A stretch of DNA of 64,000 nt from Candidatus Marinacidobacterales bacterium (GTDB lineage: Bacteria > Acidobacteriota > Vicinamibacteria > Marinacidobacterales > DATDRI01): assembly GCA_965226495.1 (NCBI GenBank), contig OZ245365.1, positions 4,896,001 to 4,960,000 of the forward strand, read 5' to 3'. Below, in pieces: positions 1 through 64,000 of the stretch (position 1 is the first letter of the stretch; each line of letters begins with the position of its first letter). The notes beneath the pieces were generated by a model. The model saw only the letters and a list, made by a program, of their open reading frames with translations, made no database searches and was not told where the DNA came from. The position numbers and the translations under genes were made by a program.

Positions 1-660
1 GAGATCTTGGTTGGTGTCGGTCGCGCACCGAATGTGGAGGGTATCGGGCTCGAATCGGCTGGGGTCGACTACCATCCCCGCAGCGGTATCGTCGTCGACG
101 ACCATCTTCAAACCACCAATCCTAAGATTTTCGCCGCCGGCGATTGTTGCTTTCGGTACAAGTTCACGCACACGGCTGACGCGGTCGCTCGTATCGTCAT
201 CCAGAACGCGCTATTTGGCTTCCCTTTCATGAAAAAGAAAGCGAGCGCTCTGACGATTCCCTGGTGCACTTTCACTGACCCAGAAATCGCGCATGTCGGG
301 ATGTACGAGCAAGAAGCCCGGGATAAAGGGATCCCGGTCCAGACGTTCATCTACGAGCTCAACGAAGTCGATCGCGCCATTCTGGACGGCGCCGACAAGG
401 GCTTCGTCAAGGTGCACGTCAAAGAGGGAACGGATCAAATCCTGGGAGCCACAATCGTCGCAGAGCACGCCGGCGAAATGTTGAATGAGCTGACGTTGGC
501 CATCAACGCCGGACTCGGCCTCGGAAGCATTGCCAATACCATCCACCCTTACCCGACCCAGGCGGAGTGCATCAAGCGGGTTGCAGATGCCTTCAACCGT
601 ACGCGCTTGACGCCCACAGTGAAGGGCCTATTTGCCAAGTGGTTGTCGTGGAGTCGATGA
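1..660 (+). CDS. Pyridine nucleotide-disulfide oxidoreductase (mercuric reductase/dihydrolipoamide dehydrogenase-like), 5' truncated by window edge
   Basis: GRAPN, FAAGD, TFTDPEIAHVG and HPYPTQAE motifs; no C-terminal CC pair of true MerA. Confidence 0.85.
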   Translation, partial: EILVGVGRAPNVEGIGLESAGVDYHPRSGIVVDDHLQTTNPKIFAAGDCCFRYKFTHTADAVARIVIQNALFGFPFMKKKASALTIPWCTFTDPEIAHVGMYEQEARDKGIPVQTFIYELNEVDRAILDGADKGFVKVHVKEGTDQILGATIVAEHAGEMLNELTLAINAGLGLGSIANTIHPYPTQAECIKRVADAFNRTRLTPTVKGLFAKWLSWSR

Positions 661-739
661 ACCGGACTCCGCACTCCATTGGTTTTTTTACTGCCGGACG
701 GACGGCGGCTATCCAATCCCTATGAGCAACTGATTCTTC

Positions 740-843
740 TGGTACCGGGGGCGGGGATCGCCTGCCAAGCCGTAGCTCGCCAGTCAAGCCGCCGAGCGAA
801 GGCTGGAACCCGCACGAGGTTTCCCTCAGGGGATTTTAAGTCC
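740..843 (-). pseudogene. Displaced 3' fragment of tRNA-Leu(TAA) (distal att site), interrupted by a 46-bp insertion
   Basis: 740-759 plus 806-843 match 18801-18858 with one mismatch; insert at 760-805. Confidence 0.85.
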
Positions 844-926
844 TCTGACGGACCACTCTCGTCCACGCGGAGAGGCAACATGGCTTCAAGACGTGCATCA
901 ATGAGTCACCGCGCTTCGCAACACCG

Positions 927-1226
927 TCATAGGAGATGTCGATATTTTCGTCGGCCGTGGAGGACTCGATAGATCCGAATCTGGCGTCGCAACACTTTGT
1001 AAAAGATCAGATACTCGTTCACTATGAGAACGCGGTAACCGCGAGCCCGAAGGACCTCGTCCTTTGACAGGACGCCACGCTCGGGCAACTTCGCCAAGGT
1101 CTCGATCCTGTCCAGGAGCGCGTTGACCAGCCGCTCCGCGGCCTTTGGGCGATCCCGCCGGACGTAGTCGCGAATCTCGTTGAGGTCCGCTTGGGCCCGG
1201 CGAAGAATCCGGACCGAGCGCGTCAT
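927..1226 (-). CDS. RelE/ParE family toxin
   Basis: 99 aa, AQADLNEIRDY...YLIFY...IYRVLHGRR pattern; overlaps antitoxin stop. Confidence 0.88.
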   Translation of the reverse strand: MTRSVRILRRAQADLNEIRDYVRRDRPKAAERLVNALLDRIETLAKLPERGVLSKDEVLRARGYRVLIVNEYLIFYKVLRRQIRIYRVLHGRRKYRHLL

Positions 1227-1477
1227 CGCCTCAACAGTTTCCTCATCTTTGCCGGGCTCACACCCCTATCGCCGGCTCGGACGTCCTCTTCTGCTTCCCC
1301 CAGGAGGCGGTATAGTTCAAGACGAGCCTGATCGCGCTCGTACGTGGCGAGGCTCATGACAACCAAATCACCCTCCCCGTTTTTTGTGATAAAGACTGGC
1401 TCGCCTGTATCGTGGCAGACCTTCGAGATCTCGAGGCTTTTGTTTCGTAGGTCCGAGATGGGTCGTATTCGTGCCAT
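1223..1477 (-). CDS. Phd/YefM family antitoxin
   Basis: IRPISDLRN...EPVFITKNGEGDLVVMS signature. Confidence 0.9.
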   Translation of the reverse strand: MARIRPISDLRNKSLEISKVCHDTGEPVFITKNGEGDLVVMSLATYERDQARLELYRLLGEAEEDVRAGDRGVSPAKMRKLLRR

Positions 1478-1543
1478 GCGCGTCTCCTTTTTTAGGTTTC
1501 AGCATATCATAATTATGATAGGCCAACAAGAAGACTGTCTCGG

Positions 1544-2545
1544 CTACGGTTCGTGGGCGAGCGTGTTCGAGGGAAGCTCTCCGAAGCACTCCCTATAGGC
1601 TTTCGAAAAATCACCGACGTGCCAGAAGCCCCAGCGAAGTGCTTCCGTAGTTACCGTGGTCGAGTGGCGTGTCGCCTCTTTGAGAGATTTGTGAACGCGG
1701 TGAAGCCGCAGTCGCGTCAAGTAGGCCACCGGTGACATCCCGAGGACGTTTTGAAAAGCATAGCGAAGCGTGCGTTCACTGACGCTGAGGGCCTGACAAA
1801 GGTCCGTCAAGTGAATGCGTTCGTCGATATGTTCGAGGGAGTAGTCCTGTGCCCTCTTGACGAGTCGGCTGTGGTTGACTCGGGTGAGCTCGGCGTCGCG
1901 CGGAGGCACATCGCGAGTCGAGGCCAACACTTCGCCGAGCCTTTCGACGAGCTCCCGACGAACGCCATCGCGGACATGCAGGTTCTCTTCGAAGAGAATC
2001 GGGTTCTGCTCCGCGGAGCGCACCACGCTTCGTCCCCAGCGGTAGAGACTCCGCACGAGCCCGACGTCTCCGTCGAGGAAATGCGGGCCCACGTCTCGAG
2101 TCTGGATATGGCTTTCGACCTCGACGGGAGGAACGAGAAACATCATGGAGCGATAGTTGCTTCCTGCGACCACTTCAGTGCGTGCTCCCTCCTTGGCCGT
2201 TGCCAACAAGTCGGGTCGGATCTCTCGGCCGTCCAGCGTCCCTGTAGCGGAGGGAGAAAAAACCACAATGACCCGATAGGGGCCTGCGATTTGGCTCCGC
2301 GAGCGGCCAGGGTGCAATGCGAAGTGATAGGCCAACAAGCTCCCATCGAGGTCGACGACGACTCGTTTCACGAAAAGGCGCTCGGGGCCGAGCTGAACCC
2401 AGTCGAATCCCAGCTCCCGCAGAGCCTTCTCGGCATCCGCCGGGTCGGTCAGTTGGTGCACGCTGACCCGTCTCCTTGCCGGTTCTCCCCCCGCTTCGGA
2501 GGGCAGATCTCGCTTTGCCGAATTTCGATAGGCGGGGTCCGACAT
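1544..2545 (-). CDS. AraC family (EutR-like) transcriptional regulator
   Basis: C-terminal VSERTLRYAF...WGFWHVGDFSKAYRECFGELPSNTL double HTH. Confidence 0.9.
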   Translation of the reverse strand: MSDPAYRNSAKRDLPSEAGGEPARRRVSVHQLTDPADAEKALRELGFDWVQLGPERLFVKRVVVDLDGSLLAYHFALHPGRSRSQIAGPYRVIVVFSPSATGTLDGREIRPDLLATAKEGARTEVVAGSNYRSMMFLVPPVEVESHIQTRDVGPHFLDGDVGLVRSLYRWGRSVVRSAEQNPILFEENLHVRDGVRRELVERLGEVLASTRDVPPRDAELTRVNHSRLVKRAQDYSLEHIDERIHLTDLCQALSVSERTLRYAFQNVLGMSPVAYLTRLRLHRVHKSLKEATRHSTTVTTEALRWGFWHVGDFSKAYRECFGELPSNTLAHEP

Positions 2546-2595
2546 GGTAGCTAGGCTAGGTGGGAGGTCTGGAGTTTGTCAAAGAGGTCCTGGCC

Positions 2596-3522
2596 ATGAA
2601 ACTTGAAGAAGTGGGCGACGACATCTACGCATGCGTTTCCGAGCGGACTGCTTCCGGGCATTCGAGCTCGGGGCTAATCGACACCGGCGGAGGCCTCGTG
2701 GTCGACACCCAATTCGACCTCGCGCACGCGCAGAGGATGCTTCAACTCTTCGGGCAGGTGTGGCGAACGCCACCTCGCCGCATCGTAAACACTCACCAAC
2801 ACCCCGCACATACGTGGGGAAACCAACTCTTTCCGAACGCCGAGATACTCGCGCATCGCCTTGCGCCAGGCCTTCGCGGGGAGCGCCCCGAAGAGATGCA
2901 GCGCCTCCGGGATGCCATCGACTCGCCTCACCCCGGCATCGCAGCCCGCGCGAGAGCGCTCGAAGAATTCGACTTTCACGGGATCGCGCCGAAGTCGGCC
3001 TCGATATTTTTCGACCAGCGACTCGTGCTGCGGCTCGACGGGACCGAGGTCCATTTCATTCACGCCGGGCCTTGCCATAGCCAGGGGGACACCCTCGTGC
3101 ATCTACCGGCCGAGAGCGTGCTGTTCACTGGAGATGTCGTGTGCAGAGACCTAACACCTCTCGTAACCGGAAGTTTCGAGAACTGGATTTCTTGGCTCGA
3201 TCGGATTGTCGAGCTCGGTCCGGAAGTGGTCGTTCCCGGACACGGTCCCGTCTGTGGCATCGAAGGGGTGATGGATGCCAAGGCCTATCTCAGCTACGTG
3301 TGGCTCGAGTCGAAGCGGCACTTTGAGGCGGGGCGTACCGCGATGGAAGCGGCGAGGCGATTCGAGCTCGGGGCTTTCGCAGCTTGGGCCGAGCCTGAAC
3401 GGCTTTTTTTCAACGTGGAGCACGCATTTCGAGAGTTGGGGGGAGGCAAGGCGACAACCGATGCTTCGGCCTCGCTCCAAGAGCCGTGGGAACTCGCGCA
3501 ATTTTGGCAGTCACTTCGATGA
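2596..3522 (+). CDS. Metallo-beta-lactamase fold hydrolase (cyclase-like)
   Basis: LVVDT, THQHPAH, HSQGD, FTGD and PGHG motifs; ATG at 2596 after GAGG. Confidence 0.85.
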   Translation: MKLEEVGDDIYACVSERTASGHSSSGLIDTGGGLVVDTQFDLAHAQRMLQLFGQVWRTPPRRIVNTHQHPAHTWGNQLFPNAEILAHRLAPGLRGERPEEMQRLRDAIDSPHPGIAARARALEEFDFHGIAPKSASIFFDQRLVLRLDGTEVHFIHAGPCHSQGDTLVHLPAESVLFTGDVVCRDLTPLVTGSFENWISWLDRIVELGPEVVVPGHGPVCGIEGVMDAKAYLSYVWLESKRHFEAGRTAMEAARRFELGAFAAWAEPERLFFNVEHAFRELGGGKATTDASASLQEPWELAQFWQSLR

Positions 3523-3574
3523 ACCCGGTAAAATTCTAGGGGAAGTTGACGGAGACGGAATCAAAGGAGTGAAC

Positions 3575-5356
3575 ATGGAACACAATGCACGATCCTTCTG
3601 GGGCGTCGTAGTACTCGCGTTAGCGATGTCGACCGCGGCCTTGTCCGCCGACGAGCGACCCAACATCGTGATCATTCTGGCGGATGACATGGGCTACTCG
3701 GACATGGGCTCGTTCGGTAGTGAGATCCAAACACCGAACCTCGACGCCCTGGCACAAGAAGGCGTGCGCTTTACTCAGTTCTACACGCACGCGAGCTGTT
3801 CTCCGACACGCTCGATGCTGCTCTCTGGGACGGATACACATGTCAATGGACTCGGCAACATGGACGAGTGGACCGCGCCCAACCAAGTAGGGGTGGCGGG
3901 CTACGAAGGCTACCTTAACGACGCCGTCGTGACGCTGCCACAGCTTCTTAAAGATTCGGGATACCACACCTACATGACGGGTAAGTGGCACATGGGTAAA
4001 GCGCCCGACAAGATTCCCCGCGCCCGCGGCTTCGAGCGCGATTTCAGTCTTCTCGACGGCGGCGGCAACTACTGGGACATGAAGAACGTGACCGCCCTCT
4101 CGCCTCGATTGGTGTTTACCGAAGACGGATTCTACCTGAGCAAGCTTCCCGAGGACTACTACGCCACCAAGACCTACACCGACAAGATGATTGGGTTCAT
4201 CGAGGCGAACCGCGGCGACGACCAACCGTTCTTCGCCTACGTGGCGCATCAGGCACCCCACGACCCCTACCATTTGCCGCGGGAGTGGCGTCGCCGGCAC
4301 GTCGGGGAGTACGACAAGGGGTGGGACGCGGTGCGACGCGAGCGTCTTCAACGACAGATCGAGCTCGGCATCGTGGCCAAGGACACCGAGCTTGCCGAGC
4401 GCATGTGGTTCGTTCCCGACCCCACCGTCCTCGCGCCGGCACCTCGTGCATTACTCGGCATGAAAATGGAGCTTTATGCGGGGATGATGGAGAACCTCGA
4501 CCATCACGTCGGGCGGCTCATCGACTACCTGAAGTCGATCGACGAGTACGAGAACACGATCTTCATCGTTTTCGGTGACAACGGCGCCGAGGGGGCAGAT
4601 CTCTTCGAGATGATCGCGGGCACACCGGGCACTTTGAACTCTCTCTCCGCCGCGATCAACTGGTCCCAAACGCACCCCAAGGCCTGGGGCGACCCGGGCT
4701 CGTTCGTCGGCTACGGGCCCATGTGGGCTCAGGTATCGATGACGCCTTTCAGCCAGTACAAGGGTTGGCTCGCCGAAGGAGGGATTCGTAACGCCCTTAT
4801 CGTGAGCGGGCCGGTGACAAAACGCCCCGCGGGGAGTATTCACCAAGCCGTCATGCACGTCGGCGACATCATGCCCACGCTGCTCGAGATCGCGGGTGCC
4901 GAGTATCCCGAGACGCACAATGGACGCCGGACGCCGCCCCTAATCGGCACGTCATGGAATCGGCTGCTCGCCGGAGATGTCGATTCGGTTCGGAACGACG
5001 AGGACTATCTGGCCTGGGAGCTCTTCGGAAACCGTGCCGTGCGTCAGGGAAATTGGAAGCTGCGGTGGCAGTGGAAGCCGTACGGAAAGGGCGATTGGGA
5101 GCTTTTTGACTTGGCTTCCGACCCCGGCGAGCGCAAGGACCTGGCCTCGGAGCGGCCGGAGCAAGCGGCCGCCTTGCTCGAGAGCTGGGACGACTACGTC
5201 CGCGCGAACAACGTGATCCTTCCGAGCCGCTCCGTCTATGAGGGCTTGGAAGACCAGATGTCGCAGCGCTTCCCGAATGATCCAGGATATCCGCCGCTCA
5301 TCTACAAGCGGCAGTTCGTGCCGCCCTCCGACATGGTGAAGGAGCCGAAGAAATGA
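3575..5356 (+). CDS. Arylsulfatase (AtsA-like) with signal peptide
   Basis: RPNIVIILADDMG, CSPTR formylglycine motif, GKWHMG; ATG 3575 after AAGGAG. Confidence 0.92.
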   Translation: MEHNARSFWGVVVLALAMSTAALSADERPNIVIILADDMGYSDMGSFGSEIQTPNLDALAQEGVRFTQFYTHASCSPTRSMLLSGTDTHVNGLGNMDEWTAPNQVGVAGYEGYLNDAVVTLPQLLKDSGYHTYMTGKWHMGKAPDKIPRARGFERDFSLLDGGGNYWDMKNVTALSPRLVFTEDGFYLSKLPEDYYATKTYTDKMIGFIEANRGDDQPFFAYVAHQAPHDPYHLPREWRRRHVGEYDKGWDAVRRERLQRQIELGIVAKDTELAERMWFVPDPTVLAPAPRALLGMKMELYAGMMENLDHHVGRLIDYLKSIDEYENTIFIVFGDNGAEGADLFEMIAGTPGTLNSLSAAINWSQTHPKAWGDPGSFVGYGPMWAQVSMTPFSQYKGWLAEGGIRNALIVSGPVTKRPAGSIHQAVMHVGDIMPTLLEIAGAEYPETHNGRRTPPLIGTSWNRLLAGDVDSVRNDEDYLAWELFGNRAVRQGNWKLRWQWKPYGKGDWELFDLASDPGERKDLASERPEQAAALLESWDDYVRANNVILPSRSVYEGLEDQMSQRFPNDPGYPPLIYKRQFVPPSDMVKEPKK

Positions 5357-6324
5357 ACCCAGTCCGAAGCATGCGATTAATTTTGGCGGTGGCGATCGCG
5401 TTCGTGGCGGTCGGGGCGACGCCTTCCTCCGCCCAAGTGCCGCCGCGCTTTTATTGGAAGAGCCTCATCGGCGGGCACGCGGTGCCGGTCATCGGCATGT
5501 CGATGGGCGGCAACGCAAACCCCATCGACCCAGCGCATACCGTGGTCCCGGAAGCGAGCTTCGAGGCCACCGTGGCCCTCGCCGGCTACGCCCATATCTT
5601 TACCCTTTTTGATCGGTCCGCCATGGCGGCGGTGCTCGTTCCCATGGGGCGACTCTCGGGTGACGGGTCGATCTTCGGCCGCACGTTCGGCGAAGACGCC
5701 AGCGGCTTCGGCGATCCGCTGTTCGAGATCGACCTCAACCTCATCGGCCCCGAGCCCATCCGGAACATCCCCGATCTCATCCGCTACGAACCTGGCTTCT
5801 CCCTCGATGTTCTCGCCGACCTGGCTTTTCCTATCGGCGAGTACGACAGCGAAGAACCGCTGAACCTCGGCCAGAACCGTTGGTATGGCCGCGTCGGCGC
5901 CCCCATCGTATGGCAGCTCGGACCGTGGATCCCCGGCCGCCGGACCACCGTAGAGTTGCTACCCTCGGTGTGGCTTTTCGGCGACAACGATGACTTCGTG
6001 GGTCGCAACCTCTCCACCGATCCTATGTTTCAGCTCGACGCTCACTTGACGCGTGATTTGGTCGAGCAGTTCTGGGCTTCGTTCGATGTGACCTGGGTGA
6101 CCGGCGGCCAAGCCAGCCTCGATGGCGTCACGGGTGAGAAGATCGACAACCTCGGGGTCGGTCTCACGCTCGGTTACCAGCTCAATGACAACCTGCAGGT
6201 CACTGCAGGCTACATGGCCACGGTGAACGACGGTGAGCCCACTGACTTGCGCATGGACCGGTTCCGAGTCTCGCTGGTCTTCGGCTGGCACCCGCTCGTC
6301 GAAGGCATGAAGCGGCTCGAGTGA
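5353..6324 (+). CDS. Outer-membrane transporter, phenol MetA-pathway-like beta-barrel
   Basis: Signal peptide, SGFGDP, PIGEYD...NLGQNRW motifs. Confidence 0.7.
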   Translation: MNPVRSMRLILAVAIAFVAVGATPSSAQVPPRFYWKSLIGGHAVPVIGMSMGGNANPIDPAHTVVPEASFEATVALAGYAHIFTLFDRSAMAAVLVPMGRLSGDGSIFGRTFGEDASGFGDPLFEIDLNLIGPEPIRNIPDLIRYEPGFSLDVLADLAFPIGEYDSEEPLNLGQNRWYGRVGAPIVWQLGPWIPGRRTTVELLPSVWLFGDNDDFVGRNLSTDPMFQLDAHLTRDLVEQFWASFDVTWVTGGQASLDGVTGEKIDNLGVGLTLGYQLNDNLQVTAGYMATVNDGEPTDLRMDRFRVSLVFGWHPLVEGMKRLE

Positions 6325-7067
6325 GCCGTGACGGCATGAGGCGCACACTCGTGCTGGTCCCGCTGCTCATTGGAAGTATCGCGCAGGCCCAAGATCAGGA
6401 GGACTCGGCACAGTTCTGGGGAACCGCGGTTTTTGGCTTCCCCAAGGGTGACCGCCTCCTTGCCGAGATCCGCACCCAGGCGAAGACACAATACTCGGGG
6501 GCTGAGACGTGGCGAGACCTTGAGGTAACTCCGGTCGTCGAGTACTACCCGAATCGATGGCTAGATGTCGTCGGCGAAGCGACCTTCGGCTGGACCCGAC
6601 AGACGAGCGACGTGAGCACGGTCGAGCTCACGCCGAGACTCGGTGCGCGGTTTCATTTCCTGAGCAACGTCAGGACGATGCTCGATCGGAATCCTCTTGG
6701 CCGGGTCGCTGTCTCCGACCTCGTCCGCTTCGAGCAACGGAATTTCTGGTACTCCGACGGAAGCGCGAGCCACGAGACGCGGCTTCGCAATCGGGTCGGG
6801 CTCAAGGTCGCGCTCAACCACGCCGAGCTAAGCCGCGATGGCACGCTCTACTGGATCGCCGATTTCGAGTTCTTTGTGCCGCTGTCGGGTGACGTGCCGG
6901 AACGCTTCGCGAGTAAGCGGCGCACGCGGGCGGGCCTCGGCTATCGCCGGAATAATCGCTGGCGGTTCGAGGCTCTCTATATTCGTGACACGGCGCGGGA
7001 CACGACCGACGAGGAGTTCGACACCGCCGCCAACATTGTAAACGCGAGGATCAAGATTCTCTTTTAG
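6321..7067 (+). CDS. DUF2490-like outer-membrane beta-barrel
   Basis: Signal peptide, RFEQR and RLRNR motifs, terminal Phe. Confidence 0.6.
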   Translation: MSRDGMRRTLVLVPLLIGSIAQAQDQEDSAQFWGTAVFGFPKGDRLLAEIRTQAKTQYSGAETWRDLEVTPVVEYYPNRWLDVVGEATFGWTRQTSDVSTVELTPRLGARFHFLSNVRTMLDRNPLGRVAVSDLVRFEQRNFWYSDGSASHETRLRNRVGLKVALNHAELSRDGTLYWIADFEFFVPLSGDVPERFASKRRTRAGLGYRRNNRWRFEALYIRDTARDTTDEEFDTAANIVNARIKILF

Positions 7068-7076
7068 GAGGCTCAG

Positions 7077-7832
7077 ATGTATCGAAAACTGTCTAAGAAT
7101 CGCCAGAAAAGAAGAGAGCAGGCCCCGAAGCTCACGACACACCAGCTTCGAGGATACCAAGTTCCAGTACTGGTCGCGTCGCTGGCACTCTCCTCCCTCG
7201 CCTTCGGCCAGCAAAAAGAAGAATTCGCTCAGGCCCAGAAAGAAAACGGCGCCGCTCTCAAGCAGTACACGTGGAAATCACGCACCGAGATGAAAATGAA
7301 GGGTGAATCGAAAAGCGTGAAGCTCGAGCAGGTACGCTACGACCTAGACGGCAAGCAACAGAAAACGGCTATCGGCGAGCCGCAGAAGCAACAGGCACAA
7401 CAGGGGGGCGGTGGTCGGCGTGGAGGAAGAATGAAAGCGAAGATGATCGAGAAGAAAAAAAAGGAGTTCGCCGAGCTCATGAAGACTCTTGGCCAGCTCG
7501 TTGCCTCCTACGCGCACCTGCCTCCAGACAAAATGCAAGCCTTCGCCCAAAACGCAACGATGGGACCCACTGAAGACGGTGGCGTAATGATCCAGGGCCT
7601 AAACGTCTTGCATCCAGGGGACACGATGAGGGTATGGATCGATCCCGCGAGCTACATGATGCGGCGCGTCGAGATCAACACGGCCTACGATAAGAACCCG
7701 GTGCACTTCGCAGGGGAGTTTCGCCCCGTCTCGGACGGACCGACCTATCCGGCACGGCTTGTGCTCGAGTATCCGGATGAGGAGGTCGAGCTCGTGATCG
7801 AGAACTACGATTACCAGAAAGTCGGGATGTAG
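7077..7832 (+). CDS. Hypothetical exported protein
   Basis: AGGAGG RBS, hydrophobic stretch ending AFG-QQ, LKQYTWKSRTE. Confidence 0.65.
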   Translation: MYRKLSKNRQKRREQAPKLTTHQLRGYQVPVLVASLALSSLAFGQQKEEFAQAQKENGAALKQYTWKSRTEMKMKGESKSVKLEQVRYDLDGKQQKTAIGEPQKQQAQQGGGGRRGGRMKAKMIEKKKKEFAELMKTLGQLVASYAHLPPDKMQAFAQNATMGPTEDGGVMIQGLNVLHPGDTMRVWIDPASYMMRRVEINTAYDKNPVHFAGEFRPVSDGPTYPARLVLEYPDEEVELVIENYDYQKVGM

Positions 7833-7834
7833 TC

Positions 7835-7933
7835 ATGAAGACATATCGCTTCTCACCGATCCTCGCTTCGCTTCTTTTCGCCAGCGGCGCCCTCGCGCAG
7901 GAATCTCCACCGATCCATCCGAAAGTCGGAGGA
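7835..7933 (+). pseudogene. 5' remnant of an exported protein gene
   Basis: Clear signal peptide MKTYRFSPILASLLFASGALAQ, then the frame runs into an antisense kinase fragment. Confidence 0.5.
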
Positions 7934-8164
7934 CTATTGAAGGCGGCAGATGTGTGGATGATTCAGACTGGAGACGGCGCGGGCTTCTCGCTCGAATCGC
8001 TCTTTGAGTTGCGGGTTATCGGAAAGATGAGAGGGAAGGACTTTAATGGCGACCGTACGATCGAGTCGAGTGTCCTTGGCTTTGTAGACCTCACCCATGC
8101 CACCCGCACCGAGAGGTGCGAGGATTTCATAGGGACCCAGCTTAGTGCCGGGAGTTAATGACAT
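7934..8164 (-). pseudogene. Truncated Hanks-type Ser/Thr protein kinase (N-lobe only)
   Basis: LGAGGMGEVY, VAIKVL, RFEREARAVSSLNHPHIC, then stop. Confidence 0.88.
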
Positions 8165-8519
8165 GGCCAACCCTTTGAGCGTGAAAATAGCGCTCTACAG
8201 GCAAAAAATTCAACGGGGGCCGTCGGTCGCTCCCGGGAAGCCGTCAGCTCCTTACTTATGATCCCGGGCCAATGCCTTCCCCCGCTGGCTCGAGGATGCT
8301 ATTCTTCAGCTTCTTGAGCAGGGGAGAACGCAGCCACGGAGCGAAAATCCACCGGCATCGGAGGGCCACCCGCGATCAAAATCCCATCCCCTACTACGGC
8401 AAGCGTCGCTCGTCCGAGCTCTGGGACATGATAGTTCAGGGACGCACGGAAGAATTCCTCCGGGCAGGTCGTTCTAGCGGAGGACGCAATGGTGATCGAC
8501 ATCGCGTAAGGAGTGGATC

Positions 8520-9440
8520 ATGAGGAAAGAAAGACTATTGCCGATAGTGGTAGGTCTCTTACTCGCAGCCGCTTCGACGGCGCAGGACAGGTCGAAATAC
8601 TACACGAACCAGCATCCGGAGGAGTTCCTGCCGCTGGACTGGATTGCATTCTACGACGAGATCGATGCGAGCACGGCGGCGACCCGCAAGGAGTTTCCAC
8701 ATCACCTGGACTTGGCCTTCGGCAACGATCCCAAGCAGAAGCTGGATCTTTATCTTCCCAAGGAAAAGGCGGAGGGCGCTCCCACGTTCTTGTTCCTGCA
8801 CGGGGGCGGTATGCGCGAAGGGGACCGCGCCCATTACGGATACATCGCACGGCCATTTGCCGCCAACGGCATCATCACGGCCGTAGCTAGCTACCGGCTC
8901 GCCAGCAACGGATTCCAATATCCAGCGCAACCCGAAGATGCCGCCGCCGCGGTAGCCTGGATTCATAAGCATGTCGAGGAGTACGGAGGCGATCCGCAGC
9001 GCATCTACGTGGGGGGCCATTCGGCGGGCGCGCTTCTCGCCGCCTACCTTGGCGTGCAAGGCGCCTGGCGACAGAAAAAGGGAATACCAGACGGAGTGCT
9101 CAAGGGCATCGCACCGGTCAGCGCTCCCTACGACGGCGAAGATGCAGAGACGGAAGCGGAGATAGCGACGGCGCGTGTCGTTCGCCGGGCGGGGGAGGTC
9201 GATGCGTCCGTCCCAGATCCCGACAAACCCCCGCCCCGCGCGGTAGTGGCCGTCGGTTCCGTGGAAGCGTACGTAGACTCATCTCGGGAATTCGCCGACA
9301 AGTTGAGGGCCAAGGGCGTGGAGGCGGAGTTCCTCGTTTTAGAGGGCGAGGATCACGCCCAGACAGCACTATCCCTAGGCGATGAAGACAGCGAGCTCTT
9401 TCGCGCCGTGCTGAAGATGATTCAGATTCAGACTCCATGA
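8520..9440 (+). CDS. Alpha/beta hydrolase (HSL family esterase), exported
   Basis: HGGG, GHSAG, GEDH motifs; signal peptide. Confidence 0.88.
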   Translation: MRKERLLPIVVGLLLAAASTAQDRSKYYTNQHPEEFLPLDWIAFYDEIDASTAATRKEFPHHLDLAFGNDPKQKLDLYLPKEKAEGAPTFLFLHGGGMREGDRAHYGYIARPFAANGIITAVASYRLASNGFQYPAQPEDAAAAVAWIHKHVEEYGGDPQRIYVGGHSAGALLAAYLGVQGAWRQKKGIPDGVLKGIAPVSAPYDGEDAETEAEIATARVVRRAGEVDASVPDPDKPPPRAVVAVGSVEAYVDSSREFADKLRAKGVEAEFLVLEGEDHAQTALSLGDEDSELFRAVLKMIQIQTP

Positions 9441-9640
9441 CCGACTCGCGGCCGTGGTGCGAAGAATCCCCAACCTGCGCTGGTGGATCGTAGCCCTTCT
9501 TTTCCTGGCCACGGCCATCAGCTACATCGAATCGCTAGACCCTTGCGTCGTCGCGCCGACGTTGCGGGACGAGCTAATAGGGATCTCCAACTGCGGCTAA
9601 GCCCGCATCCTCTCCAGCTTTCTCCTGGCCTACGCGGTCA
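9437..9640 (+). pseudogene. Frameshifted 5' fragment of an MFS transporter (ExuT-like)
   Basis: Encodes RIPNLRWWIVALLFLATAISYI followed by disrupted frames. Confidence 0.65.
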
Positions 9641-9661
9641 TGAAGGGGTAGTCTCTGTAAC

Positions 9662-9674
9662 TTGGTACCGGGGG
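9662..9674. other. Attachment-site core of the serine recombinase element
   Basis: TTGGTACCGGGGG identical to 18800-18812 (tRNA-Leu 3' end). Confidence 0.7.
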
Positions 9675-9940
9675 GGCGGCATTTCTAGAAGTACCTAAGC
9701 GGCGGTACCGGATTGGCGGGCGGCTGGCGGATGACGCTCGGTTACTCTACTGAATCCCCAACCTGCGCTGGTGGATCGTAGCCCTTCTTTTCCTGGCCAC
9801 GGCCATCAGCTACATCGAATCGTACCCTTGCGTCGTCCCGTCGAGCGGATCTCCAACGGCGATTTGAGCCATTTATCGTAAGGCCCAGCGGGGTAATGTT
9901 ACTCTACTTCGTATCCCGTCCGGACGGCGATTTGAGCCAT

Positions 9941-10711
9941 TTATCGCCCAGCGGGGTAATGCAACTTGAACGAGATCCAGAAAAACCCTAGAACAAAGGA
10001 AAGTGCCCAACCAACCGCCCATCCTCCGAATATCACGGTCGACGACATGCCAATCGCTACCACAACACCCACCAATCCAAGGAGAACCAAATATATGACC
10101 GGCTCACCATAACGGTAGTGAAAGGGCCTCCTACGCAACCAACGATTGTTGATGCCTTCCCCTTTGGTCAAGCCGCCTAGCTGCCCGGCCGTTGTCCACC
10201 GGAAATCGATTTCTGAGATGTCCACAATCTCAGCCCGAACCTTCTCCTCATCTCCAGTCGAATACGGAGCCGCTACCAACGTCTCCAGCAACACCTTCGT
10301 ACCAGGGTTGAACAGATCCCACCGAATTTCGACTCTGTGGGGGCTCTCCACGTTCTTGCTGTCGAAGATGCTCTTGTAGTGAAGAGTCACTGTAGAATCG
10401 CTCTTCGTGATCTTGGCTCCGAGAACACGCCCCGGGGCATCCCAGGTCAGTGGGGTAACGATCTCATCCCCCTTCAAAGGTTTTTGCCCCGCGTTCTCGA
10501 TTACGAACGCAAACTTCGTGAGATCCTGGATCGTCGCCTGTTTGAACTGGATCGAGACCTCGTCAGTTAAATCCTCAGCCACCGCCATCATGGAGGTTGG
10601 GCGGAGTGCGCACCAAACAAGGCGGCGCTCCTTCCTGAAGAAGGTTAGGTAGATGGTAGCAAGAGCAGCAAGAGCAAGAACGCCAGTGCCAAAACCTACA
10701 AGAAATTGCAT
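9941..10711 (-). CDS. Hypothetical membrane protein (1 N-terminal and 2 C-terminal TM helices)
   Basis: 256-aa ORF with hydrophobic ends and a beta-rich middle. Confidence 0.7.
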   Translation of the reverse strand: MQFLVGFGTGVLALAALATIYLTFFRKERRLVWCALRPTSMMAVAEDLTDEVSIQFKQATIQDLTKFAFVIENAGQKPLKGDEIVTPLTWDAPGRVLGAKITKSDSTVTLHYKSIFDSKNVESPHRVEIRWDLFNPGTKVLLETLVAAPYSTGDEEKVRAEIVDISEIDFRWTTAGQLGGLTKGEGINNRWLRRRPFHYRYGEPVIYLVLLGLVGVVVAIGMSSTVIFGGWAVGWALSFVLGFFWISFKLHYPAGR

Positions 10712-10746
10712 CCAAACCCCTACTCAGTCAATTGCACCTAATGCTA

Positions 10747-10959
10747 CTACCTTTTCTTCTTCTGGGCACGGGCCTTTGCTTCGCGGGCGGTCTTGGCGGC
10801 GTGTTGCTTTTCTGTAAGAAGTTGTAGGTTGGGAACCCTATCTGATCCACCGTCTTCAAGCGGGACTTTGTGGTCTACTTCCTTTCCTTTCGGAATCTTC
10901 GTCAAACCCTTCTTCTCCAGAAATCGCTCTACAACCTTTGGATCACGCTTGTTCGGCAT
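10747..10959 (-). CDS. Small HNH endonuclease
   Basis: EVDHKVPLEDGGSDRVPNLQLLTEKQHAAKT; ATG at 10959 after GGGAG. Confidence 0.85.
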   Translation of the reverse strand: MPNKRDPKVVERFLEKKGLTKIPKGKEVDHKVPLEDGGSDRVPNLQLLTEKQHAAKTAREAKARAQKKKR

Positions 10960-10984
10960 GATGACTCCCTTCGTTTCTAAGGCT

Positions 10985-11570
10985 ACCCCCCTGCCGGGCT
11001 TCGCGCAAGAAGACCCGGTACCTGAGAATCGCCGGAACCTCCCGCGTAGCATGGCGCGAGTCCAAGATCGGGAACGCCCGGTAACGTACCAGATCGCCGG
11101 GGCGCTGCCGGCGGGTGCTCCCTGACCTAAGGTCAGGGTCAGGCTGTGTTACAGGGGTTTCGATTTCGTGAAAAAAGGACCCAGCCGCCCCGGGGCGGAC
11201 ACACCATGTGAACCGGGAACCCCCTGGGCAAAGCTAGGCCGCTGAAACGGACCCGAGCGTCGAGAACTGGCGGTCCCTGCCGCCGCCTCTAGCTCGGAAA
11301 TGATTCCGTGTCGGCATTCCAACTATTAGACCCTAGTCGGCCGAAAAAAACGGTGATTTCTACGTTGGGGTTTACCTCACATTCTGTTAGGGGGAATTCC
11401 CTACGATCACTCCTCGCGTGGGTCGACGCGCAGTCGTCGGAGGCAGCGTGACGATCCCCAAGGTTCCTAAATCCAGGAACCCCTGCACCGCCGCACCCGC
11501 CCATCGAGGCGGAATTACATGATTACATCCTCGCCCGCGCCGCCCGGCGCAAGTGGCGGAGGTTCGGGTA
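10985..11570 (+). ncRNA. Candidate structured ncRNA 1
   Basis: Chain of hairpins, GCAA loops, G-U pairs on + strand, no credible ORF. Confidence 0.35.
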
Positions 11571-11692
11571 GGGGGTCCCCGGGCCGCGGCGTCGTCAATG
11601 CTAACCTCTGGTAAAGTATCGGACCAATTGGTCCTATTCTTTTCGGGCTGTCCTACCGTCGTAGGGGCGCCCCTCGCTGCGAGCAAACCCCC

Positions 11693-11724
11693 ATTTCGAT
11701 CGCGCAAATTTGCGCGATCGAAAT
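11693..11724. repeat. Perfect 32-bp palindrome
   Basis: ATTTCGATCGCGCAAA|TTTGCGCGATCGAAAT. Confidence 0.95.
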
Positions 11725-11907
11725 CATTCGGCAAATTTGCCTCTTGATTTTCGGTTGTTCCGATCGCGGGTAGGGGTTCGCGTCCCGCGCTGCGAGCTTC
11801 AAAACCCCCCCGCTTAGCACATTCGAAGCATAACATCAAGCAAAAGTAGCCTCTGTAACTCGCTGTGTTATAATAGGTTACTAAGTTTCTTCAAAAGTCA
11901 AGAACAC

Positions 11908-11936
11908 TTGACTTTTTAGTGTTTTTGTAGTATAAT
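11908..11936 (+). promoter_or_regulatory. Sigma70 promoter with overlapping inverted repeat
   Basis: TTGACT-17 bp-TATAAT; AAAAGTCAAG-aaca-CTTGACTTTT covers the -35. Confidence 0.75.
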
Positions 11937-12095
11937 GCCTGCGAACAAAAAATCAATCCTTAGTTTCCTTTCTTGGTGATACTGCCGGCGGGGCTACGTA
12001 GCCCCGCCGCGCGTCATTGTTTCACCTCGAAAGTCGAAGCGTTATCAAGAAAGGTCCCAGAATATGAGAACCACCAAAAAACCGGAGATCCTCCG

Positions 12096-12689
12096 ATGTT
12101 ACAGGTAGTGATCCCGAGCCCTAACCTCCCTATCCCTCACTTCCCGCCGATGCCGATGCCGTTCCGCCGGCCGCCCCGCAAGGATCCGCGTCCGTATATA
12201 CCCCCGCTGCCCGATGGGGGGCGGGGTGATTTCGTCCCCGTCCCGCAGGTTGAGCCGCGGAATTCGGAGGCGGAACCCCAAGCGGCTGCGGAGCTACTCG
12301 ATCTCGAAGTCAGGCGCACATCCGAGCGCGATAGAAAGCGGCGCTATCGCATGCAGCGCCGCCTCGCTACGGGCACCGACCGCCCTCCCCTGACGCCCAT
12401 ACAGGCCCAGCGGGCTCGGATGTCCACGTTCGAGTGGACCCGGAAGAACCCCGAAAAAAAAGCGGCTCAGAACAGGCTAGCGGCTCGCCGACTGGCGGAG
12501 ACGTACGAGGGGCATCCTATCCGGCTAATTGAAGGCTTCCCCACATCGAGGGAAGTTGAAGGGCCTCCAGTTGAGCCTTTAACCAGATTCGAGCGGGATA
12601 ATTTGATGGCTAAATTTTTCCCATCTTGTAATCCGCAAACTGGCCGGATTACAAACCATTTACAAGAATCATTCACTCTTAAACACTGA
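12096..12689 (+). CDS. Hypothetical Pro/Arg-rich protein
   Basis: Open frame downstream of the promoter, GGAG RBS before ATG; start uncertain. Confidence 0.45.
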   Translation: MLQVVIPSPNLPIPHFPPMPMPFRRPPRKDPRPYIPPLPDGGRGDFVPVPQVEPRNSEAEPQAAAELLDLEVRRTSERDRKRRYRMQRRLATGTDRPPLTPIQAQRARMSTFEWTRKNPEKKAAQNRLAARRLAETYEGHPIRLIEGFPTSREVEGPPVEPLTRFERDNLMAKFFPSCNPQTGRITNHLQESFTLKH

Positions 12690-12936
12690 CACGAGGGGGT
12701 TTACTGTACTATGAAGGCATCTTGTAATCTTGTAACCTGTAATGTGGCTTCCTATAGGGTAAGGGCAAGATACGGTCCCATCCCGTCCCACCACCCCCAA
12801 ACGGGACCGTATCTGGGATTAGTAGTCTATATAGTTATTACAAGATTACAAAATTACAAGATACTATAACTAACAGATAACAACGGATTTACCTCGTAAA
12901 CATCTTGTAAATGAGGATATTACATGAATACAAGAT
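12620..12936. repeat. Inverted iteron-like array around a central inverted repeat
   Basis: ATCTTGTA repeats (12719-12743) face ATTACAAG repeats (12837-12862); IR AGATACGGTCCC/GGGACCGTATCT between them. Confidence 0.75.
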
Positions 12937-12980
12937 CAACCCCCTCGCTAGCGCGGAGGACACAAACGAAAGGAAAAAAA

Positions 12981-13499
12981 ATGAGAAAAACCGAACGACA
13001 GGCCCGGAGGTCAGACATGGCTCGCCGGCGGCCCGATGTTGAAACTGAATCCCGCATCACAACACCAGACGACGACGCCCCGGCCCCCTCGTGGGTCAGG
13101 TCAGCTCCCGGCGGCACAGCCGGATGGGCTAGCGCGGCCGGCCTCGTGGGCAAGGTCGCTATTACGATGCCCGAGGGGGCCGGATATTTTTTGCCATTTT
13201 ACTCGAAAGTTTTGATCGTCAATATGCAGCAAGCAAAAATTTCGTATTTGGTCGACAGCGTTTCGTGCTATCACGCGATGAATGGATTTTTCTTCGAGCC
13301 CGACGTCGAAAGCCTCGTGGAAGTTTTGGATGTTGCACAAGAAAACTTTAGAAAGAAAATTGCCCATCTAAATCTTATTGAAGATCAGCCGATAGAAACC
13401 GCGCTCGGCAAGCTGGCGAAATTTCCAATTTTAAAACTTGCTTATGATCGCATCTCGGCCGTCGTTGAATTCCAACATATTGAGAAAGGATCACACTAA
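12981..13499 (+). CDS. Hypothetical protein
   Basis: AAGGA RBS; stop overlaps next start (TAATG). Confidence 0.65.
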   Translation: MRKTERQARRSDMARRRPDVETESRITTPDDDAPAPSWVRSAPGGTAGWASAAGLVGKVAITMPEGAGYFLPFYSKVLIVNMQQAKISYLVDSVSCYHAMNGFFFEPDVESLVEVLDVAQENFRKKIAHLNLIEDQPIETALGKLAKFPILKLAYDRISAVVEFQHIEKGSH

Positions 13500-14371
13500 T
13501 GCTCGACTTGTTTCGAAGTAATGCACCCCGAAGTTTGTTAACGGCACTCCGGCCGGAAGAAAGTTTTCGCGCCGCGGCAACCGCTGATCTAATCCCAGTT
13601 AATGAGGATCTTTTGGAACTCCTCGAACTCGATGCTACAGACAATTCCGCCTTCCAAATTATTGCACGGGAAGAACGCGATACATTTTTCGCAAACAGCG
13701 GCGAGTGGCTCGAAATTCACGACGTCGAGCCCGGCCTCGAAGGGCGCCCCCGACTCGCAGCAACCCGGGAGCGCATGCGATCGTTGGGCGAGAAATCCAA
13801 AACGATCTTAAATTGTGACGCCGATTTGAACGGGCGTTTCCCTAATTATTTAATCGAAATTAAAAACCGCCGCGCAATGATTTCTGACGAACTCAAACGG
13901 CGCTATGATCTCGACAATTATCCCCAGCAACTTGTGGATGCTTTTGATGCTCGCGACAAGCTCACCGAAGCTCTCGAACAATTGAGACACGAGCAGGTCG
14001 TTCTATACAAAAATAATCGGTTTGATAACGATTTCAAAGATCGCCTGCTAAAATTACAAAACCAACAACTAGATGCTCAAAACGCCCAGCGTAAACTTGC
14101 GAGGACTTTCGATGTCTACGGCAACCCCCAACGGCGGTGGACAACCCCCGAGGAATGGGCGCCGTTCCGCGAGCGGCGGCTACTGCGCGACGAAACTTTG
14201 CGCATAGAAAAACAGCGGGTAGAACTCTCGCCGAATTTGGAGGCGCAAGCTGTTTTATTGGGAACAAACAAAATCGAAAAACCGCCGAGGCCGTACCCGA
14301 AAGCGGAAACGAAACCCCCCGAGCCCTCGGCACCGCCGACTACTTTAGACGGAGGCTTGCTGAGAAAATAA
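13499..14371 (+). CDS. Hypothetical coiled-coil protein
   Basis: 290-aa ORF coupled to the upstream gene. Confidence 0.7.
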   Translation: MLDLFRSNAPRSLLTALRPEESFRAAATADLIPVNEDLLELLELDATDNSAFQIIAREERDTFFANSGEWLEIHDVEPGLEGRPRLAATRERMRSLGEKSKTILNCDADLNGRFPNYLIEIKNRRAMISDELKRRYDLDNYPQQLVDAFDARDKLTEALEQLRHEQVVLYKNNRFDNDFKDRLLKLQNQQLDAQNAQRKLARTFDVYGNPQRRWTTPEEWAPFRERRLLRDETLRIEKQRVELSPNLEAQAVLLGTNKIEKPPRPYPKAETKPPEPSAPPTTLDGGLLRK

Positions 14372-14373
14372 TA

Positions 14374-14835
14374 ATGGATAACGTTAGAATAGAATACCCC
14401 CCGGAAACGGCGGAAACGGCGCCCCTAGTTTGCACGAGAATTGCGGACGCGGTTAAACTAAAAGTTGAGCATGCGCAACTGGCGAAGTGGCTCACGGATC
14501 TTGCAGAGCCCCACGTGAAAAAGCATCTCCCCGCGTGGAGGGTCGAAGTTGCAGAGTCGATCACGTCTAAGCAACTCAAAAGAGAATGCCGCGCGTTGAC
14601 TCTCGGTGGCCCGAAAATCATTAAGTTATCGATGTCGGCCCTCGGCAAGTTAACCCGCGAGCAAGTCGAAAACATAATCATGCACGAGATCGCGCACGGG
14701 CTCACACATGACGCGGGACGAGCTACTCGCTTCCATCACGGCCCTGCGTGGCAAGATGCCGCGAAGAATCTGGGGGTGAAGTTTGATACCCGCGATCTTG
14801 TTTTTTCGGATTCTCTTAATATGGGGTTGAAGTAG
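14374..14835 (+). CDS. SprT-like zinc metalloprotease
   Basis: IIMHEIAHGL (HExxH) plus HHGPAWQ...LG. Confidence 0.8.
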   Translation: MDNVRIEYPPETAETAPLVCTRIADAVKLKVEHAQLAKWLTDLAEPHVKKHLPAWRVEVAESITSKQLKRECRALTLGGPKIIKLSMSALGKLTREQVENIIMHEIAHGLTHDAGRATRFHHGPAWQDAAKNLGVKFDTRDLVFSDSLNMGLK

Positions 14836-14844
14836 AATTTCAAA

Positions 14845-15585
14845 GAGACTCACCGCTGCGAGCACTTTGTGATCCAGAAGGATTACAAGACTGAAGCCCA
14901 GGTTTAGGCACCGTGTGGTGCTAGCGTCACCGCCCATCCCAAGTTGGCGGAAATAAAAGTCGCGCCCGATAAAGTTAATGTGCTTAAGGTGTTGTTCACT
15001 TCATTCGCCTATCAATGGTCGGGTCGAACCGCCCGATAGGAAAGAGGTGATCAACTGGTCCGAGGTCCGAGGTGAGAACCCTTGGTTAGGTAAACTTGGT
15101 GATAGGGCGCACCGCTTGCCCAAGAGCTGCCAGCGGTGCATAACCCGTGATTTCGAGGGGGCGTAAACCCCCTCGAAACATTTTAACAAAACATTCTCCC
15201 CCCCTCCCCAAGGGATAAGGCTCACCCGCGACGGGTGAGCCTTAACTTTGGGGCGCGGCGCTCGGCTTGAGCCACGCCCTCGATCAACTGTATTTAGCCA
15301 CAGCGAGGGCGTGTGCCCGCCAGCGTTTGCAGCGTCGAGCCTGCGGGTGTCTGTGCGCTTGAAAGGGATAGGCACGCCAAGAATTTAAGAACGATTTTAG
15401 AAACGCCGGGGGCTCTCTTCCACCCCGGCTAGGGCACACTCCGATTGCCTCGGAGTTGTGCCCGAGGGGATTGGGTGGGTTGGGAACGGGATCACCGTCG
15501 GCCCTCTCCGCGGGGACGCGCTCCCTCCCCCCCGGCCCCTCATCGGACTGCGAGAACGGCGACACTTGACGTTAGTGTTAGCTCG
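14845..15585 (+). ncRNA. Candidate large structured ncRNA 2
   Basis: At least ten stem-loops, several with 10-13 bp perfect stems; G-U pairs on + strand; T-loop-like motif. Confidence 0.45.
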
Positions 15586-15803
15586 AAGCGAAAAAGAAAA
15601 AAAGATATTTAGTAATACGGTTGCCCTCAACTCGAAGCGGTAGGGACTCGAAAACCACGGAGGGGGGTGGGTGTCTACGCGAGCCCGGCCAGTTTTACAC
15701 TTTGCCGCCACTTTTTTCGAGATATATCAGTAAAAATAATGGTGTCGCGATTTTTCAATCGCGCAAAACCCCCGAAAATCAGGGGAGATAGGAGCGAAAA
15801 CGA

Positions 15804-16055
15804 ATGATTTCCAAGGAAAAGGCATTAGAAAGCGCCCTCTGTCATCACGACAGTCCCGAGCACCGGCTGATGGCCTGCTGGCAGTGTAAAACCGGATACG
15901 GAAATCGAAAACCGGAAGCCAAGTGCCGATCCGCGTTGGTTTTCGGGGGGACCTTCATAACGCCCGAAGGCGAGATGCCGATCTGCTTCGAGTGTAACAA
16001 AGTCGAAGAAAAACGGCGAGAGATGGCAGAGCAAGAGCGATATGGCAAAAAATAA
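15804..16055 (+). CDS. Small Cys-rich (zinc finger-like) protein
   Basis: CWQC and CFEC motifs; AGGAG RBS. Confidence 0.65.
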   Translation: MISKEKALESALCHHDSPEHRLMACWQCKTGYGNRKPEAKCRSALVFGGTFITPEGEMPICFECNKVEEKRREMAEQERYGKK

Positions 16056-16479
16056 AGTCGGACGCCCTCGCAAGGGCAGCAAGGTCGATTTCGAGGCGGT
16101 GAGGGATCTCGCGATCCGCGGCGTCGAGCACGCCGATATCGTCGAGCACCTCGGGATCCATGAGCTTGTGCAAGTACAAGAGGCTAGCGTCAAGGTTCGA
16201 GAGACTGTGCGAGCCGGCCACGCGCAATTCCGGATCGCTATACAAAAGAAGCTCTATTCGGAGGGGGTTCTCGAAGGCAAAATTTCCAGCCTAAGAACGC
16301 TTGCGGAGAATTGGCTCGACAGATATGGGGACGCCGCCCCGAAAATTGACGAGGCAGGGATCGTCGAGGAGATCGCCTCCATCATGCAGGCCAACGCCGC
16401 GCTTCACAAAAAACACCACGCCGAAGAACCTTGCCACCTTGCCGGCTGCGGGACTTGCCGAGAACTACATGGGAACTAG
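16042..16479 (+). CDS. HTH protein, possibly terminase small subunit-like
   Basis: GRPRK N-terminus, then a helix-turn-helix-like segment (LAIRGVEHADIVEHLGI). Confidence 0.55.
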   Translation: MAKNKVGRPRKGSKVDFEAVRDLAIRGVEHADIVEHLGIHELVQVQEASVKVRETVRAGHAQFRIAIQKKLYSEGVLEGKISSLRTLAENWLDRYGDAAPKIDEAGIVEEIASIMQANAALHKKHHAEEPCHLAGCGTCRELHGN

Positions 16480-16831
16480 AAAAAACAAACCAAGCAAAAC
16501 CTCGCAGCCTCGTCCGCGAGGAACTGTGGTCAGCCGAGTATCCGAAGCCCTCGGCGCTTTTTTCGGCGGCGATCTCGCGGATATAACGATCACCCTCGCG
16601 GACGGCTCGCAGATCAAAGTTACGGCGGCGGAGGTAATCCAGCGCGATCAACGTCGAGAACAATTCGAGATCGAGATCGACGAGCCCTTGCGGCTGCGGC
16701 TACTCGAAGCCCGCCGTCAGCACTTCCGAAAACACCACCCCGAAGTTTTAGGATTATCTCGCGGCGAGCCGGTTGACTCTGTGTTCGTCGGCACCTTGCA
16801 AGAATTTTTCCAGCGGCGACGCCGCCGCTAA
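16469..16831 (+). CDS. Hypothetical protein
   Basis: Overlaps upstream stop; operon-like spacing. Confidence 0.6.
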   Translation: MGTRKNKPSKTSQPRPRGTVVSRVSEALGAFFGGDLADITITLADGSQIKVTAAEVIQRDQRREQFEIEIDEPLRLRLLEARRQHFRKHHPEVLGLSRGEPVDSVFVGTLQEFFQRRRRR

Positions 16832-16854
16832 TAACGAAAGGAAACAAAAAAACA

Positions 16855-17067
16855 ATGGCAGATTATGACGGCACAGAATTAGAAAAGCTAGCAGAGAAGA
16901 CGTCGCCCGACGAACTCGGCGACTTGATACTACGCCTCGAAGCGCGGGTCAGCTTAATTCAATTTCGGGTTAACGATCTGGAGCAAAGCGCTTACAAATC
17001 ACAAGAACAGATTCGAGCACTCGAAACGCGCAACGCGGAACTCGAAGCCCGTGCGGAGGTTCTATGA
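16855..17067 (+). CDS. Small coiled-coil protein
   Basis: AAGGA RBS, heptad leucines. Confidence 0.65.
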   Translation: MADYDGTELEKLAEKTSPDELGDLILRLEARVSLIQFRVNDLEQSAYKSQEQIRALETRNAELEARAEVL

Positions 17068-17216
17068 AGCTCAAGAAAAAACCTCGCCAGCTAGGTCGGT
17101 ATGGGCGCGGCTGGGCTTGGGTTACGAAGAAGAAAAGGAAAAATGGAAGGCACCGGATCCGTGACATACGGCGGGCTCCCGGCGGGCTGGATCTCGATTC
17201 TATGGGGTTGATCTGA
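17064..17216 (+). CDS. Possible 50-aa basic protein
   Basis: ATGA overlap with upstream stop, GGAGG RBS; MKLKKKPRQLGRYGRGWAW... Confidence 0.4.
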   Translation: MKLKKKPRQLGRYGRGWAWVTKKKRKNGRHRIRDIRRAPGGLDLDSMGLI

Positions 17217-17247
17217 AACAATCACGACGTTAAAAGGAGGTGATCTT

Positions 17248-18903
17248 ATGAAAGCCGCAATTTATGCACGAAAATCCACAGCTCAGAACGTATCTGAAGA
17301 TGCCAAGTCCGTCACGCGGCAGATCTCAAGGGGCAAGAAATTCATCGAATCAAAGGGCTGGAACCATGCCGGTGACTACGTTGATGATGCCACGAGCGGC
17401 GGATCGTTGGATCGTGAGGGTCTAAACAACCTATTTCGGGATGCAACAGCGGGCAGGTTTGATGCGGTCGTGTTCTATGACCTAGACCGCTTCTCCCGTG
17501 CCGATGCTATCGACACCCTAGTTAAGCTTCGGGATTTAACAAAACTTGTAGATGTTTGGGAGTATGGGAACGGCCAACAACTGACGGTTGGTGATCTCCA
17601 GAGCATTATGATTCACTTCGTGGCATTCAGCAATCAACAACAGCGAAAATCCGCTAGCAAAGACACCCGGGAGAAGATGCAGACAGCAGCCAGCGAGGGT
17701 CTTGTTACTGGTAACAAGATCTACGGTTTTGACAATATTGGGCCAAGGGGAAAACGGCAGCGGGTGCCGAATGAGAAACAAGCCGTTATCGTCCGGGAGA
17801 TCTTTGACCGCTACTCGCAACGCGAAGGACTAAAGGCAATCGCACATATTTTGAATGATCGGGGTATCCCCTCCCCTAATCAGAGACAGAGCGGTTGGTC
17901 TCCCAGCACTGTCCGCTGCATTCTCAAAAACAGGATCTACCGGGGTGAAGTTATCTATGGACGTTCCCGCCGATGTGACGAGCAGGATTTACCAGAGCAT
18001 CTTCAGGGACTCCGAAAAGAACCGCGTGTCTGTGTTGATGAATCAAATTGGATCATTACGAACATGGATCCGCTGGTTGATCCCAAGACATTCGATCTTT
18101 GTGCCGCACGTTTTGAATCTCGTAAGCAGAAAAGCGGCCAGCGGAGAGCAGCCCGAAACGTGAGACACCTACTGAGCGGGTTACTAACTTGCCCCTGTGG
18201 CGCTTCATTGGAAGCCGTCAAGAGTGGGCAGCGGAAGCAATCGTATTACGTTTGTAGTCGGAGACGCCGAAAGGGCGCTGCGATGTGCTCGAACACGATC
18301 CGGCTGGAAGTAGAGAAGACAGACGCGATCATTCTCGATGAACTAGAAAACAGTGTGCTTAGTCCTAAGTTTGTATCACGGATCTTGAATGAAGCCCTCT
18401 CAGACGGGGAACCCGCTACCCAGCTGGAGGTGGAGCGGGAGCGGCTCGTTTCGGAAATCGGGAATCTGACGAAGGCTGTTGCCATCGGAGGCGGCGATAT
18501 CCCGGAGCTAGTAGCAGCCCTTCGGGAGAGAACGAAGGCACTAACCGCCGTTGAGGCGAAACTAGCAGCCCGGACAGAGAGACCGGATCGGAAGCAACTC
18601 CGGGAAGCCGTCGAGCAGAGGTGTTCGGAGTGGCGGGAGGTTCTCCGCTCGAACGTAGAAGCGGGAAGGGCGCTCCTAAAGTCCCTTGTGGGGCCGCTGG
18701 AGGTTCATACACCGCCACCGAAGGAGCTAGCCGACAAATATGCTTCCTGGTCGGCTGATGTGAAGCCGGAAGGGGTAGCCCTCGAAGTGAGTACTTCAGT
18801 TGGTACCGGGGGCGGGGATCGAACCCGCACGAGGTTTCCCCCAGGGGATTTTAAGTCCCCCGCGTCTGCCATTCCGCCACCCCGGCAAGAATGTAGTCAA
18901 TAA
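17248..18903 (+). CDS. Large serine recombinase (integrase)
   Basis: IYARKST catalytic motif, DLDRFSR, recombinase domain, CPCG...YYVC...C zinc ribbon, coiled coil; AAGGAGGT RBS. Confidence 0.95.
   Translation: MKAAIYARKSTAQNVSEDAKSVTRQISRGKKFIESKGWNHAGDYVDDATSGGSLDREGLNNLFRDATAGRFDAVVFYDLDRFSRADAIDTLVKLRDLTKLVDVWEYGNGQQLTVGDLQSIMIHFVAFSNQQQRKSASKDTREKMQTAASEGLVTGNKIYGFDNIGPRGKRQRVPNEKQAVIVREIFDRYSQREGLKAIAHILNDRGIPSPNQRQSGWSPSTVRCILKNRIYRGEVIYGRSRRCDEQDLPEHLQGLRKEPRVCVDESNWIITNMDPLVDPKTFDLCAARFESRKQKSGQRRAARNVRHLLSGLLTCPCGASLEAVKSGQRKQSYYVCSRRRRKGAAMCSNTIRLEVEKTDAIILDELENSVLSPKFVSRILNEALSDGEPATQLEVERERLVSEIGNLTKAVAIGGGDIPELVAALRERTKALTAVEAKLAARTERPDRKQLREAVEQRCSEWREVLRSNVEAGRALLKSLVGPLEVHTPPPKELADKYASWSADVKPEGVALEVSTSVGTGGGDRTRTRFPPGDFKSPASAIPPPRQECSQ
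18801..18886 (-). tRNA. tRNA-Leu(TAA)
   Basis: Cloverleaf GCCGGGGTGGCGGAATGGCAGACGC GGGGGA-CTTAAAA-TCCCC, long variable arm, GGTTCGAT, CCA end. Confidence 0.96.
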
Positions 18904-18957
18904 TGGAAGGCATTGTGCCACAGGCCAGGCCGGCAGCACATCGAGACGAGCCCGTTA

Positions 18958-20172
18958 TCAACGACTATCGACGATGTGAGCTCGGGAGATGTTCGCTATC
19001 GAGGTGGTTCCCGCCTGGCGCATGATGCTCTCGAGCTCGCGGCGCAAGATTTCCAGAACCGCTTCCACCCCCTCCTGACCGAAGGCGCTGAGGCCCCAGA
19101 GATAGGGCCTTCCGATGGCAACGGCGTTCGCTCCGAGCGCCAAGGCCTTGAAGATGTCCGTACCTCGGCGGAAGCCGCCATCGACAATAACCGGAATCCG
19201 TCCGGACACCGCCTCGACAACCTCGGGTAGACACTCGATGGTCGACCGGTCGCTGGGTTCTTTGCGACCGCCGTGGTTCGACACGATGATGCCATCCACG
19301 CCGTGCTCGACCGATAGCTCGGCGTCCTCACGAGTCACGATCCCCTTGAGGAAGAGCTTCATCGTCGTCGTGTCTTTGAGCCGCTTGATGTAGTCCCAGT
19401 CCATGTCTGACGGGATCTCGTCTATTACCCCAGAGACGTCGATACCGTCGAACATAGGCCTCCTCTTCACGATGCCAACCCACGAGCTCCAGTCGTGACA
19501 CGTTTCGCAATTGCGGTCGTCTCGCTTGGCGAACCGCTGAGCGGTTTCACGGTTTTCGGCCCCTTGGCCATCGATGGTCAGGGCGACGGCCGGACAACCT
19601 GCCGCCTCTGCCCTTTTTACGAGCCGTCGGGCGATGCTCCACTCGTCGGTCGGATAGAGCTGAAACCAAACGGGGGCGCCGGTCGCTTCCGTGACGTCTT
19701 CGACCGAGGATGTGGCGACCGTCGAGAAAACCTGAAGATGTTTCTTCACGCGGGCGGCTCGGGCCACGGCTAGCTCTCCCTCAGGATGAAACGCTTTTTG
19801 GCTGGACGTGGGTGCCAAGATGATCGGCGTCTCCCACCGGACTCCCAGGAGCTCGACCGACATGTCGATCCGGCTCACGTCGATGAGGCGTCGCACTCTG
19901 AGCTGAAACTTCTGGAAGCCTTCGCGGTTTGCGCGAAGCGTCCCATCGTCGTCTACACCAGTCGCGAGGTAACCGTAGTGGGCGGGGGGTAGGACTTTCT
20001 GGGCGACCTCGCGAAAGTCGAAGACGTTCAGGGCGTCTTTGGGTTGGGTAATTGCCCCACCGTCAGCGCCTAACTGAAGCCAGCCGGGAGCGCCATGGAC
20101 GAGGAGAGGGCTCGCTGCCATGAAGCGCAAGAATTGGCGACGGTTCTCGAGTTGGTCGAAACGCTGCGACAT
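18958..20172 (-). CDS. FMN-dependent alpha-hydroxy acid oxidase/dehydrogenase with twin-arginine signal
   Basis: VSNHGGR, DGGFRRGTD, GRPYLW motifs; N-terminal NRRQFL. Confidence 0.92.
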   Translation of the reverse strand: MSQRFDQLENRRQFLRFMAASPLLVHGAPGWLQLGADGGAITQPKDALNVFDFREVAQKVLPPAHYGYLATGVDDDGTLRANREGFQKFQLRVRRLIDVSRIDMSVELLGVRWETPIILAPTSSQKAFHPEGELAVARAARVKKHLQVFSTVATSSVEDVTEATGAPVWFQLYPTDEWSIARRLVKRAEAAGCPAVALTIDGQGAENRETAQRFAKRDDRNCETCHDWSSWVGIVKRRPMFDGIDVSGVIDEIPSDMDWDYIKRLKDTTTMKLFLKGIVTREDAELSVEHGVDGIIVSNHGGRKEPSDRSTIECLPEVVEAVSGRIPVIVDGGFRRGTDIFKALALGANAVAIGRPYLWGLSAFGQEGVEAVLEILRRELESIMRQAGTTSIANISRAHIVDSR

Positions 20173-20203
20173 CACACCCCTCGACAAAACTTTGGAAGAC
20201 GAT

Positions 20204-20407
20204 CTAGGCCGAGTCGACCGCCTTGGCGTCGGGGTCGCTGATGCGTATGGATACGTCGATATTGAAATTCTTTTCGCAGGAGCGACAGTAGTAGATCGAG
20301 CTCGATCGACCAACCGTATGCAGCTGTTCCCAATGGCAATTGGGGCAGATGAACACAAAATTCGCGCTGTAAAGCACAGTGCTCTTTGGCTTGCTCTTTT
20401 CCGACAA
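20204..20407 (-). CDS. Small zinc-ribbon protein
   Basis: CPNC...CRSC in 67 aa. Confidence 0.55.
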   Translation of the reverse strand: MSEKSKPKSTVLYSANFVFICPNCHWEQLHTVGRSSSIYYCRSCEKNFNIDVSIRISDPDAKAVDSA

Positions 20408-20455
20408 TCGGTTGCCCCATTGGAACCGACGCTCAGAGGGGAAGGTTATGAGGGC

Positions 20456-20531
20456 TGGAGGCGGCGAGCGGATTCGAACCGCTGAATAAAGGTTTTGCAG
20501 ACCTCTGCCTTAGCCACTTGGCTACGCCGCC
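20456..20531 (-). tRNA. tRNA-Cys(GCA)
   Basis: GGCGGCGTAGCCAAGTGG...CTGCAAA...GGTTCGAATCC...CCA. Confidence 0.96.
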
Positions 20532-20611
20532 TCAATTACAAATAAATAAGGCTGCCTGCCTTCCCGCTCGGCTCTTTTCAGCGCCATCCGAGCGGCACTT
20601 CTCAAGATTCA

Positions 20612-20686
<75 letters not shown>

Positions 20687-20697
20687 CTGCCCTGACG

Positions 20698-20726
20698 ATA
20701 ATAGGAAACGGCAGGGGGGCTGTCAA
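20698..20726 (-). promoter_or_regulatory. tRNA operon sigma70 promoter
   Basis: TTGACA-17 bp-TATTAT just upstream of tRNA-Gly. Confidence 0.75.
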
Positions 20727-20748
20727 ACTGAGGGGTCGGGGGTTCAGG

Positions 20749-20850
20749 CCCCCCTCACCCTACCCTCTCCCCCAAGGGGGAGAGGGAATAACGGAGGGAA
20801 GCCAGCATTCATGGCCCTCACCCTACCCTCTCCCCAGAGGGGAGAGGGAA
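20749..20850. repeat. Two tandem REP-like palindromic repeats
   Basis: CCCTCACCCTACCCTCTCCCC...GGGGAGAGGGAA x2; related inverted copy at 57314-57346. Confidence 0.85.
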
Positions 20851-21834
20851 ATGGAGCTACGTAGGGTTTGGGCAGCCTCCTCTGGGGGGGTGGGGTTGAT
20901 ATAGATGCCGGTCCCCCACTCGAACCCGGCTACTCTAGTGAGGATAGGCATGACCTCGATGTGCCAGTGATAGGACTGGTCCGATGCCTCGCGGAAAGGC
21001 GCGCTGTGGAGGATGAAGGTGTAGGGCGGATGGTCCAGCGCCTCATCGAGAGCTCCCAGAGTCGACTTGAGGGCTCCGGCTAGGCCGCCGAAATCGGTCA
21101 TCCGCTGCGTCCTCGAAGCGGGCGGTGTGTCGCCGCGGTAGCAACCAGAATTCGAAAGAAAACCTAGAAGCGTATGGAGCCACGGCTACGAAGTGCTCAT
21201 TCTTCAGAATGAGGCGCTCTCCATCGCGTTCTTCCTGCTGAGCGATGTCGCAATAAATGCAGCGTGACTGGCTGGAGAAATGCGCTAGAGCCCCCTCGAC
21301 CTCTTCTCGAACCCGCGCCGGGACGATTGGCAGCGCGAGGAGCTGGGAGTGTCCGTGCGCGAGCGTCGCACCCGCCTCGGGACCGTGGTTCTTGAAGATC
21401 ACGACGTGCCGAATCTGTGGATCCTTTGCGAGCGCACGGATTCGCGATTGATACACCCGCAAGACGTCTTCTATGGAATCTAGGGCGAGCGTTGCTAACG
21501 TCGCGCCGTGGTCTGGAGTCTCGACGATGACTTCGTGTACACCTACGCCGTGGAGCGCTTCGAGGTTCGCGACATCGCCCTCGCCGACGCTGCCAGTGGC
21601 TTCAAGCGCAGGAAACTTGTTCGGAAAGACACGGATCTTCCACGGGTCGCGGCTCTCGGGTGCAGTCAGCACCGCGGGAGGCGTCATCGCCTCGTTTCCC
21701 GGACAAAAGGGGCACGAATCAGAACGGCCGACGACCTTGGTGGTCCCTTTGGCGAAATCAGTAGGGCGGCCCGCTCGCTCTGGCGCGATGAGGACCCAGT
21801 TGCCGGCAATCGGATCTTTTCGAAACTCGGACAA
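20823..21834 (-). pseudogene. galT: Galactose-1-phosphate uridylyltransferase, frameshifted near 21101 (or sequence error)
   Basis: SEFRKDP, CPFCPGNE, PNKFPAL, HGHSQ in one frame; YHWHIE, AGFEWGTG in another. Confidence 0.85.
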
Positions 21835-21848
21835 GAATAACTCCTCGA

Positions 21849-22274
21849 TTAGCTCTGTCCGTCGAAAGCGTCTTGGTAGATGCTGACTTCGGGCGCTCGA
21901 TCGGCCGGGAACTCGATGCCCACCACGTCGAATCGAATGGGCGACTCGCTCCATCCCCGCCGGGCGGCGTAGGCCAGCGCTAGTCGAGTGAGCTTCTTTT
22001 GCTTTCGATAGTCGACCGCTTCTATCGGCGTGCCGAAGCGGTGTCCGCTGCGAGTCTTGACCTCGACGAAGACGAGTACCTTGCCGTCACGAGCAACGAT
22101 GTCGATCTCACCCAACCGGCTACGCTCTCGTCTCGCCAGGATTCGGTAGTCCTTTTTTTTCAACGCCCGGACGGCGAGGTCTTCGCCCCGGCGACCGAGC
22201 GATAGGGAATCAGCCGGTCGACCGACCAGAAATGGCCGGAATTTATCCCACCACCCACGAAACCACTCGTTCAC
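21849..22274 (-). CDS. yraN: YraN family nuclease-like protein
   Basis: GEIDIVA, FVEVKTR, RFDVV motifs. Confidence 0.92.
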   Translation of the reverse strand: MNEWFRGWWDKFRPFLVGRPADSLSLGRRGEDLAVRALKKKDYRILARRERSRLGEIDIVARDGKVLVFVEVKTRSGHRFGTPIEAVDYRKQKKLTRLALAYAARRGWSESPIRFDVVGIEFPADRAPEVSIYQDAFDGQS

Positions 22275-23674
22275 TTCCTGCGCCAGCGAGTACCGGCGGG
22301 TGTATCCTCGAGCACGATTCCCTGCGTGTCGAGCTCGTCACGGATCGCGTCCGATCGAGCAAAGTCACGCCGGGCCCTGGCCTCACGCCTCTCTGTGATC
22401 AGCTTCTCGACGTCGGCATCCAACATCACCGCCTCGGTCTGTCCGAAGACACCGAAGACGGTGTTCAGCCGCTCGACCGTCCCCGCAATCTCGCCGGCAT
22501 CCTCCTTTGTAAGAGAAGACGAAGAAAGAGCCCGATTCGCCTCCCTCACTAGGTCGAAAAGTGCTCCGAGCGCCGCGGGCGTATTGAGATCATCATCCAT
22601 GGCCTGCTCGAAAGCCTCGCGGCCGCGGCGGGTCATATCCTGGACGCTTTCTGAAAGAGAACCGTCCCCTTGAACCTCCCCGAGTCTCTCCAACAGATCG
22701 TCGACTCGGCGAATCGCCTGTTCCGCCTGTCGGATCCCCTCGCGGCTGAAGTTCAGCTGCTTTCGGTAATGGGCGGAGAGTAGAAGGTAGCGGATGGCGG
22801 CGGGCGAGAATCCTTCTTCCACTAGGTCCCTGACGGTGAACTGATTCCCCTTGGATTTGGCCATCTTCTCACCCTCGACGAGCAAGAACTCGGCGTGGAT
22901 CCAAAAACGGACGAAGGGCTTCCCGGTCGCGCCTTCACTCTGGGCGATCTCGTTCTCGTGGTGAGGAAAAATGAGATCGACGCCCCCGCCGTGAATATCG
23001 AAACTCTCGCCGAGCAGCTTCATGCTCATCGCGGAGCATTCGAGGTGCCAGCCGGGACGACCGGGGCCGATGTCGGTATCCCAGGACGGCTCGTTCTCCT
23101 TGGGGCTCTTCCACAAAACAAAATCGCGGGCATTCTCTTTACCATAGTCGTCACCGTCCCCGGCCCCCGACTGCATACCCTCGACATCGATCCGCGAGAG
23201 CTTTCCGTACTCGGGAAGTGTCGAGATACGGTAATAGATCGAGCCGTCCCTCTCGTACGTATGGCCTCGCTCCTTGAGTTTTTTGACCAGGTCGACCATC
23301 GCGTCGAGGTATTCCGGATCGGTGGCGCGAGGATAATGCTCGGCCCTTTCGATGTTCAAAGAATCGGCGTCGTCGTAGAAATACTCGATGTACTTGTCGG
23401 TGTATTCTCTCAGCGGTAGCCCTTCCTCGAGCGCGCCGGCGATCGTTTTGTCGTCAACGTCGGTAAAGTTCACTGCCTGTGTCACGCGGAATCCCTTGTA
23501 CTTCAGGTAGCGCCGCAGGATGTCTTGCGCGACGAAAGTCTTGAAGTTGCCGATGTGTCCTCGGTTGTAGACCGTCAAACCGCAGGTGTACATGCGGACA
23601 TGACCAGGCTCGATAGGTTTGAACGCCTCTTTCGCCCCACCGAGAGTATTCGTGAGCTTGAGCGGGTTTCCCAT
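22271..23674 (-). CDS. cysS: Cysteine--tRNA ligase
   Basis: HIGN, GRPGWHLECS, DLIFPHHENE, KMAKS. Confidence 0.97.
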   Translation of the reverse strand: MGNPLKLTNTLGGAKEAFKPIEPGHVRMYTCGLTVYNRGHIGNFKTFVAQDILRRYLKYKGFRVTQAVNFTDVDDKTIAGALEEGLPLREYTDKYIEYFYDDADSLNIERAEHYPRATDPEYLDAMVDLVKKLKERGHTYERDGSIYYRISTLPEYGKLSRIDVEGMQSGAGDGDDYGKENARDFVLWKSPKENEPSWDTDIGPGRPGWHLECSAMSMKLLGESFDIHGGGVDLIFPHHENEIAQSEGATGKPFVRFWIHAEFLLVEGEKMAKSKGNQFTVRDLVEEGFSPAAIRYLLLSAHYRKQLNFSREGIRQAEQAIRRVDDLLERLGEVQGDGSLSESVQDMTRRGREAFEQAMDDDLNTPAALGALFDLVREANRALSSSSLTKEDAGEIAGTVERLNTVFGVFGQTEAVMLDADVEKLITERREARARRDFARSDAIRDELDTQGIVLEDTPAGTRWRRK

Positions 23675-23676
23675 AT

Positions 23677-25461
23677 CTAAAGCCTCTTGACGACTACCAA
23701 TGTCAGATCGTCGCTGAGCCCTGCTCCCGCGGCAAAAGCGCGGGCGGCGCCGACCAACCGCCCGACGATTTCTCGAGCCGGAAGATTCGCCACCGCTTGC
23801 GCCGATTCCACGATCCGTCCCCCCTCCTCGAACTCCTCGCCATCCGGATTGCGGGTCTCGGACAATCCATCAGTATAGAGAACAAGCAGATCACCGGGGT
23901 CGAGTTGGGTGCAGCCGACTTCCACTTGGACCTCGGGAAGTAGCCCGATGACCTGGCTGCCCTGGCTCAACGACTCCACGTCTCCGCCCCCCCTCAACAA
24001 CAAGGGATAGACGTGACCGGCGTTCACGTAAGTGAGCTCTCCATTTGCCGGATCCAGCTGGGCGTAAAAGACCGTCACGTATTTGTTGGGCTCGGTTGTC
24101 CGGAAGACGATCTCATTCAATCGCGAGAAGAGTACGTCGAGGCGAAGGTCGCCTAAACCCGAGAGCGTTCTCAGCGAGGCCTGCACCGAAGCCATCAGGA
24201 GCGCGGGCCCGGTACCTTTTCCGGAGACGTCGGCGATCGCCACCCCGAGCTTTCCACCCGAGCTCTCCACGTAGTCGTAATAGTCGCCGCCCACTGTCAG
24301 ACAGGGGATGTTCACGCCGGTGATATCCCAACCCTCGAGTGCCGGATCGCTCTTGGGCAAAAGGTCCCTTTGCATTTGGCGTGCAACCGCCATCTCTTTT
24401 TCCAACTTCTGTTTCTCGACCCATTCGCGGGTAAGCCTCTGACGATCGAGAGCCGCCGCGCCCTGCGCAGCGAGCGAGCGAAGAAAATCCACATCGTCCT
24501 CGTCGATTGGTTGGCCGTTGGCCTTACGCCCCACCAGCAACACTCCATGAGCATCGCCTCCATAACGAAGCGGTAGGATGACTTCGAAACCATGGGTCTC
24601 CAACAAGACGCGAAGCGGTCCCGGCTCGAGCCCATCGACTCCCACCACTCCCTCTTCCTTCGCATCCAGCTTCGGCGTCTCCGCTCGAAGAAGCTCGAGT
24701 TGCGCGGGATCGAGCCGGACACCTCTCACGTCCACTCGCTTCGACCCTACCAAGGCACAGCGCGTGGCAAGTGCCTGGCCCATGGCACTGGCCATCAGCA
24801 CTTCCCGAACGCGTGTCGCGTCCGCCGCCACGAGGAGCTCTCGCGTGATGTCGAACAAGGAGTCGAGCTGATAGACCTTGAGCGTGAGCTTTTGGTTGAC
24901 GTGCTGCAGCTCTTCGTAAACGCGGCCGTTATCGATGCTCGCCGCGGCCGAGATCGAAAGCGCTTCCAAGAAAGACCGCTCGCCCGGTCCGTAGCCTCCC
25001 GGTCGTTTCCCCAGCACGAGAAGGCCGGTGAGCCGTGAACCTTTTCTGAAAGGCGTGACGAGATCTGCTTTTAATAAATTGATTAGCGCGACGCAACCCT
25101 TTTCGAGCTTGGGATCATCCGGTCCTATCGCACGCTCGAGTCCTTCCACTCCTTCGGCCGCCAACCCGGGGTCGTCTTTTTGGGGCGCGGACGCTCCTCG
25201 CCTTGCCATGAAACGGAAGAGCCCATCGTCTCCCTTTAGTGCAATGCAAGCCCAGGACGCCTGCGTCTCACCAATCGCGACGAGAAGAACAAGGTCCAAA
25301 ATCTCCGAAAGCTCGATAGAACGATTCAACGTCGTGCTGAAGTCGAGTAGAGTAAGGAGCTCGGACAGTCTCTTCCCAACGCTCGCATCGTCGGAAAGTC
25401 CGGCAAGGGGAGCTAGTGCCTTTTGGTAACGGAAGGATAAGGGGTCGAGCTCGTCCGACAT
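23677..25461 (-). CDS. GAF-GAF-PP2C (SpoIIE/RsbU-like) phosphatase
   Basis: VGGDYYD, ADVSGKG, YTDGL, DDLT. Confidence 0.92.
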   Translation of the reverse strand: MSDELDPLSFRYQKALAPLAGLSDDASVGKRLSELLTLLDFSTTLNRSIELSEILDLVLLVAIGETQASWACIALKGDDGLFRFMARRGASAPQKDDPGLAAEGVEGLERAIGPDDPKLEKGCVALINLLKADLVTPFRKGSRLTGLLVLGKRPGGYGPGERSFLEALSISAAASIDNGRVYEELQHVNQKLTLKVYQLDSLFDITRELLVAADATRVREVLMASAMGQALATRCALVGSKRVDVRGVRLDPAQLELLRAETPKLDAKEEGVVGVDGLEPGPLRVLLETHGFEVILPLRYGGDAHGVLLVGRKANGQPIDEDDVDFLRSLAAQGAAALDRQRLTREWVEKQKLEKEMAVARQMQRDLLPKSDPALEGWDITGVNIPCLTVGGDYYDYVESSGGKLGVAIADVSGKGTGPALLMASVQASLRTLSGLGDLRLDVLFSRLNEIVFRTTEPNKYVTVFYAQLDPANGELTYVNAGHVYPLLLRGGGDVESLSQGSQVIGLLPEVQVEVGCTQLDPGDLLVLYTDGLSETRNPDGEEFEEGGRIVESAQAVANLPAREIVGRLVGAARAFAAGAGLSDDLTLVVVKRL

Positions 25462-25503
25462 TGCGAGTTGGCAGGAAGCGATCGGACCGGCGACGGCCCC
25501 CTG

Positions 25504-25995
25504 CTATTCACCTTTGGTCTTGCGTTGTTTGTACCGGACCATGACACACATGTTTTTGCCGGAGCCCGCCTTGCCGAAGCGCAAGTCATCCATCATTTCC
25601 CTCATGATGTAGAGACCCAGGCCGCCGGTTCGATGCTCGGCAACCAATTTGTCGAGATCGAACTCGGGCATCGGGACCTCCGCAAGCGGCTCGCCGTCAT
25701 GAAGGATCTGGATGTCCAAGCTCTCGCCCTCGGGGTCGAAATGCATCTCGATCTCATGTCCTTCCTCGCCGCGATACGCGTGCTCCAAGACGTTGGTGGT
25801 AGCCTCCTCCACCGCCATGGCGATCTTCTCGGCTTCGGCCTCATCGAAGCCCGTAGACTCGGCGAGTCGCCGGGCGAGCTCTCGCACCATGTGCAGGTAG
25901 CGGGTATCACTGGGAAACCGCAGCTCGAGCATCGAACGGCTGTCAGGCGACGGCGTTCCGTGGTCGTTCTCGGCCGGTTTGGGCGCGTTGGACAT
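25504..25995 (-). CDS. RsbW-like anti-sigma factor kinase
   Basis: EATTNVLEHAY, GGLGLYIM. Confidence 0.9.
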   Translation of the reverse strand: MSNAPKPAENDHGTPSPDSRSMLELRFPSDTRYLHMVRELARRLAESTGFDEAEAEKIAMAVEEATTNVLEHAYRGEEGHEIEMHFDPEGESLDIQILHDGEPLAEVPMPEFDLDKLVAEHRTGGLGLYIMREMMDDLRFGKAGSGKNMCVMVRYKQRKTKGE

Positions 25996-26010
25996 AGGTA
26001 TTTGCAGGGT

Positions 26011-26403
26011 CTAACTATTCTTACTGTCCATATTGTCTTTTCTGTCGGGGGTGCTCGAACCAGTATAGCTCGCGACGGCATCCGCTTCGGAATCGAAGAC
26101 CCTACAGAGGTGATTGAACCCCAAGACTTCGAAGATGTTCAGGACCGTCTCGTTGAGATCCGTCAGTCGGATATCCCCCCCCTGGGACCGCACCTCCTCG
26201 ATATGCCCCATGATCACGCCCAAACCGGCGCTGGCGATGTAGGAGAGACCCGAGCCGTTGATGACGATTTGCGTGCGACCGGACTCCACGGACCGCTCGA
26301 GCTCCCGCTCGAATTCGCGCACCGTGTGTGCGTTGATGAAACCCCGAGGGTAGATCACCATCACGTCCCCTCGCTCTTGGCTCTCCATCATCAAATCAGG
26401 CAC
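26011..26403 (-). CDS. STAS anti-anti-sigma factor (RsbV-like)
   Basis: LSYIASAGLG phosphorylation motif. Confidence 0.9.
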   Translation of the reverse strand: MPDLMMESQERGDVMVIYPRGFINAHTVREFERELERSVESGRTQIVINGSGLSYIASAGLGVIMGHIEEVRSQGGDIRLTDLNETVLNIFEVLGFNHLCRVFDSEADAVASYTGSSTPDRKDNMDSKNS

Positions 26404-26457
26404 CAGCTCGCTCCTCCACCCGGGAATTCTGTTTCATCCGAAGGGTAGACTTCCGTT

Positions 26458-27402
26458 TTATAACACAAGGTTACGACCGGGGCCACGGAAGAAGGCCCAG
26501 GCATCTTCTTGATCCCGGGCAAGTTGCTGCTTAAGAGCCTCGGGCCCTTCGAAGGCGATCGTCTCCCGAAGTCGCTCGTGGAAAAAGAGCCGGATCGGCG
26601 CATCGTAGACTTCCTCCGAGAAGTCGAAGAGATGCGTCTCGACCGATCGCCTCTCGATACCGAACGTGGGTCGCCGGCCCACGTGAGACATGCCCTGGTG
26701 AACGCTTCCCCCGAGCCGCGCGCTGGTCGCGTACACGCCGTCCGCGACCAGCGGATCACCCGCGAGCGCCAGGTTCGCGGTGGGGAACCCAAGACCTTTG
26801 CCTCGTCCGTCCCCTTTCACCACGTTGCCATCCACGAAATAGGGTCGCCCCAGCATGGCGGCGGCGACGGTCACTGCCCCGCCCGCCAACGCGCGTCGGA
26901 TGCGCGAGCTGCTGATAATCTCGTCGTCGTCTAGCGCCGGCTCAACCCGCCGCACCTCGAAATCGAACCTGCTACCGAAGGAACGAAGAGTATCGAGATC
27001 GCCGGCTCGACTTCGGCCGAAACGGAAGTTCACCCCCAAAACCAGCTCGGAGGCGTGAAGCTTCTCATAGAGAACTTCTCTGACGAAGGCCTCTGGCTCC
27101 TGGTGCGAGAACTCTAGCGTGAACTCGATGATCAAGAGCAGATCGATGCCCGTCTCTCCCAGCAGCTCGCGTTTTTGTTCGGGGGTGAGAATATGCTTGG
27201 GCGCCATATCCGGTCGCAACACGTTGATCGGATGAGGTTCGAACGTTACCGCCACGGTTGGAGCCGACAGCTTCTCGCCTCGCTCGACGAGGAGTTTCAT
27301 GATGCGCTGATGTCCGAGGTGGACTCCATCGAAGTTACCCAGCGTGACCGCGGGTCGCTGATTGGAGGCGAGGTCCACCTCTGGATAGAAGCTGACGTTC
27401 AT
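26458..27402 (-). CDS. ribF: Bifunctional riboflavin kinase/FAD synthetase
   Basis: GNFDGVHLGH, ISSSRIR, LGFPTAN. Confidence 0.96.
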   Translation of the reverse strand: MNVSFYPEVDLASNQRPAVTLGNFDGVHLGHQRIMKLLVERGEKLSAPTVAVTFEPHPINVLRPDMAPKHILTPEQKRELLGETGIDLLLIIEFTLEFSHQEPEAFVREVLYEKLHASELVLGVNFRFGRSRAGDLDTLRSFGSRFDFEVRRVEPALDDDEIISSSRIRRALAGGAVTVAAAMLGRPYFVDGNVVKGDGRGKGLGFPTANLALAGDPLVADGVYATSARLGGSVHQGMSHVGRRPTFGIERRSVETHLFDFSEEVYDAPIRLFFHERLRETIAFEGPEALKQQLARDQEDAWAFFRGPGRNLVL

Positions 27403-27421
27403 TGAGTCGCCGAAAGACTCA

Positions 27422-28696
27422 CTAGGGGAGGGGATCGACGCTAAGAGGTTGGAGCTCTTGGATGTACGTCAGGTAGGGGTCGCCAGTTTCACTAACCGCA
27501 AAGAGTGTCACGCTGTCCGCCCGTCGGTCGTAAACGAACGGCACACCGTAGGCATCGCGCAAGTCTTCGGCCTCTACCAATCTCTCCCTGACGAGCACTC
27601 CGAGCGAATCCGGGCGCGCTGCGAAGGTGAGGAAAAACGCGCGCAGCGCGAAGTCCAACTTCTGCAGACGGGCGAGGCTGACTCCCCGTTCCAACTCCTG
27701 CCCGCCCATACTGAAGACGGCCGCCCTACCCGGAACCCGAAAAGGGGCCAAACCTGACAGGATCAAACCGGCCAAAGTCATCAGCACGACCACAGCGAGA
27801 AGAAGCGTCCCTTTTCCGGCTGTAACGGGCGCTTCGGCCTCGATCGTCCCCTCTAGGGGAACCCCCCGTTCCATGGGAGCGCGCTGCTCCGCGGGAGCAA
27901 TGAGGTTTCGATCGAGGAAGTCGAACATGATCCGACACACGTCGAAATCACTCATCCCCGTCATGTCGACGATGGCGTCGATGGAGTTTTTCGGATCCAC
28001 GAGAAGGTAGATCTTGGCTTCGATCTCGTTGAGAATGAGATTATCCTTTTGGCTAGCCGGTCCGCCGGACGACGTGTCTCCCCCAAGCGCACCCAAAGTG
28101 GATTCCAGTCCCGGCCTGTCTTCGCCACCCCCTTGACGCACCTTAATCTTGTCCTTCGGTACCAACTGCCGAAACGACATCTCCAAAGATGGAATGCGTT
28201 TCTCGATGATCGGCCATTCGTCGACGCGACGAATACCTTCCATTAAGATGTGATCGGCGGTAACCGGGATCACGTTCTCCCGGTCATAGTCGACCTCCGC
28301 GGATGGATCGAAGTTGTAGGTCCCATCGCGCCAACGGAAAATGCGAAAGACTATCTGTTGCACCTGTTCGGAAAGGGCTTCCTTCAGGTCTTTCGACTCG
28401 ATGAACCCTTGATTGGTCAGGACATAGCCCAGTCGCTGCATGGACACTTTTTGCCTCGCGAGGGCCTGTTCCAGATCTTCTTTCCGGAGCTTGTTTTGGC
28501 GTACCAGGACAGTGCCCAGCAAATCGTCGAGCCTGCGAACGGTGGAGTCGGCGTGCACGACTCTGCCTTCTTCGAACACGACGATGACGGTCTCTCGCTC
28601 GCTCTCCAGCGTGAGCATGCCCGTCTTGCGCTGCATGCCGATGAGCTGGAAAATGTCCGGCAGCGCGAAATCCTTTAGCGTTCCCCTTAGAGCCAC
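27422..28696 (-). CDS. DUF4388 domain membrane protein
   Basis: ALRGTLKDFALPDIFQLI N-terminus, EGIRRVDEW, one TM helix. Confidence 0.85.
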   Translation of the reverse strand: MALRGTLKDFALPDIFQLIGMQRKTGMLTLESERETVIVVFEEGRVVHADSTVRRLDDLLGTVLVRQNKLRKEDLEQALARQKVSMQRLGYVLTNQGFIESKDLKEALSEQVQQIVFRIFRWRDGTYNFDPSAEVDYDRENVIPVTADHILMEGIRRVDEWPIIEKRIPSLEMSFRQLVPKDKIKVRQGGGEDRPGLESTLGALGGDTSSGGPASQKDNLILNEIEAKIYLLVDPKNSIDAIVDMTGMSDFDVCRIMFDFLDRNLIAPAEQRAPMERGVPLEGTIEAEAPVTAGKGTLLLAVVVLMTLAGLILSGLAPFRVPGRAAVFSMGGQELERGVSLARLQKLDFALRAFFLTFAARPDSLGVLVRERLVEAEDLRDAYGVPFVYDRRADSVTLFAVSETGDPYLTYIQELQPLSVDPLP

Positions 28697-28703
28697 TTGT
28701 CCC

Positions 28704-30698
28704 TCACGCTCCGATCCGGGGTTGAGCCACGGTGTTTGCCACAATGACCAATAGGAGCATCACCGTGCCCACCAAATAAGTAATAAGCGAGCTGCCCAGT
28801 CCTAGTGCCAGGTCCACGTTCGGGTAGAGACCGCCTCCTCGGAGCGGCAAGACCAGCAATGCCACCCCAAAGGTCCAGAACAAAAGAAGCGGAAAGCCGA
28901 GCAACGGCGTGTCTTCGGCGACGTGGCCGGCACCCGGCGCCACCACCGAAAGGATGCGGAAAACGAGTCGGCGGTTCTCGGCGTAACCATTCACTTGACC
29001 CAGCTTTCGGTTACGGGCATCGGTGGATACACCTTCTTTGACGATGAACAGGTGATAGCACTGTGTGCAGAGACCCTGGCGACCGGTGCCTATCTGACAG
29101 CGCGCACAAAAGGGTCCGCCACATTTTCCACACCGTTGCGTGTTCCGGCGATCGCTAAGTGTTAGCTCGAGAAAAAGGGTGAGCACCGCGAACAAAGCTA
29201 TTCCTACCGCGAAAGCGGTCACGCCGGCACTCGAGAGAACCGCACTCTGTACCGACCGCGGAGGACTAGGATGAACACCCTCTTCCAAACCGAAGAACTT
29301 GGCGAGAATATAGTCGGGTGCCAACCGAAAGTCGGCCACCGCCCGAAGTCCTCCCGTCCGTTGCTCAAAGGCGGCCATCGCCGGAGCATCAAGGTTCTCC
29401 GCTTGCGTACGGGCCGCCTCCCGCTCGCTGAACCGGAAGCTCTCGCCGTGAGCGAGGCTCTTGTTGTAGTAGGTTAGTGCAGAGTCGGGGTGGTCGGAGA
29501 GGGCATTGGTGTACTGAAATATCGCCCCCTCCCAATCGCGTTGCGCAAAATAGATATTGCCCAGATTGGTTTGTGCCGCGAGGTCGGTCACATCGTCATT
29601 CAACATTTCTCGATATAACGACGCGGAAAGCTCGTATTCTCCAAGGTCCTTGTACAGGATGGCCATGAGGAGCTTGAGGTCGCGGTCATCGGGAGAACGA
29701 TCGAGCGCAGACTGCAGTTCGAACACGTCGGTCGCCTCGAACGTGCCGGCCTCCGAGGACAAGGCGGCCCGAAACGCCGGGTTGATGAGGGTCCGAGACC
29801 ACTGGCTGTGAAACTCGATCAGCGGGCCCAACAAAAGGAAACAAAGCAGGGATGCCACGCTCAGTGCCTTCTCTCGCCGCGTCTGATGGATGAAGGTCAG
29901 TGCCAACCAGTAGAGAATGAGCCACACGAAACCAAACGTGAAGATGAGCGGCAGAACCAAGACCAGAAGTGTCAAGGCCCGCACCCCGCGCCGTCCCAGT
30001 TTCTTCGTGAATCGCTCCGCGAAGTCATGATCGAGCAAGGCCGCGTAACGGTAGAGCATCATTGACGCGAACAAAAATAGACCCAACAACACCGACACCG
30101 TCGAGACGATCAGAAGATCGGCGCGCGCATAGTAACCGCTCCACAAGGAGCGAAACGAAGCCAGATAACCATTCACCACGTACCCAATGTAGGTCGGGGG
30201 CCAAAAGCCTCCGGACTGTCGTGCAACTTGTGCGAGTCCAAACAGGGGCGTGGACAAGGAGGGGTCTAGATCGTTGGCGGTGTCGAAGTTCGCCTTGGCT
30301 GTGGCGAGATTTCCTTGCTCCAAATAAGTAGCGCCTTGGAGCGCGAGGGCCATGGCGATGTCGTGCAGATGAAAAGCGTTTCGCTCTACGCGGAGGCGTC
30401 GGATTTCCGCCAAGATCCTGAGCCGCAGCTCGTTTTGTCCTGTCTCTTCGGCTTCCTGATACCGCCTCCAAAGTTGATCGAAGCTGCCGCTAAGATCGCC
30501 AAAAAACACTCCTTCATCGGTAACTGCCTCACCGTCCTGAGGGGTTGCGGCGTAGAGCGACGCCGCCGACCCGCCGAGAGTCACCGCTAGCAGCAGGATG
30601 ACAGCGGACACAAGAAGGTGGGTCGACGCGCCTGACAATCTAGCCAACCTGCCCAACCTTGACCTTGACACTTTAATGGGTTTTCGAGAGGGGGGCAC
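28704..30698 (-). CDS. Membrane protein with TPR repeats and Cys cluster
   Basis: TM helices, NLGNIYF TPR, CGKCG..CARC..CTQC. Confidence 0.8.
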   Translation of the reverse strand: MPPSRKPIKVSRSRLGRLARLSGASTHLLVSAVILLLAVTLGGSAASLYAATPQDGEAVTDEGVFFGDLSGSFDQLWRRYQEAEETGQNELRLRILAEIRRLRVERNAFHLHDIAMALALQGATYLEQGNLATAKANFDTANDLDPSLSTPLFGLAQVARQSGGFWPPTYIGYVVNGYLASFRSLWSGYYARADLLIVSTVSVLLGLFLFASMMLYRYAALLDHDFAERFTKKLGRRGVRALTLLVLVLPLIFTFGFVWLILYWLALTFIHQTRREKALSVASLLCFLLLGPLIEFHSQWSRTLINPAFRAALSSEAGTFEATDVFELQSALDRSPDDRDLKLLMAILYKDLGEYELSASLYREMLNDDVTDLAAQTNLGNIYFAQRDWEGAIFQYTNALSDHPDSALTYYNKSLAHGESFRFSEREAARTQAENLDAPAMAAFEQRTGGLRAVADFRLAPDYILAKFFGLEEGVHPSPPRSVQSAVLSSAGVTAFAVGIALFAVLTLFLELTLSDRRNTQRCGKCGGPFCARCQIGTGRQGLCTQCYHLFIVKEGVSTDARNRKLGQVNGYAENRRLVFRILSVVAPGAGHVAEDTPLLGFPLLLFWTFGVALLVLPLRGGGLYPNVDLALGLGSSLITYLVGTVMLLLVIVANTVAQPRIGA

Positions 30699-30711
30699 GG
30701 GGCCTAGTGCC

Positions 30712-31278
30712 CTAGACCTTCAGGATATTGGCCTTCGCCATAAATCGCATCCGCAGATCGTACACAATCTGTTCGAGCGCTTCCTCCTCGTTCTCGTCGA
30801 GATTACCTTGTGTCTTTTTCTCCAACATCTCGAGGAAAGAGATCATGTCCTGAGCTGCGCGCAAGTTCTCAATTTTTTCTCCCGAACCGGGATCCGGCAC
30901 TTCACCGAGTTGCACCAAAGCATTCGTGGCCAGCATGCTGACGAGATCCAAGAAACTGAGCTCAGAAGGAACTTCTGCCGTCGCGGTCTGGGCATCTCGG
31001 GCGGGTGGCGCCGGCTGTGCTTCTTGATTAGCTTGAACTAGCGGAGAGGGGGGAGCGGCCGGAGCCTCTTCAAGGGTGGCGCGAGGTGATACCGCCTCGG
31101 GTGTCTGTTGGATTCGAGGACTTTCTTGAGTGGCTTGAGTGGCTTGAGTGGCTTCAGTGGCTTCAGTGGCTTCAGTGGCCTTAGCGGCTTCCTCTTCGTT
31201 CCGCAGCTCGCCCTCGGAGGTAAACTTCCTGCGGTCGGTTACCTTGAAGCCTTTAGTCTCGTCTTCTGATTGACTCAT
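30712..31278 (-). CDS. DUF1844 domain protein
   Basis: GFKVTDRRKF N-terminus, LEKKTQGNL C-terminus. Confidence 0.85.
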   Translation of the reverse strand: MSQSEDETKGFKVTDRRKFTSEGELRNEEEAAKATEATEATEATQATQATQESPRIQQTPEAVSPRATLEEAPAAPPSPLVQANQEAQPAPPARDAQTATAEVPSELSFLDLVSMLATNALVQLGEVPDPGSGEKIENLRAAQDMISFLEMLEKKTQGNLDENEEEALEQIVYDLRMRFMAKANILKV

Positions 31279-31513
31279 GATGCGGTCCCGTTTCGTCCGA
31301 CCGCTTGGTTCGCTAGGGCTGCAGATTCAGCGGAGGCCCTGGGCTGGTACTTCGGCGGAGTCAGACACCCCGGTTGAGAGCGGTCAAGTAGCGGCCATGC
31401 TAACACAAAGAAACACCGGGATCAACCAAGCTATGCCTGTATCTTGCGGCGAGATAATGCTTTATAATTGCGCCGCCATAACGGGCGCCAAGGACCGAAT
31501 ATGAGGAGGACTG

Positions 31514-32317
31514 ATGGAGCCTGGTGAACGCTGGGAAAGAATGGTTGCATTGATGGCTCGTTTGCGCGGTCCGCAAGGATGCCCTTGGGACCGGAAGCAA
31601 ACGCTCCATTCGCTCCGTCCGTTCATCCTGGAAGAAGCCTACGAGCTCGTCGATGCCATCGAGCAGGACGAGGGCGCCGAGTCGATTCGGGAAGAGGCGG
31701 GGGACCTGCTCCTCGAGGTTCTTTTCGTATCGCAAATTTGCGCCGAGAAAGACCTCTTCACTTCGAATGACGTGCTCGAGGGGCTGGAAGCCAAGATGGT
31801 GCGCCGACATCCGCACGTATTCGGCGACCAGACCGCCGGGAGCGCGGCCGAGGCGCTCGCAATGTGGGAGGAGACCAAGGACGCCGAGAAGGAGTCGGAT
31901 GCTGCTGGCCCGGGCTCTTTGTTAGGGAAAGTCCCTCGGGCGCTTCCCGCGCTGGTACGGGCAGCGAAGCTCTCGGCCCAAGCCGCTCGCGTCGGCTTCG
32001 ATTGGACCTCGGTGGACCAGATCTTGGCGAAGCTGGACGAAGAGCTCCATGAGCTCGACGCGGCTCGACAATCGGGAAGCACCGAGGCGGTGGCCGAAGA
32101 GCTCGGTGATCTTCTCTTCGTTATTGCCAACATCTCCCGCCATCTCGGGGTCGATCCAGAGCTCGCCTTGAGGGCGGGAAACCAAAAATTCGAGGACCGC
32201 TTTAGGCACATCGAAGAAAGACTCGGAGCGGACGGCAGATCGCCTTCGGACTCGAGCTTGGATGAGATGGAAGCTCTCTGGCAAGAAGCGAAAAACAAAC
32301 GCGAGATGACGTCTTGA
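31514..32317 (+). CDS. mazG: Nucleoside triphosphate pyrophosphohydrolase
   Basis: GCPWDRKQT, EEAYE, RRHPHVF, EELGDLLF. Confidence 0.95.
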   Translation: MEPGERWERMVALMARLRGPQGCPWDRKQTLHSLRPFILEEAYELVDAIEQDEGAESIREEAGDLLLEVLFVSQICAEKDLFTSNDVLEGLEAKMVRRHPHVFGDQTAGSAAEALAMWEETKDAEKESDAAGPGSLLGKVPRALPALVRAAKLSAQAARVGFDWTSVDQILAKLDEELHELDAARQSGSTEAVAEELGDLLFVIANISRHLGVDPELALRAGNQKFEDRFRHIEERLGADGRSPSDSSLDEMEALWQEAKNKREMTS

Positions 32318-32318
32318 C

Positions 32319-34724
32319 CTAAGGGCGGCTCTCGAAGGTCGCTAACTCCAAACCACCCCGTGGATCCAGTCCAACACTCACCGCGCCATCCATGTCCGTC
32401 CTCACGTAGGTGATACCCCGCGCGCGGAGACGATGTAACACGCGGGCCGAGGGATGGTGCAGACTCCCCGCAGAAATGACGGCGAGTCGCGGCCTGACCG
32501 CTTCGAGAAAGGCCGCGCTCGTAGAGCTCCGGCTGCCATGATGCGCCACCTTGAGGACATCGGCCCGAAGAGTCTTGCCCGAACGGATGAGCTCATGCTC
32601 CAGCCACCGTTCGGCATCGCCGGTCAACAGGAGGCTAGAGCGGCCGTAGCGGACTCGAAGCACCAGTGAGTCGTTGTTCCGCCCATGGCTCTGCGAGCCA
32701 CCCGCAGCGAGCACTTCGAACCCGACGTCGCCGAGATGGAACTTCTCCCCGCCCCGAAACCGCCGGACATGTACCCCGTGGATACTCGCTCCTTGTCGAA
32801 GCCCTCGGTAGGCAGGAAGCTCCCAGGTGGGGGGGCCTTGCCAAAGCTCTCTCACTTTGAGATTTCGAATCACCGCCGGCAATCCTCCCAGGTGGTCGAA
32901 GTCCGAATGCGTGAGAAGCACGGCGTGCAAACTTCGTACCCCGCGGCGAAGCAATGCGGGAACGATGACCCTCTCTCCCACGTCGAAAGAGGGGTCGAAC
33001 GATCCCCCACCGTCGACGAGGAGCCGTTTGCCATCAGGAAGCTCCAGGAGAAGTGCATCCCCGTGGCCCACGTCGAAGGCCGTTAATCGAAGCATTGACG
33101 ATGGGGAACCCGGTCGTCCGACCATCAAGGTCAGAGTCATAACGCATAAGAACGCCCCGAATAGCCGCCGTAGCCAACCATGAGTCACGAAAAGCGCGCC
33201 GAAGATGGCGAGGTAGCCCGATAACCACAACCAGCCCGGCGGGGGTACGCGCATCGAGCCCCCGGGAAGAGCGACCGCGACTTGTCCGCACAGCTCGAGT
33301 CCCTTGACCTGCAACCAAACCAGCCACGCGAAGGCATCTCCAACCCAAGCCACCGGTGCGACGATCAAGAGTAAGGCGGCAGTCACTAACGAACCCGCCG
33401 CCAGAGGCATGGCAACGATGCTCGCCAAGACGGCGACCGGCGTCAACCGTTGAAAATGCCAGGCCAGGATCGGAATGACGGCTGCCTGTGCGGCGATAGA
33501 TATCGCGAGTGCGCGCGCCAGTCTGCCGAGTCCCCGACCCAAGAAACGACCAAAGAAACGCGACATTGATGCCCCTAGGGGTACTCCTAGACCGAAGATC
33601 GATAAGGTGGCGGCGAAAGAGAGTTGGAATCCGGGGTCGTAGATGTCCAACGGACGAAACGCGAGAAGCAAGAGTGCGGAAGCCGCCAGCGCATTAAGGG
33701 CGGGCACTTCGAGACTCAGAAGCCTGGCACCCACGATCGTACAACCCATGGTCACCGCGCGTACAACCGAAGGGCGGCCACCACATAGCGCTGCGTAAAG
33801 AGGGAGCGCAATCAGAAGCGCAAAGAGAGCAGGGGTCTGATCGATTCCTGTCCATCGCAGGACCCGATAGAGGACCCACGCAAGCAGAGCGACGTGAGCT
33901 CCGCTGATGACGATCACGTGGAACGTCCCAGATTCCTGATAGAGCCTTTCCGCCCATTGAGGTATGAGGGATCGATCGCCGATCAACAAGGCGATGGCGA
34001 TGCCCGGAACTTCGTCTCCGACGCCGATGCGATGGAAGGCTGCGCGTATTCGACGGCGAACAAACCCGCGAGCTCGCGAAACGAGCTTTCTGGGCGACCC
34101 GCCGAAGGCGGGCGTTCCCCGTTCCACCAAGAGCGCGCTCTTCACGGAACCTGACATCGAGATTCCGCGGCGAGCCAGGTAAGCCTCCAGGTCGAAGCCT
34201 CCGGGATTCTGAAATCCCTTGGGACGGCGTAGCTTCGCCCAGAGTGAGACGCGGTCACCCGCGGCGAGACTCGAAAGGGACCGTCGAAGCGCCGGTTCGC
34301 CCCGAACATTTAGACTCACGCTTCCGGCGTCGAGCCTGACGAACCCTGTCGCGCCGCCCACCTTCACCCGTGCCACGTCCACTAGGAGCTTGGTCGCTTG
34401 CCGCCGGACCTCCGGCTCAGCCCTCAGTGTGCCCTCGAGATGGCAAGGGTTTTCAAACCCTACTTCGCCGAGCGCATCGTATAGCCGAAGGAGTGGCTGA
34501 CGCTCTAGGATTTGCTCGGCCAGCAGGCGCGAGGACGTACCTAAGAAGAAGTAGCTTGCGAGCAGGAGAACGGTTGCGGCGAACCTTCTTCCAGCGCGGG
34601 AGGTCGAGAAAGCGCCGGCAAGAAACGAAACTGACATCGCAACCGTGCTCTCGAGTGGAGGCGCGATCCCCGAGACCATCCCGACGACGAAGGCCCCAGC
34701 AAGCGCAACGGCCGGAGCCCTCAT
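32319..34724 (-). CDS. comEC: DNA uptake competence protein ComEC/Rec2
   Basis: ISGAHV, GFQLSF, DVGHGD, THSDFDH, HHGS. Confidence 0.93.
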   Translation of the reverse strand: MRAPAVALAGAFVVGMVSGIAPPLESTVAMSVSFLAGAFSTSRAGRRFAATVLLLASYFFLGTSSRLLAEQILERQPLLRLYDALGEVGFENPCHLEGTLRAEPEVRRQATKLLVDVARVKVGGATGFVRLDAGSVSLNVRGEPALRRSLSSLAAGDRVSLWAKLRRPKGFQNPGGFDLEAYLARRGISMSGSVKSALLVERGTPAFGGSPRKLVSRARGFVRRRIRAAFHRIGVGDEVPGIAIALLIGDRSLIPQWAERLYQESGTFHVIVISGAHVALLAWVLYRVLRWTGIDQTPALFALLIALPLYAALCGGRPSVVRAVTMGCTIVGARLLSLEVPALNALAASALLLLAFRPLDIYDPGFQLSFAATLSIFGLGVPLGASMSRFFGRFLGRGLGRLARALAISIAAQAAVIPILAWHFQRLTPVAVLASIVAMPLAAGSLVTAALLLIVAPVAWVGDAFAWLVWLQVKGLELCGQVAVALPGGSMRVPPPGWLWLSGYLAIFGALFVTHGWLRRLFGAFLCVMTLTLMVGRPGSPSSMLRLTAFDVGHGDALLLELPDGKRLLVDGGGSFDPSFDVGERVIVPALLRRGVRSLHAVLLTHSDFDHLGGLPAVIRNLKVRELWQGPPTWELPAYRGLRQGASIHGVHVRRFRGGEKFHLGDVGFEVLAAGGSQSHGRNNDSLVLRVRYGRSSLLLTGDAERWLEHELIRSGKTLRADVLKVAHHGSRSSTSAAFLEAVRPRLAVISAGSLHHPSARVLHRLRARGITYVRTDMDGAVSVGLDPRGGLELATFESRP

Positions 34725-34731
34725 TAATCTC

Positions 34732-34798
34732 GTCCGCCTTCGCGCCGTGCGAACCGCGAGCGCTTCGGCGAGATAAACCCGCCGAGGTTAGGGCGGAC
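34732..34798. repeat. Intergenic palindromic repeat
   Basis: GTCCGCC...GGCGGAC termini; GCCTTCGC...GCTTCGGC core like the insert at 760-805. Confidence 0.6.
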
Positions 34799-35697
34799 TA
34801 GTTCTTGGGTTTGCCCTTGGGGGTAAGCTCGCCGCGGGCCTTCTTGATGACGAGCCCGCGGGCCAGCGCATCGAAGTCGTCTTGATTCTCGGCCAGCCTC
34901 GACTCGGGGCAAGCCAAGCTCAGGAGGTAGGCTAGGTCTTTCGAATAGTAAGCGATGATGCGATTGTAGACGGGCAATTCGGCGACTTGCTTGATGAAGC
35001 TTAGTTCGTAGGCGGTATAGGGTCCGAGGTCCAACGGTCCCGAACCTAGAAATCGAAACCCGGGAGCGGCGGCAACCGAGCTCTCGACCTCTCCGATCAC
35101 TTTGTGGAAGTCCTTGTAACTGCGCATCGTTCTCCGAATCAGCGCCAATGTCGCGCGGGCATCGCCCGCCCTTTTTTCCAACTGAACCGCAACGTCGAAC
35201 GAGGCGACCATGTCTTGAACCTGCCAATCCGTCGACGGAACGACGAGGCTCACGCCCAGTTCGTCGTTCGTCCAAACCGGAGGTGGAATGTCGCTCGCCG
35301 AAATTTTCGGAATGGTCCGTCCGGGTGCCGAAGGCGAGTTTGGACCCGGCTCTGGACGCACGGGCTCGACAGGCGTTTGCGTGTCCGGGGGAGTGGGCGG
35401 CCGAGTTGGTTGCGGCGGAGTCTGCTGCGCCTGCTCCGCCTGCTCCGCCTGCTCCGCCTGCTGAGATTGTCGCGGTGGATTCAACCGCTGGGTGGCGTCG
35501 AGATTGATGTAGTTGCTCGGTATCGATCGGAGCTTGCCGTCCATCGTGGTGATGACAACCACTTTTTTCTCGATCTCGTACTTCTGGACCTGCATCCGCG
35601 TCCCGTCCGTGAAAATCACGACGGCGGCGGCCGCAGTCGCCCCGAGCAGAAACAAGACGACAGCTAGGGCAGACAGGGCAGACACAAAGCGCTGCAT
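34798..35697 (-). CDS. Hypothetical exported protein
   Basis: Signal peptide, Pro/Gln linker, globular C-terminal domain. Confidence 0.7.
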   Translation of the reverse strand: MQRFVSALSALAVVLFLLGATAAAAVVIFTDGTRMQVQKYEIEKKVVVITTMDGKLRSIPSNYINLDATQRLNPPRQSQQAEQAEQAEQAQQTPPQPTRPPTPPDTQTPVEPVRPEPGPNSPSAPGRTIPKISASDIPPPVWTNDELGVSLVVPSTDWQVQDMVASFDVAVQLEKRAGDARATLALIRRTMRSYKDFHKVIGEVESSVAAAPGFRFLGSGPLDLGPYTAYELSFIKQVAELPVYNRIIAYYSKDLAYLLSLACPESRLAENQDDFDALARGLVIKKARGELTPKGKPKN

Positions 35698-35797
35698 TCT
35701 TTCCTCTCTCAAGTGGCTCCGGCATCATACTAGCGATTCCGAGCCTGCCAGGTCAAAACAGAACCCGGGAGGTCCAGCTTGAGGGAATTTGCTATCT

Positions 35798-37177
35798 TTA
35801 CTTTCGGGGGCGGAAGGTCGCGACGGATTCGATGTGATGGGTATTCGGAAAGAAGTCGAGCAGGACCAGACGAGCCAGTTCGAGACCTCCTCGTCGCAAA
35901 CGGCCGGCATCGCGACCCAACGATGCTGGGTCACAGGAGACGTAGCGAAGCTCCTTGGGAGGCTGACGGCAAAGGGTTTCCACCACCGTGCGCTCCAAAC
36001 CACCTCTTGGCGGGTCGGCGACCACGAAATCCACACCTTGGAAGCCTTCGCGGGCAGCAAAATCGGCAGAGCTCTCTTCTCGGAACGCGATGTTGGCGAT
36101 CCCGGCCCTGCTCGCGTTGGCCCGAGCGTCGGCAATCGCCGTCGGGGAGATTTCGACGCCCACGACCGCGTCGGCCAAGCCGGCCAACGGCAAGCAAAAG
36201 AGCCCGCCACCACAGTACAAGTCGACGACACGACCGAGCCCCTGCCCAGCTTGCCCAGCAGGCCCAACAGGTCCGGCGGAGGGCACCACCTCCGCAACGA
36301 GCGCGTCCAGAAGGAAACGATTTGCCTGGAAGAAAGCATGAACACTCGCGTCCAATTCGAAGCCCGCGACCCGGTGTCTCGTTTGGGTCTCCCCCAGCCG
36401 GCGTGACACACGCGGTACGGTCGTGAGTCCACTCTCGGTAACGACCAACCCTGCCAGGCCAACCTTTTGTACGAGCTCTTCGAGATCCCGACGACCCGGC
36501 GCCCTACCTGTTTTGACGAGGAAATGAACGAGCAACCTCCCCCCAGGTATGCCGGTTTCGGTCGAATCGTTTCCCCGTGGTCCCACTGGCCCCACCGACT
36601 CTATGAGCTCTAACGATTCGATGCCGGACGCGCGTTGCCGATTGGCGGCCACCCAACTACGGAGCTCGCCCAGCACTCGATTTGTCGCATCCGATATCTG
36701 AAGGCAGCGATCGATATCCACCACACGGTGGGTGCCTTCCGCATGGAACCCGACCACGGGGCCACGCCGGGTCTGTTTGACGTGGAAACGCGCCTTGGCG
36801 CGATACCCGGACTCCGGTCCCATCCGGACGGGCACTTCGTCTTTGAAGTCGAAACCTCCTCCCCGCCTTAGGCTTTCCAGGAGTATCCGAAGCTTGGCCT
36901 CTTGCTGAGCCGGCGGCCGAAGGTGCATCATCGAGCACCCCCCACAACTCGCGAAGTACGGGCAAGGAGGTTGACGCCGATCGGGTGAAGCTTCGACCAC
37001 CTCGACAACGGCGGCACGCAAGAAATCTCGTTTGCGCTCGAAGGGCTCGACCAGTAGCCGATCGCCCGGAGCCGATTGGGGAACGAAGACGACTTGGCCT
37101 TCGTGTCGTCCGAGGCCGAAACCCCCGGCAACGATTTTTTCGATCTGAAGAGGAAACCTGCGCGTCGTGTCTTTCAT
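35798..37177 (-). CDS. TRAM-domain RNA m5U methyltransferase (RlmD/TrmA family)
   Basis: CPYFASCGGC, FFQAN, DLYCGGG, DPPRGG, YVSCDP. Confidence 0.93.
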   Translation of the reverse strand: MKDTTRRFPLQIEKIVAGGFGLGRHEGQVVFVPQSAPGDRLLVEPFERKRDFLRAAVVEVVEASPDRRQPPCPYFASCGGCSMMHLRPPAQQEAKLRILLESLRRGGGFDFKDEVPVRMGPESGYRAKARFHVKQTRRGPVVGFHAEGTHRVVDIDRCLQISDATNRVLGELRSWVAANRQRASGIESLELIESVGPVGPRGNDSTETGIPGGRLLVHFLVKTGRAPGRRDLEELVQKVGLAGLVVTESGLTTVPRVSRRLGETQTRHRVAGFELDASVHAFFQANRFLLDALVAEVVPSAGPVGPAGQAGQGLGRVVDLYCGGGLFCLPLAGLADAVVGVEISPTAIADARANASRAGIANIAFREESSADFAAREGFQGVDFVVADPPRGGLERTVVETLCRQPPKELRYVSCDPASLGRDAGRLRRGGLELARLVLLDFFPNTHHIESVATFRPRK

Positions 37178-37189
37178 GGCGGCTAGTGC

Positions 37190-37906
37190 CTAGAGATAGA
37201 AAAGGCTCAAGGGGGGCAGTTCAAAGATCGAACGAACGCGCTTCAAGTAAGCCGCTCTCGACGCGGATTCGAATACCTCGGACGGCATGCGGGCTCGGTA
37301 GTCTCGAAGTGATCGTTCCGCCTCATCCGAGCATCGACGCTGATCCTCGGGCCTCAGGACCGACTCCGCCGCTTCCAGGAGGCTTTTCTCTACCGCGTCC
37401 AGCTCTTGCTCGATCTCGTCGAGCCTCATGGCATCCGCCTGATGCGCCTGCCGCGAGGCGAGCGCGTCCAGACGGCGAACCGCGTCGTCGATAGCGTCGA
37501 CGAGTGGTTGACGCGCTGCACCAGCTTTCTCTGCCGCTCGGGCTAACTCTCCTTTTAGGCGAGCTAAGTAGGCCTGCACATCCGTGGGATCGGCGCCGTC
37601 CCGTTCTTCCACCGATGGTGAGCCGGCAACCGCTTCTCGGAATCGCCGATAGTTCGCTTCGACGGTCTGCCGACAGTAAGAAAGCCGTCGAATGGGACGG
37701 TTGGGTTTGCTTCTCTCGAAGGCTCGGTCGAGTCCCTGCTTCACGACCCTCAGAGGAATCTGTTGTTGGCGCCAACGATCGATGAGCTGCCACTCGCGGG
37801 GACTGATGAATAAAGGGCTGCCGCGAAGAGCAACGAAATGTTTCTCGACTGCCGCGTAGTAATCTCCGTCATCCTCCTGCGTGTCCAGGTGATGGGCGTT
37901 GCTCAT
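37190..37906 (-). CDS. Conserved hypothetical protein
   Basis: 238 aa, coupled to birA, ends LPPLSLFYL. Confidence 0.75.
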   Translation of the reverse strand: MSNAHHLDTQEDDGDYYAAVEKHFVALRGSPLFISPREWQLIDRWRQQQIPLRVVKQGLDRAFERSKPNRPIRRLSYCRQTVEANYRRFREAVAGSPSVEERDGADPTDVQAYLARLKGELARAAEKAGAARQPLVDAIDDAVRRLDALASRQAHQADAMRLDEIEQELDAVEKSLLEAAESVLRPEDQRRCSDEAERSLRDYRARMPSEVFESASRAAYLKRVRSIFELPPLSLFYL

Positions 37907-38709
37907 TCGTCAGTACCACGAAGGAAATGGACGTCTTCTGAATAAAGGGTTCGAACCTGACCGTCGGGAAGCTGGACTTTCAGGCCTCCGTCCTCCGCTA
38001 AGCCGGAAGTCGTGGCCTCGAACTCTTCGCCCTCCTTCTCCTGAACCTGCACTCGCATTCCTACTTTCCCCCACGCGCGCTCTTCCCACGCCCGAAGGAT
38101 GTCTGGAGATTTAGCGAGGCACCTGTCCCACCAAACCTCGAGTCGCTCGACAAGAACAGTTGCCACCAGCAGACGATCCTGAGGGCAACCGGTCTCGACC
38201 TTCAGAGAGGTCGCTACCGTCTGGAGCTCCTTGGGGAAATCCTCAAGCTCCTGGTTCACGTTGATGCCGAATCCCGTCACGACGTAGTCCGGGCGTTCGC
38301 CCGAAAAACTCGCCTCACACAAGATGCCCCCTACTTTGCGTCCCTCCAAGAGAAGATCGTTGGGCCATCGGATGAGGGGATTCAGAGCGCTGGCTTCAAC
38401 TATTGCTTCAGCGGCGGCGACCGAGGCAGCCGCGGGCAACAACGTCATGCTGAACCCTTTTCCCGGAGGCGGCCTGAGGAGAACACTGATGTAAAGCCCA
38501 CCCTCGAGCGAGCTCCACTCGCGTCTCCACCGCCCGCGACCCGCGGTTTGCCGATCTGCGAGAACCACAGCGCCGTGCGGTGCATCCCGCCGTGCCAACG
38601 TCGAAGCAAGACGGTTGGTCGAATCGGCTTCTTGATAGGAAAGGACACAACAGCCCAATTGTCTGGCCTTGCCACGTTCTCTGAGCAAACGACCGAACGA
38701 AGTCTCCAT
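37903..38709 (-). CDS. birA: Biotin--[acetyl-CoA carboxylase] ligase
   Basis: DSTN, QTAGRGR, WPND, KVGGIL. Confidence 0.95.
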   Translation of the reverse strand: METSFGRLLRERGKARQLGCCVLSYQEADSTNRLASTLARRDAPHGAVVLADRQTAGRGRWRREWSSLEGGLYISVLLRPPPGKGFSMTLLPAAASVAAAEAIVEASALNPLIRWPNDLLLEGRKVGGILCEASFSGERPDYVVTGFGINVNQELEDFPKELQTVATSLKVETGCPQDRLLVATVLVERLEVWWDRCLAKSPDILRAWEERAWGKVGMRVQVQEKEGEEFEATTSGLAEDGGLKVQLPDGQVRTLYSEDVHFLRGTDE

Positions 38710-38766
38710 CAGACTGCGGTGCTCCCTATGTCGGTCGTCGTCGGCCGATGCGCCTCCACCAACCCC

Positions 38767-41427
38767 TTAGGTCGATTGGCGAAGCGCTCGGAGGTTCTCG
38801 TCGATTCTCTTCTTCTTTTCCTGAAGGAGGTCGTATCTTTCCTGAGCTGTTTGAACAACATCTGGGGTGGCCTTGGAGGTGAAATCCGGATTCGAAAGCT
38901 TCTTTGCGAGCCCCTCTAGTTCCTTCTTGATCCGACCGACATCACGAGAAAGGCGGCTGATCTCCGCATCGCGATTGACGATATGCGCCAACGCTATTGT
39001 GATTTCCACCTCGTCGACAATTTCGGTCCGAGCGCCCGGCGGTACCGGACCGTCCCCCGAGAGCACGAGGTCTGAGACCCCGCCAAGAGACATCACCAGC
39101 TCCCGATGTGAGCCCAGGAGCCGCGCCTTGTCCGTGTTCTCGGTCTTGACCGCTACTTGGATCTTTCGCGTAGACTCGACATTGTATTCCGTTCGGAACC
39201 GTCGTACCACGTCGACAAGACTCTTCAAGGTGGTCATCTCCGCTTCCGCAACTGCATCTTCCCACTCAGGGACGGGTCTCGGAAACTCAGCAAGCGCGAT
39301 CGAATCCCCCTCGTGGGGCAACGACTGCCAGATCTCCTCCGTCAGAAAGGGCATGAAGGGGTGAAGCAACCGCAGACTTCGATCGAGAACGAGCTTTAGG
39401 ACGGGAAGAAAGGCTCGGTTATCGTCTCTTTCCGAGCGGAATTTCAAGGCGTCCAGATAGTCGCCGAGTAGATCTTCCTGGAGAAAGCGACCGATCTCCT
39501 CGGCGGCCTTGTCGATTCGGAAATCTCCAAGGGAGCTCACCAGAGTCCCGGTAACGCGAGAGCAGCGAGAAAGAATCCAGCGTTCGAGTAGTCCTTGCGA
39601 GTGCGGATCGCTGTCAAATGACTCTACGGGAGACTTCATCTGCGTCGACGCGAAACGAGCCGCGCTCCACAGCTTCGTCGTCAAGCCACGTGATTCGGCC
39701 AGGTCGGAATGGTTGACAAGAATGTCGGCCGACGGTAGAGCACATCGAGCGAGCGCGAAACGCACGGCGTCGGCGCCGTAGCGCTCCAAGACCTCGAGCG
39801 GGTTGACGACATTGCCTTTGGTCTTTGACATTTTCTGGCCGCGTTCGTCTCTCACGAGGGCGGTGATGTAAACCTCGCGGAACGGAACTTTCGATGTGAA
39901 CAGCAATCCCATCATGAGCATCCGCGAGACCCAAGGGAGGACTATGTCAGGGCCGGTAACCAGGAGATCGGTCGGGTAGTAACGCTGGTAGTCTGGGTTC
40001 TCGGTGGGCCAACCCAAGGCTGCGAACGGCCAGAGGCTCGCGCTAAACCAAGTGTCGAGCACATCGGCATCTTGGTGAAGCTCGGTACCGCCGCAGGTCT
40101 CGCACTTCGCGGGCTCCGTCTCCGACACTACAATGTGCTCTTCGCCGTCTTCACTTTCAGGGCGACAATACCAGGCAGGGATAGGATGCCCCCACCAAGA
40201 TTGACGGGAAATGCACCAGTCGTCTGCATGCCGTATAGACTCGATGCACGCTTCGGCCCAACCCTCGGGAACGAAACGCACCGTTTTCTGCTCCAAGGCT
40301 TCTATGGTTGGGCCGGCCAAAGGCTCGCTGCGTACGAACCACTGCGTGGAAAGCGTCGGCTCGACCAAGCTGTCACACCTTTCGCAATAACCAAGCTGGA
40401 GGCGCTCGGGCTTGGATCCCTCCAGAGCGTGCGACGAGCGGAGGTAGACGACGACCTCCTTACGAGCTTTGAAACGGTCTAATCCGGCGAGGCGACCGGC
40501 GTTCTCGGTCATGACCCCCGCTTGATCCAAAACGGCTAACGGAAGGAGCCCATGCCTGCCCCCGATCTGAAAATCTTTCATGTCATGGGCGGGGCACACC
40601 GCGATGACCCCGGTTCCCACATTCCGGTCCACCATCGGATCGGAAACGATGGGAATCACGCGCCCCACGAGTGGAAGAATCACCGCACTACCAATCAAGT
40701 GTCTATGACGCTCGTCGGCGGGATGAACCGCCAAGGCTTGAGCACCCAGAAGTGTCTCCGGCCTCCGCAGTGAGACCCTCACGTGCTCGTCAGATCCGGC
40801 TAGCGGGAAACGTACCGTGTATAGTTTTTCTTCGACGTCGCGATGGCGGATCTCCAATTCGGAGATGGCGGTCAGGCAGCGGGGACAAGAGTGAACGATA
40901 TGCTTGCCGCGGTAGATGAGATCACGACGATATAGACCAACGAAGGCTGACAAAACGGCGCTGGTCACCTGAGGCTCGAGGGTGAAACGCATTCTCGGCC
41001 AGTCGAAGGACCCGCCCAGCCTCTTGAGCTGGCTCACAATGGTGGCGCCGCTCTCCTCCTTGAGCCTCCGAACTCGGTCCAAGAATGCTTCGCGCCCGAG
41101 CGTCCAGCGATCCTGTCCCTCCTTGACGAGCTGACGTTCCACCACGTGCTGGGTGGCGATCCCGGCATGGTCGATTCCTGGCAGCCACAAGGTGTCGAAC
41201 CCTTGCATGCGTTTCCAACGAACGATGATGTCTTGAAGCGTGGTACCGAAGGCGTGCCCCATATGAAGTGACCCAGTGACGTTGGGAGGGGGCAAAACCA
41301 TCGAGAAAGGAATTGCGGAGGAGTCGGGGCGAGCTTCGAAATAGTGTTGTTCCACCCAATAGGTGTACCAGCGGCGCTCGAACTCCGCGGCCTCGAATGT
41401 TTTGGGAAGGGGCGACCCCGTATACAT
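38767..41427 (-). CDS. valS: Valine--tRNA ligase (divergent)
   Basis: PPNVTGSLHMGH, DHAGIATQ, WCISRQ, DVLDTWFS, KMSKT, C-terminal coiled coil. Confidence 0.9.
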   Translation of the reverse strand: MYTGSPLPKTFEAAEFERRWYTYWVEQHYFEARPDSSAIPFSMVLPPPNVTGSLHMGHAFGTTLQDIIVRWKRMQGFDTLWLPGIDHAGIATQHVVERQLVKEGQDRWTLGREAFLDRVRRLKEESGATIVSQLKRLGGSFDWPRMRFTLEPQVTSAVLSAFVGLYRRDLIYRGKHIVHSCPRCLTAISELEIRHRDVEEKLYTVRFPLAGSDEHVRVSLRRPETLLGAQALAVHPADERHRHLIGSAVILPLVGRVIPIVSDPMVDRNVGTGVIAVCPAHDMKDFQIGGRHGLLPLAVLDQAGVMTENAGRLAGLDRFKARKEVVVYLRSSHALEGSKPERLQLGYCERCDSLVEPTLSTQWFVRSEPLAGPTIEALEQKTVRFVPEGWAEACIESIRHADDWCISRQSWWGHPIPAWYCRPESEDGEEHIVVSETEPAKCETCGGTELHQDADVLDTWFSASLWPFAALGWPTENPDYQRYYPTDLLVTGPDIVLPWVSRMLMMGLLFTSKVPFREVYITALVRDERGQKMSKTKGNVVNPLEVLERYGADAVRFALARCALPSADILVNHSDLAESRGLTTKLWSAARFASTQMKSPVESFDSDPHSQGLLERWILSRCSRVTGTLVSSLGDFRIDKAAEEIGRFLQEDLLGDYLDALKFRSERDDNRAFLPVLKLVLDRSLRLLHPFMPFLTEEIWQSLPHEGDSIALAEFPRPVPEWEDAVAEAEMTTLKSLVDVVRRFRTEYNVESTRKIQVAVKTENTDKARLLGSHRELVMSLGGVSDLVLSGDGPVPPGARTEIVDEVEITIALAHIVNRDAEISRLSRDVGRIKKELEGLAKKLSNPDFTSKATPDVVQTAQERYDLLQEKKKRIDENLRALRQST

Positions 41428-41516
41428 GGGGGTGGTGGGTCAGGAAAAGCGACTTCCTCGCCGAGTCTTCTTCGTTTTTTGGGCTAATAACTAGGGGCGG
41501 CGAGAGGAAAGCCGAT

Positions 41517-43346
41517 CTATTTCGGAATCTTTGCCTTGATCTCTGCGATCTCTTTTTGGATGAGAGCCTCAGCCAAGTCGGGAACGACCTCCCACGCGAT
41601 TTCCTGAATCACTTTCTCCGAAAGTTGGGATAGGACCTTCTTCGCTATCTTGTCGGCTAGCTCGTCCATATCCTTATCCCCAATCGCCGCCGCAGAAAGT
41701 TCATCGCCAACAGATACCGATGGAGGCGAAACCCCTTGCGTCGAGCCTTCATCCACTCCCGCAGGTGTCTCGGGCAGACCGCCCGACGGGGGAACCGTCG
41801 GTGCGAGCTCAGCGAAAGGCTCGTCTTCAACGACAGGTTCAGCCGGTGCAAACTGTGCTGGCGGGGAAGCCTCGACCGGTGGAGCCGGAGGAATCGGGTC
41901 CGGAGTAAAAGTTGGCGTCGGCGAAGGGGGTGTCGGCGCAACTGGAACGGGCGGGGCAGACGGTACGGGCTCGTCCATCATGCCACTTCCGGCTTGGTCG
42001 GTAACTCCCGGAGGCGCTTGCTGGGCGGCGGTAAAGTCATCGAAGCCACCAAAGTCTCCAAGTGGAGTAAGCTCTGGCTCCGCCGATTCGGATCCTCCTC
42101 CAATACCTGGTTCATCACTGGCTCCGGCCGCCTGTTCAGATTGTCCAGCCTGTCCAGATTGTCCAAATGAACCCGGCGGTTCGGGCTGTACCGGTGGCGC
42201 GGGTTCGTCCGGCCCGGGGATCACCCAAGGGTTTTCCCCACTCGGAGCGTCGCTTCCCGATGAAGGAAGCTCGGTGACGCCCGCGTTCATAAGAACACCC
42301 GGAACATCCTCCGGCCCCTGGACGTCCTTGCTCTCAACCGGATCGATGGTGTCGGGCGTCACAAATCCTGGAGGTTCTTCCATTACAGGCATTGCAGGCG
42401 GCGCTTCGGGCGCCGGAGGAGCCTGTAGAGGCTCGGGAACTATCGGAGCCGACATCATGACAGTCTGGCTTTCCTCGTCGACAACGGGAGGAGCCGAAGG
42501 TGTCGGTTCGCTCGGTTCGCTCGGTGCGCTCTGAACTTCGTCCCAGATATCGTCCGTGGAACCGCCGGCCGGTTCCTGGCCCAGAAACATCGTGCGATCA
42601 TCGGAATCGACGGAAAGCTCACGTTCTCCCGCTTCCACCGCAAAATTCTCTTGGAAACCCGCACCTTCCGGCGGAGCAGAAGGGACAACTGGTTCAGGGG
42701 TTGCGGGCGGTATGTCAGAAACAGGAGACACCGGGGCCTCTGTCACTTGGGGCGGCGGAGTGGCCGCGGGAGGGAATACTCCTGCTCCCATGTCGGGTGA
42801 CATCATGACGGTCGCGTCGATTGGGTCGTCAATCGGTGCAGGGGGTGCAGAGGCTGCAGGCGGTCCAGGAGGTGCCGCGAATGGTGCGGGGGTTCCCGGA
42901 GTCACCGTTGGCGGATCCTGGGAAAGCGGAGCCGGTGCCGGCTCGCTGGCCGGAATTCCATCGCTCGCTGCCAGGGTGGGCGTGCTCAGAAGCTCTTTCA
43001 CTTTAGAAATCAGTGTCTGTGGCTCGAACGGCTTAGCCAAGAAGCCGTCACAGCCGGCCTTTTTCGCCCGGTCCTGGTCAAAGGGCTCGAAGGCTCCGGT
43101 GAGAAGTAGCACCGGGATGTGTTTCAGGTCGTCGCTGGTCTTAATGTGCTCGCAAACTTCGTAGCCGCTCTTTTCCGGCATGATGATGTCGCAGAGGACG
43201 ATGTCCGGCTTGACCGTCCGGATCTCCTCGATAGCCTTCTGCCCATTACCGACGGTATGGAGCTCGAAATCTTCATCCGTGAAGGTCAGCTCAATGACCT
43301 TCTGTATAGTGATGCTATCGTCGGCGAGCAGGATCTTGTGTCCCAT
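41517..43346 (-). CDS. RomR-like response regulator (REC, Pro-rich linker, conserved C-terminal helix)
   Basis: LLADDSITIQKV, LLTGAFEPFD, EIAWEVVPDLAE. Confidence 0.85.
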   Translation of the reverse strand: MGHKILLADDSITIQKVIELTFTDEDFELHTVGNGQKAIEEIRTVKPDIVLCDIIMPEKSGYEVCEHIKTSDDLKHIPVLLLTGAFEPFDQDRAKKAGCDGFLAKPFEPQTLISKVKELLSTPTLAASDGIPASEPAPAPLSQDPPTVTPGTPAPFAAPPGPPAASAPPAPIDDPIDATVMMSPDMGAGVFPPAATPPPQVTEAPVSPVSDIPPATPEPVVPSAPPEGAGFQENFAVEAGERELSVDSDDRTMFLGQEPAGGSTDDIWDEVQSAPSEPSEPTPSAPPVVDEESQTVMMSAPIVPEPLQAPPAPEAPPAMPVMEEPPGFVTPDTIDPVESKDVQGPEDVPGVLMNAGVTELPSSGSDAPSGENPWVIPGPDEPAPPVQPEPPGSFGQSGQAGQSEQAAGASDEPGIGGGSESAEPELTPLGDFGGFDDFTAAQQAPPGVTDQAGSGMMDEPVPSAPPVPVAPTPPSPTPTFTPDPIPPAPPVEASPPAQFAPAEPVVEDEPFAELAPTVPPSGGLPETPAGVDEGSTQGVSPPSVSVGDELSAAAIGDKDMDELADKIAKKVLSQLSEKVIQEIAWEVVPDLAEALIQKEIAEIKAKIPK

Positions 43347-43423
43347 CGCCCCTCCTAGCGGCTCCTAGATGCCTTAAGCCGGAATGGTTAGTTTTTGGCA
43401 AACGCCTCGTCGAAATTCTAGAA

Positions 43424-43452
43424 AGACTATCATGCCGGGCCCTAACTGTCAA
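43424..43452 (-). promoter_or_regulatory. Putative sigma70 promoter
   Basis: TTGACA-17 bp-TAGTCT with extended -10 TGn. Confidence 0.55.
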
Positions 43453-43545
43453 GTGGACGTGGGTCGTAATCCCTTTCGTACCCGTGGGATAGGCTCGCAG
43501 GCCGGATTTGGCGTGCTCGCGTAGGATTTCCCCCTCAGTCGCCCC

Positions 43546-43959
43546 TCAGTCCGATGTCAGCTTCTGACGCAGAAAGTCGACGACGGCATCCAATTGGCTT
43601 CCAGGCTGGAACACCTGGGAAACACCCAGCTTGCGAAGGTGCGGTATGTCCTGATCCGGCACGATGCCTCCCACGAACACTAGGACGTCCTCCATTCCCT
43701 TTTCTTTCAGTAGTTCCATGACCCTGCTGAGCAGATAGTTATGGGCTCCGGAGAGAATCGATATTCCAATCGCTTGGACGTCCTCCTGCAGCGCTGCCTC
43801 CACGATTTGCTCCGGAGTCTGGCGGAGTCCGGTGTACACGACTTCCATCCCTGCATCGCGGAGCGCCCGTGCAACGACCAGTGCCCCGCGGTCGTGTCCG
43901 TCCAAGCCGGGCTTGGCGATGAGAACTTTTGCCGGAGTGGATTGGGTTTTGGCAGGCAT
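43546..43959 (-). CDS. Stand-alone cobalamin-binding subunit of acyl-CoA mutase
   Basis: [22 protein letters not shown]. Confidence 0.93.
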
Positions 43960-43973
43960 GATGACACGGCTTC

Positions 43974-46900
43974 TTACATGGCGCGGCGGTACTGGCCCCC
44001 CACCTCATAGAGAGCGTGAGTAATCTGGCCGAGGCTTGCAACTCGAACCGCCTCCATCAACTCTGCAAACACGTTGCCTCCGCAAAGGGCTTGCTTTTTC
44101 AATCGGTCCAATACTTCCGGGACCTCAGAGCGATTCCGATCGTGGAAAGTGCGAAGATTGTCGATCTGCCGACGTTTCTCCTCCGTGGTGGCTCGGGCCA
44201 ATTCGACATCCCTCGGTGCCAAACCTTCATCAGATTCGGGATCGATGAACGTGTTCACTCCGACGATAGGGATCTCTCCGCTATCCTTCTTCAGTTCATA
44301 CAGTAGCGATTCTTCCTGAATGCGACCCCGCTGATACTGCGATTCCATCGCCCCCAGCACCCCTCCTCGCTCGTTCAGCCGATCGAACTCGGCGAGCACT
44401 GCTTCCTCCACCAGGTCGGTCAACTCCTCCATGAAGTACGAGCCCTGCAAAGGATTCTCGTTCAAGCTGACGCCGAACTCACGGTTGATGATCTGCTGGA
44501 TGGCCATCGCGCGACGTACCGATTCGGCAGTGGGGGTAGTGATGGCCTCGTCGTAGGCATTCGTATGTAGAGAATTGCAGTTGTCGTAGACCGCGGCTAG
44601 CGCCTGCAATGTCGTGCGGATATCGTTGAACTGAATTTCTTGAGAATGCAGGGAGCGGCCGGAGGTTTGTATGTGGTACTTGAACATCTGGCTGCGCTCG
44701 TTGGCGCCGTATCGCGCTTTCAGCACGCGCGACCAAATGCGTCGCGCCACCCGCCCCATCACTGAGTACTCGGGATCCAGCCCGTTGCTAAAGAAGAAGG
44801 AGAGGTTGAGGGCGAGCTCATCGATCTTCATCCCCCGAGCCAAATAGTACTCGACGTAGGTGAATCCATTTGCCAGCGTGAAGGCGAGCTGCGTTATCGG
44901 ATTCGCGCCGGCTTCGGCAATGTGGTAACCAGATATCGAGACCGAATAGAAGTTGCGCACGTTTTGGTCGATGAAGTACTGCTGGACATCACCCATCAGT
45001 TTCAGCGAGAACTCGGTCGAGAGGATGCAGGTGTTTTGAGCCTGGTCTTCCTTGAGAATGTCCGCCTGCACGGTTCCCCGCACCACGTTCAAAGTGTCTT
45101 GTCGTATGCGCTCGAGCTCCTTCGACTTAGGCTCCCGACCTTCCTTCTCAAGAAACTTCTCCACCTCTTGGTCGATCGCGGTGTTGAAGAACATCGCGAG
45201 AATCGTCGGTGCGGGTCCGTTGATCGTCATCGAGACGCTGGTTAATGGATTTGTCAGCTCGAACCGCGCATAGAGTTTTTTCATGTCGTCGAGCGTGGCA
45301 ATGGAAACACCGCCCTCGCCGATCTTCCCGTAGATGTCCGGTCGTTCGTCCGGATCCTCGCCGTACAGTGTGACGCTATCGAATGCGGTGGACAGGCGTT
45401 TCGCTTCGTCGTTGCGACTCAAAAAATGAAAGCGCCGGTTCGTCCGCTCCGGCCCGCCTTCCCCGGCAAACTGCCGACGCGGCGACTCTTCTTTTCGCTT
45501 GAAAGGATAGACCCCGGAAGTGTAGGGAAATGTCCCGGGCACGTTTTCCTTGAGCTGAAACTTGAGAATCTCACCCCAGTCTTCGAAGCGTGGAAGGGCT
45601 ACTCGGGGGATACGAGTATTGGAGAAGGTCTGGGTGCTCGTCGGAACTTCAACTTTCCGATCTCGAACACCGAAGGAAAAGGTCTCTTCCTCATAGGCTC
45701 GACGAAGCTCCGCCCAGCCCTGAATAAGCTCCCAACACTCGGGCTCCAATTCCTTCCGTAACACTTCGAATCGGTTGTCGATCCCTTGCCGCACTCGCTC
45801 GTCCTCGCACTCCCGGCTCGCCCCATCGAGTTGGTAGAGGCGTCGCGCTATCGCTACTTGCTTCTCTACCCAATCTCGCTTCGTGCGAAGCGCTTCGGCG
45901 ATCTCGCCCAGGTATCGCACTCGGGATTCCGGGATGATCGGGTGTCGTTCTCCGGTGACAACACCATCCGGAACCGTCAGCGAAGATTTCAATGGACGGT
46001 TTAGTTGTTCACCCAGGCGGTTCAACAACGCCAAGTAGAGCGCGGTCACCCCGCGGTCTCCGAATTGGCTGGCGATGGTGCCGAAGACGGGCAGTTGCGA
46101 ACCCTCCACTTCGCGTGGAAAGTCCCTGGTACGGCGAATCTGTCGACGCACGTCGCGCAGTGCGTCCTCGCTGCCCCGTCGATCGAATTTATTGATGGCG
46201 ATCAGATCGGCATGATCGAGCATCTCGATCTTCTCGAGCTGTGACGGGGCCCCGTACTCCGACGTCATCACGTAGAGACTCACGTCAGATATATCGACTA
46301 CCGCAGATGCCCCCTGTCCGATTCCGCTCGTCTCCACGAGAATCAGCTCAAAGCCGGAGGCCTTGAGAATTTGGATCGCCTGCCGCGTGGCCTCGGAAAG
46401 CTCGAAGCCCGATCCACGGGTGGCCAGACTTCGCATGTAGATGCTGGGATGATTGATGGCGTTCATGCGGATGCGATCTCCCAAGAGCGCTCCCCCAGAC
46501 TTTCGCTTCGAGGGATCGACCGACAGGATCCCGACCCGCAGCGCGGGGAAATCCATCTCCAGTCGACGAATGAGCTCGTCGGTAAGGGAGCTCTTGCCCG
46601 CTCCGCCGGTCCCGGTGATCCCTACGACGGGAACGCAGCGCTCGGCGGCTTTCTCTTGCAGCACTTTGGCCCATGCGGCCGAGATGCCCGGCCCTCCCCC
46701 ATTGAGCTCCGCCAGCGTGATGAGGCGAGCCAGAACGCCATGGCTCCCTAACGTTGCCATGTCCCCGTCCAGAGAAGGTGGTTTAAGAGGAAAGTCCGCC
46801 GCCTCCAACATGTCGTTGATGATGCCCTTGAGTCCAAAACGTCGGCCGTCCTCGGGCGAGTAGATCTTAGTGACGCCGTACTCTTCGAGGGCGCGAATCT

Positions 46901-47225
46901 CGCTGGGCACAATGACGCCACCACCGCCGCCGAAGACCTTGACGTAAGGCGCGCCTCGCTCTCGCAACAGATCGACGAGGTAGCGGAAGAACTCGTTGTG
47001 CCCTCCCTGATAGGAGCTGATCGCCACCGCCTGAACATCTTCTTCGATGACGGACTCCACGATCTCGGCCACCGATCGATTGTGGCCCAAGTGAATAACT
47101 TCCGCGCCGCCGCGCTGCAAGAGGCGACGGATGATGCTGATCGATGCGTCGTGACCATCGAAGAGCGAGGCAGCGGTGACAAACCGGACCTTGTTTTGTG
47201 GAACGTACGTGGAAGTTGCGGGCAT
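43974..47225 (-). CDS. icmF: Fused isobutyryl-CoA mutase/MeaB GTPase
   Basis: FDGHDAS B12 domain, GTGGAGKS P-loop, mutase barrel [11 protein letters not shown]. Confidence 0.92.
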
Positions 47226-47284
47226 CTTTTTGTACTAGTCTCGCTCGCCCCTTGCTTGTGCTAGGCGCTCGTCTTCACTTAATG

Positions 47285-47465
47285 GCGCGGGGCCCCACCC
47301 CCACGCCTCATCCTCCGTCGCCCTCGATCAATCGGGGCCTCACTCTTCGTTCGGCCCCTGGCCTCCGCTCGACAGGCATCGCTGCGGCCGGCGGGCGACT
47401 GCGCATGGGCTCATGGCTGCGCTCGGCCCCTTTCGTCGGCCGGGTTCCCTCGCGCCTTCGGCACG
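47285..47465. repeat. Intergenic GC-rich repeat element
   Basis: Shares 15-bp and 34-bp blocks with the rluB 3' end. Confidence 0.6.
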
Positions 47466-47580
47466 ATTCCTCCCGGCCGGGGAAACCGTCAAATCATTGA
47501 AACCAAACGCCTTCTCTAGCAATCATAGTCAGCGGGCACTCGCGGTGTCAACCTCACGTGGCTCACGTGACTCACGTGGC

Positions 47581-49422
47581 TCACTCGCCGTAATCGACGC
47601 TATAAACGGGCAGAGATCCCCAGACTCCCTTGAACTTGGCCTCGCCCACGTAGCGTAAGTACACGGTCTTCTTGGCGCTCGGATCGTAGAACTCTCCGTA
47701 AAGGTCCTGCACCTCGTCATGGCGTGTGAGTGGCAGTACTTCCTCGATGGCGCGAACGGTCTCTCGGCTGACTGCGATTCCCTCGTTGAAGAGAGAACCC
47801 GTTCCATCAATTCTCACGAGCGCCGGGCTCTCTCCCTCGTCAGAGGGCTGGCTATCGGGGTCCCCGTCCTCGGCGCGCTGGGGCGCTTCGTCGGAGACCG
47901 CTTCCTCCGATTTGGAGGCCGAGGATAGTCGGCCCGCCACATTGACATTTCGTCCGATCACGGTGGTGTCTTGGCCACCAGAGCTTCCAATGAAGTGGGC
48001 GAGATAGACTCGTCCATGATGGATGCTAACGCCCATCGTGAATTTCGTCTGACCTTCCTTCCGTAGTTCCGCAATCTTCTCCTGTAACAGGATCGCTGTG
48101 CGGAGGGCGTTGAGCGCTCCATAGCGTGAGCTGTGGCCCGCACCGAAGGTGATCATCATCCCGTCGCCGAGAAACTTATCGACCTCACCACCGAAACGAT
48201 CGATGATCTCGATGAACCGATCGAATACCGCGTAGAGCTCCCGCGTGAGATCGCGCTCCGAGACCAAACCCTCGGAGGTCTTCGTGAATCCACGCAGATC
48301 CAGAAACATCACCGTGGCGTTGACGGCGTTTCCGCTGACCTCCACCGACTCGGAGTAACGGTAGAAGCGAACCGGCCCGAACTGCTCGTAGATCTGCGCC
48401 TCGGTCGTGAGGGACGGAAGTAATCGGATGTGGTCTCGCACGTGAGATATGATCTCAAACCTCTGCACGGCCTGTGCGAGCTCGTCGAACGCGTCCAGCA
48501 GCGTCAACGGATTAACCCCCGCATCCACTTGGGCCTTGAAAACACGGGAGCGCGCCAACTTGCTTCCTAACTCCCAGGCATCGGAAAGAAGATGTCGTCG
48601 CATCTCGGCGTTGAACAGCATTCTCGTCATGTGGGCCGGGAGGAGATAGCTTTGCCTTTCTAGGGATGGAAGATGGCGGGCCACCTTTGCCAAGAAAAGT
48701 GGATCTTCCGTCAGCACGCGCGCCTCAATCTCCTTATAGAGAAGATCGTAGACCTCCGAGAAGACTTCGACCGAAATACGGTAGCGGCTATTGTTGGGAA
48801 GGATGGCCGCGAAATCCACCTCCCCCACATCGGTGAGCGTTAGGGGAAGTTGGTCGTCGATGATGGCGTCGGCCAGTGAGACCTGGACGTACCGACCCAG
48901 CAGGAATCTCAAGAACCCCGGGCGGCCTTGTTCGACCTGCCGGCAGGCGGCCTGCCAAACCTTACGGAGAAAACTTGCCAACAGAGGATGGATGGCGAAC
49001 CTCGCACGCTGCAGAGTCGGCGTCGCCGCGGTGAGGCGGGCCATCACGTCCGCGATCTCTTTGGAGTGAGACAGCCAGAACAAATTTACCAGCCCGACGC
49101 GCCGATCTTGCATGAGGGAATTGACCAGCGTGCGTTCGAGCAGGCCGGCGTAGTCGTCCTCGGCCCGGGCAGGAGCGGGACCGACGCCTTCGCGTTTCGC
49201 TTCTGGACAGATCTCCAGCAGAAGATGAGTTAGATAACCCTGGGCGAATCTTTGTAGGTGGGGGTGATGCTGGACGTAATAGACGATTTCTTCCCGCTCG
49301 GCGAGCTCACCAGCGGGAAGAGGAGGTAGGCTACCCCCGAGAAGCCGCTCGGCTTCTTCCTGGCTACCCTCGATAAATCGGGTCGGGGCGAAACCCTTGA
49401 CCAAGGGAGATGGATACGCCAT
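47581..49422 (-). CDS. Class III adenylate/guanylate cyclase with large N-terminal region
   Basis: FLDLRGFT, DKFLGDG, GRNVNVAGRL. Confidence 0.88.
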   Translation of the reverse strand: MAYPSPLVKGFAPTRFIEGSQEEAERLLGGSLPPLPAGELAEREEIVYYVQHHPHLQRFAQGYLTHLLLEICPEAKREGVGPAPARAEDDYAGLLERTLVNSLMQDRRVGLVNLFWLSHSKEIADVMARLTAATPTLQRARFAIHPLLASFLRKVWQAACRQVEQGRPGFLRFLLGRYVQVSLADAIIDDQLPLTLTDVGEVDFAAILPNNSRYRISVEVFSEVYDLLYKEIEARVLTEDPLFLAKVARHLPSLERQSYLLPAHMTRMLFNAEMRRHLLSDAWELGSKLARSRVFKAQVDAGVNPLTLLDAFDELAQAVQRFEIISHVRDHIRLLPSLTTEAQIYEQFGPVRFYRYSESVEVSGNAVNATVMFLDLRGFTKTSEGLVSERDLTRELYAVFDRFIEIIDRFGGEVDKFLGDGMMITFGAGHSSRYGALNALRTAILLQEKIAELRKEGQTKFTMGVSIHHGRVYLAHFIGSSGGQDTTVIGRNVNVAGRLSSASKSEEAVSDEAPQRAEDGDPDSQPSDEGESPALVRIDGTGSLFNEGIAVSRETVRAIEEVLPLTRHDEVQDLYGEFYDPSAKKTVYLRYVGEAKFKGVWGSLPVYSVDYGE

Positions 49423-49479
49423 GAAGAGAGCTGGGCCGCCTGGGGCTTCCCCGAAAATGACGAGCGCGCCCGGCGCCCC

Positions 49480-49761
49480 CTACTGTTCGTTGTTGATGAG
49501 CTCTTTGAGTTCCTTACCCGGCTTGAAATAAGGGACTTTCTTGGCGGGCACGTCTACTCTCTCACCGGTCTTCGGGTTGCGCCCCTTGCGGGACTCCCGT
49601 TGCCGGATCCGAAAGCTCCCGAAGCCGCGGAGCTCGATCTTATCGCCCCGGTGCAGAGCATTGATGATGCTCTTGAAGACGGTGTCCACGATAATCTCGG
49701 AGTGCTTCTTCGTTAGGTCCGAGACTCTGGAAACCTCTTCGATCAATTCGGCTTTAGTCAT
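49480..49761 (-). CDS. ihfB: Integration host factor beta/HU family protein
   Basis: MTKAELIE, IELRGFGSF, GRNPKTGE; follows rpsA. Confidence 0.9.
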   Translation of the reverse strand: MTKAELIEEVSRVSDLTKKHSEIIVDTVFKSIINALHRGDKIELRGFGSFRIRQRESRKGRNPKTGERVDVPAKKVPYFKPGKELKELINNEQ

Positions 49762-49848
49762 CTTCCACGACTCCTTGTTTGTCCCCAGTTAATTTTGCAA
49801 ATCTAGCTAGGTTTTACTCAAGGTTTGCCAAGACCGAATGGCAAGCGT

Positions 49849-51864
49849 TTACCCCTCGTCTTCCTTACTTGGCTTACTTGACTTACCCGGCTTCCCCGCC
49901 TCACCTGTCTCACTTGGCGACTCGGCCTTTTCATCACCGTTCTCCTCGACGGCCTTAGCGGGCTCGGCAGCCTTAGCAGGCCCAGAGGCCTCGGCAGTCT
50001 TAGCAGGCTCAGAGGCCTCGGCAGTCTTAGCAGGCCCAGAGGCCTCAGCAGTCTTAGCAGGCTCAGAGGGTTCCGACGACTCAGCAGATTCTGCGGACGT
50101 AGTAGACGAAAGCCCCGAGCCACTGAAATCGGCGAAATCTCCCAACGTCGCATTGGGCGAGCCGGAGCTCGAGGACTGCGCCTCATACGTAGCGGGATCG
50201 ATGTCCATGTCGACTGCCCGGATGGAAAGCCCGACCTTGCGTTCGCCTTCACTCATCTTGATGATCTTCATGCGATGGGTCTCTCCTACTTCTAACTTGT
50301 CTTCCGGCTTCTCGACTCGTTCTTCATCCAGCTCGGAAACATGGAGCAGACCCTCGACCCCTTCCTCGATCTCCACGAAGGCGCCGAAGTTGGTCAGGCG
50401 CACAATAGTCCCTTCCACGACGTCTCCGACCTTGCGTCTCTGAACGAACTCCTCCCAGACATCGGTGGCCAACTGCTTCAATCCTAGAGATAAACGCTGG
50501 TTGTCAGCATCGATGTTTAGGACTAACGCCTCGACGGTGTCACCCTTCTTCAGCACTTCGGACGGATGTTTGACTCGCTTGCTCCAGGAAAGGTCGGAAA
50601 TGTGAATGAGTCCGTCGATCCCTTCTTCCACTTCCACGAAGGCCCCGAAGTCGGTCAGGTTTCTAACTTTGCCCTCAATGCGTGAGTTCGGTTCGTACTT
50701 CTCGGCAAGGAGCTCCCAAGGGTTGGGCTCAACCTGCTTCAACCCGAGGCTGATGCGGCGCTCGTTCGGATCCACTTGCAGCACCATGGCCTCGACCGGA
50801 TCTCCAACCGAGAGAACCTTGGAGGGGTGCTTGACCCGCTTGCTCCAAGACATTTCGGAAACGTGGATGAGACCCTCGACACCGGGCTCCAGCTCGATGA
50901 AGGCGCCGTAGTCAGTAAGGCTGACCACTTTGCCTTTGACGCGTACCCCGACCGTGAACCTCTGCGAGACCGACTCCCATGGATCAGGACTGAGCTGCTT
51001 GTAGCCAAGCGAGACCCGCTCCGCTTCTCGGTCGAACTTCAGAACCACCACCTCGACCTGATCGCTGACATTGAACAGCTCCGACGGATGGTTGATACGA
51101 CCGTAGGACATATCGGTGATATGGAGGAGCCCGTCGATACCACCGAGATCGATAAAGGCTCCGTAATCTGTGAGGTTCTTGACCACGCCGCGAAAGACCC
51201 GCCCCGCTTCTAGCGCCTCGAGCGTCTTGCCCTTCCGATCGGACAGCTCCTCTTCCAAGACCACCTTACGGGAAAGTACGATGTTCCCGCGCTTCTTGTT
51301 GACCTTGATGACCCGCATCCGGAGCTCCTGCCCCTTCAAACTCTCCAGGTTGCGGACCGGGCGCACATCCACTTGGGAGCCTGGCAGGAAGGCGCGAACG
51401 CCGATGTCCACCGCCAAGCCACCCTTGATTCGTTCGATCACTCGTCCGGTGACAACTTCCTTGCTCTCGTAAGAGGCCTCGATCTGATCCCACACTTTCA
51501 TCTTCTCCGCTTTTTCGCGGCTGAGGATCAGATAACCTTCTTTGTCTTCCGCTTTTTCGAGCAGGACGTCTACATCGTCACCCACCTCGATGGTGAGATT
51601 ACCGAACTGATCCTTAAATTCTTCTACACGTATGAGGCCCTCGGACTTGTATCCGACATCCACTACCACTTCACTAGACGAGATCTGGAGAACTTTCCCC
51701 TTAACTACCTCGCCTTCTGCGATATTGCTATTGTATTGATCGAGGAGCTTCTCGTACTCCTCAATAGGTATGGAATCTTCAGTTTGGCTGTCTAGCATTC
51801 CTGGGTCTGATAGGCTCCCTTCTTCTTCTATTACACTCTTCTCGACGTCGTTGGTTTCAGGCAT
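49849..51864 (-). CDS. rpsA: 30S ribosomal protein S1 with repetitive C-terminal tail
   Basis: Tandem S1 domains (YGAFIDLG, GLIHVSE); tail with 27-bp repeats PAKTAEASG/E. Confidence 0.97.
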   Translation of the reverse strand: MPETNDVEKSVIEEEGSLSDPGMLDSQTEDSIPIEEYEKLLDQYNSNIAEGEVVKGKVLQISSSEVVVDVGYKSEGLIRVEEFKDQFGNLTIEVGDDVDVLLEKAEDKEGYLILSREKAEKMKVWDQIEASYESKEVVTGRVIERIKGGLAVDIGVRAFLPGSQVDVRPVRNLESLKGQELRMRVIKVNKKRGNIVLSRKVVLEEELSDRKGKTLEALEAGRVFRGVVKNLTDYGAFIDLGGIDGLLHITDMSYGRINHPSELFNVSDQVEVVVLKFDREAERVSLGYKQLSPDPWESVSQRFTVGVRVKGKVVSLTDYGAFIELEPGVEGLIHVSEMSWSKRVKHPSKVLSVGDPVEAMVLQVDPNERRISLGLKQVEPNPWELLAEKYEPNSRIEGKVRNLTDFGAFVEVEEGIDGLIHISDLSWSKRVKHPSEVLKKGDTVEALVLNIDADNQRLSLGLKQLATDVWEEFVQRRKVGDVVEGTIVRLTNFGAFVEIEEGVEGLLHVSELDEERVEKPEDKLEVGETHRMKIIKMSEGERKVGLSIRAVDMDIDPATYEAQSSSSGSPNATLGDFADFSGSGLSSTTSAESAESSEPSEPAKTAEASGPAKTAEASEPAKTAEASGPAKAAEPAKAVEENGDEKAESPSETGEAGKPGKSSKPSKEDEG

Positions 51865-52017
51865 TAAAGTTTGTTACCTCCCTGCGGATTTTTCGTGTGG
51901 CGATCGAGTGAGACTGGAAGGGGCTAATGACAGTGGCTCGCTTCGCCGGTGCGGCTTTGCCGCAAGCCGTTATCCTACTCTATTTTAAGGGCTTGGTCAA
52001 GGCCTGGTCAGGGCCTG

Positions 52018-52710
52018 TTACGGCTGGTTCGGGTGTCGATCCGTAATCCGTGCTCGAGCCAAAAGTTCCAGCCGGTTGAGCGTCTCTTCGAGGCCCAGCC
52101 CGGTGGTATCGACTTCGATGGCGTCGGAGGCCCTCATTAGAGGCGCGTGTTGCCGGGCCTGATCGGCACGATCCCGCTCGCGGAGCTCCTCGCCGACCCT
52201 TTTCTCGGTGACCCCCGGCTCGTCGGCCCGCTCCCGGTACCGCCGGCCGGCCCGGACCGACTCCTCGGCCACCAGGAAGAACTTGACCCCGGCGTCTGGA
52301 AAAACCACCGTTCCGGTATCCCGGCCCTCCAAGACCACCCCTCCGTCCCTGCCGAGCCGCCTCCACAGCTCCATGAGGGGGCCCCGAACCTCGGGAAAAA
52401 CGGCGACCCGGGAGGCGCCCTCGGTGACATCGGTCGTCCGGATCTCCTCGCTGACGTCTTCGCCATCGAGGAAAATCCTCTCGTTATGATCCCCCCCGAA
52501 TCGTATTTGACTGTCTCTCGCGATCTTACCGAGGGACTGGGCATCCTCCAGACTGACTCCGAGCTCTCGCGCCTTTAACGCCACCGCCCGGAAGGTAGCG
52601 CCGGTGTCGAGATAGATATAGCCGAGGCGTTCCGCCAGGCCTCGAGCGGCGGTGGTCTTTCCCGCGCCCGCCGGGCCGTCGATGGTGATGATGAGGTCGC
52701 GTGGGGTCAT
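52018..52710 (-). CDS. cmk: Cytidylate kinase
   Basis: IDGPAGAGKTT, LDTGA, EGRDTGTVVFPDA. Confidence 0.96.
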   Translation of the reverse strand: MTPRDLIITIDGPAGAGKTTAARGLAERLGYIYLDTGATFRAVALKARELGVSLEDAQSLGKIARDSQIRFGGDHNERIFLDGEDVSEEIRTTDVTEGASRVAVFPEVRGPLMELWRRLGRDGGVVLEGRDTGTVVFPDAGVKFFLVAEESVRAGRRYRERADEPGVTEKRVGEELRERDRADQARQHAPLMRASDAIEVDTTGLGLEETLNRLELLARARITDRHPNQP

Positions 52711-53789
52711 TTCTGCTTCGTGTTCGCGGGAGACTTCTTTTTATGTCTCGCCGCTCTTCGCGGCTCGACTTGCCGCTTCGCCGGCTTCGCGGCTGCGCGG
52801 CGGCTGAGGGCTCTCCCGGCCGGGCGGCGGGCGACTGCGCGTGGGCTCAAGGCTGCGCCTTTCTTGGCGCCGGTAGATGATTTTTTGCGGCCGCGTAAGG
52901 ACTTCGATCGATTGCCTGGGGCCCCACCCCCAGGCGCTCGCGGCTTCGCGGCTACGCGGCGGCTGAAGGCTCTCCCAGCGGGCTCCGGCGAGACACGGGA
53001 CGAGAGAAGGCCGGAAATCTCGCTCGGGGTCAGAGGCCGAAACGCTCCCGGAGGAAGGCCTCGATCGTCAAGGAAACCAACCTTCTCGCGGTGGAGCTCG
53101 ATAACCGGATGGCCGAGCGATTTGAATAGTCGCCAGATTTCCCGGTATCGCCCTTCTGTAAGAACGACGCGGAGCCGTGACTTTTGGACTTCTTTGATGT
53201 TCTTCTTTTCGCGCGCGCCCGACTTCACTTTTTTTGTAACCTTGCGAGGCTTGGTCCCGCGGCTTTTCCTGGGCCCGGGGAGCTTCCTGACCGAAGCGAC
53301 CCTGAGCCACTCACCCTCGACCCGGACGCCCGTGTTCGCACGCTCAAGGGTACCAACGCTCGGGCTCCCCCAGACGGTGACCGCGTACGTTTTGCTGAGA
53401 CCGTAGCGAGGATGAGCCACGCGTTGCGCGAAGTCCCCATCATCCGTGAGAAGCAACAACCCGGACGTACTCATGTCCAGCCGACCCACCGGGTATAGTG
53501 AGCGCAGCGAGATCGGCAGGAGCTGCATCACGGTCCGGCGACGACGTGGATCCGATCGCGTGGTCAAGTAACCGACCGGCTTGTTCAACAGTAGATATCG
53601 ACGGGGTCGCTCGGGTCGAACTCGCACACCGTCGACGCGAATGTCGTCTCGGGATGGATCTACCTTCCGGCCGGCTTGGGTCACCACCTCCCCGCCGACT
53701 TTCACCCGCCCCTCAGCGATCATTTTCTCGGCCTGGCGACGAGAGGCGAGCCCGGAACGGGCAATGGTTTTCTGAAGCCGTTCTTCCAT
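52707..53789 (-). CDS. rluB: 23S rRNA pseudouridine synthase (RsuA/RluB family)
   Basis: ERLQK S4 domain, NKPVG, VGRLD; follows scpB. Confidence 0.9.
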   Translation of the reverse strand: MEERLQKTIARSGLASRRQAEKMIAEGRVKVGGEVVTQAGRKVDPSRDDIRVDGVRVRPERPRRYLLLNKPVGYLTTRSDPRRRRTVMQLLPISLRSLYPVGRLDMSTSGLLLLTDDGDFAQRVAHPRYGLSKTYAVTVWGSPSVGTLERANTGVRVEGEWLRVASVRKLPGPRKSRGTKPRKVTKKVKSGAREKKNIKEVQKSRLRVVLTEGRYREIWRLFKSLGHPVIELHREKVGFLDDRGLPPGAFRPLTPSEISGLLSSRVSPEPAGRAFSRRVAAKPRAPGGGAPGNRSKSLRGRKKSSTGAKKGAALSPRAVARRPAGRALSRRAAAKPAKRQVEPRRAARHKKKSPANTKQK

Positions 53790-53832
53790 GGTCGGGTGCT
53801 TGACTGAATGATCGTCGCGGGGCAGAACTGAT

Positions 53833-54570
53833 TCAGTTTCCCTGGGGGTTCTCGTTTTCTGCTTCTTCCTCTCGGGCCTCGCTGGGCTCCGAAGGTGCGA
53901 CCGGTTCGTGTTCTTGTCGAGTGCTGTCGAGCTCGACTGTCTCCTTCATCGCATCTCCAAGTTGGGAAGCAATTTCCTCGCCGAACACTTCCGCCATATC
54001 TTCCAGGTTCGGCAGATCATCTAGATTCTTCAGCCCGAAGCGGATTTGAAACTCTTTGGTCGTCCCATAGAGCAAAGGGCGTCCAACGACCTTCTTGCGA
54101 CCCAGGATCCGAACGAGCTTTTTTTCGAGCAGAGTGCGAACCACACCTGCGGAATGAAGGCCGCGCAGCGCCATAATCTCGGGAACGGTGATCGGCTGTC
54201 GGTACGCGATGACGGCAAGCGTCTCGAGAGCTTGTATCGATAGCCGCGAGGGAGGCTTGGATGAAAACAGCCGGCTTATCCTGTCGTGATACTCGGGGCG
54301 GGTCGTGATCTGGTATCCACCGGCCACCTGCGCTATCTGAAGCCCGCGGCCGGCGCCCTGGTATTGTTCGAGGAGCTCCTGCACCTGTTGCTTGATGCTC
54401 TCCCGCGAGGCATCCGGCAAGGCCTTGGCAAGGTCCTTTAAGGAAAGCGGCTCTTGGGCTGCATAGAGAAGCGCCTCGATGCTGGCTCTAACTTCTTCGG
54501 CTGGGAGCTCACTGGCCGAAGGCTCGACCGGCGCTTCTTCAGCGGGGGTAGGTTCAAGGTGTTCGGTCAC
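53833..54570 (-). CDS. scpB: SMC-Scp complex subunit ScpB
   Basis: LETLAVIAYRQPIT, GRPLLYGTT. Confidence 0.95.
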   Translation of the reverse strand: MTEHLEPTPAEEAPVEPSASELPAEEVRASIEALLYAAQEPLSLKDLAKALPDASRESIKQQVQELLEQYQGAGRGLQIAQVAGGYQITTRPEYHDRISRLFSSKPPSRLSIQALETLAVIAYRQPITVPEIMALRGLHSAGVVRTLLEKKLVRILGRKKVVGRPLLYGTTKEFQIRFGLKNLDDLPNLEDMAEVFGEEIASQLGDAMKETVELDSTRQEHEPVAPSEPSEAREEEAENENPQGN

Positions 54571-55544
54571 TCTGTACGACTCCCGTCGGTAGTGTCGGGC
54601 GGGCGGTCACTAGGTTCAGGGGGCTCGACTTCCTCGACTTCCTTGACATCCTGAACTGGCTCGGCTCGATCGGCAGGCTCAAGAGATTCAGCGGTTTCCA
54701 CGGATTCTACTAGTTCTAGAGGCACAGTCGCCGGAGGGACCGTTTCGTCTGGCCGCGAGACGTGAATCGGCCCGAAGGCCTTGGTTTGAAAGACCCGAAA
54801 GACCCGCAGTCTGACCAGCTCCAGCACGGCAAGAAACGTCACGATGAGAAGCGCGCGGGTGGTGACATCTTCGAACAGCTGCTCGAACGAGATGCTCGTC
54901 CTCGGTGCGACTTTCGCGGTGAGGATCTGAATCATCTCCTCGACGGTGACCGTCTCCCGTTCGAACTTGATATCTTTGCGTCGACTGATGCGTTCGAGAA
55001 CCGAGCGAAAAGCGGTGAGCAACTCGTAGAGATCGACGTCGACGAGCTCCTCTTGAGCCTGGGCACCGGCTTCGAGAAGCGGGGCAACTGCCGTCTCGGA
55101 GCGAAGCCAAACGGCACTTTGCAAGGTCTGCCGCTCGTATAGCATTTGAGCGGCCTCCTTGTAGCGCTGGTACTCGAGAAGCCTTGCCACGAGCTCGTCT
55201 CGCGGGTCTCCCAGCTCGTCCTCGACTCCGTCTTCGTGCGGAGGAGGAAGAAGCATCTTGGACTTGATGTGGATCAAGGTGGCGGCCATGAACACGAAAT
55301 CCCCGGCGACGTTGACATTCAGCTCGTCCATGAGCTCCAAGGTGTCGAGATACTGCTGTGTGATGGAGGCGATAGGGATATCGTAGATATCGACTTCGTT
55401 CTTTCGGATCAAGTGCAGCAGTAGATCCAGGGGACCGTCGAAGGCCGAGAGCTTCACATGATAGCGAGGCTCTGCATTCTGACTCTCCTCGTCGGCGGGA
55501 GGGCCGAGATAAAGCTCGGCGGCATTAATAGACTCTTCGATCAT
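54567..55544 (-). CDS. scpA: Segregation/condensation protein A
   Basis: FDGPLDLLLHLI, FLAVLEL. Confidence 0.95.
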   Translation of the reverse strand: MIEESINAAELYLGPPADEESQNAEPRYHVKLSAFDGPLDLLLHLIRKNEVDIYDIPIASITQQYLDTLELMDELNVNVAGDFVFMAATLIHIKSKMLLPPPHEDGVEDELGDPRDELVARLLEYQRYKEAAQMLYERQTLQSAVWLRSETAVAPLLEAGAQAQEELVDVDLYELLTAFRSVLERISRRKDIKFERETVTVEEMIQILTAKVAPRTSISFEQLFEDVTTRALLIVTFLAVLELVRLRVFRVFQTKAFGPIHVSRPDETVPPATVPLELVESVETAESLEPADRAEPVQDVKEVEEVEPPEPSDRPPDTTDGSRTE

Positions 55545-56527
55545 GGTAGTTTCACCGCGCTACGCACTTCTTTCATCGTCTCACGCGCCACCTTTCGCGC
55601 CTTCTCCGCTCCTTCATCCAGGATCTTCCAGATCTTATCGGGACTCGACTCGAGCTCCTTACGTTTCTCGAGGAACGGTTTCATGCGTGCCACCAAATGA
55701 TCGGCCAGCGCTCCCTTGCAGTCGATACAGCCGATGCCCGCCGTCTGGCACCCCTCGGCCGACCATGCTCTCGTCTTATCATCCGAAAAGACCTTATGCA
55801 GATCGAAGACCGGACAGATATCGGGGCTGCCCGGATCGGTGCGGCGTTTGCGCGCCGGATCGGTCATCATGGTACGAAGCTTCTCCCGAATCGTCGGCTC
55901 GTCGTCGGAGAGACCGATCATGTTGTTGTAGCTCTTCGACATCTTCCGCCCATCGGTTCCCGGAAGCTTCGGGGTCGGAGTCAGCTTGGTTTGCGGCTCC
56001 GGAAAGACCTGTCCATAGAGATTGTTGAAGCGGCGGGCTATCTCCCGGGTCAGCTCGACGTGCGCTTGTTGATCGGCTCCCACCGGGACGACTTCCGCCT
56101 TGTACATGAGAATGTCCGCGGTCTGTAAGACCGGATAGCCCAAGAACCCGTAGGTGTGCAGATCTTTGTCCCGGATCTGCTCCATCTGTTCCTTGTAGGT
56201 TGGGACGCGCTCGAGCCAGGGAAGAGGCACCACCATGGAGAGCAATACGTGCAGCTCGGCGTGCTCGGGTACGTGAGACTGGATGAAGAGCGCCGAGCGT
56301 TCGGGATCGAGCCCCGCACAAAGCCAATCCACCGCCACTTCCAACGTGTATTCTTTGATCCTGCTGGTGTCGGCGTAATCCGTCGTCAAGGCATGCCAGT
56401 CCACGATGCAATAGTACGTCTCGTACTCGTTCTGCATCGCCGCCCAGTTCTCGAGCGCCCCGACCAGGTGCCCGAGATGGAGCCCCCCGGTCGGTCTCAT
56501 TCCAGAAAGTACGCGCTTCCGGGTCAT
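55541..56527 (-). CDS. trpS: Tryptophan--tRNA ligase
   Basis: SGMRPTG.LHLGH, YPVLQTADI, KMSKS. Confidence 0.97.
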   Translation of the reverse strand: MTRKRVLSGMRPTGGLHLGHLVGALENWAAMQNEYETYYCIVDWHALTTDYADTSRIKEYTLEVAVDWLCAGLDPERSALFIQSHVPEHAELHVLLSMVVPLPWLERVPTYKEQMEQIRDKDLHTYGFLGYPVLQTADILMYKAEVVPVGADQQAHVELTREIARRFNNLYGQVFPEPQTKLTPTPKLPGTDGRKMSKSYNNMIGLSDDEPTIREKLRTMMTDPARKRRTDPGSPDICPVFDLHKVFSDDKTRAWSAEGCQTAGIGCIDCKGALADHLVARMKPFLEKRKELESSPDKIWKILDEGAEKARKVARETMKEVRSAVKLP

Positions 56528-57180
56528 GCCATTCCTGCCTGGGCCAAACCGAGGAGAAAAGTAATGATGGGAAACGCAACAAAGCTAAGGACCACCCCGA
56601 TCGCACCGGTCACGATCAATCCGATAAGAATCAGATACCCGTAGGGCTCCATGTACTTGTCGTAAAGTTCGCCCCACTTTCGGGGAAGTCCCCAAGAAGC
56701 GATCCAAGAGCCGTCGAGTGGAGGCACCGGGATGAGGTTGAACACGCCCAAGATCACGTTCAGCCAGATCCCGATCCGGAGCATGAAGACCAATGGGTTG
56801 CTGTAGTCGAAGACGCGAATGGCGACCGCATAGGCCACGGTGAAGATCACCGCCAGCAGGAAGTTGCTGGTCGGACCCGCCCCGGAGGTCATGATCTGTC
56901 CCCAACGGAAGTCGCGGAAGTTGCGGGGCTGAACCGGCGTGGGCTTGGCCCAACCGAAAAGGAATCCCCCGGCAGGGGTGAAGAGCATAATCAAGGGCAG
57001 AAGAACGGTGCCGACGGGATCGATATGAACTACCGGGTTGAGCGAGATCCGACCTTCGCGCGACGCCGTATCGTCCCCCTGTTGGAGTGCCGTCCAGGCG
57101 TGGGCACTTTCATGGACGCTGAGAGAGAAAAGGAGGACGAGGTACTGGGTAATCTTCTCGAAAACAACTTCGGGCTCCAA
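56524..57180 (-). CDS. Site-2 protease (M50 family)
   Basis: HESAH, FNLIPVPPLDG. Confidence 0.93.
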   Translation of the reverse strand: MEPEVVFEKITQYLVLLFSLSVHESAHAWTALQQGDDTASREGRISLNPVVHIDPVGTVLLPLIMLFTPAGGFLFGWAKPTPVQPRNFRDFRWGQIMTSGAGPTSNFLLAVIFTVAYAVAIRVFDYSNPLVFMLRIGIWLNVILGVFNLIPVPPLDGSWIASWGLPRKWGELYDKYMEPYGYLILIGLIVTGAIGVVLSFVAFPIITFLLGLAQAGMA

Positions 57181-57313
57181 AGGGTTCCAATTCCTCCCGG
57201 GCGATTCCTCACACTCTGGGACGTCGGCGGCATGCTAGCACAGCGGGATCTGGCGGTCAACTTCAGACAAATAAAGGATTTAGTCCCTCGAGATGGTCTC
57301 TTCGACCGTTACT

Positions 57314-57346
57314 CCCTCTCCCTCTGGGAGAGGGCCGGGGTGAGGG
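57314..57346. repeat. REP-like palindromic repeat
   Basis: CCCTCTCCCTCTGGGAGAGGGCCGGGGTGAGGG. Confidence 0.8.
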
Positions 57347-57347
57347 T

Positions 57348-59156
57348 TCAGCCCATTTCGGCGAGATGCTGACGGACGCGCTCGGCCAAACGAGGGCCGA
57401 CGACGCCGGCGAGCTCCTCGACCGTCGCTTCTTTCACACGCTTGAGACTCTTGAAACGATCCATGAGGAGCTTCCTCTTGCGCGGCCCGATGCCTTGAAT
57501 GTCGTCCAATTTGGAGTGGAAGTCGCGTGCGGCTCTCCTTTGACGATGGAACGTGACCGCGAAGCGGTGCGCCTCGTCCCGGACCCGCTGTACCAGCTGC
57601 AGTGTGGGTGAACTCTTCGGAAGCACGATGGGCTCCGATCGACCGTTCTGGAAGAGCACTTCCTCTTTCTTGGCAATGCTTACCAACGGTAAGTGCGAAA
57701 GACCGAGCTCGGTAAGGGACGTGAGGGCCGCCGCGAGCTGACCCTTGCCACCGTCAATCAGTATCAAATCGGGCTGCTCGGCGCCTTCCTCGAGCACGCG
57801 ACGATAACGCCGCAAGACAACTTCCCGCATCGACGCAAAGTCGTCCGGTCCATCGGCAACGGTTTTGATCTTGTACTTGCGATGCTCGCTGCGCTTGGCC
57901 TGTCCATCTTCAAAGACCACCATCGAGGCCACGATGTCACTGCCTTGGATGTTAGAGACGTCGAAGCCTTCGATGCGGCGGGGCTCGTCGGGCAAGTCCA
58001 AGAGCTTGCGCAGAGCCTCGAGACGGGATGCAGCCTGGCGACCCTCCTCGTGATTGGCCAGCTCGAAGCCCAACCGGGCATTCCGACAGACCAAATCCAC
58101 CATGCGGCGCTTGCCGCCGCGGCGCGGCACTGCGATCTCTACCCGGCTTTCCCGTCGACTGGTAAGCCATTCCTGAACCAGCTCCCGCTCGGGAAAGTCG
58201 ATGGGCACATGAATCTCGGCGGGTAGATACCGCCCCAGCTCGTAATATTGTTTCAAGGACGCGCTCAGCACATCCGTGTCTTCCAGGGCTTCGAGCTTAT
58301 CCAAAACGAAACTGTCGCGATCGACGACCTTTCCCGAGCGCATCGAGAAAACCTGGAGCACCGCCTGGTCCCCTTCGCGGTAGTAGCCAAAGATATCCCT
58401 CTCCTCTCCGCGAACGGTCGCCATCTTTTGGCGGGTACTGAGATCCTCGAGAGTTCGCACCGTATCCCGCAACCGAGCCGCCTCTTCGAATCGCTCTTCC
58501 TCCGCGGCACGATGCATCTGTTTCTTGAGCGAAGAGACGAGGTCGTCGTTCTTCCCCTCCAGAAAAAGACGGGCGCTTGCCACCGTTTTCTTGTACTCCT
58601 CGAGGGTGGCGATGCTCTCGACGCAGGGCGCAACACATCGTTTGATCTGGTACTGGAGGCACGGGCGCGGACGGTGGCCGTCCAGCTTTTCGTTGCAGTT
58701 TCGGATGCCGAAGAGCCGATGCACTAGGTTCTGCGTCTTTCGCGCGAGACTCGCCGGAACATAGGGACCGGAGTAGACCTCGCCATCGGTTCCCGGCCGC
58801 CGGACGACGTATACCCGGGGGTAGTCCTCGCCAACCGTCAATTTTAGATAGGGGTGATTCTTGTCATCACGGAGGAGAACGTTGTATCGCGGCTTGTGGG
58901 ACTTGATGAGGCTGTTTTCGAGGACCAACGCCTCCCGCTCGGTGTCGGTGGCAACGACTTCGAGATCCCGGATGGACTCGATGAGTCGATCGAGACGGGG
59001 ACTATCGATGCGGGAGCCCTGGAAGTAAGAGCGAACCCGATCCTTCAACGAGCGAGCCTTGCCCACGTATAGGATCTGCCCGCCGCGACCGCGAAAGAGG
59101 TAGACGCCCGGTGTAGAAGGAAGCTCGGCCAGTTTTTGTGCTAGTACGTCGTTCAT
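57348..59156 (-). CDS. uvrC: Excinuclease ABC subunit C
   Basis: PGVY...YVGKA GIY-YIG, IEGFDVS, IDGGKGQ, RDEAHRFA, HhH. Confidence 0.97.
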   Translation of the reverse strand: MNDVLAQKLAELPSTPGVYLFRGRGGQILYVGKARSLKDRVRSYFQGSRIDSPRLDRLIESIRDLEVVATDTEREALVLENSLIKSHKPRYNVLLRDDKNHPYLKLTVGEDYPRVYVVRRPGTDGEVYSGPYVPASLARKTQNLVHRLFGIRNCNEKLDGHRPRPCLQYQIKRCVAPCVESIATLEEYKKTVASARLFLEGKNDDLVSSLKKQMHRAAEEERFEEAARLRDTVRTLEDLSTRQKMATVRGEERDIFGYYREGDQAVLQVFSMRSGKVVDRDSFVLDKLEALEDTDVLSASLKQYYELGRYLPAEIHVPIDFPERELVQEWLTSRRESRVEIAVPRRGGKRRMVDLVCRNARLGFELANHEEGRQAASRLEALRKLLDLPDEPRRIEGFDVSNIQGSDIVASMVVFEDGQAKRSEHRKYKIKTVADGPDDFASMREVVLRRYRRVLEEGAEQPDLILIDGGKGQLAAALTSLTELGLSHLPLVSIAKKEEVLFQNGRSEPIVLPKSSPTLQLVQRVRDEAHRFAVTFHRQRRAARDFHSKLDDIQGIGPRKRKLLMDRFKSLKRVKEATVEELAGVVGPRLAERVRQHLAEMG

Positions 59157-59182
59157 AGATCGTTTGCCTATAGAATAGCCCA

Positions 59183-60616
59183 GTGCTCACCCGTTTGAGG
59201 ACCGTCGCCTCCCCCGTCGCCCTGTTGGTTCTGTCACTTCTGTCACTTCTGTCACTTCTGCTCGCGCCCGGCCCACGAGCCGAAGCTCAAGCACCAGACG
59301 AGATTCTAGTCCGCGGTGGATGGCTATTCGATGGGACCGGTGACACGGTCATTCCCAACCCCGGCATCTTGATCCGCGGGGGGAAATTTCTCCAGATCGG
59401 CGGCGACCTTCCGGTAGCCCCAACCGAGGTCATCGAGCTCGGCGAGAGCGAGTACATTCTTCCAGGGTTCTTCGATCTCCACGCACACTACGCGCTCGAC
59501 TTATTCGGTCGAGGGCGTGTCGATGACACGCGAGCCAACCCCGCGATATTCCTTGCCAATGGCGTGACCTCGACCTTCCCCGCCGGAGAGGTCAACCCTG
59601 AAAAGATGCGGGAGTTACGACTGCGCATCGATCGTGGCGAACAAGCTGGGCCTCGTCTCTTCAATTCCGGTCCGTACTTTGGATCTGCTCGCTACAACTG
59701 GGATGCCGAAATGACGCCGGAAGAGATCCGACGTGAAGTCGACCACTGGGCCGCCAAGGGCGCACGCGGTTTCAAGGCAAAGGGCATCTCCCCCGACCAC
59801 CTCCGTGCTCTGATCGATCAAGCACACCGACATGGGATGACGGTCACGGGCCACCTTGGATCCGGCTTTCGCGATAGCGTCAACCCTCGCGACGCCATCC
59901 TCATGGGCATCGACCGTATCGAGCATTTCTTGGGTGGGGATGCCATCACCGACGACAAACCCGCATACTCCTCGCTGGTCGACGTGAAAGCCGACAGTCC
60001 CGAGACCGAGTCCATCGTGCGGATGTACCTTCGGCACGGAGTTTTCTTCGATGCGACGATGGGACCGTACGCCTGCGTGGGTCGTGCCGACGACGAGGTC
60101 TGTGAGTTCTTTGTCGATGAGACCAAGTACCTCACCCCGTACATGCGTGAGGTCTTGAGCGAGAGAACCCCGGAGCAGATCCAAGAGTTCGCCCAGATCT
60201 ACCGCGTCAAGCAGGAAACGGTTCGCGCCTTCTATGACGCCGGGGGGTCCGAGCTCATCACCCTCGGAACCGACCGTCCGAGCCGCGGCCATTACCTCTC
60301 GGGCTTCTACGCCCACCGCGAGATGCACGCGTTGACCAGAGCGGGAATTCCCACCGCGGCCGTGCTCAGAATCGCGACCGCCAACGGCGCCCGCGCCCTC
60401 GGCGTCGGAAGTTACTTGGGGACGGTCGAGCCGGGTAAGCTCGCAGATCTGGTAGTGGTTAGAGGGAATCCCCTGAGCGATATTCGGAATACTCGAAACG
60501 TGCGGCTCGTCATCAAGGCCGGGACCCCCCATGACCCGGCGGAGCTTCTGGCATCGGTTGCGGGCACCATCGGCCCCACCGGCCCGGAGGACGTCCCGAG
60601 CTGGGTCCGGTGGTAG
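59183..60616 (+). CDS. Exported amidohydrolase family protein
   Basis: PGFFDLHAH, LGTD, GKLADLVV; signal peptide. Confidence 0.88.
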   Translation: MLTRLRTVASPVALLVLSLLSLLSLLLAPGPRAEAQAPDEILVRGGWLFDGTGDTVIPNPGILIRGGKFLQIGGDLPVAPTEVIELGESEYILPGFFDLHAHYALDLFGRGRVDDTRANPAIFLANGVTSTFPAGEVNPEKMRELRLRIDRGEQAGPRLFNSGPYFGSARYNWDAEMTPEEIRREVDHWAAKGARGFKAKGISPDHLRALIDQAHRHGMTVTGHLGSGFRDSVNPRDAILMGIDRIEHFLGGDAITDDKPAYSSLVDVKADSPETESIVRMYLRHGVFFDATMGPYACVGRADDEVCEFFVDETKYLTPYMREVLSERTPEQIQEFAQIYRVKQETVRAFYDAGGSELITLGTDRPSRGHYLSGFYAHREMHALTRAGIPTAAVLRIATANGARALGVGSYLGTVEPGKLADLVVVRGNPLSDIRNTRNVRLVIKAGTPHDPAELLASVAGTIGPTGPEDVPSWVRW

Positions 60617-60664
60617 CCCCCCGGATGAGACTTGACCTGCGGCCCGATAACGACTAAAGAAACA

Positions 60665-60708
60665 GCACCGAGGGCGGAGGCACCGAGGGCGGAGGCATCG
60701 AGGCCGCA
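60665..60708. repeat. 15-bp tandem repeat x3
   Basis: GCACCGAGGGCGGAG x2 plus a degenerate third copy. Confidence 0.8.
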
Positions 60709-60813
60709 CTCACTGAGAAAGTGATTCTTCCGCGCACGACTCCTCCGGCTCGTCCTTTCCTTCGTCCTCGCCCTTGCTTTTGCCGTGCTGCCTACATTGG
60801 AAAGGAGTGTCTC

Positions 60814-61491
60814 ATGCGGACATTAACACTACTGGGATTGCTATCGGTCCTACTCGCGATCGGGATTGGCTGTGCCACGCCCGAGGAACGGATCGTTGAC
60901 TTCTACCTAACCGCGATCCGGGATGGCCAAGACGAAATGGTAGCCGGAGTCTCCTTGGTCAGTTTTCCTGAAGGGGACATCCAGTCTTGGGAGATCGTCG
61001 AGATCGGCCCGGAGTCAACCGAGCCCTACCAGCTGATCGAAATCCGGGATGCACATTTCGACGCGAAGGCGGCCTACGACGCAAAGACCGTGGAGAACGA
61101 CGAGTTTCTGCGGGCCAACGAGCGCAACGCTCTCCGCTATCAGCAGAAGATGAAAGACGAGCCAGACTACAAATACACCAGCGGTGTCCTGGCTGAATTC
61201 CAAGAGGTATGGGAAGAAAAAATCGAGACCCAAAAGGAGCTTCAGAACAAAGTAAAGGAGGCTGAAGAGGCTCTGGAGCGGGAAAGAAACAGCATCCGCA
61301 TGTCGGCCAGTATCCCACTCAAGAACTCCTTCAGAGGTGACGTAGCGGTCAAGAAGGCCAAGGTCAACGTGAACGGCGCGTCCGGCGCAAAGACCTACAC
61401 GCTAGTCTTGCGCAAGTACAATATCGTGGATTCCGACACCGGGCTCAGCCCCACCGCAAAGTGGATCCTCACCGACATCGAAGAAAGCTAG
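60814..61491 (+). CDS. Hypothetical lipoprotein
   Basis: AAGGAG RBS, lipobox-like IGIG-C, coiled-coil middle. Confidence 0.75.
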   Translation: MRTLTLLGLLSVLLAIGIGCATPEERIVDFYLTAIRDGQDEMVAGVSLVSFPEGDIQSWEIVEIGPESTEPYQLIEIRDAHFDAKAAYDAKTVENDEFLRANERNALRYQQKMKDEPDYKYTSGVLAEFQEVWEEKIETQKELQNKVKEAEEALERERNSIRMSASIPLKNSFRGDVAVKKAKVNVNGASGAKTYTLVLRKYNIVDSDTGLSPTAKWILTDIEES

Positions 61492-61536
61492 CCGTCAACC
61501 GATTGCTAACGTCGGGCATCAACAGACCCGCGGCGT

Positions 61537-62973
61537 CTACGGGAGTGGCTGGCCTCGGTGCGCCTCCCACCAGGTTCGCCATCGGGCAACGGCCTGTGCC
61601 TTACCTGTTTCCTCTCCCTGCGCATCGAAGCCAACGTCCTCACCGGTCGCCTGACCGAGCGCTTGAGCGGCCTGTGCCTGCAAGAACACCGGCGTGTCGG
61701 ATTCCAGAAGCTCTATCAGAGCCTCGATTCCAAGTATGTTGCGGCGAGCCAGAAGCGCTTCGGCGCCCCGAAGGCGTACCCAAGGATCGTCGGCGTGATA
61801 GGCAATCTCTTCCAAGAGCTCGTCGACATCGGCCCCCTCAGGTGCCCGAGCCAATGCCTTGACCGCGTTCTCACTCACCGGCAACTCACCGGTAGCCATC
61901 ATGCGGTGGACTTCTTCCTTCACCGACAAGAGCCGTGATATCGCATCGGCCGGCGGCTCCCCCTGGGAGTCTGCCATCTCGGCGAGCGCTTGGGTGGCAA
62001 GCTCGGCGGGATCCTGTGATGGCGCGGAGAAGGCACCCTCAGAAGGATGATGTGCGTCGCCCTCCGACATCGCGGCGGTACTAAAAGCTAGCCACAATCC
62101 GCCAACCAGCACCGTCCCAGTCGCCCCGACCTTCATCAGAGCGGCAAGCTTCTGTTCGGCCCCTATGAGATAGCGGATCACTCCGGCCAGAACGAGCCCG
62201 CCACCGAAGGTACAAACCACGGCCGGGCCGCTGGGAAGGTCGTACGCGAAGGATAGCGAGAGGCCGACCATGCTGACGAACGTTCCCACGACCCAGCCGA
62301 CGATCAGGCGGCCGGCGATGCTGCGGGCGAACAGCATCGCGATCACCGTGGGGATGATCAAGAAAGAAAAAACCAACAGGATCCCTGCCACCGGCACACT
62401 GTAGGTAATGACTAAACCGAAGGAAGTGTAGAAGAGAAAATCCCACCAACGCACACTCCATCCCTCGGTCTCCGCTCGCTCCGGCTCGAGTGACAGAGCC
62501 AGGAACCGGCGCCGGAACTGCCAGTGGAAGAGGCCAATCAAAACATAAGCGATCGAGGTCTTGATGATAAGCGGCCACGTCACCCATAGGAGCGCACCGG
62601 TCAACATCGCCTCGACGAACTCCGCACCGTGCGGCGACTGGTCGGCGATCAGAATCCCGCCCGCCGACGCGACGGCGAACGAGATACCGATGATCGCCTC
62701 TTTCGGGATGCGTTGTTCTGACAACCGCAAGACCGAGAAGACCCCCGCAGCGATGAACGCGAAGAGCAACGAGTAGAGGTAGCTCGCCGTCCCGTTAGGC
62801 TCGTAGCCCAACAGGAATGCAAAGGTTGCCCCAAGTGCGGCGATCTGCGCCAGGGCGAGATCGACAAAGATCACGCCGCGGGAAACCACATGGAGACCGA
62901 GGTAAACGTGGATCCCCATCAACACCAGGCAGGCGACGAAAGGCGCCAGCAGGACCTCGAACGCCAGTTCCAT
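61537..62973 (-). CDS. Metal ABC transporter permease (ZnuB-like) with C-terminal HEAT-like extension
   Basis: RGVIFVDLALAQIAALG, GILLVFSFLIIP, DLPSGPAVV; helical repeat tail ending WRTWWE. Confidence 0.88.
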   Translation of the reverse strand: MELAFEVLLAPFVACLVLMGIHVYLGLHVVSRGVIFVDLALAQIAALGATFAFLLGYEPNGTASYLYSLLFAFIAAGVFSVLRLSEQRIPKEAIIGISFAVASAGGILIADQSPHGAEFVEAMLTGALLWVTWPLIIKTSIAYVLIGLFHWQFRRRFLALSLEPERAETEGWSVRWWDFLFYTSFGLVITYSVPVAGILLVFSFLIIPTVIAMLFARSIAGRLIVGWVVGTFVSMVGLSLSFAYDLPSGPAVVCTFGGGLVLAGVIRYLIGAEQKLAALMKVGATGTVLVGGLWLAFSTAAMSEGDAHHPSEGAFSAPSQDPAELATQALAEMADSQGEPPADAISRLLSVKEEVHRMMATGELPVSENAVKALARAPEGADVDELLEEIAYHADDPWVRLRGAEALLARRNILGIEALIELLESDTPVFLQAQAAQALGQATGEDVGFDAQGEETGKAQAVARWRTWWEAHRGQPLP

Positions 62974-62981
62974 GATCTCTC

Positions 62982-64000
62982 CTAATCAGCCTGGCACTCG
63001 GGAAAGCCGGACTTCATCATGGCGATCCAGGTGTCCACGAGTGAAAAATAACTCGATGTCTCTTCCGACCCTCCGGTGTACTGAGGGGCGTACAGGAACT
63101 TCGCACCGGTACGCTCGGCCATCAAGGTTGGAATCCGCTCATCGAAGTAATCGGCGACCCAAAGCACCTGAATCTTCTCGGTGTGCATGAGCGCGATTAG
63201 GTCGGCAACGTGGGAGGCCGAGGGCGGGATCCCGGGACGTCGCTCCACGTAGTTCGCGATCTCGATACCGAATCGGTCGGTGAAATAGATCCAGTTCAGA
63301 TGATACGCGACGATACGCATGCCGCGGAGACATTCCGCCTCCTTCATCCACCCCCCCAGCTTCGAGGTCAGAGATTGGCCACCCATTTCGTTGCTCTCGA
63401 GGAAGGGCAAAAGCTCATGTCGCATTTCGAGCTTGGCCAGCTTGTCGCCGCCTACGAGCTCGACCAACTCGCGGCCGAACATCCGCGCGTAGATCCCGCG
63501 TTTGAAGTCCTGAAACCGCTCTTCGTAATAAGTAGCGTTGTCCGGGTCGACGTTGCGGAGCCCGGTCTGGATGTTCTTGGCGACGACCACCGCCCGCAAG
63601 GGATCGGTGTGGATGTGGGGGTTGCCGAAAATGTGGATATCCCCTCCCGCCCGGCTCGGGCTGTCTGGCACTTGAAGCATCGGCACGCCGGTCGAAACGG
63701 AAACGTACCCGATCTCGCCTTCGCGGATGCGAGGGTTGCGAGACTTGTCTATCACCGCTGGCATCCACATCTCGAGGTCGAGGCCGGTGGTGACCAAGAG
63801 GTCGGCTCGATTTATCATCATGGCGAAGCTAGGCTTCGCCTGAACGAAGTGAGCATCCTGGCGAGGCGCAGCGATGGCGGATACCTCCCCGCGCTCACCG
63901 AGAATCTCCTTGGCGATATCAGCGTACACCGTGAGTGACGCGACGACACTGAGGTCATCCTTTGGCCGTGCGTCCAATGCCGTGATGCCGAGTACGGAGC
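62982..64000 (-). CDS. Zn/Mn ABC transporter substrate-binding protein, 5' truncated by window edge
   Basis: QDAHF, GDIHIFGNPH, YH, PGIPPSASH. Confidence 0.9.
   Translation of the reverse strand, partial: SVLGITALDARPKDDLSVVASLTVYADIAKEILGERGEVSAIAAPRQDAHFVQAKPSFAMMINRADLLVTTGLDLEMWMPAVIDKSRNPRIREGEIGYVSVSTGVPMLQVPDSPSRAGGDIHIFGNPHIHTDPLRAVVVAKNIQTGLRNVDPDNATYYEERFQDFKRGIYARMFGRELVELVGGDKLAKLEMRHELLPFLESNEMGGQSLTSKLGGWMKEAECLRGMRIVAYHLNWIYFTDRFGIEIANYVERRPGIPPSASHVADLIALMHTEKIQVLWVADYFDERIPTLMAERTGAKFLYAPQYTGGSEETSSYFSLVDTWIAMMKSGFPECQAD

Follow-up and report, generated by a model that had tools for sequence, protein, structure and literature searches.

A 9.1-kb serine-recombinase element at the tRNA-Leu(UAA) gene of a Marinacidobacterales bacterium carries mostly orphan genes and hairpin-dense DNA

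The 64,000-nt stretch of contig OZ245365.1 analyzed here, referred to as the window, contains a sharply bounded island at positions 9662–18812. The island is 9,138 bp long and is located at the 3′ end of the tRNA-Leu(UAA) gene (18801–18886, minus strand), which is its integration target and the genome's only gene with the anticodon taa. A 13-nt core, TTGGTACCGGGGG, which copies the 3′ end of the tRNA, is present at 9662–9674 (attL) and 18800–18812 (attR) and nowhere else in the 6.3-Mb genome. The 20 nt preceding position 9662 are similar to the tRNA-Leu 3′ flank in genomes G001 and G003, and synteny with G001, G002, and G003 breaks at the tRNA end and resumes at 18796–18801. The GC content is 0.51–0.57 within the element, compared to about 0.60 outside. 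No DNA of the element was found in the 40 relatives searched, where the matches are limited to the tRNA and a fragment of an MFS gene, and the element is single-copy in its own genome. The lower GC content, the absence from relatives, and the single copy indicate that the element is of foreign origin. No diverged copy was found in any collection searched. The tRNA 3′ end, the direct repeat opposite it, and relatives that lack the island are the features of a tRNA-integrated genomic island. Around the core, the reconstructed attP has dyad symmetry at 12 of 24 positions, which is no better than in shuffled sequences (mean 11.6). The tRNA-Leu locus also carries further debris.

The gene at 17248–18903 (plus strand) encodes a large serine recombinase, and its open frame continues across attR into the tRNA gene. 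The protein matches the profiles PF00239 Resolvase (4.4e-20), PF07508 Recombinase (1.4e-20), PF13408 Zn_ribbon_recom (4.6e-12), and phrog_95 (3.5e-90), and thus has the resolvase catalytic domain, recombinase domain, and zinc ribbon that define large serine recombinases (serine integrases). The catalytic S10, R8, and the four cysteines of the zinc ribbon are invariant columns in an alignment of 29 sequences. Judged from its sequence, the recombinase is intact. The initial annotation described a discrete serine-recombinase element of about 9.1 kb, and the 13-nt repeats, tRNA end, synteny break, and recombinase profiles agree with that description.

The recombinase is a member of a loose clade in which identities are at most 40%. 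Of the 53 relatives that include a C-terminus, 22 point toward a tRNA 3′ end no more than 300 nt away, and three elements of the clade (L065, L092, and L105) are bounded by 13–17-nt tRNA-end repeats beginning at the last base of the tRNA. The geometry of the insertion is therefore typical of the clade. The three elements are 4.5–10.4 kb long, have both ends present, and carry varied cargo with mostly unknown ORFs. As in the element studied here, the recombinase is at one end and reads toward the tRNA 3′ end; however, their recombinases are at most about 30% identical to that of the element, and there is no common cargo. They are also about 90% coding according to naive ORF calls, in contrast to about 71% in the element, and L092 differs further in having a large-terminase-like gene and an HTH_3 repressor. 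No cargo or DNA common to the element and the relatives of its recombinase was found.

The remaining genes are small. At the left end, in leftward orientation, are genes for a 256-residue membrane protein (9941–10711), which has one hydrophobic segment near the N-terminus, two or three near the C-terminus, and no family or phage match, and a 70-residue HNH endonuclease (10747–10959; PF01844 1.8e-4, phrog_333 8.6e-10). The longest ORF of the HNH gene extends to 11052, and the start at 10959 has a Shine-Dalgarno-like AAGGGAG. The rightward genes begin with ORF4 (12096–12689, 197 residues), which is rich in proline and arginine, has a pI of 10.6, and belongs to no family. ORF5 (12924–13499, at most 191 residues) also lacks a family, and its codon periodicity suggests a start near 13167. 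ORF6 (13499–14371, 290 residues) is predicted to be all-helical (AF2 pLDDT 51) and has no homologue, with only a self-match among 5.8e9 and 1.84e9 proteins. It is followed by a SprT-like protein of zinc metalloprotease fold with the motif HEIAH (14374–14835), the longer ORF of which matches PF10263 (9e-9); it has a PHROGs match, and its phage matches are at the motif level only. ORF8 (15804–16055, 83 residues) has two CxxC pairs in its translation and is zinc-ribbon-like, with no family match at E ≤ 0.1.

ORF9 (16042–16479, 145 residues) is an orphan that may be an HTH or small-terminase-like protein. Its neighbours in the language-model Atlas (0.91–0.94) are viral hypothetical proteins and HTH_23, GP3_package, and Sf6_terminase clusters, the last two annotations being carried by a minority of members, which gives a weak lead toward a small terminase. 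However, ORF9 has no HMM match in Pfam or PHROGs, and its AF2 model is poor (pLDDT 53). ORF10 (16469–16831, 120 residues, pI 11.0) has no family. ORF11 (16855–17067, 70 residues) is coiled-coil-like, with weak coiled-coil Pfam matches, all below the cut-offs. ORF12 (17064–17216, 50 residues, pI 11.9) is immediately upstream of the recombinase and is a candidate for its directionality factor. About eight of the ORFs have no detectable relatives, and no homologues were found for the cargo ORFs tested. The reading of the small ORFs as mostly unrecognisable, with a mini-HNH, a SprT-like, and a cysteine-rich member, thus stands, since the other ORFs have no family in the libraries searched. The proposed TerS-like HTH is retained as a soft language-model lead without profile support, and the proposed coiled coils as the sub-threshold matches of ORF11.

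Searches of four libraries including Pfam, PHROGs, and NCBIfam detected no capsid, portal, primase, helicase, relaxase, or repressor family in the element, and a scan of its six frames found no Walker A motif. These absences, noted by the initial annotation, are confirmed at the level of protein families. There are no conjugation genes within or beside the element. The host genome has no match to two large-terminase families, and its single HK97-type capsid gene is in another small island.

The element is present at the same place in contigs from four other runs of four studies, with 0–3 differences per 5–6-kb contig. All four runs skip 157 nt at 9741–9897 that are private to the assembly and contain a second copy of the 5′ fragment of the neighbouring MFS gene (9752–9822 is 100% identical to 9464–9534). 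No excised circle, empty site, or excision joint was seen in these contigs. The constant site, the near-identical sequence, and the lack of a circle or empty site indicate that the element may be fixed and immobile. It could then be a dead remnant, fixed in the chromosome, of a larger prophage or integrative element whose modules for structure, replication, and transfer were lost. The absence of every mobility module except the recombinase is consistent with this explanation, as are the other debris at the tRNA-Leu locus and the fact that replication or transfer genes can be recognised in the elements that house most relatives of the recombinase. However, both att cores are intact and unique, and so is, by its sequence, the recombinase, the same clade contains elements of 4.5–10.4 kb with both ends, and the genes look alive. 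They show codon periodicity, their start and stop codons overlap or are at most three bases apart (13499, 14371/14374, 16042–16055, 16469–16479, and 17064–17067), and none of the 56 non-coding stop-to-stop frames contains a pseudogene relic detectable with Pfam. A dead remnant is therefore unlikely, although it is the alternative that deserves the most weight.

About 29% of the element is non-coding, and its proportion of structured non-coding DNA is unusual, in agreement with the initial annotation. The two main non-coding regions, at 10960–12095 (from 11053 if the longest HNH ORF is used) and 14836–15803, have no codon periodicity. Windows of 200 nt with a folding z-score of −4 or lower number 7 of 90 in the element, compared to 2 of 217 in the flanks, an approximately eight-fold difference in density, and the first region reaches z-scores of −8.1 and −8.7 on its two strands. 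The initial annotation placed the hairpins in two regions of about 0.6–0.75 kb; the hairpin-dense DNA is real, but its cores are narrower, at 11600–12100, 12700–12900, and 15000–15600. The structured segments fold as well on one strand as on the other, and about 90% of their pairs are Watson-Crick, which is the signature of inverted repeats in DNA.

Several discrete signals were recognised within this DNA. A palindrome of 32 nt, composed of two TTTCGATCGCGCAAA half-sites, is located at 11693–11724 and is a candidate operator. Described initially as perfect, it is so in the assembly, but contigs of all four other runs compared carry a single mismatch in it, at 11698 (G>C). With up to one mismatch allowed, the half-site has three copies genome-wide, all in the element; the sole recurrence outside the palindrome is at 15753–15767, 37 nt upstream of ORF8, a placement as expected for an operator. 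A near-consensus sigma-70-like promoter, TTGACT-17-TATAAT, matches at 11 of 12 positions (11908–11936, plus strand), and its −35 element falls inside a hairpin at 11893–11916. A weaker divergent promoter match (9 of 12 positions) is at 11956–11929 on the minus strand, and a terminator-like hairpin with a T-run is at 11194–11180 on the same strand. The iteron array of the initial annotation corresponds to inverted arrays: units of 8 bp, ATCTTGTA/ATTACAAG, are located at 12719–12743 and, inverted, at 12837–12862 around a hairpin with a 12-bp stem (12768–12814). Seven of the nine copies of CTTGTAA in the window fall within 12625–12910.

The initial annotation suggested that the function of the element rests on large RNAs. 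In such a case, the two structured regions of about 1 kb would be genes for large non-coding RNAs working with the small basic proteins. The two long ORF-free regions, their strong folding scores, and the several very basic small proteins are compatible with this suggestion, and the hairpin at 11194–11180 might terminate a transcript of about 750 nt that runs leftward. However, a search of Rfam 15, which includes large ornate RNAs and omega-RNA-type families, gave only the tRNA above the threshold, and three chance matches to miRNA models were added at E ≤ 1. Folding without strand asymmetry, structure that is local and palindromic, promoter- and operator-like DNA signals within the regions, and the loss of the perfect palindrome among strains also argue against RNA genes, and no homologues of the regions were found for covariation analysis. 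We consider large RNA genes very unlikely, and the claim that they underlie the function of the element is not sustained. A more specific version, in which an NTPase-less hitch-hiker uses large RNAs, such as the leftward one of about 750 nt ending near 11180, and basic orphan proteins to take over the replication or packaging of a helper, is likewise very unlikely; if true, it would be a satellite strategy resting on RNA and not on a replicase.

The inverted-repeat DNA could alternatively provide an oriT and single-strand initiation signals. The element would then be an integrative mobilizable element of a co-resident conjugative system, with the SprT-like protein acting on incoming DNA in the manner of ArdC-type proteins. 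The dense inverted repeats, the missing relaxase and NTPase, and the clade relative L040, in which TrwB and TrwC adjoin the recombinase, are consistent with such an element. Excerpts of a review on integrative mobilizable elements (IMEs) treat some without a relaxase, which similarly combine an integrase with cis-acting DNA and borrow transfer from a helper (PMC5704250). However, the leads from the HNH, SprT-like, and ORF9 proteins are phage-like and not conjugative, and conjugation genes are missing in and beside the element, which makes mobilization by conjugation improbable.

Profile searches assigned no set of ORFs to a defined satellite family, as the initial annotation had anticipated. 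In PICI, P4-like, and PLE satellites, a primase, helicase, or Rep can normally be recognised, along with a repressor and genes for packaging or capsid redirection. The element resembles them in size class, integration, an incomplete virion gene set, and phage-type small genes. It differs from PICIs in that Pfam, PHROGs, NCBIfam, and the Walker A scan revealed no replication module and no repressor family was found, and from P4-like satellites in that no alpha primase-helicase, Sid/Psu, or Delta/Ogr-type activator was found. Unlike inoviruses, it has no Zot/pI-type ATPase (no PF05707 match, no Walker A motif), which is present in the clade relative L037. EPIP satellites of Mycolicibacterium are about 11 kb long and helper-dependent, and they carry genes for a serine integrase, for HTH and small-terminase proteins, and also for a head-tail adaptor, a scaffold, a major capsid, and a tape-measure protein (PMC12822802); compared by description, the last four are not detectable in the element. 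Tycheposons of Prochlorococcus, according to excerpts of their preprint, are small elements integrated site-specifically at tRNA genes, without capsid or conjugation machinery, some of them PICI-like with a small terminase, and a large serine recombinase is present in a minority (937 minus 910, or 27) (bioRxiv 10.1101/2020.12.28.424599). Like these, the element lacks a capsid and was integrated at a tRNA by a large serine recombinase. However, the same excerpts describe polymerase, primase, and helicase genes in many tycheposons and hallmark gene families common to them (bioRxiv 10.1101/2020.12.28.424599), whereas the element has no NTPase or replication gene and its cargo is without detectable relatives. 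The element fits no defined satellite family.

We judge it about an even chance that the element is integrative but non-autonomous, with a phage-like ancestry and with non-coding DNA that is cis-acting. The phage-like character follows from the PHROGs matches of the HNH and SprT-like proteins and the viral Atlas clusters nearest to ORF9. The recombinase very probably inserted a circle of about 9.1 kb into the 3′ end of tRNA-Leu(UAA); because the element itself supplies a copy of the final 13 nt, the sole gene for this tRNA would stay whole. Read from the sequence, the hairpin-rich control region at 11.6–12.1 kb would combine a palindromic operator with a strong promoter directed rightward. It would stand at the head of about ten small genes, tightly packed and also running rightward, with the recombinase last. 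The hairpin-dense DNA would comprise operators, promoters, and terminators, and the inverted array of 8-bp repeats may be a site of replication, packaging, or transfer. With neither an NTPase nor a capsid, replicase, or relaxase of its own, the element either depends on a helper to reach a new cell or no longer moves. Such a helper, the need for which we infer from the missing functions, would more probably be a phage than a conjugative element.

The element clearly exemplifies very small integrative elements that have retained nothing but a serine integrase and orphan genes, and its fit to no defined satellite family indicates that the definitions are incomplete outside well-studied hosts. 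The candidate operator and repeat sites in its non-coding DNA can be tested as targets of orphan DNA-binding proteins. The wider result, a clade of large serine recombinases that often face tRNA 3′ ends (Glu, Arg, Ser, Lys, and Leu) with a 13–17-nt identity block, may outweigh the element itself in usefulness. According to excerpts of PMC4383910, tyrosine integrases are the enzymes usually held responsible for integration into tRNA genes. Serine integrases that target tRNA genes and have short sites could be useful in genome engineering.

The island at window positions 9662–18812 is a precise serine-recombinase insertion at a tRNA-Leu gene, the end of which was restored. The target, tRNA-Leu(UAA) (18801–18886, minus strand, anticodon taa, identified by both ARAGORN and Rfam), is the only copy among the 52 tRNA genes of the host genome G000, in which the window corresponds to G000:C1:4896001–4960000. 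The 13-nucleotide string TTGGTACCGGGGG from the 3′ end of the tRNA-Leu (attR core, 18800–18812) is repeated at 9662–9674 (attL core), and these two island ends are its only exact copies in the 6.34-Mb genome. Synteny with the related genomes G001, G002, and G003 begins at 18796–18801 and extends rightward, and the approximately 20 nucleotides just before 9662 are similar to those 3′ of tRNA-Leu in G001 and G003. The intervening 9,138 bp have a GC content of 0.51–0.57, compared to approximately 0.60 in the surroundings, and are single-copy in their own genome. In 40 relatives, including the unpublished genome G007, the matches to the island are limited to the tRNA and a short piece of an MFS gene. 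The unique repeats, the start of synteny, the lower GC content, and the absence of island DNA from the 40 relatives identify the island as a true insertion, and the boundaries proposed in the initial annotation proved exact to the base. Dyad symmetry around the core of attP was considered and dropped, since it was not above that of shuffled sequences.

Thirteen sequencing runs each contain at least half of the sampled words. Contigs from four runs, each from a different study, were compared with the island; they show the integrated form, spanning attL and attR, with zero to three differences per 5–6-kb contig. The initial annotation had suggested searching for an attP circle, and neither an excised-circle nor an empty-site joint is present in these contigs, in which loose ends at 18800 lead into unrelated sequence. 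All four runs have GTAAG inserted after 9945 and AAAA inserted after 11902. They also skip positions 9741–9897. A truncated 5′ fragment of an MFS transporter gene (9454–9646) adjoins attL, and a second copy of it (71 nucleotides, 100% identical) lies inside the island at 9752–9861, within the 157 nucleotides absent from the contigs. The second copy is thus private to this assembly, and reflects either a genuine duplication or an error in the assembly.

The island consists almost entirely of orphan genes and is rich in inverted-repeat DNA. Profile searches bear out the description of its ORFs as mostly unrecognizable: rather than being assigned to a known satellite or prophage family, the membrane protein (9941–10711, minus strand) and, among the rightward cargo, ORF4, ORF5 (12924–13499), ORF6 (13499–14371), the cysteine-rich ORF8 (15804–16055), ORF9 (16042–16479), ORF10, the coiled-coil ORF11, and the 50-residue ORF12 match no family of Pfam, PHROGs, NCBIfam, or PADLOC. 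The called ORFs are supported by GC periodicity across codon positions, a signal that 10930–11830 and 14890–15790 lack. Several genes overlap or almost abut at their start and stop codons, and the non-coding share of the island, computed from the gene coordinates, is about 29%. Among 5.8e9 clustered proteins and 1.84e9 representatives searched with HMMER, ORF6 found itself alone, and it had no usable match in the Atlas. ORF9 likewise found only itself in the protein search. Its nearest language-model clusters are viral hypothetical proteins, and in some of these clusters a minority of the members carries HTH_23, GP3_package, or Sf6_terminase; a function as an HTH- or terminase-like protein is a lead and not a result. 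ORF6 and ORF9 modeled without alignments reached pLDDT values of 51 and 53, too poor for fold comparison, and a sequence search of the PDB returned nothing useful. Phage records searched by tblastn contained nothing similar to ORF9, the membrane protein, ORF5, or ORF6, and the island DNA did not match phages or plasmids.

Family matches were obtained for the SprT-like protein with a HEIAH motif (14374–14835, plus strand), which has motif-level matches only in phage records (tblastn) and three weak matches, with E-values between 1.5e-4 and 8.1e-4, among 400 other genomes of the phylum. A 70-residue HNH protein (10747–10959, minus strand) is preceded by a Shine-Dalgarno-like AAGGGAG, and was the only hit of the defense-system models, as a weak homing-endonuclease match. 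An IscB-like identity was rejected, since the NCBIfam match covers the HNH motif alone (23.6 bits; cut-off 175) and Rfam gave no omega-RNA-type match. The large serine recombinase (from 17248, plus strand) matches Resolvase, Recombinase, and Zn_ribbon_recom, as well as phrog_95 (3.5e-90). Its open frame reaches attR without a stop codon and continues through the tRNA gene (17248–18903), and the C-terminal consensus of its 28 relatives likewise resembles translated tRNA sequence. The tail of the protein may therefore differ between the integrated and excised forms.

The non-coding regions folded as a whole have z-scores of −5.5 to −7.4 on both strands. In 200-nucleotide windows the signal is centered on 11600–12100, 12700–12900, and 15100–15600; z ≤ −4 was reached by 7/90 windows in the island (step of 100 nucleotides) and 2/217 in the rest of the window (step of 250 nucleotides). 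The initial annotation had proposed that the function of the element rests on large RNAs. However, the two strands fold almost equally well, with z-scores of −8.1 and −8.7 for 11600–12100 and of −7.7 and −5.6 for 15000–15600, and about 90% of the pairs in the folded segments are Watson-Crick, the pattern expected of inverted repeats in DNA. A scan with Rfam 15 identifies only the tRNA at gathering scores, and the three miRNA-model matches at E ≤ 1 are due to chance. The regions contain signals resembling promoters and operators, and a role for large RNAs, although conceivable, has nothing specific in its favor. A promoter match on the plus strand (TTGACT-17-TATAAT, 11/12, 11908–11936) has its −35 element within a hairpin at 11893–11916, and a weaker, divergent match lies on the opposite strand. 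The 32-nucleotide palindrome at 11693–11724 is built of the half-site TTTCGATCGCGCAAA, which with at most one mismatch has three copies genome-wide: two form the palindrome, and the third (15753–15767) is positioned 37 nucleotides upstream of ORF8. All four sequencing runs have C for G at 11698, and the palindrome is thus no longer perfect in them. Between ORF4 and ORF5, inverted arrays of 8-bp units (12719–12743 and 12837–12862) surround a hairpin with a 12-bp stem. None of the 56 stop-to-stop frames of at least 35 residues in the non-coding parts matches Pfam at E ≤ 0.01, indicating that these regions are not obvious gene wrecks; the possibility of pseudogene relics was dropped, as none were found. 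In viral contigs, the palindrome 26-mer has no match, and the iteron 17-mer has 50, which we take to be chance; the contigs concerned have 37% GC and share no proteins. The hairpin DNA would act in cis, as an operator, a promoter, and repeat arrays used in replication, packaging, or transfer.

As a single query, the recombinase found nothing in viral or metagenome contigs, and one 22-residue match (E 2e-4) in genome contigs. Identity to it is about 26% for phage serine integrases and 35–40% for its best relatives among 5.8e9 proteins. Three of 400 other genomes of the phylum contain a match at E ≤ 1e-30 (best 40%), with no cargo in the neighborhood in common with the island. A 29-sequence recombinase alignment as the query recovered 80 metagenome and 77 viral loci. 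The search for homologous elements by way of the recombinase, as suggested in the initial annotation, thus found relatives, but neither these loci nor the three genome loci contain island DNA or any island ORF besides the recombinase. The C-terminal part is present in 53 copies from the metagenome and genome loci, 22 of which face a tRNA 3′ end within 300 nucleotides (15/33 of copies with at least 250 nucleotides of downstream sequence). These tRNAs are specific for Glu, Arg, Ser, and Lys. Although this arrangement is common, it does not hold throughout: in the two closest relatives (L023 and L026), the tRNAs lie on the opposite side of the recombinase gene. At three metagenome loci (L065, L092, and L105), a 13–17-nucleotide repeat starting from the last base of the tRNA is found again upstream, delimiting small elements that are complete and measure 10.4, 7.45, and 4.5 kb. 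The cargo varies by locus and includes a large-terminase-like gene with an HTH_3 repressor, DnaB-type or primase-helicase genes, TrwB with TrwC, RES and PIN genes, and a Zot-type ATPase gene, which at metagenome locus L037 is directly upstream of the recombinase. The Zot-type ATPase gene is a hallmark of inoviruses. Most of the relatives carry a recognizable replication or transfer gene, whereas the island has none.

A Walker A motif is absent from all six frames of the island, and its products therefore do not include a helicase, a large terminase, or an ATPase of the Zot or partition type; an inovirus identity was rejected on this ground. Judged by its sequence, the island fails the tested defining features of the PICI, P4-like, PLE, EPIP, and inovirus families. 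Its closest functional analogues are the serine-recombinase minority of tycheposons (bioRxiv 10.1101/2020.12.28.424599), serine-integrase satellites such as EPIPs (PMC12822802), and relaxase-less mobilizable islands (PMC5704250). No resident helper was identified in the genome by searches for two large-terminase families, which had no match, and for HK97-type capsid genes. The only such capsid gene is in a separate small island (G000:C1:3993000–4003200; L107:5029–15227), where it is accompanied by a tyrosine integrase, a Mutator-family IS, and a VapE-like primase/helicase, a gene set resembling that of a capsid-encoding satellite. The serine-recombinase island would need a helper to move, or may no longer move.

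To the right of the tRNA-Leu, at a distance of 1.6 kb, are tRNA-Cys(gca) and tRNA-Gly(gcc) (20456–20686). Many metagenome contigs fuse the tRNA-Leu to this pair and lack 18887–20455; they probably come from other organisms. On the island side, the DNA next to the tRNA-Leu is different in every relative (G001, G002, and G003). In G002, part of the tRNA is duplicated at a distance of 1.9 kb, and beyond it on the left lies an IS-like repeat with many copies in G000; the flank in G003 maps about 37 kb away in G000. These genome comparisons mark the tRNA-Leu locus as a hotspot for insertions. At 738–870 there is a second, degenerate tRNA-Leu-like copy, in which 22 nucleotides resembling the tRNA 3′ end are followed by an insert of about 45 nucleotides; its segment 806–843 is 97% identical to 18821–18858. 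This copy may be an old att remnant, and in that case the DNA between 870 and 9646 would be an older insertion.

Follow-up and report, generated by a model that had tools for sequence, protein, structure and literature searches.

What role does the 968-nt gap between the two co-directional gene modules of a small integrative element play? The window, that is, the whole 64,000-nt stretch of DNA analysed here, places this gap between a SprT-like metalloprotease gene and the next gene on the + strand, and the sequence-only reading had proposed that most of it (14845-15585) encodes a large, highly structured noncoding RNA that could not be matched to a family. Here we assess coding status, foldability, architecture, strand signals and relatives of the gap, and weigh what it may do for the element that carries it.

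The gap separates two modules of an orphan element at a tRNA-Leu gene

The host element, which is orphan, integrative and lower in GC, covers approximately 9.1 kb (~9680-18800) at tRNA-Leu. Since this tRNA gene is accompanied by a copy of its 3' end and by a split fragment further away (Table 1), the locus consists of two tandem islands. Additional tRNA-Leu fragments are found at the same locus in the relatives G002 and G006, and neither G001 nor G002 has the islands in the 20 kb upstream, which indicates an integration hot spot. For a housekeeping protein of this marine acidobacterium, the closest named relatives belong to Candidatus Marinacidobacterales and Vicinamibacteria MAGs, at 91% and 78% identity. 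The final ~34 codons of the recombinase gene run through tRNA-Leu in antisense. Bounded by tRNA-Leu and a tRNA 3' fragment and carrying a serine recombinase, the element offers a GOLLD-like setting, a likeness of context and not of family membership.

Profile searches of the element recognised no replication initiator, relaxase, large terminase or capsid gene, and most of its proteins are orphans. For the 145-aa HTH protein downstream of the gap, look-alikes in the ESM Atlas (scores 0.91-0.94) were viral for the most part, and some of their clusters carry HTH_23, GP3_package or Sf6_terminase domains; this language-model resemblance to small-terminase (TerS) and Xre-like phage proteins is a lead only. 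AlphaFold2 run without alignments gave poor models of this protein (pLDDT 53.4) and of the 290-aa protein (pLDDT 51.3).

Table 1. Features of the locus (positions in the window; P, pairing probability)
Feature	Position	Strand	Basis or remark
Split tRNA-Leu fragment	~740-858		
Cargo island	~860-9660		AraC regulator, metallo-beta-lactamase-fold hydrolase, sulfatase, esterase
Recurring copy of tRNA-Leu 3' end	9662-9679		sequence match
Membrane protein	9941-10711	-	ORF list
HNH nuclease	10747-11052	-	Pfam, phage-family profiles
Strong sigma-70-type promoter, 11/12, heading the + strand gene array	11908-11936	+	standard promoter scan
Three orphan ORFs, one of them 11973-12689	11973-14371	+	
SprT-like metalloprotease, 153 aa from internal ATG, upstream neighbour	14374-14835	+	Pfam PF10263, E 9e-09
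Weak promoter-like site TTCTCT-16-TAGAAT, 8/12	14811-14838	+	relaxed scan only, not standard; overlaps SprT-like stop codon
Gap (spacer), 968 nt	14836-15803		between SprT-like gene and next + strand gene
Predicted structured domain	14854-15590	+ (same helices also form on -)	partition function
Predicted nested long-range closing helices	14854-14863/15581-15590 (P 0.96), 14922-14929/15567-15574, 14959-14963/15559-15563, 15060-15070/15543-15554		P 0.73-0.96
First stem-loop	14866-14889 (14867-14875/14880-14888)		P 0.94; also inverted pair of TTGTAATC
Compound hairpin: 11-bp outer helix, CCTATC/GATAGG, inner 5-bp stem	14991-15055	+	P 0.90-0.97
CCTATC/GATAGG pairing preferred by the ensemble	15008-15013/15035-15040		P 0.97
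10-bp stem-loop GCACCGCTTGC/GCCAGCGGTGC	15109-15139 (15109-15116/15132-15139)		P 0.98; inverted repeat I8
Perfect 11-bp palindromic hairpin, extended to 14 bp, loop CGTAAA	15147-15181 (15151-15161/15168-15178)		no U-tail
G-free, C-rich single-stranded linker, 36 nt, between the two strongest hairpins	15176-15211	+	direct reading; unpaired in folds
~22-bp hairpin: perfect 13-bp inner stem (15216-15228/15232-15244) and 9-bp outer stem	15204-15255		P 0.94-0.98; one G-U on +
Outer stem of the ~22-bp hairpin as first quoted	15206-15213/15246-15253		
Compound hairpin, 12-bp helix (15271-15282/15304-15316)	15259-15325		P 0.99; I10
Four further stem-loops	15345-15378, 15384-15401, 15405-15429, 15432-15463	+	P 0.77-1.00
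Long imperfect hairpin, ~29 bp, G-rich versus C-rich arms	15464-15541		P 0.95-0.96
AT-richer unstructured right part of gap	15590-15803	+	ordinary folding
Weak promoter-like site	15752-15779	+	relaxed scan
Cys-rich 83-aa protein (Zn-ribbon)	15804-16055	+	downstream of gap
145-aa HTH protein	16042-16479	+	language-model look-alikes
Two small ORFs	16301-16831, 16855-17067	+	
Large serine recombinase	17248-18903	+	Pfam Resolvase, Recombinase, Zn_ribbon_recom; phrog_95 integrase E 3.5e-90
tRNA-Leu(taa)	18801-18886	-	

The gap is non-coding and single-copy

No ORF in the gap is longer than 124 aa. When scored with a codon model built from 1240 long ORFs of this genome, all 10 tested ORFs lying wholly within the gap came out negative. 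The best score of the six frames was at most 0.06 across 14930-15800, with the flanking element genes scoring from about -0.01 to +0.19; ORF g95-, which at its 5' end runs into the SprT-like gene, scored +0.118. Pfam and NCBIfam searches with the gap ORFs at E<=1 returned nil or trivial matches. Codon statistics and both profile collections thus bear out the earlier view that the gap is non-coding; coding is excluded, with no sign of a gene or pseudogene in any frame. A search for a second copy in its own genome gave the self-match and nothing else. The inverted-repeat scan turned up no long terminal inverted repeats, and as a single-copy sequence the gap is no REP or MITE element.

Inside the gap the standard promoter scan found no match, and the terminator scan found no U-tailed terminator-like site on the + strand of 14836-15803, the sole terminator-like site being a weak one on the - strand (15215-15197). 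The hairpins at 15151 and 15216 have neither a T-tail nor an A-lead and so do not qualify as intrinsic terminators; scan and tail check thus agree with the earlier remark that the strong stems lack U-tails. The right part of the gap, 15590-15803, is probably the leader of the downstream module.

The structure of the gap is not a product of chance

The whole gap folds with a z of -5.98 on the + strand and -7.44 on the - strand, and none of 20 shuffles was as stable on either one. This signal is confined to ~14936-15585, folding being ordinary in 14836-14935 and 15590-15803. Compared with GC-corrected genome windows, the 650-nt core 14936-15585 lies at -4.1 sd (+) and -3.7 sd (-), none of 233 random GC-matched windows folding as low, and every overlapping 200-nt window across it stands at or below the 2.6 percentile on the + strand, with 2500 random, GC-regressed windows of the same genome as reference. 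Because random windows are mostly coding, long non-coding-like stretches were used as a second control, consisting of 81 such stretches of at least 700 nt from the genome with a ~6.1-kb one left out. Pooled with them, the core ranks second of 82, and the one stretch as low is a MITE-like fold-back with terminal inverted repeats of roughly 23 bp. These controls uphold the description of the region as highly structured, and chance as the origin of the structure is excluded.

The strongly structured zones of the element are 11600-12100, 12700-12900 and 15000-15600, all three non-coding; within genes, a lone 200-nt window (16500-16699) reaches the 1.0 percentile as well. The 6.34-Mb genome contains 256 perfect hairpins of at least 10 bp, with six in the element and two, unrelated, in the gap. 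A T-tail on either side accompanies 26 of the 256, so that hairpins without U-tails are the norm, and many of the 256 belong to a REP-like family (CCCTCTCCCC/GGGGAGAGGG) that differs from the gap stems.

The predicted fold is a chain of local hairpins with marginal global closure

Partition-function folding of 14836-15620 yielded 228 pairs with P>=0.5, of which 192 span at most 80 nt, and the predicted fold resembles beads on a string, with ~15 different stem-loops, ~20 helices with P>=0.7 and few multistem junctions. Every stem quoted in the sequence-only reading was located by direct reading where it had been placed, including those at 15273-15282/15304-15313, 15405-15411/15423-15429, 15432-15444/15450-15463 and 15464-15469/15537-15542, with the perfect stems confirmed by inverted-repeat scans, and the limits it had drawn fit the closing helices 14854-14863/15581-15590 of the partition function. 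Its pairing of CCTATCA (15009-15015) with TGATAGG (15100-15106) around a "T-loop" (15067-15072/15080-15085) fared less well: the sequences are there, but the ensemble keeps neither element.

Of all the stems the two strongest, with 11 and 13 bp, form perfect palindromes, and neither contains wobble pairs. The C-rich linker between them is rut-like by composition, and a rut-like role for it is conceivable on that ground. The arms of the ~29-bp hairpin carry G-quadruplex motifs (15466-15490 on +, 15523-15539 on -); a scan for such motifs counted 384 in the genome and five within the 9.1-kb element. CGAGGG seemed enriched in the stems, but this idea was set aside because it had been framed after the fact and pairing itself imposes most of such an excess. 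The long-range pairs contribute an energy gain of -30.6 kcal/mol, which was reached by none of 25 linker shuffles (-18.6 ± 3.6 kcal/mol), by one of 40 block permutations (-21.9 ± 4.8 kcal/mol) and by 14 of 25 dinucleotide shuffles (-33.8 ± 5.6 kcal/mol), and with controls so mixed, global closure is at best marginal.

Strand and DNA-level signals

The proposal that G-U pairs favour the + strand was not sustained overall: they number 21-25 on + versus 27 on -, and the strand energy difference of the 650-nt core, -5.7 kcal/mol, equals the G+T prediction (z -0.22, 135 random windows). Three stems carry G-U on + by direct reading, and the window 14936-15135 stands at the 2.3 percentile on + and at the 64.6 percentile on -. 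As there is no overall strand signal, folding by itself points neither to a strand nor to RNA as the level of action.

The window contains five exact matches to TTGTAATC, all in the element (12626, 12647, 12722, 12844 and 14881), and an inverted, iteron-like array of this motif occupies 12719-12862; judged by sequence, TTGTAATC appears to be an operator-like DNA motif. The exact copy at 14881 and a near-match at 14867 make up the first stem of the gap. The earlier statement that the stems are not repeats of each other therefore holds inside the gap, where motif and inverted-repeat scans found no recurring motif in the stems apart from the first, but fails for that first stem, which repeats the TTGTAATC copies clustered at 12626-12851. 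The other two structured zones, 11600-12100 and 12700-12900, carry the promoter, a perfect 32-nt palindrome (11693-11724) and the inverted TTGTAATC array.

No DnaA-box cluster was found: boxes with one mismatch to the consensus number eight in the window versus 5.1 ± 2.4 expected, one of them in the gap (15294). Positions 15163-15175 are perfectly complementary over 13 nt to 12692-12704, just past the stop of the 11973-12689 ORF, a match expected ~0.1-0.25 times by chance on our own estimate and thus not evidence. In the same comparison, 10-mer matches number 40 versus 18 ± 6 for the mononucleotide-shuffled gap, a weak control in which the counts overlap.

The gap has no detectable relatives

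At gathering level, Rfam 15 recognised three tRNAs and nothing else in the window. At E<=10, 14600-16000 gave eight matches, all far under gathering; GOLLD, ROOL, OLE, HEARO and group I/II introns all went unmatched even at this threshold, in line with the earlier failure to name a family. The best of the eight, to mir-185 within 15464-15541 (24.4 bits versus a gathering score of 60), is spurious. Searches with the gap DNA returned a single 38-nt match among 60 relatives, in G057, and no match in phage and plasmid collections, while the element DNA 11053-17247 gave matches of 27-56 nt alone, in four of 54 other genomes of the order; the tallies of relatives include G007, an unpublished genome on which no claim depends. 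A pattern for the 13-bp hairpin was absent from metagenome contigs and viral contigs (0 in each), and its 39 matches in genome contigs have the palindrome alone in common. A single-sequence covariance model of 15146-15318 had no match in 150 relatives; its one weak match among 83 loci, in L007, was judged to be chance because the matched sequence is a generic GC hairpin from which the central hairpin is missing.

The neighbouring proteins are as isolated. The SprT-like protein retrieved itself only among 5.8 billion clusters, the 290-aa and 145-aa proteins each retrieved self alone, the 290-aa protein was absent from 400 other genomes of the phylum, and neither the 83-aa protein nor the recombinase, as single queries, led to related loci. 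Starting from an alignment, the recombinase search reached 80 loci (27-39% identity) in Acidobacteriota, Nitrospira and further groups, none of which encodes any other element protein or the gap, and a run of structured windows upstream was seen at none of the 12 best loci, by a regression calibrated on the source genome only. In protein cluster look-ups the element proteins turned up solely within the same strain lineage, as variants that differ by one residue. As no homologue was found, covariation gives no guidance on the predicted fold. On this sequence evidence the gap is an orphan feature, a singleton belonging to no known RNA family.

Possible roles of the structured gap

Our preferred reading, which we hold tentatively and regard as possible but still doubtful, is that ~14854-15590 acts in cis between the two modules, either as a barrier at the transcript level or as a spacer for processing or stability. 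We infer transcription through the gap and each functional step that would follow: a transcript from the 11908-11936 promoter would traverse the early module (ORFs 11973-14835, the SprT-like gene last), and the + strand RNA of the gap would fold into the ~15 different stem-loops, which might stop or pause RNA polymerase, offer double-stranded sites for cleavage or shield 3' ends. This would terminate or stabilise the upstream message and keep early transcription out of the downstream module (Zn-ribbon protein, TerS-like HTH protein and recombinase), whose expression would then need either regulated read-through or its own weak promoter near 15752-15779. In addition, the first hairpin (14867-14888) copies the operator-like TTGTAATC motif. 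Since the stems differ mutually, structure and not a repeated protein-binding sequence is their common feature, which favours a single-stranded nucleic acid, most simply the + strand transcript of the array.

The gap sits in an array that runs in one direction from a single strong promoter, the standard scan found no promoter within the gap itself, and the preponderance of short-range pairs (192/228) is what a chain of local hairpins would give. The strongest stems are long and perfect or near-perfect (14, 22 and 29 bp), and stems of this type are better matched to termination, cleavage of the RNase III type or protection of 3' ends than to tertiary folding. Strong hairpins without U-tails are the norm in this genome (T-tail in 26/256), and a 36-nt G-free, C-rich linker separates the two strongest stems; the missing + strand U-tailed terminator counts against the cis-acting spacer. 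The other two structured non-coding zones of the element bear evident regulatory DNA, and the structure stops ~210 nt ahead of the next gene, the remainder being AT-richer and unstructured. A length of 650-740 nt, on the other hand, is far above that of usual terminators or leaders, the nested closing helices (P 0.73-0.96, 0/25 linker shuffles) would be more in keeping with a discrete folded RNA, the left edge coincides exactly with a weak promoter-like site, and, with the strands not told apart by folding, the RNA level itself is unproven.

A discrete new large structured RNA of ~740 nt on the + strand (~14845-15590), acting in trans or as an RNA particle, the kind of action suspected for GOLLD and ROOL or for the abundant RNA of the ICP1 gap, is in our judgement rather unlikely. 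The gap is non-coding and extreme in foldability (0/233 random windows, rank 2/82), the outermost helix 14854-14863/15581-15590 has P 0.96, and the promoter-like site at 14811-14838 would start an RNA near 14845; closure beats all 25 linker shuffles but is marginal against block permutation (1/40) and ordinary against dinucleotide shuffles (14/25). Parts of the gap fold better on +, as in 14936-15135 (2.3 versus 64.6 percentile), but there is no overall strand signal, nor a terminator at the 3' edge. The setting recalls GOLLD, a phage- or satellite-like element beside a tRNA gene, as passages of PMC5737381 describe it, and the ORF-less gap of ICP1 has an unclassified transcript of ~800 nt according to a passage of PMC7567579. 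Against such an RNA stand the lack of any Rfam family match even at E<=10, the lack of a homologue and hence of covariation, the few multistem junctions, and perfect 11- and 13-bp palindromes devoid of wobble pairs. The narrower idea of an unseen class of ~740-nt RNA with nested end-to-end helices, produced by a satellite-like, TerS-encoding element of a marine Vicinamibacteria-type acidobacterium and acting free, as particle, decoy or guide and not as a leader, is slightly less likely again; if true, it would give GOLLD and ROOL a functional counterpart in a phylum and element type without a known example.

Equal folding of both strands and perfect palindromes as strongest stems also speak for a site that works as DNA in the excised element, such as a pac/cos region, a replication origin, or a cruciform or G-quadruplex region for recombination or regulation, which we consider improbable. 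The first stem is a copy of TTGTAATC, the motif of the inverted array 12719-12862, yet no motif recurs in the gap beyond it, and protein-binding arrays normally repeat one motif. The 9.1-kb element is enriched in perfect palindromes (6/256) and G4 motifs (5/384), and it encodes an HNH nuclease and, downstream of the gap, the TerS-like HTH protein, a lead only, whose assignment comes from language-model look-alikes. There is no DnaA-box cluster (8 versus 5.1 ± 2.4, one in the gap), and no replication initiator, relaxase or large terminase was recognised among element proteins that are mostly orphans. More improbable still is that the gap has no function and is a spacer in decay, its palindromes having accumulated without selection through events such as template-switch mutations. 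Perfect palindromes, which would be young, stand beside imperfect ones, which would be older, the element and all its neighbouring proteins are orphans seen in one strain lineage, and conservation cannot be shown; against neutrality, a single one of 81 other non-coding-like stretches is as stable, that one being a MITE-like fold-back, the gap takes up a tenth of the 9.1-kb element, and its structure ends sharply at ~15590.

Comparison with known systems and significance

Large-RNA precedents are provided by GOLLD and ROOL (PMC5737381; 10.1101/2024.12.08.627333). ROOL averages 581 nt and ROOL-type RNA has many multistem junctions and pseudoknots backed by covariation, and GOLLD is often near tRNAs and in prophages (passages of PMC5737381). 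The gap shares with both the size class, the non-coding character and the phage-like element beside a tRNA gene, but their covariance models do not match it even at E<=10. They are widespread families and the gap sequence is a singleton, and its single-sequence fold is predicted to consist mainly of local hairpins, unlike ROOL. Passages of PMC7567579 describe an unclassified transcript of ~800 nt in an ORF-less gap of ~1 kb in phage ICP1, and complementarity to leader regions as the proposed mode of PLE and P4-type RNAs. The ICP1 gap RNA and the PLE IIR ncRNA are likened to our gap by layout, a long ORF-free stretch in a phage or satellite genome, and not by sequence; the PLE IIR has flanking inverted repeats, whereas none were found around the gap.

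Clusters of hairpins in mRNA include intrinsic or "I-shaped" U-less terminators, REP-type 3'-end protectors and RNase III sites between phage cistrons. The gap resembles them in its GC-rich stems of 11-29 bp without U-tails and its position as an intercistronic spacer, and departs from them in that its stems are not repeated in the genome and that fifteen hairpins over 650 nt exceed the usual need. Phage pac/cos regions lie upstream of small-terminase genes; the gap lies just upstream of the small Zn-ribbon gene and the TerS-like HTH gene, in an element with an HNH nuclease, but its structured part has no repeated binding boxes, and no large terminase or capsid genes were recognised.

As a non-coding feature the gap is real, unusual and orphan. 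Being a singleton, it will yield nothing to comparison until relatives are sequenced. Large structured non-coding regions in phage-like elements, such as GOLLD, ROOL and the ICP1 gap RNA, are still functionally unexplained, and every further independent case in an element that is small and tractable opens a fresh way to test such RNAs or spacers; the present element, ~9 kb long, has few other parts and gives a tenth of its length to the gap.

Sequence features of the spacer and of the rest of the genome

Within the 11-bp hairpin of the structured non-coding spacer, the loop together with the 3' arm (15163-15175) forms a perfect 13-nt complement with 12692-12704, a match that by our own estimate would be expected about 0.1-0.25 times by chance. 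The complementary site lies just 3' of the stop codon of ORF 11973-12689, the first plus-strand ORF of the early gene module of the element. A perfect 11-bp hairpin was also observed at locus L007 (9689-9792) of an Acidobacteriota MAG, where it precedes a related recombinase (37% identical) by about 280 nt. The loop of this hairpin is CGUCAA, versus CGUAAA in the spacer hairpin, and the resemblance was judged a chance one.

Among the long non-coding stretches of the genome, only one other matches the foldability of the spacer, namely locus L221 3326-4031 (G000:C1 about 6218325-6219030). This stretch is a MITE-like fold-back with terminal inverted repeats of roughly 23 bp, flanked by genes for a peptidase M20 and an SNF-family transporter, and its comparison with Rfam gave no match. 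Many of the 256 perfect hairpins of the genome belong to a family of REP-like palindromes, CCCTCTCCCC(N)GGGGAGAGGG, which is often preceded by TA or CACCCTA.

Features of the element and its surroundings (window positions)
Feature	Position	Remark
tRNA-Leu(taa) 3' fragments, two	740-858; 9662-9679	upstream of the intact gene
Cargo island	about 860-9660	AraC regulator, MBL-fold hydrolase, sulfatase, esterase
Exact 71-nt direct repeat	9464-9534; 9752-9822	adjoins left end of element
Second tandem island		the 9.1-kb element
Exact 23-nt direct repeat	9856-9878; 9924-9946	adjoins left end of element
Second ORF-poor region	11053-11972	~0.9 kb
Perfect 32-nt palindrome, no loop	11693-11724	in the second ORF-poor region
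Operator- or iteron-like array	12620-12930	
Intact tRNA-Leu(taa) gene	18801-18886	
REP-like palindromes	20763-20786; 20826-20848	also genome-wide

Repeat array and integration site

In the array, three direct copies of TTGTAA(T/C)C (12719-12743) face three inverted ones (12837-12862) across a hairpin with a 13-bp stem, and another inverted pair is found at 12626-12654. All five exact matches to the motif in the 64-kb window fall within the element. A 10-bp hairpin (region 11893-11936) overlaps the -35 box of a strong promoter (11908-11936).

The tRNA-Leu(taa) locus is an integration hot spot. The two 3' fragments and the intact gene delimit the tandem islands, and the 71-nt and 23-nt direct repeats flank the fragment nearest to the element. 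Similar extra tRNA-Leu fragments are also present in two related genomes, G002 and G006. The serine recombinase ORF (17248-18903) reads through the antisense of the intact tRNA-Leu gene, so that tRNA sequence supplies the codons for the last ~34 residues of the protein. This overlap suggests an attachment site within the 3' end of the recombinase gene.
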